A stretch of DNA of 64,000 nucleotides, taken from contig CAVNZM010000012.1 of the NCBI GenBank assembly GCA_963693365.1, positions 9,180,001 through 9,244,000 of the forward strand. The letters are read 5' to 3'. The position numbers and the translations under genes were made by a program. The DNA is from Amoebidium appalachense (taxonomy: Eukaryota; Protista; Ichthyosporea). Positions 1-64,000 of the stretch are shown piece after piece; within the stretch, counting starts at the first letter, position 1, and each line of letters starts with the position of its first letter. Below the pieces are notes generated by a model. That model was given only the letters and a program-made list of their open reading frames with translations. It ran no database searches and was not told where the DNA came from.

Positions 1-94
1 CTCACCACACCCTCGATCACAGCACAAATACATGCCCACCCATACATCCCCTTCACCACCCCTCTTACTTTCACGCACACACAGGTACAGGCAC

Positions 95-147
<53 letters not shown>

Positions 148-200
148 GCACGCACGCACGCACACACAGCACCCACGCACGCACGCACGCACGCACCCAC

Positions 201-1657
201 CTTCACGTGCAGATACCTCAGCTCCTTCATCTCTCTCCCCAACCGACCCAAACTGCATCTCTTTTTCGGCTCAATGACCAATCGAGTCACCCCGTCAATC
301 CATGGATGGTAGTCAATGGGGTTTTTGCACTCAAGAATCTCCAGATCGGTGAGATTACATGACCAGGCGCAGATTTTGAAGAGTGATTTGGTGTTTGGCA
401 TGAGCTCGGGGGGGAAACAGCCTGCATGAGGGGGATAGGGGGGAGCGAGGGAAGGAGAAGGAGGGGGGGGGGGGGGGGAGGAGGAGGAGGGGGTCAATGC
501 GTTGGTTTTAACTTTGTCAACCATGACTGCTGGTGATGGTTGGGGGGGGGGGGGGGGGGGGGGGGAGGAGGGGAGAGGGGGGGAGGGGGGGGGGGGGTTT
601 GAATGCGTCAAAAAGTACGAGGGGGGGAGTCTAATTGCTTTTGGGTGGATATAATTTTGGCTGATTTGATCCTAGAATTTGTTTTTGGGACCTAACGTCA
701 TAAAGAAAAGGCAAGTAGAGTTGTAGCAGAATGGCAGCGCTGGTATGCCGGCCGGCGGAGGGGATGGGGAAGGGAGGTGGGGTGTGTGTGTGCATGTGTG
801 TTGGGCGGGGAGGGGGGAGGGGGGTGGGATGAGGGAAGGGGCAGGCAGACAGAGCCAACAGCCAGTAGGGAAACAATGGAACACTTCCACACACACACAA
901 ATACCCCATGTGCGCCTTTTCATCTCCACTCCCCCCCCCCCCCCCCCCCCTTCCCCCTCCCTCCCCCCGGCGCACCCACCCACACCCACACACACTCATA
1001 CCCCATGCATGCCTTTCATCCCCTATGCCGTCACCTCCCCCCCCCCCCCCCCCCCCCCTCCCTCACACAAACTCACGCAACGCGCATGGCCTCTCATTCC
1101 CATCATCCTCCCACACCCACCTGTCAGCTTTGCCGACCTCAGGTGTGGCATGTTCCACGTTGGTTGCAGAAATATGCCCCCCATTTCGATTCGGGTCAGC
1201 TGGCTATCCGGCCCGACCACAGCAGTTAGATCTGGACCTCGCCGGTTGCCATATATGGAAATCGACTGCAGGTGGTGGAGAGATCCGGTGGTTGCTAAGC
1301 CCAAAAGAGCAAATCGCATGCTGTGGATGTCCGATCCGAGGGTGATGGATAGGTGGGTGCATCCCGATCGGGCCGATACGGCACACAGATCGGTAACTTG
1401 GTCCGTGGCAGACACGATCCAACTGGGAGACAGAGGGTAGGGTGAGAATACAAGAATGTTTGATATACTCTGGTAAGAAAACATACGTGGCATCTACATG
1501 CACAGAAACACACCAATAGACCGACATACCGACACACCGACACACACACACACACACACACACACATGCATACACAGGCACACTACAACACACATATACA
1601 TTGGCACACACACACAAAGTCATCACCCAAGTACACACAACCGCACGCACCAGGATA

Positions 1658-1695
<38 letters not shown>

Positions 1696-3335
1696 GGCAC
1701 GCACACACTTAATCGACTGGCACGCAACCTGCTCTCACACACTTGGCGCCTTCGGCCAGACAGACACATGTGCACGCAGCACACATACATTCACACACCC
1801 ACACCCTTGTCCACACCCAAACCCGCACCCATGCCTATGCCCCTGAACTCACCCCATATGACCCCCCCCCCCCCCCCGGGAAGAAGAAAAAGAGGGAAAA
1901 AAAAAGACACAACGGTAGACATGCGTGCACACACGCACATGATTATGTGCCTCGATTCTTGCCTGCTCCAAACAACCCCCTTTTCCCTCACTCCCTTCTA
2001 TGTCTTGAATATGTGCCTTTGAAACAGAGCGGTGACGAAAAAGGCGGGTGTGCGTGAGTGAAAGGGGGTTGGGGGCGGGGGGGGGAGGGGGGGCAAGTGG
2101 GAGACAGAAGGGGTCGGAGTGGGGAGTAGGGGGGGGGGGGGGGGGGGGGGGGGGGGTGTCAATATTGCATCACAGAGAACGAAGCAAACACTCCAGACGG
2201 TTAACATCTGCAATCTATCCAAAGCAGACACAAATAGCATCCACTTTTAGAAAAGGTGGGGGGGAGGAGGGGGAGGGGGGGGGGGGGGGTCCTTGAGCAT
2301 ACATTGATATCCAACCTCTTCAGGTGGTGGACACTAGCCACGGCAGTATTCAACTGTGTGTGGCCTGTAGGGTGAAACACAAGTGATGTGATGCCCTTTG
2401 ACTGCTTGCACATTGCATCGATGTTTGCGGTTGCATTGTAGATTTGAAGCACACGCAGGTGTGCAAGGTTGGTGGGTAGGACAATAGACTCGGTAACAGA
2501 GGATTCGAACCGAATCGATTGGTGCGCGAGGGATGCACATGTGGAAAGAAATGTCAAATTGGTGTCTGTCAGTAGGTGCACACTGGTGATGGTGATGTCC
2601 AAATGGCGCAATTTCGTGAATTTACGTATCGGACCCCACCTGAGCGGTATGATTGCAGCTTGCAAAAACCGTAAATTCGCTGCACTCTCGAGAAATTTCA
2701 GGTCGTGGTCGTGCTTGATTATGGTGGGCGTGAAGGGAAAGTCATAGTGTCTCCCCACGCGTGACAGGGCGCACCGGGTAAATTGCACGTTCCAACCCCC
2801 CCAAATGAATTTTCGTCGATGGCACAACTAGCCAATCATTCCCCGTGTAGTCCGTACCCACATTATTCAGTTGCACCCTGCTAATAATTGATTTCGGGGA
2901 TATATTTTCGGGAAAAAACACCTGGACCTCGTCGTTATTTCCAAGCGTATCTATGACCAGGGTGTGGTCTATCCCCGATATATCCCCAAACATGGCCAGC
3001 CCATTGTTGATTATCTCGTTCTCTGTCTCCAATTCCGCATATGTGTGGTAGATAACCTCTTTCACGTTGGGCAGGTGGGGCTTGAAGTTTGCTCGTAGGT
3101 AGTCTATAAGCTCAAGGGTTCCTGTGAAGAGGTAAAGGAGGAGCAGGGGGGAGGGGGGGGGGGGGGGGGGGGCGGCCGGTGAGGGGGGGGGGGGGGGGGG
3201 GGGGAATGGTGGGTTGGTATAGGGCAGTGTGTGGTATGGAAGAATGAGTTTTAGAACAAACACAGCATTATTGTGACACACTCCTTCTCTCCTCAATCCC
3301 CCCCCCCCCCCCCCCCCCCCCCACCATTCTTTTAT

Positions 3336-3380
<45 letters not shown>

Positions 3381-4573
3381 ACCCTCTCCTCACTACTCTA
3401 ACGCCTTCCCCTTCACCCTCCCCAAACATCATGCTCATTCTCTCCGCAATCCAGTTATGCTCACGTTCGTCTTGTATTATCCCTCCCCCCTCCCCCCCCC
3501 CTCACACACACACATACCCACCAAACAACTGAACTGTCTTCATCTATCATTTAGGCAGACCCCCCTTATCTCATCCTCTTCGCCAACTGTGAAGCAAGTT
3601 GATGCCCTCCCCCCTCCCTCCCCCCTTTCCCCCTCACCACCACCACCTTAAACACATCGCCATCTCTCCACCAACCAACCACCTACTTGCAACCACCCAT
3701 ACAACCGCCCACCCCCTCCCTCCCCCTGCATCTTCCACCCCTCAACCACCTACCCACAGTCCATCAGCAGTAAAACACGTATAAGCCACATTCCCACGCC
3801 TCCTCCCTATTTAACCCCATCACACCTACCATGCCACCATTCGACTAAACAACCTATGTCTGCCACCACCCCCCCCCTTCCCCCCCCCCCTCCCCCCTCC
3901 CCCCCCCTCCCCCCCCCCCTTCCCCCAGGCGTCCGCCTTCATCAATGCCCACCTAGACAACAAACGGGACCAGCCCAATGCACAACTCACCAAACCGTTT
4001 GGCAAAACCAAGCTTTAACAGCTGTAAGTGTTAACACAGTACACTCCAAGCCTCTAATAAGCAACACACCAGACCACTTGCTCTACCCTCCTAGCGATTC
4101 CAGCCTATCAGCACCGGTAACCCCCTTCCCCCTCTCCCCCCCCCCATCCCCCCCCCTCCCCCTCCCCCCCCCCCCCCCCCTGCCCCTCCCTGTTTCCCCG
4201 CCTCGGAAGACACACACTGACACATTTAGCCAACACAGCCCAGACACTCGCTGATAATAAAAGTTAGAGAGGGGGGCACACACATACCCTGTGTGTCTGT
4301 GGGTGGAGTGCCGATGTGTGGTGGTCTCCATTCAGGCTCAGCCGGGTTACACACGGCCCCCACACCCTTAAAGCATTCCCCACTAACAGGCAGTGTTCCT
4401 CTATCCACTTTACATGTGGGAGGATAGACAGTTGCAGCCCCCCCAGCCTCGGGTCTATTGCAAGGTTCTTTAAGTGGCGGCACACAGCACTCACTCTGAC
4501 CCGGTCACGTTGGGGGAGGAAGGAGAGCAGGTGGTGAAGTATATATCATCCGTCAGAGAGAGGAGGGTCGGGC
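201..4573 (-). pseudogene. Multi-exon F-box/LRR-like gene, frameshifted or mis-assembled, probably continuing left of base 201
   Basis: Exon-like blocks at about 4288-4573, 2292-3121, 1121-1422 and 201-421, most with GT/AG borders. The first reads PTLLSLTDD/ILHHLLSFLPQRDRVRVSAVCRHLKNLAIDPRL, an F-box consensus with a frameshift in an AT run near 4540. Later blocks have LxxLxI repeats (KLRHLDIT, HLRVLQI, HLKRLDI, HLQSISI, ELRYLHV). Exon phases do not all join. Confidence 0.55.
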
Positions 4574-4796
4574 CTGGGTGGAAGGAGGAGTGGGCGAGGT
4601 CAGTGGGTGGGCATACATGTTTATGTTTTAAAAGGATATGTGCGTATTCCACTACGGTCTCTTAAACGTGCAAAACAATGGCAATTAAAATACCTCCCCA
4701 CCCCTCCCCCTTCCCCCCCTCGGTGGGGCACACACCAAGAGGGAAAAAAAAAAAGAAGAAGAAAGAAACTGGAAGGAGGGAGGGGTTGGGTAGGCA

Positions 4797-4840
<44 letters not shown>

Positions 4841-5435
4841 AGACAATACGGAGGCATGATGTTTCAAGGAAAAGCCACACAGGGTGCGCGAGGAAACAAG
4901 GCTATGAAATAGAAAGCTGGTACAAACAGGAAAAACAGAAAAATACGAAGGATGAGGTTAGGCGCAACTGACCCTTAACAGGGAGACGGCAAGAAAGAGT
5001 GTGGAAAAGTGTCAAGTGCAACGGTAGGAGGGAAAAAAATAAGGGGGGAGGGGGTTGATGGTGATGGTGCCTAGGAATGGATTCGACAGTGTGTGTGTGT
5101 GTGTGGGGGGGGGGGGGGGGAGGGGGGGGGGGGGGAAGGGACAGAGGATAGAGGGAGAGGGGGGGGGGGAAGGAGGGGGGGAAGGGGGGGGGGGGGGGAG
5201 GAGGGGGGGGGGGCGGAGGGGAGAGAGAGAACGAGAGAGAGCGAGCGAGAGAGAGAGAGAGATGGAGAGGGGGGGGAGGGGGGGTTTGAATGCGGAACAC
5301 GGTACGAAGTACGCATACACGATGAGAAGCACGGTGCAGGACACATGCAAAGGCAAACATTCAAGTATGCAACATCAGCCATGCGCACAGTATGCGTCAT
5401 AAGCAGAGCCCGTCCTCAGGGAGGGCCCAAGTCGT

Positions 5436-5692
<257 letters not shown>

Positions 5693-7133
5693 GGATGTGA
5701 GTGTGTGTCTAAACGTGTGTGTGTATAAATGCGTGCTTGTGCGTGTAGTTTTAGCCCACAGGAATGCACAACGAGCCAAGAGTCGTGAGCAAACCGAAAC
5801 CAGCAAAAAGACTCCTTCCTGCGTAGTGGAAGGAGTGTGTACAACCGAGGTTTCCTATCCACGGGTGTAATTCTGGAAGCCTCGGGTGTAATTCTGGAAA
5901 CCTCGGGTGTACCTGGTGTGGACGCCCTGACCTGCATGCATATGGTGACCCGAGTTGCCGCTCACAAGAACCTCGGGTGTGCGTACGGTCAGACGGTGTA
6001 CCCTGTACCCCTGGTATCAAAACGATGTCTGCTACTGGTACAACCTGGCACGTACTGACAGTACCTGGGCTGCTATGAACTTGCCGCGTGCATGCTTTCT
6101 CTCGCGGCGGCTCTACGGTCCCGAGAGTCCAGTGTTCGCTGTGTGTGTAAGGAAAAATACGAGTCACCTCAGTAGGTGACAGTGGTACAACATGCGACAG
6201 CCCAGGCCGCTTCAAAGAAATTATTGCGCATACGCACACATGCACACACGCTGTGGCACACACACACACACACGCTATGGTAGACACACACGCACGCGCG
6301 CGCGCGAGTGTCGCACGTACAGCGCACGTACACACAAGCGCACGTGCGCACCCACACCCACACGCACACTGTCACGCCACACGCATACATGCACGCACAC
6401 AGGCATGCACGCACACACACACACACACACACGCACGTGCACACTTCTTTAGCAAAGCTTCACAAAAGCACGCCTCATCGCTTTTTTGAAAGGCCCGAGC
6501 TCACCTTGCTTTGACTTTGTCCGAATGGGGTGTGCTTCTCACCAGTAGGCTATCCTCATCTTCAAGTTCAATGCCGTGCATAATAGTGGGTACATGTGCA
6601 CATCTCACGCACCAACCCTAATACGCAATGACGTGTTGCCGCACGTGCGACGTTATACATCTACGCACACAAACACCGCAAGTAACACAAAAGCTCTAAC
6701 GTCTTGATCCTTGAAAGATCACACAAAACCCACGCACAAGAAGAAGTGCGTACACTCGTACTGGTTGTACGCCTCGTGCAAGCACGCCGGAAACAGACAC
6801 TTGACAAACAAGAGAAGGAGTGAACGGGGCGACTGCAAGCACAGGTTTTTGGTGGGGGAAGAGCTAGTTCAACAGCTATACACTGTCAGTTCCCGGCTTC
6901 CCTCCGCCCATACACACACACTCAACTCAATGGCGACATTTGCACATCTAGCTCTAGAGGGGGAGTTTTCCTTTTTTATTATCGACAGGTAGATATTGAG
7001 CTGTAATGAGATGCCGGCACCAAGGCCAACAGTGCTTCCACTCAAACGGGTATATATGTAAATAACGACTTACAGGATAGCTAGTATGCACTGTATATAT
7101 ATGTGGAGGTTTCTTTTTTCTTCTTCTTTTCCT

Positions 7134-7166
<33 letters not shown>

Positions 7167-7199
7167 GTTGTCTGGCTCGGCGCAGGCCGCGGATCGGCG

Positions 7200-7320
7200 A
7201 GGCATCGCGAACCAATCATCGTGAGATGGATGCTGATTGGCTACAACCCATGTGACTGTGGGTGAGCGAAGAGCCAATCAGAACAGATAAAGTTTTATTT
7301 TTTGCTAGGGGGAACCAATC
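7200..7320. promoter_or_regulatory. Cluster of CCAAT boxes between the divergent F-box-like and aspartate kinase genes
   Basis: CCAAT at 7212, 7274 and 7315, and ATTGG at 7236, next to a CpG-rich patch upstream of the ATG at 7971. Confidence 0.35.
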
Positions 7321-7970
7321 GCATCAATTACAAATCAAAAACATATTTAAGTTGTTGTACATTTAAATATTACAAAAAACTGTTTAATTTGCTGCAGGTC
7401 ATGCGGTCAGATGTCTCAATGATTGCCAGAATGTTTCTGTTTACTGTTATATGTCGGCCATTTACACATGGCATTAACGTATATTCAGGGAAACTGCTGT
7501 TCAAAAATTATTATTTTTATAATGCTAAGCTTATTGTGCTTAATTTACCTTTTTCTAATTGTCTACAAAACAAGTGCTACTGATATTTACCAGCAACATG
7601 TGCAAATCCAAATCGTCAATACAGGAATCCGGTGAACCGTTCTCATTGGCCCACACCCAGATCCCAGCATCCAGTCACACCAAACCTGGCCGCTTTTCCA
7701 GAACGAAAAGCACCGCCTGAGTCAGAGCCATGAGCCAAAACCACATGCACACAGGAGAAAAACGAAGTTCGTCAACGTGTGTGTACATAATTGCATAGCG
7801 GAAGGTTTCAGAGGATCAGGCCAGAAAGAGGTTTTAGGCTTTCGGCTCAGATAGTGCTTGTTTTCGTGTCCTCTCCTCAACTCCTTTGGCAGTGCGCACT
7901 GCAACAAAACACCCCGATCTACAGACGATCACAGACACGATCACACAATTGTCAACACATAGCAGCCACA

Positions 7971-9180
7971 ATGCCTCCCTTGCCCAGCAGCATAGTTCGG
8001 AGCGCCACTCCCGTGCCCATGGACCATGAAGAAAAGTACATGCGCCCACTGCCGGACAGGTGAGACGGGTGGGAGGAGGGGGGGAGGGGGAGGGGGGGGG
8101 GGGGGGGGGGGGAAGAGGGGGAAGGGAGGGGGAGGAGGGAGGGGCTTCCTGTGCATCTCTCTGGTTTGGTGCGTGTGGGTTGATCCGTGAGAGCTGATGG
8201 TCATATGGTCATTGCAATCATCACCTACCATTCTAAATTCATATATGCGGGACAGTTTTTGTTCACCTGTCTATGCTCTCCTTCTTCCTGTCTCTAATCA
8301 CATCTTGCTTGGAGCTTTCTTAATCTTGAGGCGGCCATGCCATTTTTTTCGTTTTATTTGAAATGGTGGGGAAAGCGCACGGGACTTCAGTGTGCTGCGT
8401 GTGGGGTTGGTGATTGGATGAGTGGCATGTGTGTGCATGTTTGCGTTGGGCAGGTGTGTGTGTGCGCGTGTTTGGATGCAGGCGGTGGGTGGTAGGGGAG
8501 GAATGTTTCGGGTGATAGTGCTGGTGGGAACCCAAGATGGGGGGAGGGGGGGGGGGGGGGGTATAGGGGGGAGGGGGCAGGGCTTAGATCATGGAAGGTC
8601 AATTGAGGCGGTAGGGTTAGGGCTTTGAGAGATCTGGTGCTGAATTTCTCTCTTTCCAGGCGGGTGGTGGTGCAGAAGTTTGGCGGCACGAGCGTAGGCA
8701 CAGGCAAGAACATGCTACAGATAGTCGACATAGTCAAGTGAGTGGAGAGAAAGGGGGGAGGGGGGGGGGGGAGGAGGGGAGGTGTGAATGTGTGAGGGGC
8801 TGGATAGATGGTGTGACTACTAGCTGGTGACTACTAGCTAAGGGACGGGGGGGCATTGGGTATTGGGAGGAGGAAGAGGCGCGCTGAGGTCTGGAGGTAG
8901 GCTGGTGGTGGGAGACATTGTTGCTGAGGTGAAGGGAGAAAGGTGGGGGTGGGCTGGGAGCCACGGGGGATCCGTGAGAGGAAGTTGACGGGTATGGGTA
9001 GGGGGATGGAGGTGGAAGGGGGGTTTGATGGGAGTGGGGGAGTGGGGGGGTGGGGGCGGTGCAGGGTGGCTACCTCAAAAAGAATCTGCCCAATTTGATT
9101 TCAAAGGATATGATTGGCTAAAGAGGTGATTAGTAAAAGAATGCTACGAGATGCACGTGTGTGTGGGGTGGTAGCGTACC

Positions 9181-9211
<31 letters not shown>

Positions 9212-9571
9212 GGGGCACAGGGGTGAGGTGGGGGGTTGTTGGTTATTGTTTGAAATGCACACAAGTAACCTATGCACGCCTGAATGAAATACACACTGCC
9301 CAGACACATGCACATACGCGAGTGCACACATTGCATGCATGCACACAAATACCGCAACTCCACTTTGCAACGGTTGCAAACACAAACAATACACACGCAG
9401 GCATACACACACACATGAGCGCACACACTTGCGCTTGCGATACACACAAGCACGTATATACAAGCAGGTACACACGTACGCACACACAAACGCACACACA
9501 CACAAACGCACATGCTTGCGCGCGCATGTGTGATACACGCAAGCATGCACATGCAGGTGCACCCACGCGCC

Positions 9572-9627
<56 letters not shown>

Positions 9628-10927
9628 CTGACGCCCGCCACCAGGGCCACCCTTGAGCACTCCAACCCCATCGTAGTTGTGTCTGCCCTCAGCAGCAGAG
9701 TCAAAGCCGACGGCACCACCACAAGGTGTGTGAATGGTTCTGGAACACGTGCACGTGGCAACATTATCGCAATAACGTGCATTTTTCTTGTGTTCATACG
9801 TTATGCCTGAACAATGAATGGTGCAAAGAAACTAGGGAAGAAGAACTTTGCATGGGTGACGGGGGTAGGTTGAGGGGAGGGGGGGGGGGGGAAGGGGGGG
9901 TTGTCAGAGACGGTTTCCTTGTCATCATGTTATGGTGTGTTCACATATCTTCCAAGTTCGCATGTGCCCTCTCTCTAGAATCCCTACATCCTGAGTGCGC
10001 AGTTTCTTTAGGGGCAGGTCACACGATATATACACCAATCCAGTTATAAACTCTCCACCACATTTGCACGTAAAATCGAAGCCACCCTGCTGTTTCGACA
10101 TAGACCTTAATTAAGTGTTTCCACTTTTTACACCTATGTTTCCCTCGTGCTCACATGTACTTGTGTTTGCGCAGGTTGCTTAAGGCGGCACAGATGGCCG
10201 TAGAGCACGACATGGTCAGTGTGAAGAAACTACTCAACATGATCAAGACAACACACATAGTGGCCATACACGATGCCATGGGCGATACGGTATGTAACCG
10301 TGGGTGGGGTGGATGGGGATGTGTGTGTGGGTTGGGGGGGGGGGGGGGGGGGGGGATGTTTGCAAGGGTGTGGTAGTGTAGGTGGGATATACTTGGGGGA
10401 GTGTGTTATGGTTCGGTGCAGACACACACACACACATGCAACCTATGCACACAAGTAATGCAACCCATAAACCCTCTGCAAGTATATATACACCTACACG
10501 CACACACACACACACACTCACACACTCACATACTCACGACACACATACACAACTCCTGGTACGGACCAAATATGTTTTGCAACTGCGACACGCGGAGACA
10601 CACTGCTAGCAGGTTCAAGAGAAAGTGGATTCCTTTGTTAGACTTGTGTATGAGCAAGAACGTACACCTTTTTTTGTCGGACGCATATACGCCACAAACC
10701 CTTACGTGCCTATAACACACTTATAATTGTTGGTTCAATATGACTGACTATCGTGCCCCATTTGTGACCTATAAACAAACAAATCACTCTCCAAGGGTGC
10801 CCCAGATAAACACGCCCCTCTCACGCACACACAATTAATTGCTCACAATTAATTCAATGCACACCAGCACACACTTTTATTGCTCATGCCTCAAATGCAC
10901 ATACAACTGCATGCACACACACACACG

Positions 10928-10981
<54 letters not shown>

Positions 10982-12109
10982 CGGAGGGTGCCACACTTCA
11001 GCACGATATTAGCGAAGACATCGACAACCTGTTGCAGTTCCTCACCGCCATCCAGGTGAGTGCACGTGCAACACACACCACTTCAACACGTGCATGTGCA
11101 CGCACATTCCTTGAACACATACACGTGCACACACACCACTTCAACAACGTGCATGTGCACACACCTCTTGAACCCATGCATGTGCACACACCTCTTGAAC
11201 CCACACCATTTGTTACCACAAGCACATATGAATGCCGATGCATATGCTGAATATGTGCACGCGCTAGCCCGTACCCATGCACAAGTAAACATAAGGTTAC
11301 CCGTGCTCCCACACGTAGCGCACGTGCACACCAAGCGAAATCTCTGATTTGTTACGACTTGTACGCATACATTCACAGACACACACACGCACATACTGCA
11401 AGGCAACCCAGATTCAAACCATGACCTTGAGAGTGCAGTTTCAATGCACAATTTCAGGAGGTTATTCGGTTTCCCTTTTCCTCCCCCCCCCCCCCTCTTC
11501 CCCCACCGCAACCCCCGCTGCTACCCCATTCGGTCCCACTCACCGTGTGCTCTTGTTCTGCAGAAGGAGGAGGACACCTACCTGCACACACACACACACA
11601 TGCACGCACATGGAGTCTGTTTCCCGGTCATGTTTGCTACCCATCGTCACCTCGCACATGCCATGGTCCGGCAAAATTGTTATTTTTCTAAAAATGGGCA
11701 CGCATACCCCTGCTAACTTTAACGAGTGCAGGTGATTGGTGAATCGTTCGTTTACTTCTATTGGTACCAAATATGGGTGTTTTGTTACTCTTGCTGACTT
11801 TCACGGCTGCAGGTGATTGGTGAGTTGTCACCGCGGTCGGTTGATGCGGTCATTGGTGTGGGGGAGAGTCTGTCTGCTAAGGTCCTGGCCGCAATCATGC
11901 GCCACCAGGTGTGTGTGTGTGTGTGGGCGTGGGGGTGTGCATGTGCATGTGCATGTGTGTGTGTGTGTGGAAGGGGTTGGAGGAACGTGTGTGTGGAGGG
12001 GGGGAGGGGATTGGAGAATGGTGTTGGACTTAATCAAGCAGGGTGACTATAGATGGGGTCAATCTGGTTATGGAGAGGAAGCTGGGTGGTTAGGTTGGGT
12101 TGTTGGGTC

Positions 12110-12140
<31 letters not shown>

Positions 12141-13577
12141 GTTCTTTTTGGGAGGGGGGAGGGGGGGGGGGGGGGGGTCGTTGTTCTACCGCTGTTCTTT
12201 TGTGTTTGACCCCTTAGCCAGATACAGATGCACAAACACACGAGTGCACACACACACACAAGCGGAAGCACAGCCACAGCCACAAAAACACTCGCCCGTC
12301 CATCCCCCTCCCCACATCCATACAAAACAAACGTTGCACATCCCTCCTCCCTCCCTTTCTCCATTTCTTCCCCCCCCCCCCCCCCCCCCCTTCAAAAAAA
12401 AATATAAAAAATTGGGGGCCCCACATCCCCAACTTGTCGTCCCATATATCCACTAACATTGCTCCCCCCTGCAGGGAGTTGATGCCGTGTGTGTGGACCT
12501 CTCTACGATCATGGACAGGGGGCTGTCCCCCAAGGACCTCTATGGGGACCTCAGGGGACTCATGGCAGATAGGGTGGGGGCTGAGGTCAACAGGAGGGTG
12601 CCGGTAGTCACCGGTAGGTTCTAGAACAATACGTCATACCATAGCTCAAGCAGACGGAATAATATATGGTAGTCACGTGGGCTGCTGCATGCACACACAT
12701 ACTCTTTATGCAGACACACTTGTAGAGACAGTAAGATAGCACACATGCACACATTACTCACACACATTTTGCAGGCATGTACACACACATTCATGCACGC
12801 ATCTTACTCATGTGCACAATTACTCGTGCACACACACACGCATCATTCATGCAATGCACATTATTCATGCCCACCCAAGTAAGCACATGCATATGAGTTG
12901 TTCGTACTATCAAAATATTAGACAAAACACACACCTCTATCGACCTTCTATAAACCCCCACATTGGAAGATCGTCTACAGTTACATAGATCAATATTCCA
13001 TGGCAGAGAAGAAGGGAATGATGATTTTATAGGGGTGAGCTGACGTTTTTGGCTGCAGGCTATTTTGGGGAGGTGCCTGGGGGCATGTTGCAAGTCGTGG
13101 GCCGTGGATACACAGGTGGGTGACCCTCATTTGTTGTTTTGTTTTTTTGTTTTTTGTTTTTTTTTTTGGAGGGGGGGGGGGGGGCATTCCAGTTTAATTG
13201 GGTGGATGGGCTACTTTTTTGTGTTGCATGTGTGGTTGTGTCGTGGTGGATGCAAGTGATCAAGGACACGAGGATGGGTTTGCTGGGTAAACACTAGGAA
13301 TCTATTTGTTAGAAGTACCCGTATCTGCATGTGTACAGGTGTGTATGTAGTATGCATCTGTGCGAACTGTGTATGTGTTTGTGTGTGTGTGTGTGTGTTT
13401 GTGTCTGTGTTTGCGCAATATCTCCCTTGCTGTGCATCTACCCCACCCTGTACCCACATGGCTTAACCACCCATCCCCCCAGACCTGACTGCAGCCATGA
13501 TAGCTGCGGAGCTGCAGGTGAATGAATTGCAGCTGTGGAAGGAGGTGGACGGCATATTCAGTGCGGACCCGGTAGGC

Positions 13578-13625
<48 letters not shown>

Positions 13626-13969
13626 ACCTCCCACACCACCTCCCTCGTGCCCGGCAGAGCGGTCGCCTACCACCATTAGGGTGAACTTGCATGTGTTGCA
13701 TGACAGCAGAACCCACTTAATTTGACCTTTCTCTGATGTTTTCATGCCATCACCCACACCGATGCACCTACCATGTACCTAGCACGACGATAGGGTCAAA
13801 GTCATGCCATGGATATTTGGGGAATGGGCTCCTACTGTGCATTCATGCAACACATTAGGCATATTCCCACCTGTCCACACATACCCCCCCTCCTCCCCAC
13901 CCATTCCCCCTCCCCCCTTCCTCCTCTACCCTTTCACCTCCTTACTCTAAACCACTCGTAACCCCCTCC

Positions 13970-14004
<35 letters not shown>

Positions 14005-14045
14005 ACCACCCCCCACACACACACACACACCACCACCACCACCAC

Positions 14046-14081
<36 letters not shown>

Positions 14082-14467
14082 CCCATTTCCTTTATCCTTT
14101 CACGTTCCTCCTCTCGGTGACCAATGGTCCCCCCTCCTACCCTCTTTCCCCACCACCACCACCACACACACACAAAAAAAACAAATTACCCACACCATGC
14201 TGACACGGTACCCCATGCAGCGTAAAATCAAGTCAGCCAAGGTGCTGAGCAAGATAGCGCCGGAGGAGGCAGCCGAGCTGTCGTGGTTCGGGTCTGAGGT
14301 GATCCACCCGTTCACCATGGAGCACGTAGTAAAGGCAAATGTGCCCATCCGCATCAAGAACACCCTCAACCCACAGGGGGAGGGCACAATCATCAGACCA
14401 GAGCCACCGTGCACACCCCACACACACAGCACACACGCACATAACAGGTATGTAGGAGTGTGTGGTT

Positions 14468-14502
<35 letters not shown>

Positions 14503-14904
14503 CCTCCGGCAAAAGAAAAAAAAAAAAAAAAAAAAAAAACTCGATCTCTCCTTCTGACGCTTTTTCCTGCCTCTCACTACCCTAGCCGCAGCCAGCATTC
14601 ACAACACAACAGTGTTCCTGAAAAGTGCGCTCTTTCCTATGCCCAATTAAAGGCGTTAACGGCAGATAACTCATACTGGAGCCAAACGTGTGTGGTGAAG
14701 ATATATATACCAGCAAGTTGAGAAAGTGGCTTCGTTGGATTGAAGGTCTGCCCAAAAAAAAAACACTTTATCTTTCTTGCCTCCTCATTGTTTCCACAAC
14801 CGCATGGATTTTGCTTCCCGTATCCCCCCCTCCCCCCCCCCCCCCCCCCCGCGGCCCCCGGCCCCGTCTCTCTGTACAAGTACGTTAACCCACCCACCCA
14901 CCTG

Positions 14905-14945
<41 letters not shown>

Positions 14946-15203
14946 ACAGCCGGCCCACAGCCGTGACGGTCAAGGACGAGGTGTCAGTGATCAGCATCCA
15001 CTCCAACAGCCGCATGGCAGCACATGCGTTCAGCGCCAAGGTGTTTGCGGTGGTGCACAGCCACCAGCTAGACGTGTGCATGGTGTCCACAAGCACCGTG
15101 TCCATCTCCCTGTGTGTGGCCAATGGCCACCGCATCAATGCCTGTCTCGACGACCTGAGGGCTCTGGGTAATGTACGTGTCCGACCCCTTCCCCCCTCCC
15201 CCC

Positions 15204-15234
<31 letters not shown>

Positions 15235-15531
15235 ACACACACATCAACACCACTGCAGCTAGCACTGCGACTCCACTTTGGGCACAGAGAACACAATACA
15301 CAGATGCATACATGTACACAGATGCATACATATGCGTGCCAGAAGTTGCACGTTTCTGGAAAAAGGATTTCGATGCACATGGAAAGTGTTGCAAACACGA
15401 ATGCGACGCAACCGTCCCACTACATCTTCCCCCCTCCCCCCCCTCCCCCGCAAACACCACCCCACCCTTACCCCTAGACCTTTCCGTGCACCTACACCAC
15501 CTGCCCCTGCACCTGCAAACACCATGGAATT

Positions 15532-15572
<41 letters not shown>

Positions 15573-15975
15573 TTCCCCCCGCCGTCCTCCCCTACCCACC
15601 CACCCATCACCCATGCACGTGCTAACCACATGCCCACATATACAAGTGCAGGTGTCGTGCCACAACAGCATGGCCATAGTGTCTGTGGTGGGCAAGGAGA
15701 TGCGGGCCACGGTGGGCATGAGCGGCATGATGTTCGGGCTGCTGTCCCGGCTGGGCATCAACATTGAGATGATCTCGCAGGGCGCCAGTGAGATCAACAT
15801 CAGCTGCCTGGTCGCTGCCCGCCAGGCCGTCACCGCCATGGCCGCCCTGCACGACTACATGATTTTGGGCCAACCGTTCGACACCGTGCTGGCCTCATAC
15901 TCCCCCCACACAAAGGCCCCCGTCCGATTGGACGAGGACGCACCGGCGGAGCAGGCGGTGGCCAATCAGGCGTGA
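7971..15975 (+). CDS. HOM3: Aspartate kinase (fungal Hom3-like) with C-terminal ACT domains, 12 exons
   Basis: GT-AG exons 7971-8059, 8660-8737, 9645-9725, 10175-10289, 10981-11055, 11813-11908, 12475-12613, 13059-13115, 13483-13571, 14221-14447, 14950-15172 and 15652-15975 splice in frame. Motifs: VQKFGGTSVG, VVVSALSSRVKADGTTTRLL, GESLSA, PVVTGYFG, GRGYTDLTAA, WKEVDGIFSADPR, EAAELSWFGSEVIHP, IRIKNTLNPQGEGT, and the ACT segment INIEMISQGASEINISC. Confidence 0.95.
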
Positions 15976-16924
15976 CTGTGGTTGCCGGTGATTGGCTGGC
16001 TGGTGCGGGCTCTGCACATGTATTTTCAGAGGTAGTCTGTTGGTGTGTGCCCTGTTAGGTGGGCACCTATTTGGGAGTATTTGGAAATGTTCTTCTGTGT
16101 GTTTCTGCAATAATGCACAAAGGGCTACCTAGGGAAGGAAGAAACAGATGGTGTACATCAGTGAAGGAAGATTGCTTTGGAAGTATCAGCCAGGGCATAG
16201 GAATGAATGCGACTATATTTGTGTGTTTGCCAGGTGTGTTGCCTGATATTCAATTTTGTATGTGCACGACACAACCACACCCACACACATACCTACACAC
16301 ACGATCACATGTGCACACGGCACACTCACGAATACACGGAGACATGTGTGCGCCCACATGTCGCACACGGTCACACACACACACACCGTAGTGGTCCTAC
16401 AATACAACACGTGTAATTTGGAAAATGCTATCATGCTCATGCAGGATAATTTCTGACTCAAAATATTTTTATAAACCTTGTAATAGTAGGCAAAACTTGG
16501 AGTATAAATAAAACATATATGCTTATGCACCAACAAATCGAGGCATACCTCGTTCCACCCTTCCTGCCTCCCCCCTCCCCCCCCCCCCCCCCTCCCCCCC
16601 CCCCCCTCTCGGAGCCCCTCTCCCCTCTTCTACTCGTGGCAGACATGAAAAATCTGCATCGACCAAAATTTGCACGTGATCGCACTGATTACCCAAATAT
16701 GGAGATTCGGGTGGGAAGTTTTGGCGCGCGCGCGCAAAAAAAAGTTTATTTATCATTTAGAAAAAATAGGCATATGGGACCATTGCACAACCGATGCATG
16801 CATTACCGCAGAACCCACTATAGTGGAGGGCTTTAGTTTTTGCAAAGGGCACCATGTTTAGCAATCTCGAATTGGACACAAATGGCCGCCCCCGCAGGGC
16901 GGGGGGACCTTCAACTTCCCAGCC

Positions 16925-16984
<60 letters not shown>

Positions 16985-17567
16985 CCCCAAAGTATGTGCA
17001 ATGATTTTCATTCTTCCCTCGTTTGGTACACATACTCCTACTTTTAATAGAGTTATTAAAACTTTATTTGCCAAATATCAATTAAAACTTCAAGACCAAA
17101 TGTCCATGTTTGGCTGATCAGCATCCCAGGCAAAGTTTTCATAGATTTTCGACCTGAGCCTTTGGCCGGCGGGATCATTGATTGGGTAGTCCGGCAAACC
17201 GGATCCATTTGGACTCCCAATCATCAGCCTGAGAATTCAACAGAGATCGCCGCCTGCCAGTAAACGGAGAGCTGGATTTGAGCGATGCAAACCTTTATGA
17301 TTGGGTCAAAAAAACAAGAAAATCACTGATTGGGGCGGCGTTTTTTTTTTTTCGCCTGTGATTGGAGAGTCTTTCCCGCCAGTAGCCCGGCCCATGGGGC
17401 TGCAGCCACAGTTACGTAACGTAACGGCGAACGTGACACTTTCACTATACATAGGTGACAGCCTTCCCAGCCGCTGGTAAATACATAGTGTCGAAGCTAC
17501 ACCGACGGTCCTACCTGAAAAATAAGTTACAGTGTTCAATTTTTTCAAAGTAATTGTTACAAGGAAA

Positions 17568-19053
17568 ATGGATGGAGATTACATGGAGTGCGATGGTGAT
17601 GTTGAGCAAGGTAGCGAACAACATGTACCTAACGAAGACCAAAACGTAGAAACGACCAGTACTCTAGTGTTTTATTGTCCCATAAACGAACAGCATTTTG
17701 CTATTAACGGAGTATTTGAGGCGCTTGGAAACCGAAACCTCAATGAATCTCGCCCAGAACACGTATATTGGTATGTTGGGGAAGAGACTTTCCCCATTTA
17801 TTGAGTGTGATGCTTACAAACCCACTCACTTGTTTCACGTTAGGCAAACCGAGACCGGGCTGCTATTAGAGCCTCGTGACGCTCACTTCAAGCTTATGCA
17901 CGAGGAATGGCAGCCCTACGTAGAGGGGGAAATGCCCGATCGCAGGGAGTTACTGCGCAGTGAAGTGTAAGTATAGCTATCCCCCTTTTCGCTTTCCCAG
18001 CGCATTTCATTCATGCTTAACTTTCAGCATAAGTTGCGCCGCGTAGCCTTTCATTCTTCGCTGCATGAAGCTATAGCGAATGTCTAGTAGACACACCTCT
18101 TGACTGCTTATGACAAATCTGCTCGAAGAAAAGTGTTGCGCTTCCCCTTAATCTGCATGTGTGCACACGTACTCATTTTGCACACTTGCCCACAGGGGAG
18201 GCAGTCATCTGTGAGCTCGTTCCACAGATCGTCACAGGATCCGGAGGGGCGTTTTACCTGGCAAGCAGCACGAAACCCGCGGGTTTTAAAGGCAATGTAT
18301 GGTTATCCTGGAAAACGGAGGACTGGAAGGATTATGATACCGTTGAGTTCTTTTTTTTCTATGCCAAACATCCGCGATCGCTCGTGGCGGCTGAAGCAAT
18401 TATTTCAAGGGAAGCTTCTAGCGAAGCTGCAATACAGAGTTAGGGGGGCATCGAAAGCGGATGCAGGGACCAAGTATAATGACCCACGTGTGGAGGTGGA
18501 TTGTGATATTGTCGGGTTTGCAGGTTTCCTCGCCCACATTCTTGATGTCTCCGGGGATGACAGCATTACGGAGGAGTCGATTGTTAAGGGGAGATGGCCG
18601 GGCCTATTAGTCGAATTGCCCCTGTGGTCGGTAGTACAGGCATTTCCAGAAGCATGCGCTTATTTCTCAAACCACAACAGGTGTGTTGCCATGTTCGGCC
18701 AGGAAACAGAAGGGGATCGTAACCAAATTATCGGTTTCAAATTTGCAGATAGGCCGAAACACAACTGGTCACATGATGTATGTGCGCATTCCAACATTCC
18801 TTGGTGGTTGCCCACACCAAACGTTCCTACACCTCCACATACACCGGTGAATAACCACCCACATACGAGTGAGGGGGGAAGTTCCCCAGACGTGTTTGCC
18901 CCTTTGACAGATGCAGAGAAAAAAAAATACACTTTAAATCTAGGAACCCCCACCCCACTACAAACCTGCCTTGATAGGACAACTCCTACAGACACACTAT
19001 TCTCTTCGACCTCCATGTATAGTGTAGTGCCCACGTATGCCTACTCATATTAG
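17568..19053 (+). CDS. Uncharacterised multi-exon gene, probably decaying; possible accessory gene of the adjacent DNA transposon
   Basis: Non-repetitive ORFs at 17568-17804, 17698-17970 and 18196-19053. Donor-like GTAAGT near 17967 and GTATGT near 18778; acceptor CACAG at 18195. Further exon-like pieces run to about 19575. No domain recognised. Confidence 0.45.
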
Positions 19054-19256
19054 AGAATTAATACGAAGGAATGAACGATGTATAATGCTGTATAATATCT
19101 GCTAACCATTAATCTGAATAGTAGACCTTGCTCGGGCATATAGCTTCGGTGAAGTTCCTTACATGCCCGTGCAACCAACCCTTTAAATTTACTTGCCCAC
19201 CAAAGTACGCACACTAGGGCGAGTGCGCGCACACATGCACGCACGCACGCATACGC

Positions 19257-19360
<104 letters not shown>

Positions 19361-20481
19361 CACATGCATGCACGCACACGCCTACGCGCACATGCACACA
19401 ACCCCACAGCACTATCTATGCTCACATGCACATATATTCACGGTATGACCCCCCTCCCCCCTCCCCACCCCAGCCCCGTCTCCCCTCCTCTCCCCCAACC
19501 ACTGTGCACAGGTGTGGTGGCCTTCCTTTTTTGCTCGATTATTAAGAATTAAAGTTTATGTAAGTGAAATATAAATAAAAGGCAGCTATTTTAGTTGTGG
19601 AAATGCTTCTAAGACTACTATATGCTCCTGTACAATGTGTACACTGATAAACGTCTATATTTAAGAATGTGTAATCAAATCATAAAAAAAAAATGTATGT
19701 GGAAGCCAATAAAAGAAAACAATGCCAGTTGATTTATGAGTGCCGCCCGATCAACCCCCTCCCTCCCTCCTCAAACCCCCCCCCCCCCCCCCACACACAC
19801 ACACCCACCCCCCTCCCGATACCCCACCCCTCCAAGCCCCCCTTCTACCCTTTTCCCGCTCTCCCTCCTACCCTCTTCCCCCTTCCCCCCCTTCCCTTCC
19901 CTCTGCACGTACGCGCAGCACACTGCCTCCGCCATTCTCAAACGAGGTTGATAAAAGCTTGATAGACAGTCAGAAAACGAAGAACCCCCCCCCCCCCCCC
20001 TCCCCCGTAAGTCCCATTATCCCCAAGGGCCGTGGGTCCCTCCATTTTTTCATGTTAGAATTTAAAGCTTATCAGTGCTTGGGTGCGTGTGTAGGCTTGT
20101 GTGCGGCGTGCGTACGTTTGCGTGTGTACGGTGTGTGTGTTCGTGTGTGCGCGTGTGTGCGCGTGTGCATGCATGTGCATATGCACTCGTGTGTGCGTGC
20201 TCACACCCAGCCCTGCCGCCAGGGGAAGGGGGGAAAACGGTGGGGAAAGGGGAAAGGGAGGGAGGGGGGAGGGGGAGGGGGAGGGGGCAAGGGTAAGGGG
20301 GTGACGGAGGGAGGGAGGGGGGGGGGGAGGGCAGGGGGGGAGGGGGGGGGGGGAGAGCAGAATTTTCGAAGCCTTAGAGAAGAGAGAGGCAGCACAAACA
20401 GAGCACATGAGCAGAAAGAGAAAGAGAGATATGCCTAGGGATAGAATGAGAGCCTCGGGGCAGAGGCGGTGAGGCCGGGGA

Positions 20482-20519
<38 letters not shown>

Positions 20520-20568
20520 CGTCTGTGTGTGCACGTGTGTGTGTGTGCATGTACGATGTGTGTGTCAC

Positions 20569-20605
<37 letters not shown>

Positions 20606-21135
20606 TGTTTGTGTGCCACCGTGGATGGGTGGGGGGTTGTGTAGCCGTGGTGACCATATACCCATGATGATCATGGTGATTCCGTGAGTGGGTGGGTGTA
20701 TGGGTGAGGTGGGGAAGGGGAAATGGAGGACTCTACAGGAAGGGGAGGTTGGGGGGATGGGTGGGGGGGGGGGGAAGGGGGGGGGGGGGGGGGGGATGAG
20801 AGGGGGGCATGGGGAGGGGATGGGGGGGGGGGGGGGAGGGGGGAAGGAGGTGGGAGGGAGGAGGAGTGTGGAGGGGGGAGTGGGAGGAGACAAGGGGTGG
20901 GGGGGGGGAGGGGGTGGGGGGAGGGGGAAGGGGTTAAGGGGAGAAGGGGGAGGGTGAAAGTAGATAACTTTCTGTGCACAACTTGAGCTCACAGCCACGT
21001 GATGTTGCTTTATACTGTAACAATATATTCATATGATATTATCATTTACATTATGATACCGTGGTTATCATCAATAAACATATATACAATACCAAAGTTC
21101 AAGGCTGGCACAGCCAGTTGAACACATTTTGAGTT

Positions 21136-23940
21136 TTATAAACCAGAATACAAGCACATATCATACTCATCTTCTTCATCAGTAAAATCATCTCCAATTT
21201 CATCATTTTCATTATCAATCCTAGGCTGATTATGGGCATTATGCATTACCTTATTTTCATCATACACATCCTTGAATATTTCAAGCAATTTTACATGAGC
21301 ATCCTTACGTTTTTTATCCATTCGTTCCAAAACTTCTGGCTTAAAACGGTAGGCTCTTATGTCTCTAAATACTTCATGCAGTCTAGCACACATATGCCGA
21401 TTTTCTTTGTGCACAATCTGCATTGGAAAACTATGATTATCCCCGGCCCTACCATGTGAAGTATTATTGTAAAAATCACTGTTTTGCATTTGGTTTAATT
21501 TTTCTAAAGCTTGACAACTAGCAGGACCCAACCAACCGTGTTCCCGCAATAAATCAGAAACATGATTAACTAAAAAATGAACGTAAGGAGTGATCAAATG
21601 GGTCGGCTACTGGAAGCTATGTTTACGTTTACACGCGGACGAGCGGTGGTTAATGGGCGGCTATCCCCAGGGTTTACCCGCACGTGCGGGGTACTTCAAG
21701 GGTCCCTGCTAAGTCCTCTTCTTTTCAACCTGTATATTGATGATTTAGCCGACACTCTTTCTTCGGCACAAATTGACGGGGGGTTGCCATCCCAGGCTCC
21801 CCCCGCCCTCTTTTTTGCCAACGATATTGTGCTTATGTCATCCGATCCTCTCGAACTACGGCAATACATTCGTGTGGTTGAACATTGGTGCCAGCGCAAC
21901 GATATGCAGATTAATGTCAAAAAGTGTGCCCTTTTATCAAAATCGATACCGGCATGGGACGACGTTTGTATTTTCGGCAGTCCCCTCCCTCGCCCAATCG
22001 AATACAAGTATTTGGGGATTCCGGTGGACGAATGGGGCATATGTTTCAAACGGATGATCGACCGTCGGGTGGAGAGTGCAGGCAGGTGTCTCCGGTTATT
22101 TCGGGATGTGTATCTTGCTACTCTTTCTCATACTGTCCACCTATACAATCGTCTTAGTATATTTCGCACATATATTCGCCCTTTGTCGGAATACGGGTTG
22201 CCCTTACTAGCTATGGCACCCCCTGATACTGTTACTAATGTCCTCAAATCATTAGATGATTTCCATTACACAACTTGTTGTATGTTTCTCACTGGTCTTT
22301 CCACACCTATCCCTAGACGCCTTTTTGATTCTCTCTACGCACTCACACCACCATCACAACGCGTACACGAATTAGCCCTTAAATTTCACGAGCACATCAC
22401 CCGCCTGTCCGCTTGTGCCCCGGACCACCCGCTCTTCCGGCTACACCCATCCCCGCCGGATTCGCCCCTCTACCTCTTCCCTTCCCCATCGTCTCTGCCC
22501 ATTGCCGAGCGCTATGTGGAATGGCTGGCGACCCCCCCGGAGGTACGGCTAGATCATAGTGTGAATATGAATAGTTTCAAGTCTATGGCTGATAGATATC
22601 TTTTTACTCTACGTGTTGAGTCCCTTCCGGTGTTAGGACCGCAAAAACACCAACTACTAGTAGCCTATATGGCGGATACGGTTAGAGAGTCTCGTTCATA
22701 CATAGATTCGTTTATTCGTAATGTGGTGTGGTGTAAAAACGCAAAGATGATTATGGCTTGGCGGTGTAATCGGTTTCTGGTGTCTCCTGCTCGTATGTGT
22801 AATATGTGTGGGGGGCGGTTTACTCGCGGCTGCATATCTATCAATAAATGCAACCTGTTAGCTAATGTATTAGAACCGGAGGTTATTGGCGGTTTTATTC
22901 TCTTTTCTTCCTCTCTTCCTCAATATATCCGTTTTAAGATGTCTATCCTAGATCACCTTATTAATGCTGCACAGTATGATATTGTGATCCGGTGCCTTAA
23001 CTTTCTTTCGGAGCTACCGATGCTAGCATCTGCTTACCCATAATATGTAATAGGGGTGTCAGATACTACGATGGCGCTCATTGTTGCCTAGCATGTACAT
23101 ATGTCACTGGCTGCATTTGATTGGCTGTGCTGGAAAACGCAGTAGGCCGTCGAATGTGGCTGGGCCTCCGGCAATGTCCACGCAATAAAAAAGTGTGTAA
23201 ACCCAAGGAGTGATATCCTGGGTGCCATAAATATCTGCATAAATTCGGACAAAAAAAACAGCCTCCGCCTGAAAATCATCGGGGTTCAGGTACCCCTCGG
23301 TATTGGGCTTTTCACTAAGTGCAGCATCTAGCTTAAGAAACGATTCCCAGCACTTAACATAATGGGAATGTTGGATGAGGGTGACCTTTTGGCGATCAGA
23401 TTGGTTGGTGCGGGTGGGGTTGCGGGCAGCGGGAAGAAGAGTGGAAAGTAGGCATTTCTGCTTGCCGTTAATATTGATGGGTGTAATAAGCACTCTCATT
23501 GCCTTGATGCGCTCGGTTCCGTTAAGTTCCGTGTGTTTCCAAACTCCCTCCTTATTTTGAAAAAACGTAAAATTATCAGCAACACCCGTTTCTTTCAAAG
23601 CCCTCTCCACTCTAATCATCTGTTCTGTTTTCTGGGTGGTGTTTTCGTGCCCCCCCCATTGCCATCCCGGCCTCCTGCAGTGCATGAGACCATATAGGTT
23701 CAAACAGGCGATCGGTAATGCGAAGACGCATGTGCAGGGTATCTATAATCACCCGGTCGTATCCCAGTTTCCAAATTGGGGCATGGGCAACACCAATCTT
23801 GCGTGAGGGTGCCACATCCTTGCGTAGAGCTGCCCCCAAATCAGTCAGAGTCTTGTGGCCACACTGACCACGGTTTGCCTTGGTGAGGGTACAGAGCAGA
23901 CAAAAGTACTTCAAGTTGGCGGTTGGCCCCCGCAGCCTTA
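21136..23940 (-). pseudogene. C-terminal half of a RAG1/Transib/Chapaev-like DDE transposase, interrupted by a LINE and truncated at its 5' end
   Basis: Segments 23205-23940 and 21136-21594 rejoin in frame after removing the insert and one TSD copy: YFCLLC...GVAHAPI...IIDTLHMRLRI...LNG...DITPYVHFLVNHVSDLLREHGWLGPASCQALEKLN. This parallels the RAG1 core YICTLC...GVSAKPF...IDALH...MNG...[34 protein letters not shown]. One frameshift lies in a homopolymer near 23650. Confidence 0.8.
21595..23204 (+). mobile_element. 5'-truncated non-LTR retrotransposon (RT plus C-terminal Cys-rich region), copy 1
   Basis: 10-bp TSD AAGGAGTGAT at 21585-21594 and 23205-23214. The ORF to 23043 has GVLQGSLLSPLLFNLYIDDL, FAND in place of YADD, YKYLG, RPLSEYGL and CNMC. 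The element ends GTGTAAACCC. Confidence 0.9.
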
Positions 23941-24680
23941 GTAAGTTACTATATTTGGGAAAATACAACCGAGATCTGATTGGATGACATATTTAGATAT
24001 TGACACAAACGATAATACGTGTGCGCGAGCTAAGTATGTCAATACGTACACAGATCTAAGATATCGGTGTACACGGAAATAGAAAGGAAAGAAAGAAAGG
24101 AAGAAAGGAAAAGGAAACAAACTACAACAAACTAATAAACAAATATAAAACTCAACTTCTAAGTCTTGCTATGAATCATGGGAAGATGACATCCCCACTC
24201 AAGGGTTGGAAGTTGGGTTCTCGTGAAGTTTGTTGATGTGACTGTTGATGTCAATACTCTCACACATGTAGAAGCAGGTGCCGTGAAGTCACAGTCAAGT
24301 TTCCCCACTCGAGAAGACAACGGAGAAGACTTGAAGGGGCAAGCCGGGGAAGAAAACCAAAACAGAAGAAGCACACAACGACGGTTGCCTCTGAAGACTC
24401 GGAGCATGACGGTAGCCAACGACGATATATAAATATATATAGAAGAAAACAACTAGTGTATGTGTGACGTGTTGGTGGCTATTGATTTATACTGGGGACC
24501 ACCCAGATAAACACAAGGCATGAACATCTTGTGGACTGATTTATAGACTGGTGGTCAACCAGTTAAGACACGGGGAATGAGCATCCCGAGGACTAGGTTT
24601 AGACTGGCAGTCAACCAGCACGCCATGGCTATAGATAATTATTTATACTGGGACGCCATCCCAGTTCGACATATAGATAA

Positions 24681-25679
24681 CTTCTCGGCTAATATTTTTA
24701 AAGACACACCCCTCCATCCTTCTATTAGACTTACATTTATTCGCACTTTTGTCTTCCCGGCATGTGAATATGGTTTACCCCTTCTCGCCGCTTGGATCAA
24801 GAAAGAGAGAACTAGAGCGCTTAAACCCCTGGCAAATTTCCTTGAAGCAGAAGTTGCCTCCTTTCTATCTAACAACTGTTGTAAACCTGGGCCTGTAACG
24901 CTCTCGATATATGGTCTTGTCCCAATAGCTGCCAGAGTATCCTATCTCGCGCTGAAATTCAATAAGCACATAAGCCGCTTAAAGAAGTATTTGCCCTCCC
25001 ACCCTCTCTTCTCTATCCGACCTGTCCCCTCCTCACCTCTCCCCTCTTTCCTCCCCTCTCTCTCCCCTTCTCCCCTGGGCACAAATACAAATAAACCCCG
25101 CAATAGTGTGTGTGTGACTTTGGACTGCCACTTACTTGTTAAACATGTACACAATCACAAGATAATCACGCAATATAACAAATGGAAAAAGATACCACAC
25201 GACACTAGACCCGATGAAAGCATACACCTTGAAAAACTAAGCCTTATGTCTCGTTTTATATATACTGACCGCCTCAACCATATTGCCAAATATGGCACTC
25301 GCAAGTGTATAACACCTAAATACATATTACCTTCCTGTAGAACTGGTCTTTCTCTAGCTGATGGTATTATTGATCAATTACCACGCTTTTACTGTACACG
25401 TGCTATACAGTGGAGATCTAATAAGTATAAGGTGGCATCATTTGCATGCCCAAACAACACACACGCACACCAGTTTAACCGGTCATGTATCGCCAAATGT
25501 AGTTTGATAGACCACATAATACCGCAACACACACACGTCACATTCACAACAGACACCCAGAAAGATAGCCTACCTGTAAATTACAACATCCTTGATTTTA
25601 TACTAAACACGCGTAACTACGACCTGTTTATTAGATGTATTGATTGGCTTGAGAAACACATCACTACAAAATTATAGCG

Positions 25680-25750
<71 letters not shown>

Positions 25751-25782
25751 CCAGCTGATACCGAGTGTCCCGAGGGGAGCCC

Positions 25783-25834
<52 letters not shown>

Positions 25835-26030
25835 GGGGAACCCCAACTAATTGATTTCTCCTTGTAGTCTTTATGGTGTCTCGTAGAGAAAGTAAACCCT
25901 GATATATAGTCACCACCCGACATCTATGTACGTGATCATGATATACCGCTGAGGGGATATTCCGAGCAAAACCCCCCCCCCATACCTGAGACTGGTTCTC
26001 TTTGCCTCGAGTAAACAGCGTAAACCCCCC
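24681..26030 (+). mobile_element. 5'-truncated non-LTR retrotransposon, related family, copy 2, inserted in the copia-A 3' UTR
   Basis: TSD (C)ATATAGATAA at 24670/1-24680 and 26031/2-26041. The ORF to 25677 resembles the C-terminus of copy 1 (RTFVFPACEYGLPLL, WRSNKY, FNRSCI, ILDFILN). The element ends GCGTAAACCCCCC. Confidence 0.85.
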
Positions 26031-26053
26031 CATATAGATAAGTCGAATATAAA

Positions 26054-29000
26054 GGTTTTATTTGTGGAATTTATTGACATAAATATTTTTTCTGGGTAAA
26101 CACGTAGGATGGGTGTTCGATATCAACATAACCATGTAGGCTTCATTTCGTGTTTTAGCAGTTCGCGGTTGGCTGCCCGCACACGGGCACCTATTAGCCA
26201 ATCAAAACATCAGATTCCACATATCACTAGACCGAGTTTCGATTGGCTCGGATCAGATTTCACATATCACTAGATCGATTTTTGATTGGCTCAAATCGGT
26301 AGGCTTAGGTATATAAGCACGACAGTTTTTAGCAGATCAGCAAGCTACAAACACATCTTCTGTGTTTAGCACTCACAGCCTTACAGCTATATACTCCTTT
26401 TTCACCCACCCACCTACACCCACACTCAACTGTTGGAGTGCAGACTTACGCTCACTCCACAATATGTGTATGTTAGCTTTACAATTGGTTCCGTGTACAC
26501 AGACACACGCTGACACTCGATCACCACATGCACATCTGCATAGTTGAGGAATGTTGCCAATTGTGTTTTGACTGCAAACGATTGGTTCACTGGTCCCAGA
26601 GATCTCTAAATGAAAGTAACCAATCCGATTAGCACCTGGCATCCGGATTACATTCCAGACTGCTGCCCCACGGGTATATAAGCCACGTCTCTGCCAGGTG
26701 CAGACATGGAGTTCAGACATGGAGTTCAGTCATGGAGTTCAGTCATGGAGTTCAGTCATGGAGTTCAGTCATGGAGTTCAGTCATGGAGTTCAGACATGG
26801 AGTTCAGACATGGAGTTCAGTCATGGAGTAAAGACATGGAGTTCAGTCATGGAGTTAACACACTGAAAGCAGTAAAAAAAACGGGTCAGCGCCCAAGCGC
26901 GCCACGACGAGGGCCTAGTCACAGCGGACTCTACTTCCAACAGGGTTATGGGCCCAGACACGACACCGCGGCCTCTAACTTCACGTCCCCTACGACGCCT
27001 TGAACGGAGGAGCCAGAAACCGACTTCTAGGCTGTACCCTACACCCGCGAGCGTATTTCCGTGAAGTAGAGACTTTCGCTTCCACAAACTCCATCCGCAG
27101 CAGCCTGCGACATCAACGTCAAGTATTCCACTTCATTGGCGGGGCACGCACCACAGTGGAATGCACACCCCGGTCTACCCTGCAAGCAGCCACACTCACT
27201 CTCTCTTCTCTACAGTGGTGTGTACACTTCTCCAATTGGGTAGGGGTGTTGGAGTGCAGACTTACGCTCACTCCACAATATGTGTATGTTAGCTTTACAA
27301 TTGGTTCCGTGTACACAGACACACGCTGACACTCGATCACCACATGCACATCTGCATAGTTGAGGAATGTTGCCAATTGTGTTTTGACTGCAAACGATTG
27401 GTTCACTGGTCCCAGAGATCTCTAAATGAAAGTAACCAATCCGATTAGCGCCTGGCATCCGGATTACATTCCAGACTGCTGCCCCACGGGTATATAAACC
27501 ACGGCTCTGCCAGGTGCAGAAATGGAGTTCAGACATGGAGTTCAGACATGGAGTTAAGTCATGGAGTTAAGTCATGGAGTTCAGTCATGGAGTTAACACA
27601 CTGAAAGCAGTAAAAAAAACGGGTCAGCGCCCAAGCGCGCCACGACGACCCTAGTCACAGCGGACTCTACTTCCAACAGGGTTATGGGCCCAGACACGAC
27701 ACCGCGGCCTCTAACTTCACGTCCCCTACGACGCCTTGAACGGAGGAGCCAGAAACCGACTTCTAGGCTGTACCCTACACCCGCGAGCGTATTTCCGTGA
27801 AGTAGAGACTTTCGCTTCCACAAACTCCATCCGCAGCAGCCTGCGACATCAATGTGAACGTCAAGTATTCCACTTCATTGGCGGGGCACGCACCACAGTG
27901 GAATGCACACCCCGGTCTACCCTGCAAGCAGCCACACTCACTCTCTCTTCTCTAGTGGTGTGTACACTTCTCCAATTGGGTAGGGGTGTTGGAGTGCAGA
28001 CTTACGCTCACTCCACAATATGTGTATGTTAGCTTTACAATTGGTTCCGTGTACACAGACACACGCTGACACTCGATCACCACATGCACATCTGCATAGT
28101 TGAGGAATGTTGCCAATTGTGTTTTGACTGCAAACGATTGGTTCACTGGTCCCAGAGATCTCTAAATGAAAGTAACCAATCCGATTAGCACCTGGCATCC
28201 GGATTACATTCCAGACTGCTGCCCCACGGGTATATAAGCCACGTCTCTGCCAGGTGCAGAAATGGAGTTCAGTCATGGAGTTCAGTCATGGAGTTCAGTC
28301 ATGGAGTTCAGTCATGGAGTTCAGTCATGGAGTTAACACACTGAAAGCAGTAAAAAAACGGGTCAGCGCCCAAGCGCGCCACGACGACCCTAGTCACAGC
28401 GGACTCTACTTCCAACAGGGTTATGGGCCCAGACACGACACCGCGGCCTCTAACTTCACGTCCCCTACGACGCCTTGAACGGAGGAGCCCAGAAACCGAC
28501 TTCTAGGCTGTACCCTACACCCGCGAGCGTATTTCCGTGAAGTAGAGACTTTCGCTTCCACAAACTCCATCCGCAGCAGCCTGCGACATCAACGTCAAGT
28601 ATTCCACTTCATTGGCGGGGCACGCACCACAGTGGAATGCACACCCCGGTCTACCCTGCAAGCAGCCACACTCACTCTCTCTTCTCTACAGTGGTGTGTA
28701 CACTTCTCCAATTGGGTAGGGGTGTTGGAGTGCAGACTTACGCTCACTCCACAATATGTGTATGTTAGCTTTACAATTGGTTCCGTGTACACAGACACAC
28801 GCTGACACTCGATCACCACATGCACATCTGCATAGTTGAGGAATGTTGCCAATTGTGTTTTGACTGCAAACGATTGGTTCACTGGTCCCAGAGATCTCTA
28901 AATGAAAGTAACCAATCCGATTAGCACCTGGCATCCGGATTACATTCCAGACTGCTGCCCCACGGGTATATAAGCCACGTCTCTGCCAGGTGCAGACATG

Positions 29001-29728
29001 GAGTTCAGACATGGAGTTCAGTCATGGAGTTCAGTCATGGAGTTCAGTCATGGAGTTCAGTCATGGAGTTCAGTCATGGAGTTAACACACTGAAAGCAGT
29101 AAAAAACGGGTCAGCGCCCAAGCGCGCCACGACGACCCTAGTCACAGCGGACTCTACTTCCAACATGACTTAACTCCATGTCTGCACCTGGCAGAGACGT
29201 GGCTTATATACCCGTGGGGCAGCAGTCTGGAATGTAATCCGGATGCCAGGTGCTAATCGGATTGGTTACTTTCATTTAGAGATCTCTGGGACCAGTGAAC
29301 CAATCGTTTGCAGTCAAAACACAATTGGCAACATTCCTCAACTATGCAGATGTGCATGTGGTGATCGAGTGTCAGCGTGTGTCTGTGTACACGGAACCAA
29401 TTGTAAAGCTGAAGTTAGAGGCCGCGGTGTCGTGTCTGGGCCCATAACCCTGTTGGAAGTAGAGGTGTTTAGCACTCACAGCCTTACAGCTATATACTCC
29501 CTTTTCACCCACCCACCTACACCCACACTCAACCCCCATTGATCCACACATACGTGCTATTTTTTCACGGGGCGAAGACTTCCCCCGTTTTTTTGGGCAC
29601 AAGGACCTCACGGATCAATAAATTGATGACTGGGGGCTCGCCGTGGTTTACAACCATTGCAGGTTCACTTTCGTCCAAGGGGATGTCCCCCTAGAGGCAA
29701 CACACGTCCCGGAGTAGTTTTTCATAGA
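26054..29728 (+). mobile_element. Ngaro-type solo terminal unit (A-spacer-B) with no ORFs, host of the TRIM array
   Basis: Starts GGTTTTATTTGTGGAA and ends TTCATAGA, matching 59991-60557. The flanks rejoin to the copia 3' UTR sequence seen on the opposite strand at about 42381-42402. Confidence 0.88.
26431..29165 (+). mobile_element. Tandem-array TRIM: four LTRs and three non-coding internal regions
   Basis: LTRs TGTTGGA...TTCCAACA at 26431-26942, 27247-27678, 27987-28417 and 28723-29165. Each internal region of about 305 bp starts with PBS GGGTTATGGGCCCAG and ends with PPT GGGTAGGGG. Confidence 0.92.
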
Positions 29729-29912
29729 AGAAAACCAATATATATGATGGTATATAAATAAACGACGGATGGTGGAGAAGAAGTCCCCACTGAAGATGCA
29801 CACACTGAAGATCGATGAAGACAGCAGTAGACTTTCGTTGGGAGGTGTCTCTACACGGTGATGTGTAGACCACTGGCCAGGGCCCCAACCTACTTGAAGA
29901 CCACTGTAGATG

Positions 29913-29962
<50 letters not shown>

Positions 29963-29963
29963 C

Positions 29964-30934
29964 TCAGTCACGAAGACTGAGTGAAGCACGGTGCTGCTCG
30001 TGGGAGGGCCCGGGCAGGGGCTTGGTGAAGATGTCGGCCACGTTGTCTTTGGTGGACACGTAGGTGACGACCACATCCCCACTCTTGATGTAGTCCTTCG
30101 TGTTGTGGTACCGGACGGCAATGTGTTTGGTCCGGTGCTTGATGCTGTTGGTGTGCAGGAGGGCAATGGTGGACTGGTTGTCACAGTAGACGGGGGTGGG
30201 GTCGGTCATTGGGTAATCGAGTTCACGGAGGAGATCACGGTGCCAGATGACGTTTTGAACAGCAGCATTGATGGCCAGAAGCTCAGCCTCGGTGGTGGAT
30301 GTTGCCGTGATGGACTGCAGCTTCGAATACCATGTGATTGGGATGCCTTTGAAGAAGATGACGTATCCGGTGGTTGAACGACGGGTGTTGGGGCAGTTGG
30401 CAAAGTCGGCATCAGAATAACATTCCAGCAAGGGGGTGTTGTCGTCGGATGCAGACTTGTCGTAGTGAAGACCGAGGTTGGAAGTGCCGATGAGGTACCG
30501 AACTACACGGAGTAGACATTCCCATGCAAGTTTGGTGGGGTTGGCACTGAATCTACCGAGGTAGCCGATGGCAAAGGAGATGTCGGGCCGGGAACAACGA
30601 GCAACCCACAATAGACGGCCGAGTAGTTCACGGTAGGGAACCTTGATGGGTGGTGAGTCGTTCTCGTTGATGGTGATGACGGTGCCAACGGGAATGGGAG
30701 TAGCCTTGGGGTGGGCATCGTCGAGGTTGAAGTCTCTGACGATGTCGTTGATGTAGGACTGTTGAAGCAGCTTGAGGTGACCGGGGGTGTGGATGAGCTG
30801 TGTGCCGAGGAAGATGTCGGGGAGGTCGACCTTGCAGAGAGCTGACTTCATGATGTGGTCTACTAGATCCTTGGTGTGGGAAGAGTTGGCCGTGCAGATG
30901 ATGATGATGTCGTCCACATAGTTGCCAGTGAGGA
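29964..30934 (-). pseudogene. Copia-A reverse transcriptase C-half and RNase H
   Basis: Motifs GNYVDD, RPDISFA, YSDADFA, STTEAE, YCDNQS, HRTKHI and ADIFTKPL. Confidence 0.92.
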
Positions 30935-31196
30935 TGTAACATGCCATTCGTGATTCTGGTGCGGTCCGAGCCAGTCAGACCTTCGTCCTATTTAAGCTGT
31001 AAAAACATCTTTTTGGTTCACTTCGTTGATGTGGTATGCAGCGGTAGAACCATATATGGTTCAATTCTTAGGTCAGAGTGAGTCCTATTGGTGCGGACAT
31101 AATATTTATGTGATATTCATGACAAAGCACGAATCGTGTGCTAGTAGATCACATTCTTTAGTAAACATGTACAGTTCATGTGTACAGTTGTTTACA
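30935..31196. mobile_element. Putative 262-bp solo LTR of another family at the copia-A internal deletion junction
   Basis: Bounded by TGTAAC...GTTTACA and AT-rich, unlike the copia coding flanks. The flanks do not form a TSD. Confidence 0.5.
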
Positions 31197-34100
31197 GGTT
31201 GTCCCTGTTACCACGGGGGTAAGGGGAACTTGAACGGGGGCCGGGTGACTTGGAAGACTGACGATGATCACGGGGACGGGACGGGGAGCGGTGAGGTGTA
31301 CTCTCACGGCGAGGGATACGGTTACGGAGGTCACCGGGCGGGAGCATTCTGCTCTGAAGTGCTCGAAGAGGACGGTTGTTGACGGTTGCACCAGTGCCTG
31401 CGTCGATGAGGCCGGCACATTGCGGAAGGTTGATGTACGACGGTTTGTCAGTCATGGTTGAGGCAGTATGTACGGAGGACTTTCGCGGTTGTAACGAGAT
31501 TGTGTGTTAGCGTGCAAAGGGGCCGTAAACCTGTTATTTTGTGTGGGTAAACGGAGAAGCAGAGAGCACAGATGGGTGTTATGTTATACACAACACAGAG
31601 ACACACGGGAGAAACACAACCGGAGAGGTGGAACGGTTTCTGGGACCATAGGAAATGATTTCAACTGCTTCATTTTTATTTCAAGATGAAGTTCCTTTTA
31701 TACCCGGGAATGTGAAATCGATAAGCCAATCAAAAGAACGAAAACTCTTTTATCCAATCAGAAAGACGAAAACTATGAGGGTAAAATAAATCGATCGAAA
31801 TGCCTGTCGACACATAGAAGATAAAACACAATCTTCTAATGAAAGTAATCTTCTAATGAAAGTACGGAAACGTTTAACAAAATGAAACCACTTTTGTATC
31901 TATTAGTTCACATCATATATTTATACATGTTCTTGACATAACACGTCTAAATATAAGTATTCCTAATAGCTGGGGAACATAGAGCAATTCTACGTCGTGG
32001 GAAAAGAAGGAAAAGGAATGAGGATAGAAAGGAATGGAATGGGAAAGGAATGTAGGTTACTATATTTGGGAAAATACAACGAGATCTGATTGGACAACTT
32101 ATTTAGACATTGACGCAAACAACAATACGTGTGCGCGGGCTAAATAGCTCGATGTGTACACAGATCTAAGATATCTGTGCACACGGAAACGGAAAGGAAA
32201 GAAAGAAAGGAAGAGAGGAAAAAGGGAAAAGGAAACGACCAACAACAAACTAATAAACATGTGTAAAACTCAACTTCTAAGTCTTGCCGTTAATCATGGG
32301 TAGATGACACAAACCCCCAACCGCCCTGGCCCGCAACCCGGCCTGGCAAAACCGGTCCGACCCGTGGATCTACCCGCGACACACTGCAGGAATTTCCACA
32401 TTAACGGTCGGTCCTGCGCTAAGCAGCCCTGCCCCTTCTCCCACGTGTGCCCGCTCTGCTCTGGCACACACCCCCGCAAAGACTGCAAGCACAATGCCTA
32501 GTCTACGCGCACACCCACACACACAGATAGAACATAGGGGCTAGGAGCTAGGACACACGGGTACAAGGAAACGGAGCTCGGGAGAACGGGCCAATAGGGC
32601 TGAGTACAAATTTTCGCAGGCCAACTACGGCGCCCGCCCGCGCCAAGAAAAAATGTCCCTACACAAAGACGTTATTCTGGCCACTGCACATAATTTTACT
32701 CCCCCCCCATCCCATGAGCCTCCCCCCCCCCTTACACTCACCTAGCACTCCCTCCCCCCCTTCTTCTACCTCTGTGTCCGCCCACACCCCCGCGTGCCCG
32801 GGCATCCCCTGCACAGGGCCCCGCTGCCCTCCCTGCAAACCCTCCCTCGGGCTCAGCTGCCCTACTCTGACCGCCCCTGGGCCCTGCTGCCCTCCCCCCC
32901 CCCCTCCCCCCCCCTCCCCCCCCTCCCCCCCCCCTCCCCCCCCCCCCCCCCACCCCACCCCCCGCTGCCGGGATCTCCCCGAGGGTGCCCCACCCTTGCT
33001 AACCACACCTTCCCCCGAGGCTCAGACCCGGAGGCCCGCCCGCTTGTTAAATTGTATAAGTATTTGGGATGTAAGCAGAGACACAGTGGTGCAGTGTGAA
33101 AACACCACAGACACACACAACAACAAAACACGGAACGATCGGAGCAGTGTACACAACAGACATCAATGTTTAGACACGACTGAACTGAATTTATTCTGAT
33201 CTTCGAATAAATACCTGAAATTCTTCTAAGTCCAATCCATACATGATTTCCGACCAGTCGGAAATCAGATCTATCTCTAATAGAAACCAATCACTAAGAA
33301 CCAATTGCTTTCAGAGAGATCCGGTACGCGGAGACGTACACGATAGGACACAGACACTAGTTAAGGTCAACTCGTGTCATCATCAAGGAAGTTCTAACCT
33401 ATGACATACTGCAAAGACTCAGACATATCACACTTAACCTTGATGATTGGTTAAAGCCCGGCAACACATGAAAACTAAAGTAAATTAATGAAGTCTAAAC
33501 ACACATGCTATTCTAAGTGTAGCCTAAGTGTGTTACCGTCCAATGAACACGTATTAAGTAACACAAATCTACCTAACATATATTAGTAGAAAAGAAATAC
33601 GATTATACACATGAAGACAAGGAGAGAAAGAAAAGAAAATAAGGAAGGAGAAAGAGGAAGGAAAAGAGAGCACAGATCAACAAACAAGATAGTAATAGCA
33701 TAACTATAGCCAGAGATATTTATGTACACACGAACATGTACACGTCTCTCCCTGAGTGGGTGGATCCGTGTACACACATATAAATATTCTAATCGATATT
33801 ACAACACACGATTAAAGCCGATACAACACGATTACAAGTATACAAGCATATCGGAGATCGATGCTACACTTTACATAATAGGAGTGTGGCATATACACTA
33901 AGCATATGAACTGAAACATAACACAAACTGAGAAGATCTTACCATATGTAAATACTACGTATTACAACATCCCCACTTAAGACTTTGAAGTTTGTGTTAT
34001 CATATCCCCACTGAACTAGTGAAATCTCCCCACTTGAGAACAGAAACGAAAAAAAACAAGAAAAAAAATAAAGTGTGTACTTTTCCGGGGGGGGGGGGGG

Positions 34101-36658
34101 GGGGGGGGAAGGGGGGGGGGGGGGGGAAGGGGGGGGGGGGGGGGGGAGAAGGGGGGAGGGGGGGGGGGGGGGGGGAAAGGGGGGGGGGAAGGGACCGGGG
34201 CAAAAACAACGAATATATATAACGTATATAGTCGGGGTTTGATTAACTGGGTTTTAAACAAGTGAAAGATAGAGTAGAGTCGCGGTACAGGTCAAACCTT
34301 ATATAAAAACCCTAAGTGGGCATACCCACAAAGGCAATATACATATGAAATAATGATTATGATAAAGTAAGAAGTAAACATTAGAAAATCACTCTTGAAG
34401 TAGGACGGGTCAATCCACAATATCCGGCAAACAAAGTCGGGCACGATGGGTGACATGACTCGGGCCGGGGAGGGGTTTGGTGAGGATGTCAGCTAAGTTG
34501 TGGGCTGACTCAACGTAGTGGACAACCACATCCCCACTTGCAATGTAGTCCTTGGTGTTGTGATACCGGACGGCAATGTGTTTGGTACGGTGCTTGATGC
34601 CGGTGGAGTTGACAATGGCAATGGTCGACTGGTTGTCACAGTACACCGGGGTCGGAGCAAGCATGGGGCAGCCGAGTTCCTTGAAGAGGTCACGGACCCA
34701 AGCAACTTCTTGGGTACCAGCATTGAGAGCAATCAGCTCAGCTTCAGTGGTGCTGGTGGCCGTGATGGGCTGGAGCTTGGAGTACCAGATGATGGGCATA
34801 CCAGCAAACTCGATGATGTAGCCGGTGGTAGACTTCTTGCTGTCGGCACAACCAGCAAAGTCAGCATCCGTGTAGCATTCGAGTATGGGGGGCTGGGTGG
34901 CCGAGTACTTGTAGTCAATGCCAAGGTCATGGGTGCCGAGCAGGTACCGGGCCACACGACGGAGAAGGTCCCAGTGAGTCTTGCCGGGGTTGGTGCTGAA
35001 CCGACCAAGGAAGCCGATGGCATAGGCAATGTCGGGACGTGTGCACCGGGCCACCCAGAGGAGACGGCCGAGTAACTCACGGTAGGGCACGGTTGGGGGG
35101 GGCAGTCAGCCAGGGAGACGGTGGTGCCTGCAGGGATGGGGGTAGACTTGGACTTGGCATCGGTGAGGTTGAAGTCGTGGATGATATCCATGATGTAAGA
35201 CCTCTGGTGCATGTGGAGGTGATGGGGATCAGAGTGATTAAAATCAACACCGAGCATACGGTCAAATGGACTCATACGACAGCTGGCCATCTTGCTGATG
35301 TGGGCAGCCAGGTCACTAGCAGCAGTAGAACCCCGGGTGTTGGTGATGGTGGAGTCGTCGACGTAGTTACCAGCCCGAACCACATCGTTGTTGGGGAAGA
35401 ACCGGAGGTAGATGCACGGGTCTGTCTTAGTACGGGTCAGGCCATGGGCAAGAAGAATGCCGTCGAGGAAGTCGTACCAAGCCTTGGAGGCTTGCTTGAG
35501 GCCGTACAGGGCTTTCTTGAGTCTCCAGACCTTGCCAAGTGTGGCCATGGTGATGAATCCCGGGGGTTGTTTCATGTAGATGGTCTCGGTGAGTGGGCTG
35601 TTGAGAAAGGCCGTAGACACGTCGAGTTGATGGATGTCATGACCTTCAACAACGGCCAGAGCTAGGATAGCACGGAGAGCAGCCGGACGGATGACAGGGC
35701 TCTCAATCAACTCATAGTCAACACCGTATTGCTGACTGAAGCCTTGAGCAACACCACGGGCCTTGATCTTGGTGTCACCAGCCGAGTTGAGAGTTTTCTC
35801 GGAGACAATCCACTTGAAGCCGACGATGTTAGCACCAGGGGGAGGGTCAACAAGTTCAAAGATGTCTTTGTCGACGAAGGCTTGATACTCAGCAGTGAGG
35901 GCTGACTTGACCTGGTCACCATTGGGTCCGGAACACAGTTGACGGACAAGTTTGGGTAGTTGGTCGATGTTGATGGGGGGACCGGGGGGGACTGGCAGGG
36001 TGGTGGTGGCTTGAAGTCCAACCTTGCCCTGTAGACGGGCAGAACGACGGGGTACAGGAACCGGGGGAGGTGGAGACGGGGGGGGGGGAACTTGGAAGTT
36101 CGGAATTGCAGGGGGGGCAACCTCCGGGCTGGACGGGGCCGAGTGGAAGTTGTCGGGGGAGCCGGGTCGGATGGGTGTGACGTTGCCAGGGGCAGGATGA
36201 GGGTCGGCAGGCTGGACGGGCACGGGGGCAGGGGGGCCTGTGGGGGGGGGGTGTCGGGGGAACGACGATGGCAGGAGGGGGGCCAGAGTACACCAGACAA
36301 ACATCATCTTCAGTGTCAACTGTGGGGGGTGGGGTGGTCGAGGTAGCAGTGGTGTCGGGGGTCGGAAGTGTTGATGGAATGTCGGACGGGAGATAAGCTG
36401 ATTCGTCAAAAATCACATCACGGAAGAGGCCGACACGATGGGTGGTGGGGTTGAAGATCCGGTGGCAGTGTGATTGAAGATCATAGCCGATATACATGCC
36501 GAGTTTGACGGTGGGGGCCAGCTTGTTCCGTTTAGAGGCTGGCACATGAGTGTAGGCAGGGCAACCGAACACTTTGAGCTCGGAGATGTCGGGCTTGACA
36601 CCGTAGAAAACCTCGAATGGTGTACGACCATTGGTAGTCGTGGACGGGGTGACGTTGA

Positions 36659-43777
<7,119 letters not shown>

Positions 43778-46233
43778 GTTGATGGTGTAGGCGGCATGTT
43801 GAAGGGCCTCAGCCACAGTTTGGGGGACAGAGACTGATCTTGGACTTGATGGAGGAGGCAACGAACAATCTCTTGGAGGAACCGCATACGACGTTCAACA
43901 TAGCCGTTCAGTTGAGGGCAGTCCACCGGAGCATAGCTGGTCTTGATGCCCTGGGAGAGGCAAAAAGCACGGGTAGCCTTGGAGGTGAACTCAGAGCCGG
44001 AGTCGAAGTGGTAGACACCAACTTTGGAGGGGGCATGGGTAGCAACGAGGTTGGTGTGAGCTGTGAGAATGTCCAGGGTGGTTGTACGGTCGGCCATCGG
44101 GTAGATCTTGACGAGTCCAGAGGCACGGCAGACAGTGACGAGAGCAACCTTGGAACCTCCGTACGATGTTGTGGTAGGCTCAAAAAAATCCCAATGCCAT
44201 TCATGACCGGGGATGTTGGAGTGAGGACGGTCACCCTTGAACGGAGCCTTGGTGGTTTTACCCATAATGCAGCCATGACAATCAGGAACATCACAGTCGA
44301 GGACAGACGAGGGGAGACCAATAACAAGGTCGTGCTTCACCATGTCCTTGATGCTGGTCATAGCACGGTGCCCCAGACGATGGTGCCAGATGGAAGGGTT
44401 AACACTGGTAGTGGCAGCCAGAGCCACAGGACGAGTGGGTGGTTGAATGGTGTAGTCCTTGAAGTAATACAGACCGTTGTGTAGACGGAGGTTGACGAGA
44501 TGACGGCCGGTGAGTCGGTCGAAGAGGAATGACGGAGTGGAGGCATCATTCAAATCACCCTTGATGTATTCGGCAGCAGCTTGGGATGTTGAAATGAGGA
44601 AGGCTTGGCCAGACGGGGTGTAGTAGGCTTCAATGGTAAGGGTGGCAGTGCCATGGTCGGTGGTGGTGTTGATGACGATATGGCCGGTGTGGGTGGCCAA
44701 GACGGGGGTGCCATTGAAGGCAGCAACGGGAGTCGGTGTCGGAAGGGGGGTGAGGTCATGGAAGAACTCACGGGTGGGGCAGACAGTCATGTTACACCCG
44801 GAATCCCAGGCAGGGTCGGAGGACACGGGGACGGAGCTAGCATTGTATGCCGAGAAAGCAAAGGAGACAGATTTCTCACTGCCTTGACGGGAACGGTTGT
44901 GTCTGGACATACGGCATTTCGGCTCGGGGCAATCGATGATCGTGTGATCAGGCTCGTGGCAGTAGGAGCATGCTTTCACGGACGGGTTGTTAGAACGAGC
45001 CGGGGAATCAGAACGACGGGAACCCGAGAAACGGGAACGACTGGGGGAACGAGACGTGGACCGGAAGGCAGGCCGGTGGGGGGGAACGGGATCGGGTGTG
45101 CTGACAGGAGAGACGAGTTCGGAGGTCCGTGCTAGGGGTACGGTCAAGTCGGTTGCGTAAGTCACGGCGAGGAAGATCACGGGGGGGAGCACTAGCATTT
45201 AATGCCATGCTGGACTTGGAGGCACGGTGGGCACGGTTGCTCCGGAGTTGCATCTTGAGGTCTTGGCGTAGCTCGATGCCCTTGACGTAGTTGTGGAGGG
45301 ACTCGAAGTCGGGGAATAGATTATCACCGAAGTGATAGTCTTCGATAAGACGGTTGAACTCAGGGGTGAGGTCGTCTCTGGTGGTGAGTTCATTGAAGAA
45401 CTTCTCAGCTAGACGAGTGAAGTGAATGGACTCGTCTTGGAGGGACTGGAGCTGGTTCACGATGGTCTGCAGACGACTCAGGTAGGTGGTGAATGATTCA
45501 CCGGGCTGAAGGGCACAGGCATCCCACTGACGGTGAAGGATGCGGATCTGATAGGGTTTGCCTTGGAGGTAGTGTTGACGGAATTTCCACATGGCCCGTT
45601 CAGGGTCCATGCCAATACGGTACTGGGCAACGGTGGTGAGGACGGAAGGGTCGATGTTCTGAATCATATGGAGCAGGAGGCAATTGCGGGCCTCCTTGAG
45701 TTCCGCGGTAGTGCCGTAGCCGTAGAAGGGGGATTCACCGTCAACCGCGACGGTGGTAGGGGGGACGTAGTTGTCAGCAAGTACAACATCCACGAGTCGG
45801 ACACCTTTAGTGCCGGTCATCATGCCGAGAAAAATGATTTCCCATTGAAAATAGGTGGTTTTGCTATCGGGACCAGTCTTCCCTTCACCTTTCCACATGG
45901 TTATTTTGTTTACACCAGTTTTGTTTGGATCCATGATTGAAAAACGATCGCTAGTTTTAGAGGTGTGTAGGGAGCGTGCAAAAGGGCTGCATAACCTGTT
46001 AAATTGTATAAGTATTTGGGATGTAAGCAGAGACACAGTGGTGCAGTGTGAAAACACCACAGACACACACAACAACAAAACACGGAACGATCGGAGCAGT
46101 GTACACAACAGACATCAATGTTTAGACACGACTGAACTGAATTTATTCTGATCTTCGAATAAATACCTGAAATTCTTCTAAGTCCAATCCATACATGATT
46201 TCCGACCAGTCGGAAATCAGATCTATCTCTAAT

Positions 46234-48948
<2,715 letters not shown>

Positions 48949-51900
48949 ATAGAAACCAATCACTAAGAACTAATTGCCCCCACCCCCCGCTGCCGGGATC
49001 TCCCCGAGGGTGCCCCACCCTTGCTAACCACACCTTCCCCCGAGGCTCAGACCCGGAGGCCCGCCCGCTTGTTAAATTGTATAAGTATTTGGGATGTAAG
49101 CAGAGACACAGTGGTGCAGTGTGAAAACACCACAGACACACACAACAACAAAACACGGAACGATCGGAGCAGTGTACACAACAGACATCAATGTTTAGAC
49201 ACGACTGAACTGAATTTATTCTGATCTTCGAATAAATACCTGAAATTCTTCTAAGTCCAATCCATACATGATTTCCGACCAGTCGGAAATCAGATCTATC
49301 TCTAATAGAAACCAATCACTAAGAACCAATTGCTTTCAGAGAGATCCGGTACGCGGAGACGTACACGATAGGACACAGACACTAGTTAAGGTCAACTCGT
49401 GTCATCATCAAGGAAGTTCTAACCTATGACATACTGCAAAGACTCAGACATATCACACTTAACCTTGATGATTGGTTAAAGCCCGGCAACACATGAAAAC
49501 TAAAGTAAATTAATGAAGTCTAAAAAGTGTGTTACCGTCCAATGAACACGTATTAAGTAACACAAATCTACCTAACATATATTAGTAGAAAAGAAATACG
49601 ATTATACACATGAAGACAAGGAGAGAAAGAAAAGAAAATAAGGAAGGAGAAAGAGGAAGGAAAAGAGAGCACAGATCAACAAACAAGATAGTAATAGCAT
49701 AACTATAGCCAGAGATATTTATGTACACACGAACATGTACACGTCTCTCCCTGAGTGGGTGGATCCGTGTACACACATATAAATATTCTAATCGATATTA
49801 CAACACACGATTAAAGCCGATACAACACGATTACAAGTATACAAGCATATCGGAGATCGATGCTACACTTTACATAATAGGAGTGTGGCATATACACTAA
49901 GCATATGAACTGAAACATAACACAAACTGAGAAGATCTTACCATATGTAAATACTACGTATTACAACACCGCTGCCCCAGCACCACATTGACACCTGCCG
50001 CCTCCGGGAGCTGCTGGCCTCCTACCCAGACCAATCATTCGCCGCGCAGCTCCTCCACGATGTCGAATTCGGTGTCGCCATCGGCTACCGCGGCCCCTCC
50101 ACCTCTCGGGTGGGCCCCAACCTACCCACCACCCCGGCTGCTGCTGCCGCTATCACGGCGGATATTGCCAACGAAGTCGCCCTCGGCCACCTGCGCGGCC
50201 CCCTCTCCCCGGACCAATTCTTCGCCGAATTTCCGGTCCACCGTTCCTCCCCCATCGGCGCCTTTACTAAAGAAGGGGACCCCCACAAGTACCGTCGAAT
50301 CCACCACCTCTCATGGCCCCGGGGCAGCAGCGTCAATGACAGCGTCACCTACCGGCCCGATGAACTTCAGTACATTCGAGCCCGGGACGTCACCCAGCTC
50401 ATTCTCGACGCAGGCCCCGGCTGCTACATGGCCGTGGCAGACGTGCAGGCTGCCTTCCGGCACATGCCCATCCGACCAGAAGACCATCACTTAATGGCAT
50501 TCAAATGGCAGGGGCATTTTTACGTTGACACCCGACTGCCCTTCGGCCTGAAATCTACTAGCCCAGCCATCTGGGAACGGATCGCGGCCACCCTCCAGTG
50601 GCTGGCACACCAGCACGGTGTTACCCTCATCCGCCACTACGTAGACGACTGGATTACAGTCGCCCCCACCCAAGAGCAGTGCCAAGGTCACCTATCCACC
50701 TTCCTGCAACTCTGCCGAGAGCTGCACATTGCCATCTCCGAAGACAAGATGCAGGGCCCGGCTACCCGTATTGTCTTCATCGGTATCGAATTCGACTCCG
50801 TCACCATGGAGGCACGGATCCCTGCTTCCAAACTCTCGGACCTACTCGACCTCACTTCCCACCCAACACCCACCATCACCATTCGGGAATTGCAATCCCT
50901 CCTCGGAAAACTCACCTGATGTGCCCAGCTGGTCCCCCCCGGGCGGGCCTTCTCCCAGCGCCTATGGGCCCTTCTCCGAAAACACCCACACCTTGCCGGG
51001 CACCACCACATACGGCTGTCTGCTGCCGCCCAGGCAGACATAACCGAATGGCACCAGTTCCTCATCATGGAATGGGGTGCACCTTATCACCCCCCCCACA
51101 TACACCACCCTGGCCACCGATGCTGCCGGATCCGTGGGTCTAGGGGGCCACTGGCTCGACCAATGGATTTTCATGCCCTGGTCTCCCTCCACCCAAGCCC
51201 TCTATGCTCATGAGGGTAAACTCGGTTCCTCCGTCATCGAACTCTTGGCCATCGCAGCCGCCGTGGCCCTCTGGGCCCCCTCCTGGTCCACCCACCATGT
51301 CCGTATTTTATGCGACAACACGGGTGCTGTGTCTGACCTGCACTCCCGGTCTTCCCCCCACCCCGTGATGGCCAAACTTATTCGGTTCATCACCCGCATG
51401 GAAATGCAATAGCAATTTACGTTACAGGCCTCCTACCTACCGGGACCCCTCAACCATCTAGCCGATGCCATTTCTCGTAACCAACTTCCCCGAGCCCGAC
51501 GACTCCGACCTTCCCTGCAACCGGAGCCCTGCCCCTTCCCCTCCTGGGTCCACGAGTTCCTATCCTATCCCCTGGGCTATTAGTAACACCCCCCCCCCCC
51601 CCCCCCCCCAGATCTCCCCTTCCGGAGCAACGCCGGCAGATTGGCCCCCCACTTTGCTCCGGCCGAGCTGCTTCGAGCCACCACTACCCTGCAGGAATGC
51701 CAGGCCCTGAGTCTCAACCTCGACTCTTGGGCCTTTTACTCCCGGGTGCAAAAAGTGTTCATCGATTTTTGTGTGGCATCTCGGCTGCAGTCCTCCTCCG
51801 GGTCCTACCTCCCGGCCTCCCCACACACCGTGCAGCTCTTTCTCGCCTGGTGTGCCCAACGAGGGGTACAGGCCTCTTCCTTGGCCGGCTACAATTCGGC

Positions 51901-54103
51901 CATCACCAGACTCCACCTCGACATGGGCCTCCCTGCTCCCTACCCCCCACGACAAGTCTCTGGCCTGATTCCTCCGAGGGGTGGGCAGATGGCAGCTTTC
52001 TCACAACATCCGGCCCCGATCATCTACCAGGGAGCCCCTCCTGCCCTCCCACCTCAGCCTACTCCATGGCCAGTGCCCCACCAAGGCCTCCTCGGCCAAT
52101 CTCCGGCTATGGACGGTCCTCATCGTCGGTTTTTGTGGTCTCCTCCGTTCGAGGGAATTTACCTCCAAGACCCTGTCTTCCTTCAACCCGTCCCGTCACG
52201 TTAAAAGGAAGGACGTGACCTTCAGCTACACCCCCACCGGTACTTTGTCCCATGCCACCCTCCACCTGCCAACCTCCAAGACGGATGTACAGGCCCGAGG
52301 TGTCAATGTCACTCTAGCTGCCCTGCCCCTCACCCACTTCTCCCCAGCCCATCTCCTCCGGCAGTTCCTGGATACAACGTCCGGTCAACCCAACGACCCC
52401 CTGTTCAGTCTCGGTGGCATTCCCTACACCAAGGGTGCTTTCTCTGCCGACTTCCGTGCTCTCCTCTCCCGGGCAGGCCTCTCACCCTCCAGGTTTGCCG
52501 GCCACAGCCTCCGAATCGGGGGGGCCACAGCCCTGGCTGAGGCCGGGGTCGACAACTCCCAGATCAAACAACTCGGCCGATGGTCCTCCAACTGTTTCCT
52601 GATCTATACTCCGAGTCGACTTCGCCCGGCCTCCATTGCTGCCACTACCACACGTGTATTCGCCTCTATTCTTAAGTGAAACCTTTGGAGCAAGCATACT
52701 GCTCTCGTGCCGTGGTTTACAACCATTGCAGGTTCACTTTCGTCCAAGGGGATGTCCCCCTAGAGGCAACACACGTCCCGGAGTAGTTTTTCATAGAGGT
52801 TTTATTTGTGGAATTTATTGACATAAATATTTTTTCTGGGTAAACACGTAGGATGGGTGTTCGGTACCAACATAACCATGTAGGCTTCATTTCGTGTTTT
52901 AACAGTTCGCGGTTGGCTGCCCGCACACGGGCACCTATTAGCCAATCAAAACATCAGATTCCACATATCACTAGACCGAATTTTGATTGGCTCGGATCAG
53001 ATTTCACATATCACTAGATCAATTTTGATTGGCTCAGATCGGTAGGCTTGGGTATATAAGCACAGTTTTTAGCAGATCAGCAAGCTCCAAACACATCTTC
53101 TGTGTTTAGCACCCACAGCCTTACAGCTATAGATTCCTTTTCACCCCCCCACACCACCCCCATTGATCCACACATACGTGCTGTTTTTTCACGGGGCGAA
53201 GACTTCCCCCGTTTTTTGGGCACAAGGACCTCACGGATCAATAAATTGATGACTGGGGGCTTGCCGTGGTTTACAACCATTGCAGGTTCACTTTCGCCCA
53301 AGGGGATGTCCCCCTCGAGGCAACACACGTTCCGAAGTAGTTTTTCATAGACGACCCAGAATCCACAATTATACAGCCATTCGGCCTATTCCGAACACAA
53401 TAAGTTCAGGAATCGAAAGTAGGCTCCTGTATGCCGTACTGTGTGTCATGTGTGGGGGTGTGTGTGTGCTTGGCGGGAGTGTATGAGGGGGTGTGTGAGC
53501 TTGTGTGTGGGTGTGGGTTTGGGTGCACCTGTGTTTGTGCATTTGTGTGTGGGTGTGCGTCTGTGTGGGTGGGTGCACGTGTATGTGATCACGTGTGGGT
53601 GAGCGCACCAGTGTTTTGAGTACGGTTGGGTGGCCAGGTGTTAATGGATATGTCGGGGCAGGATGAGCCTCTGAGGGGCAGGGGCGGGGGAGAGCGGGAA
53701 GGGTGTTTTGTTGTGTAGGTTGTGTTTGTGTGTATGTGTGATGTGTGTGTGTGTGATGTGTGTGTGTTGTGTGTGGAGAGGGATTTGTGTGTGTGTGTGT
53801 GTGTGTTGTGTGCATGCAGTGTGTGGAGTGAAGACGAGTGAGATGTGCGATGGATGGGACACTTGTGTGTAGGATGGAGAAGTTGGAAGGGACATTACTC
53901 TGGTACCCGACTTTTGTTCACGGTCTCCATGCATCCTTCCGCGGGGAGGTGGGCCGGGAGGGGGGGGGGGGGGGGGTGAATGGTTCTTCTCACCGGCACT
54001 GATTAAGTTAATGTTATTTATCTGTAAACTGTCCGACTTGAGAAGAGAGGGAGGGGAGGTAGGTAGGGGCAGGAGAGGGCAGGTGGTTCGGGTGTGCGTC
54101 TGT

Positions 54104-54134
<31 letters not shown>

Positions 54135-55499
54135 GGGGGGGGGCATGGGTGAAAGGGGAGTGTGGGTTGTGAGGATTGGGATGGGTACTTTGCCGACACA
54201 CATACAGCTGCAGTGGCTATGAAAGGAGAATGTAGAGGGTACGTGTGTGAGTACGAATGTGTGAATGTGTGTAAAACAATGCATGGTTGAATGTGTTGCG
54301 CAAACTACCAAGTGGACATTGATTTGCGCATGTGTCGCATCCATATGGGTAGTCCTGTAGTAAACTGGCCTGCCTGCCTGCCTGCTTTCAACATCCCGTT
54401 GTGTGTGTGTGTCACGTGTTGCTCTCTCTGCTTTGGTGTGGATTCTAAACTAGTGAGACAGTCATTGAATCCCCCCCCCCCCCTCCCCCCTCGAACGTAA
54501 CACCTCTGTGTTTTGATGTGAAACAAGACATTTAGGGATTTGTACGGGATTGATAACAAAAGTCTTAGCACAGTGTAGGACGGGATTTTGGCGCGATAAC
54601 AAAAGTCTTAACACAGTGTAGGATGGTTACACAAGTTTGGCACAGTGTAGGATGGTTACACACGTGGTTACACACGTTTAGCACAGTGTAGGATGGTTGC
54701 AGGATAGTACACACGTTTAGCACAGTATAGGTGTTATTTTGTGTGGGTAAACGGAGAAGCAGAGAGCACAGATGGGTGTTATGATATACACAACACAGAG
54801 ACACACGGGAGAAATACAACCGGAGAGGTGGAACGATTTCTGGGACCATAGGAAATGAATTCAACTGCTTGATATTTATTTCAAGATGAAGTTCCTTTTA
54901 TACTCAGGAATGTGAAATCGATAATAAATGCTAAGCCAATCAAAAGAACGAAAACTCTTCTATCCAATCAGAAATACGAAAACTATGAGGGTAAAATAAA
55001 TCGATAGAAATACCTGTCGACACATAGAAGATAAAACACAATCTTCTAATGAAAGTAATCTTCTAATAAAAGTACCGAAACATTTAACAAAATGAAACCA
55101 CTTATGTATGATATTAGTTCGGTTTTATTTGTGGAAATTATTGACATAAATATTTTTCTGGGTAAACACGTAGGATGGGTGTTCGATACCAACATAACCA
55201 TGTAGGCTTCATTTCGTGTTTTAGCAGTTAGCGGTTGGCTGCCCGCACACGGGCACCTATTAGCCAATCAAAACATCAGATACCACAGATCACTAGACCG
55301 AGTTATGATTGGCTCGGATCAGATTTCACATATCACTAGATCGATTTTGATTGGCTCAGATCGGTAGGCTTAGGTATATAAGCACGACAGTTTTTAGCAG
55401 ATCAGCAAGCTACAAACACATCTTCTGTGTTTAGCATCCACAGCCTTACAGCTATATATTCCTTTTCATTCCTCCCTATCTTTCCCTACGCCGGTCAGC

Positions 55500-56669
55500 A
55501 TGCCGCCGAAAAAGCGACAGGCCTCAGCCGCCACCCCTGCCGCGGCACCTAAGCGCCTGACCCGCAGCGACCTCCGCCACAGGCTGACCAACGCTCCCGC
55601 GGACACTGACGCGCCTCCAGCGGCCCATACCACCACGGACCCGGACCCGCCGGCTACTCTCCCCTCCACTCCTGAAGTCCCCCCTCAGGCCCCGCCGTCC
55701 CCGCAGATGACTTCTCAAGACGCCGTCCTTGCCGCCCTCACCGCCATCAGCACCCAGATGGCTGGCGTCCTGGCTGCTCTCACCAACCGCGACCCTCCCG
55801 CGCCCCCCGCCGCGCCCTCCACACCCGGGGAGGTTTCCCCGGGGCTGCATCTCGGCCCTGACCTAGACCTACCTGCCCTGCCCGCGCCCCCCATCACAGG
55901 TGAGAACACTGGCGACATTCAGCCGGGCACACTCCCGCTTCCCCCCGCGGATGTGCTGGCAGATTTGCACGCCAATCGTTTCGTCGACCTGTATAAGTTC
56001 ACCCCCGCCGCCCTCCTGGCCCCATCCAAGAAAGGTCAGCATCTGCGCATGGCCGACGACGGCAGCATCGAGACTTTTCGCCAAGACAAACCCGTTCCCC
56101 TGCGTTCACTCGTCATTTGGATCCAAGCTTGGACCCATTACATGGCCGCCAAGCACCACCTCGGCCTCCCCACGGACAAAGACGTACTTTGGACTCAGCA
56201 CATCACTCGCCTCAGCACCCGATACCCGTGGGCCCAGATCCACAACTATGACGTATACGCCCGCACCGTTGCCCACCAGCAGGGTCGGGCTCCGATCGAG
56301 TGTCCCAACCTGCTCGCCCAACTCCACCAGGATCTCCTCCTGCCACCCACTCTGCTCATCCCGGACGCATGTCAGCGCTGTGGCTTCCCCGACCACCCCA
56401 GCGCGGCCTGCCCCATGTACCCCAAGCCCGGCTGTGGTCTTGACGGCTTTAAGCCGCCCCACAAGCCCGGCGGGGGTCAAACCCCTAACCGCCTTGGCCC
56501 GCAACCCGGCCCGGCAAAACCGGCCCGACCCGTGGATCTACCCGCCACGCACTGCAGGAATTTCCACATTAACGGTCGGTCCTGCGCTAAGCAGCCCTGC
56601 CCCTTCTCCCACGTGTGCCCGCTCTGCTCTGGCACACACCCCCGCAAAGACTGCAAGCACAATGCCTAG
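55500..56669 (+). CDS. Ngaro Gag-like ORF1 with C-terminal zinc fingers
   Basis: 389-aa ORF with CQRCGFPDHPSAAC and CRNFH...C...CPFSHVCPLCSGTHPRKDC. Confidence 0.88.
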   Translation: MPPKKRQASAATPAAAPKRLTRSDLRHRLTNAPADTDAPPAAHTTTDPDPPATLPSTPEVPPQAPPSPQMTSQDAVLAALTAISTQMAGVLAALTNRDPPAPPAAPSTPGEVSPGLHLGPDLDLPALPAPPITGENTGDIQPGTLPLPPADVLADLHANRFVDLYKFTPAALLAPSKKGQHLRMADDGSIETFRQDKPVPLRSLVIWIQAWTHYMAAKHHLGLPTDKDVLWTQHITRLSTRYPWAQIHNYDVYARTVAHQQGRAPIECPNLLAQLHQDLLLPPTLLIPDACQRCGFPDHPSAACPMYPKPGCGLDGFKPPHKPGGGQTPNRLGPQPGPAKPARPVDLPATHCRNFHINGRSCAKQPCPFSHVCPLCSGTHPRKDCKHNA

Positions 56670-56923
56670 TCTACGCGCACACCCACACACACAGCTAGAA
56701 CATAGGGGTTAGGAGCTAGGACACACGAGTACAGGGAAACGGAGCTCGGGAGAACGGGCCAATAGGGCTGAGTACAAAATTTCGCAGGCCAACTACGGCG
56801 CCCGCGCGCGTCACGAATAAATGTCCCTACACAAAGACGTTTATTCTGGCCACTGCACATAATTTTACTCCCCCCCCTCATCCCACGAGCCTCCCCCCCC
56901 CCCCCCCCCTTACACTCACCTAG

Positions 56924-57073
56924 CACTCCCTCCCCCCCCCTTCTTCTACCTCTGTGTCCGCCCACACCCCCGCGTGCTCGGGCACATTCCCCTGCACAGG
57001 GCCCCGCTGCCCTCCCTGCCAACCCTCACTTGGGCCCAGCTGCCCTACTCGAACCCCCCGGGGCCCTGCTGCC

Positions 57074-57111
<38 letters not shown>

Positions 57112-58794
57112 CTGCCGGGATCTCCCCAAGGGTGCCCCATCCTTGCTAACCACCCCTTCCCCCGAGGCTCAGACCCGGAGGCCCGCCCGCTGCCCCAGCA
57201 CCACATTGACACCTCCCGCCTCCGGGAACTGCTGGCCTCCTACCCAGACCAATCATTCGCCGCACAACTCCTCCACGATGTCGAATTCGGCGTCGACATC
57301 GGCTATCGCGGCCCCTCCACCTCTCGGGTGGGCCCCAACCTACCCACCACCCCGGAGGCAGCTGCCGCTATCACGGCGGATATTGCCAAAGAAGTCGCCC
57401 TCGGCCACCTGCGCGGCCCCCTCTCCCCGGCCCAATTCTTTGACGAATTTCCGGTCCACCGTTCCTCCCCCATCGGCGCCGTTACCAAGAAAGGGAACCC
57501 TCCCAAGTACCGTCGAATCCACCACCTCTCCTGGCCCCGGGGTAGCAGTGTCAATGACAGCATCACCTACCCCGACGAACTTCAGTACATTCGCGCCCGG
57601 GATGTCACCCAGCTCATTCTCGACGGAGGCCCCGGCTGCTACATGGCCGTGGCAGATGTGCAGGCTGCCTTCCGGCACATGCCCATCCGACCAGAAGACC
57701 ACCACTTAATGGCATTCAAATGGCAGGGGCATTTTTACGTTGAAACCAGACTGCCCTTCGGCCTGAAATCTAGCCCAGCCATCTGGGAACGGATCGCGGC
57801 CACCCTACAGTGGCTGGCACACCAGCACGGTATTACCCTCATCCGCCACTACGTAGACGACTGGATTATAGTCGCCCCCACACAAGAGCAGTGCCAACGT
57901 CACCTATCCATCTTCCTGCAACTCTGCCGAGAGCTGCACATTGCCATCTCCGAAGACAAGATGCAGGGCCCGGCTACCCGTGTCGTCTTCATCGGTATCG
58001 AATTCGACTCCATCGCCATGGAGGCACGAATCCCGGCTTCCAAGCTCTCGGACCTACTCGACCTCACTTCCCACCCAAAGCCCACCATCACCATTCGGGA
58101 CCTCCAGTCCCTCCTCGGCAAACTCACCTGGTGTGCCCAGCTGGTTCCCCCCGGGAGGGCCTTCTCCCAGCGCCAATGGGCCCTTCTCCGGACCCACCCA
58201 CACCTGGCCGGCCACCACCACATACGACTGACTGCTGCCGCCCGGGCCGACATAGCCGAATGGCACCAGTTCCTCACATCATGGAATGGGGTGCACCTCA
58301 TCATACCACCCACATACACCACCCTGGCCACCGATGCTGCCGGATCGGTGGGTCTAGGAGGCCACTGGCTCGACCAATGGTTCTTCATGCCCTGGTCCCC
58401 CTCCACCCAAGCCCTCTATGCTCATGAGGGTAAACTCGGTTCTTCCGTCATCGAACTCCTGGCCATCGCAGCCGCCGTGGCCCTCTGGGCCCCCTCCTGG
58501 TCCACCCACCATGTCCGTATTTTATGCGACAACACGGGTGCTGTGTCTGACCTGCACTCCCGGTCTTCCCCCCACCCCGTGATGGCCAAACTTATTCGGT
58601 TCATCACCCGCATGGAAATGCAATACCAATTTACGTTACAGGCATCCTACCTACCAGGACCCCTCAACCATCTGGCCGATGCCATTTCTCGTAACCAACT
58701 TCCCCGGGCCCGACGACTCCGACCTTCCCTGCAACCGGAGCCCTGCCCCTTCCCCTCCTGGGTCCACGAGTTCCTATCCCTTCCCTTGGGCTAA
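56924..58794 (+). CDS. Ngaro RT/RNase H (start uncertain)
   Basis: KYRRIHHLSWP, DVQAAFRH, RLPFGLKSSP and YVDD; RNase H motifs ATDAAG, IELLAI, CDN and ADAISR. Confidence 0.9.
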
Positions 58795-58812
58795 CCCCCC
58801 CCCCCCCCCCAG

Positions 58813-59873
58813 ATCTCCCGTTCCGGAGCAACACTGGCAGATTGGCCCCCCACTTTGCTCCGGCCGAGCTGCTTCGAGCCACCACTACCCTGCAGGAATG
58901 CCAGGCCCTGAGTCTCAACCTCGACTCTCGGGCCTTTTACTCCCGGGTGCAAAAAGTGGTCATCGATTTCTGTGTGGCATCTCGGCTGCAATCCTCCTCC
59001 GGGTCCTCCCTCCCGGCCTCCCCACACACCGTGCAACTTTTTCTCGCCTGGTGTGCCCAACGAGGGGTACAGGCCTCTTCCTTAACCGGCTACAATTCGG
59101 CCATCACCAGGCTCCACCTCGACATGGGCCTCCCTGCTCCCTACCCCCACGACAAGTCTCTGGCCTGGTTCCTACGGGGGGTGGGCAGATGGCAGCTTTC
59201 TCACAACATCCGACCCCGCTCATCCACCAGGGCACCCCTCCTGCCCTCCCACCTCAGCCTACTCCATGGCCAGTGCCCCACCAAGGCCTCCTCGGCCAAT
59301 CTCCGGCTATGGACGGCCCTCATCGTCGGTTTCTGTGGTCTCCTCCGTTCAGGGGAATTTACCTCCAAGACCCTGACTTCTTTCGACCCGTCCCGTCACG
59401 TTAAACGGAAGGACGTGACCTTCAGCTACACCTCCACCGGTACTTTGTCCCATGCCACCCTTCACCTGCCAACCTTTAAGACGGATGTACAGGCCCGAGG
59501 TGTCAACGTCACCCTAGCTGCCCTGCCCCTCACCCACTTCTCCCCAGCCCATCTCCTCCGGCAGTTCCTGGATACAACGTCCGGTCAACCCGACGACCCC
59601 CTCTTCAGTCTCGGTGGCATCCCCTACACCAAGAGTGCTTTCTCTGCCGATTTCCGTGCCCTCCTCTCCCGGGCAGGCCTCTCACCCTCCCGGTTTGCCG
59701 GACACAGCCTCCGCATCGGGGGGGCCACAGCACTGGCTGAGGCCGGGGTCGACGACTCCCGGATCAAACAACTCGGCAGGTGGTCCTCCGACTGCTTCCT
59801 GATCTATACCCGACTTCGTCCGGCCTCCATTGCTGCCACCACCACACGTGTATTCGCCTCTATTCTTAAGTGA
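58813..59873 (+). CDS. Ngaro tyrosine recombinase (start uncertain)
   Basis: Catalytic set present: GLLRSGE (R), FKTD (K), HSLRIGGAT (HxxR), GRW and LIY. Confidence 0.92.
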
Positions 59874-61476
59874 AACCTTTGGAGCAAGCATACTGCTCTC
59901 GTGCCGTGGTTTACAACCATTGCAGGTTCACTTTCGTCCAAGGGGATGTCCCCCTAGAGGCAACACACGTCCCGGAGTATTTTTCATAGAGGTTTTATTT
60001 GTGGAAATTATTGACATAAATATTTTTCTGGGTAAACACGTAGGATGGGTGTTCGATACCAACATAACCATGTAGGCTTCATTTCGTGTTTTAGCAGTTA
60101 GCGGTTGGCTGCCCGCACACGGGCACCTATTAGCCAATCAAAACATCAGATACCACAGATCACTAGACCGAGTTATGATTGGCTCGGATCAGATTTCACA
60201 TATCACTAGATCGATTTTGATTGGCTCAGATCGGTAGGCTTAGGTATATAAGCACGACAGTTTTTAGCAGATCAGCAAGCTACAAACACATCTTCTGTGT
60301 TTAGCATCCACAGCCTTACAGCTATATATTCCTTTTCACCCACCCACCTACACCCACACTCAACCCCCATTGATCCACACATACGTGCTGTTTTTTCACG
60401 GGGCGAAGACACTCCCCGTTTTTTGGGCACATGGACCTCACGGATCAATAAATTGATGGCTGGGGCCTTGCCGTGGTTTACAACCATTGCAGGTTCACTT
60501 TCGTCCAAGGGGATGTCCCCCTAGAGGCAACACACGTCCCGGAGTAGTTTTCATAGAACATCATATATTTATACATGTTCTTAACACAACCGTCTAAATA
60601 TAAGTATTCCTAATAGTTGGGGAACATAGATTAATTCTACGTCATGGGAAAAGAGGAAAAGAAATGGGAATTAATGAGGAATGTAGGTTACTATATTTGG
60701 GAAAATATAACGAGATCTGATTGGATGACTTATTTAGATATTGACGCAAACAACAATACGTGTGCGCGGGCTAAATAGCTCAATGTGTACACAGATCTAA
60801 GATATCTGTGCACACGGGACCGGAAAGGAAAGAAAGAAAGGAAGAAAGGAATAGGGAAAAGGAAACAAACTACAACAAACTAATAATGATGTGTAAAACT
60901 CAACTTCTAAGTCTTGCCGTTAATCATGGGAAGATGACAATAGGATGGTTACACGTGTGTAACTATCCTACACTGTGCTGGCCTACACTGTGCTAGCACA
61001 CTGTGCTGTGTGTGTAACCATCCTACAAACTCGTGCTGGCCTACACTGTGCTAACACACTGTGCTGTGTGTGACACGTAACCATCCTACAAACTCGTATC
61101 AAGGGCATAACATTTACTCAAACGCTTGTCCCAGGCACCTATTTGCCCAGCACTCGCACGCACACACACCGTCTTGCACACACACATTGACACGCACATA
61201 CACACAGATCAAGCACATCCACGCGGCGCTCAAACGGGCCCAAGAGCTCAAGGACAGCAAGAGCTCAAGGACAAAGGACTGATCCGTGTTTGCTGTCAAG
61301 TGCCTCAGCCTTCCCGATGGTCAGAAATCCGTTTAAGATTCGTGCAAAACCATTTATGTTCTTCTGTCACGTTACCAGTCTTGGCTGCCTAACACGTGCA
61401 AACATTTTTGTTCTTCTGTCACGCTACCAGGCTCGGGTGCCTAACACGTGACACAACATAAGTGGGCATGTTGCAT

Positions 61477-62279
61477 TGTCATCTTCCCATGATTCATAGC
61501 AAGACTTAGAAGTTGAGTTTTATATTTGTTTATTAGTTTGTTGTAGTTTGTTTCCTTTTCCTTTCTTCCTTTCTTTCTTTCCTTTCTGTTTCCGTGTACA
61601 CCGATATCTTAGATCTGTGTACGTATCGACATACTTAGCTCGCGCACACGTATTGTCGTTTGTGTCAATATCTAAATATGTCATCCAATCAGATCTCGTT
61701 TGTATTTTCCCAAATATAGTAACTTACATTCCTTTCCCATTCCTTTCTCACGACGTAGCATTGTGCTATATTCTCCAACTATTAGGAATAATTATATTTA
61801 GACGTGTTATGATAAGAACATGTATAAATGTATGATGTGAACTAATAGTTACATAAGTGGTTTCATTTTGTTAAATGTTTCCGTGCTTTTATTAGAAGTT
61901 TCTTTCATTAGAGGATTGCATTTTATATTCTATGTGTCGACAGACATTTCGGGTCGATATATTTTACACTCATAGTTTTCGTCTTTCTGATTGAAAATAG
62001 AGTTTTCGTTCTTTTGATTGGTTTATCGTTTTCACATTCCCAAGTATAAAAGGGACTTCATCTTGAAATAAATCTCAAGCAGTCGTATTCATTTCCTATG
62101 GCCCCAGAAATCGTTCCACCTCTCCGGTTGTGTTTCTCCCGTGCCCTCTGTGTTGTGTATAACATAACACCCATCTGTGCTCCCTGCTTCTCCGTTTACC
62201 CACACAAAACGACAGGTTATGGGCCCAGCACGCTTCCACTGCGCCACTCTGCTTCTCCGTTTACCCACACAAAACAACA
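61477..62279 (+). mobile_element. Aberrant solo LTR-A: LTR, then a tRNA-primer copy, then a repeated LTR end
   Basis: LTR at 61477-62214, second LTR terminus ending AACAACA at 62279, and TSD TGCAT at 61472-61476 and 62280-62284. Confidence 0.92.
62215..62253 (-). pseudogene. Retro-copy of the 5' 39 nt of initiator tRNA-Met
   Basis: The minus strand reads AGCAGAGTGGCGCAGTGGAAGCGTGCTGGGCCCATAACC, which is metazoan-type tRNAiMet nt 1-39 including the CAT anticodon. Confidence 0.93.
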
Positions 62280-62294
62280 TGCATCGGGTCACTG

Positions 62295-63245
62295 TAGGTA
62301 CCTAAACTCAGCACTTACAGCCCTCATGCATCCCCTCATGCATCCATTTTGGTACCTAAACTCAGCACTTACAGCTCTCATGCATCCATTTTATATGTGC
62401 AAATATATCTCATTACATTGTATACGCTACGTATACAATAATATTTGGCATCATGCCTATATATAGCATCAATGCCCATATATATATAATTCTAGCGTAT
62501 ACGCTAATACTTGGCATCATGCCTGTATATAGCATCAATGCTCATATACATTAAATTCTACGGCAGGCACATGTGAACTTGTCTTGCGCACCAAAAAACA
62601 AAGAGCCGTATACTGGGCAATACAGCCCTCACTATGTAAAATACGCACCAAAAAACAAAGAGCCGTATACTGGGCAATACAGCCCTCACTATGTAAAATA
62701 CACAGTTACCTAACAGTTACCTATTACACGGTGACCAGTTCCCGAACAGTTACCTAATACACAGTTACCTAACGGTTACCTTATAAGGCAATGGTTACGC
62801 AATAAGGAAATGAGGACTTATGGTGCCGATGCCTAGTATTTACAGTTGTTAAAATCATACATCGGCTAGTATTTACCGTTGTTAAAATCATTGTTAAAAT
62901 CATCGAAGCCGTCGAAGTCAGCCCCACCGTAGCTTTGGTCGGAAGCTGTATGGATATGAAGAGAGCTCTGTAAGTATGCAAGCCCAAACCATTCCGAGGT
63001 TGTAAACTTACTGCAAACTTTTCCACACGCACATGTGTGTGGGTATATCCATATGTTTCTTCTGTACCTTCAACAAAAAAACCACTGTACCTTCACTAAA
63101 AAACCATTGTGCACGTGTGCTTGTAAGTGATGGGCACGTGTGCTTGTGAGTGTGTGGGTATATCCATATGTTCCTTCAACAAAAAACCATTGCACATGTG
63201 TGCTTGTGAGTGATGCGCACATGTGCTTGTGAGTGATCAGTGATC
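62295..63245. repeat. Series of short tandem duplications
   Basis: Paired blocks GGTACCTAAACTCAGCACTTACAGC, TTGGCATCATGCCT(A/G)TATATAGCATCAATGC and CGCACCAAAAAACAAAGAGCCG...GTAAAATA, plus ACAGTTACCTAA repeats. Confidence 0.75.
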
Positions 63246-63284
63246 ACTGTCATCTCGATGGGTTAAATGGTGTTCTAAACGGGA

Positions 63285-64000
63285 GTTGTACAAGTATGTG
63301 TGTGTGGGGTCGGGGTTGTACAAGTATATGTGTCTGGGGTCGGGGTAGTACAAGTGCTATGCCGCAGAATAGGATACTGCAGTACAAGTATATGTGTGTG
63401 GGGTCGGGGTTGTACAAGTATATGTGGGTGGGGTCGGGGTAGTACAAGTGCTATACTGCAGAATAGGATACTGCAGAATAGGATAGCTCTGTGTCTTGGT
63501 TGTTATTGCGTAAGTGTAATAGGATAGCTCTGTGTATGTCTTGGTTGTTATTGCATGGCTCTGTGTATGTATGTCTTGGTTGTTATTGCATGGTTGGTTG
63601 TTATTGCATGGTTGTTATTGCATGGTTGGTTGTTATTGCATGGTTGTTATTGCATAAGTGTAATAGGATAGCGCTCTGTGTATGTCATAACAACCAAGAC
63701 AAACACAGAGGTGTATGTCATAACAACCAAGACATACACAGAGCTGAGAGCTGTGCATGTCTTGGTTGTTATTGCATAAGTGTACGTGTAAGGATAGCTC
63801 TGTGTATGTCACTTATGCAATAACAACCAAGACATACACAGAGCTGAGAGCTGCATGAGTGTAATAGGATAGCTCTGTGTATGTCATAACAACCAAGACA
63901 TACACAGAGCTGAGAGCTTTGGTTGTTGTGTATGTGTGTGTGGGGTCAACCAAGACATACACAGAGCTGAGAGCTGTGTATGTCTTTACTTAGAGCTGAG
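63285..64000. repeat. Complex satellite with direct and inverted units, running off the window
   Basis: Units of about 30 bp (TACAAGTATATGTGTGTGGGGTCGGGGT), then TGGTTGTTATTGCA units and their reverse complement ATAACAACCAAGACATACACAGAGCT. Confidence 0.8.

What the first reader, a model, noticed from the sequence alone, without database searches (positions are those of the whole stretch)
61472..62284. Fossil reverse-transcription intermediate: an LTR that copied its entire half-tRNA primer and still integrated
Seen within one TGCAT TSD: a complete LTR-A, the exact complement of tRNAiMet nt 39 to 1, and then the last 26 bp of the LTR again, joined through CTCTGCT shared by the tRNA 5' end and U5. 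The family's own PBS is mismatched, so this copy came from the tRNA itself. Inference: plus-strand strong-stop synthesis read to the primer's 5' end, jumped back into U5 and rebuilt an integrase end. It supports priming by tRNA cleaved after nt 39, as in Drosophila copia, and shows a recombination-free route to solo LTRs.
Basis: partly seen in the sequence, partly recalled or inferred. Interest (0 to 1): 0.85.

Follow-up and report, generated by a model that had tools for sequence, protein, structure and literature searches.

The report
Retrotransposon scar holding its tRNA primer
One end-repeat of a copia jumping gene sits in this chromosome joined to a DNA copy of the front half of a transfer RNA, likely a copying accident that still integrated, and three related elements nearby are predicted to grip that half-tRNA along almost its whole length, which would explain where the accident rejoined.

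Summary
Confirmed: TGCAT duplication, a 738-bp copia LTR, 39 nt complementary to the 5' half of a eukaryotic initiator-type tRNA, then the LTR's last 26 nt (one mismatch). The family's own PBS is degenerate, in the window and in a high-depth contig, so the 39-mer likely came from the primer. A contig from another organism label shows the same kind of junction with two substitutions (ortholog or separate event). New here: the 7-nt overlap is not chance. Three diverged copia families in the window each carry a U5 box predicted to pair with tRNA nt 1-18, plus a split PBS for nt 20-39 (33-34 of 39 nt paired). Best reading (0.7): the first plus-strand product, a dead end in Ty1/Ty3, copied the primer past nt 9, re-primed at this box and gained a second integrase end. 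Caveats: only nt 39 to 8 are provably tRNA-derived; the host tRNA gene was not seen; 28-32-nt PBSs are ordinary in other copia (21 of 24 metagenome loci); half-tRNA priming is known; the solo-LTR route rests on one non-clean example. The scan noted a similar scar in an anther-smut genome (e1-7164490, unchecked).

The parts
61472..61476 (+). left target-site duplication TGCAT
   Evidence: family TSD length 5 confirmed on the split solo copy
61477..62214 (+). complete copia LTR of family A (738 bp), no PPT before it
   Evidence: alignment to three other copies; flank check
62171..62188 (+). U5 box of this LTR, predicted to pair with tRNA nt 1-18; one substitution against the family copies
   Evidence: duplex -21.2 kcal/mol, 21 of 1786 background tiles as good
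62215..62253 (+). complement of nt 39 to 1 of an initiator-type tRNA-Met; nt 39-8 are tRNA-specific, nt 7-1 are shared with the family U5 box
   Evidence: Rfam no match
62254..62279 (+). second copy of the last 26 nt of the LTR, ending in CA (25 of 26 identical to the copy's own LTR end)
62280..62284 (+). right target-site duplication TGCAT
31509..31575 (-). reference site, family A 5' LTR end: U5 box (31558-31575), 26-nt spacer, degenerate split PBS (31509-31531)
   Evidence: 33 of 39 tRNA nt predicted paired; read-derived contig spans it
37565..37631 (+). reference site, family B: U5 box (37565-37581), 25-nt spacer, split PBS (37607-37631)
   Evidence: 34 of 39 paired
45973..46041 (-). reference site, family C: U5 box (46026-46041), 29-nt spacer, split PBS (45973-45996)
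   Evidence: 34 of 39 paired

Best explanation
This is a single copia LTR followed by a copy of a half-tRNA and a repeat of the LTR's last 26 nt, all inside one 5-bp duplication, and it is likely a dead-end plus-strand reverse-transcription product that was rescued and integrated. Shown: the anatomy, the degenerate family PBS, the conserved U5 box. Inferred steps: (1) the element RNA binds a 39-nt initiator tRNA half in two blocks, nt 20-39 at the split PBS and nt 1-18 at a U5 box 25-29 nt upstream of the LTR end; (2) the first plus strand, primed at the PPT, copied U3-R-U5 and ran through the attached primer past nt 9 towards nt 1; (3) it was displaced, as in Ty1/Ty3, and could not use the mismatched PBS; (4) its 3' end, by design a match to the U5 box, annealed to minus-strand DNA at that box and was extended 26 nt to the primer-free LTR end; (5) a minus-strand strong-stop molecule copied the rest back to the U3 start, giving two CA ends that integrase inserted. 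If that was one molecule with a 65-nt loop, replication would also have given a sister clean solo LTR.
For: Precise ends and TSD. No PPT on the left and no internal sequence. The family PBS is degenerate in the window and is spanned by the X9 contig. The tail length equals the distance from the box to the LTR end, 26 nt. U5 box energies are -25.1 to -25.6 kcal/mol in families A, B and C, with 3 of 1786 window tiles as good and 2-6 of 2000 shuffled primers as good. LTR similarity of C to A and to B is confined to this region. Ty1/Ty3 make a tRNA-extended first plus strand that is displaced, accumulates, and does not pass on the PBS (PMC5371799 section 2.2). Run X8 (another organism label) has a contig joining LTR tail, box, 12 tRNA-like letters and the D-arm box at depth 25.6 (table 5c). 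Long tRNA matches are common in copia: 21 of 24 metagenome loci match 28-32 nt, and 9 of the 14 downstream ORFs scanned hit copia gag.
Against: The host tRNA gene was not seen and Rfam found nothing. The copy's own U5 box has a substitution, leaving 5 nt of perfect overlap, and two changes in its last 33 nt (rough P about 0.03); this needs a second template or later mutation. None of 24 metagenome loci matches beyond 32 nt or has the tail, which suggests copying usually stops near nt 8-12 (a modified G9 is recalled, not tested). The X8 junction differs at two tRNA positions and cannot be told apart as ortholog or separate event. Contigs like human DNA are dropped by the read tool, so a subfamily with a perfect long PBS could be hidden. 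The three families share ancestry, so they are not independent samples.
Confidence: 0.7

Rival explanations
1. Minus-strand route: synthesis from one primer stopped after 26 nt at the 5' end of a tRNA half bound to the U5 box, and that short DNA became joined or bridged (ligation or end-to-end template jump) to a tRNA-primed strong-stop DNA. The plus strand then copied LTR, tRNA and tail in one pass.
For: The predicted geometry puts tRNA nt 1 exactly 26 nt ahead of the primer 3' end in family A, and the minus strand of the locus reads tail-tRNA-LTR. It needs no perfect overlap with the copy's own mutated box and allows the tail to come from another RNA (tail mismatch).
Against: It needs a DNA-to-RNA join or a homology-free jump, for which I have no precedent from the papers read. 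The product is identical to that of the best explanation, which uses known steps.
Confidence: 0.13
2. A full-length element whose PBS had been refreshed to a perfect 39-mer inserted here, and its interior was later deleted through the 7-nt overlap with the 3' LTR's U5.
For: Long perfect PBSs exist in other copia. The tail differs by one base from the first LTR, as two aged LTRs might (P about 0.34). The read tool could hide perfect-PBS contigs.
Against: It needs two rare events. The family PBS seen is degenerate. No metagenome PBS exceeded 32 nt (0 of 24). A plus strand ending in tRNA nt 1-19 has no partner in the leader from which to continue.
Confidence: 0.12
3. Not a reverse-transcription product: a tRNA gene fragment captured during DNA repair at a solo LTR, or an assembly error.
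For: The junctions in the window were not checked against reads directly. No host genome was available.
Against: The fragment starts exactly at the hemivirus priming position, directly at the LTR end, in the primer orientation. The TSD lies outside the tail. A like junction stands in a read-derived contig of run X8.
Confidence: 0.05

Closest known systems
Half-tRNA priming of hemiviruses (Drosophila copia, Ty5, Osser, 1731); plant Osser/Bryco/Gymco-II; rust-fungal Copia and Helenus
   Same: Primer is the 5' part of initiator tRNA-Met ending at standard position 40 (PMC1181622 passages; PMC6317226 passages; PMC10886601 section 3.6); 5-bp TSD.
   Different: Here the primer itself is fossilised in the chromosome, the family PBS is mismatched around the anticodon, and a second binding block lies inside U5.
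Ty1/Ty3 dead-end first plus-strand strong-stop DNA
   Same: The plus strand runs into the tRNA, the PBS is not inherited, and the product is displaced (PMC5371799 section 2.2).
   Different: Ty3 copies 12 nt of an intact tRNA and the product is a dead end; here at least 32 nt of a half-tRNA were copied and the product integrated.
Bipartite PBSs of Ty1, Ty3 and Drosophila gypsy
   Same: The tRNA is bound at two separate sites of the element RNA (PMC5371799 passages; PMC1635307 abstract).
   Different: Those use intact tRNAs, with the second site near the PBS or at the RNA's 3' end; here the second site binds the 5' end of a half-tRNA and lies in the path of minus-strand synthesis.
Candida albicans Tca/gamma elements with extensive match to an internal part of tRNA-Arg
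   Same: Extended pairing with a tRNA fragment (PMC4139406 passages).
   Different: A different tRNA; no U5 block is mentioned in the passages seen.
Ordinary solo LTR
   Same: One LTR inside a TSD; normally formed by LTR-LTR recombination (PMC7175516 passages).
   Different: 65 extra nt (tRNA copy plus tail) lie inside the TSD.

Membership tests
Ty1/copia (Pseudoviridae), family A | LTRs TG...CA with 5-bp TSD | tested here: met
Ty1/copia (Pseudoviridae), family A | copia-type RT between the LTRs and PPT before the 3' LTR | tested here: met
   RVT_2 at 29967-30974, E 2e-9; PPT before 24191
Ty1/copia (Pseudoviridae), family A | PR-INT-RT-RH order | tested here: inconclusive
   family A copy is internally deleted; the order is seen in family B
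Hemivirus-type half-tRNA priming | PBS directly after the LTR, complementary to the anticodon arm and ending at position 40 | tested here: met
   degenerate but anchored at nt 36-39 in families A, B, C
Hemivirus-type half-tRNA priming | cleaved tRNA shown to be the primer in particles | not testable with these tools
   needs small-RNA or particle data
Hemivirus-type half-tRNA priming | phylogenetic placement with named hemiviruses | not tested
   best RT hits of family B were at most 39% identical and mostly unnamed
eukaryotic initiator tRNA-Met 5' half | A1, CAT anticodon, three G in the anticodon stem, D stem | tested here: met
   (hallmarks recalled)
eukaryotic initiator tRNA-Met 5' half | match to Rfam tRNA model | tested here: not met
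   0 matches at E<=5; a half molecule lacks the acceptor and T arms
eukaryotic initiator tRNA-Met 5' half | identity to the host's own gene | not testable with these tools
   no genome held
solo LTR by recombination | TSD directly on both LTR ends | tested here: not met
   65 nt lie between LTR end and right TSD
two-LTR circle junction with tRNA insert | tRNA copy followed by the U3 start of a second LTR | tested here: not met
   it is followed by the U5 tail
TRIM / Helenus | two full LTRs with PBS and PPT, several copies; tRNA-like promoter inside the LTR | tested here: not met
   no PPT, second LTR only 26 nt, one copy in the window

The most novel reading that the evidence does not exclude
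A lineage of copia elements binds the whole initiator half-tRNA in a permuted two-part site, with the tRNA's 5' end clamped in U5 in place of its own acceptor partner, 25-29 nt ahead of the growing strand. The clamp both prepares the primer (freeing the 3' half for cleavage) and acts as a built-in landing pad that regularly rescues tRNA-extended plus strands into integrable mini-cDNAs, so that a real share of solo LTRs arises at insertion without recombination.
Probability: 0.25. Interest if true: 0.8.

Novelty: new variant of a known kind. Interest (0 to 1): 0.55.

Why it matters
[quoted passage not shown] It also points to a testable design for half-tRNA priming: which part of the element RNA holds the tRNA's 5' end, and whether that drives the cut at position 40, a question left open since the copia and Ty5 work. 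If integrable LTR-only cDNAs are common, solo-to-full ratios overstate recombination loss. As a single accident it has no likely function for the host.

Tried and rejected
No whole genome, so no genome-wide count and no host tRNA gene. ARAGORN found 0 tRNAs in the window; Rfam found 0 in 61400-62400. No RNA holder was listed among 24 runs; this says nothing on expression. No empty-site copy of the flanks exists in the window. In 24 metagenome loci: 0 with a direct repeat of the LTR end after the PBS, 1 (L006) with an inverted one; the exact 7-nt U5 box in 2 of 24, so the box is not general among long-PBS copia. Those loci were selected by a pattern that demands 23 matching nt, and 3 pairs are duplicates (21 distinct). 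Family D (TRIM-like) has no significant U5 box (270 of 1786 tiles as good). Whole-molecule cofolding gave only one of the two blocks per family, because nested folding cannot show both. The RT homolog search did not place the host. Ke et al. 1999 is not held. Ten paper searches listed no paper whose title or abstract start describes an integrated LTR-half-tRNA-tail product or a U5 box for a half-tRNA; the library lacks most older papers, so this is weak. Rejected: two-LTR junction, TRIM, Helenus, chance.

Full report
Observation. The structure is as described: TGCAT at 61472-61476, an LTR at 61477-62214, 39 nt at 62215-62253, a 26-nt repeat of the LTR end at 62254-62279, TGCAT at 62280-62284. 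The LTR aligns with three other copies in the window. Family A is copia: an RVT_2 hit lies between its LTRs at 31532-32309 and 23941-24191, a PPT precedes the 3' stub, and a split solo copy has a 5-bp duplication. The target LTR has no PPT before it. The reverse complement of the 39-mer has A1, a D stem, the GG pair, three G in the anticodon stem and a CAT anticodon. I read it as the 5' half of a eukaryotic initiator tRNA from recalled hallmarks; Rfam did not call it and no host genome is held. By the anticodon's index, the 39th nucleotide is standard position 40, the hemivirus priming site (PMC1181622, passages; copia's 5' half primer is also noted in PMC10275265, passage).

Is the 39-mer the family's normal PBS? 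The family A copy at 31531 has a PBS with mismatches around the anticodon and a 4-nt insert. Laying four runs on that copy gave, in X9, a 453-nt contig at depth 68.3 from 31424 to 31717, across the PBS; none of the listed differences falls in 31509-31531. However, 74 substitution rows and 16 indel rows were not shown and the tool drops human-like contigs, so a perfect-PBS subfamily is not excluded. In X8, a different organism label, a contig joins 31564 back to 31509 with 12 letters between, at depth 25.6, near the lowest depths listed for that run. These letters are tRNA nt 8-19 with G9 and G12 read as A. So LTR tail, box and tRNA body are joined in read-derived data too. Whether this is the same insertion with two later C-to-T changes or a second event cannot be told.

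The overlap is not chance. Families A, B and C, whose LTRs are otherwise little alike, all carry a box 26, 25 and 29 nt before the LTR end. Predicted duplexes with tRNA nt 1-18 are -25.1, -25.6 and -25.1 kcal/mol; 3 of 1786 background tiles and 6, 3 and 2 of 2000 shuffled primers do as well. Downstream, a split PBS pairs with nt 20-39. In all, 33, 34 and 34 of 39 nt are paired, with G:U at G12 in all three and nt 19 free in all three. Departures opposite G that keep G:U fit selection on RNA-RNA pairing (inference). The families are related, so this is conservation, not three independent origins. The TRIM-like family D has a perfect 14-nt PBS and no such box.

Wider context. One metagenome scan for an LTR end followed by 23 nt of tRNA complement gave 24 loci (21 distinct). 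Allowing the position-16 variant, 21 of 24 match 28-32 nt and none more. Of the 14 with a downstream ORF, 9 hit copia gag. So long matches to the half-tRNA are ordinary in some copia, and they end near nt 8-12. None has the tail. Two, L004 and L015, have the U5 box 27 and 30 nt before the LTR end.

Mechanism. In Ty1 and Ty3 the first plus strand runs into the tRNA, is displaced, accumulates as a dead end, and the PBS is not inherited (PMC5371799, section 2.2 read). A PBS that stays degenerate in three families fits the same scheme (inference). A plus strand that copied the half-tRNA to near nt 1 ends in a match to the U5 box: 7 nt with the family copies, 5 nt with its own LTR. Annealing there on primer-free minus DNA and extending to the end adds exactly 26 nt. 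The left end needs a second minus strand, because the original one continues past the PPT; a minus strong-stop DNA copying the displaced plus strand supplies it. Both ends then read CA and integrate, which the TSD outside the tail shows. Confidence 0.7. What is provably tRNA-derived is nt 39 to 8, so nt 9 was crossed correctly; the last seven are ambiguous. Rivals: a minus-strand join at the point where synthesis meets the bound tRNA 5' end (0.13; same product), deletion of a full-length element with a refreshed PBS (0.12), repair capture or assembly error (0.05).

Comparison. It works like hemivirus priming plus the Ty1/Ty3 dead-end strand. Half-tRNA PBSs are known in plants and rust fungi (PMC6317226 passages; PMC10886601 section 3.6; ICTV profile PMC8515867 whole text). 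Two-part PBSs are known for intact tRNAs (abstract only for gypsy), and extended matches to a tRNA-Arg fragment in Candida (PMC4139406 passages). Ten searches showed no description of this integrated product or of a U5 box for the half-tRNA, but the key older papers are not held, and supplements were not read.

Verdict. The solo-LTR claim remains speculative. New variant of a known kind; interest 0.55.

Noticed in passing
window 26431-29165: Tandem array of about 740-bp TRIM-like units (family D), each LTR followed by one extra G and a perfect 14-nt half-tRNA PBS; an inverted fragment follows at 29164-29460.
   Followed up: partly
window 33045-46236: Copia B (36659-43777, LTRs 95.8% identical, TSD GTTGA, two long ORFs) nested in opposite orientation inside copia C (240-bp LTR matches, 99.6%).
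   Followed up: partly
window 49969-53351 and 55121-60557: Two related elements with RT and tyrosine-recombinase hits (DIRS/Ngaro-like); one splits a solo LTR-A (54732-60939, TSD CCTAT).
   Followed up: no
window 45997-46236, 33045-33284, 49070-49309: The LTR-C copy at 49070 shares both flanks with the copy at 33045, so it is part of a larger duplicated block rather than an independent solo LTR.
   Followed up: no
L001-L024: Copia PBSs of 28-32 nt matching the initiator half-tRNA are common in metagenomes and track a T/C variant at tRNA position 16; lengths end near nt 8-12.
   Followed up: partly
L006:1453-1613: LTR end plus PBS folded back as an inverted repeat, a possible fold-back intermediate or an amplification chimera.
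   Followed up: no
L013:92-131: PBS matches 36 of 39 positions of the window's 39-mer and may be a full-length copy of that host's own tRNA half; no copia gag hit downstream.
   Followed up: partly
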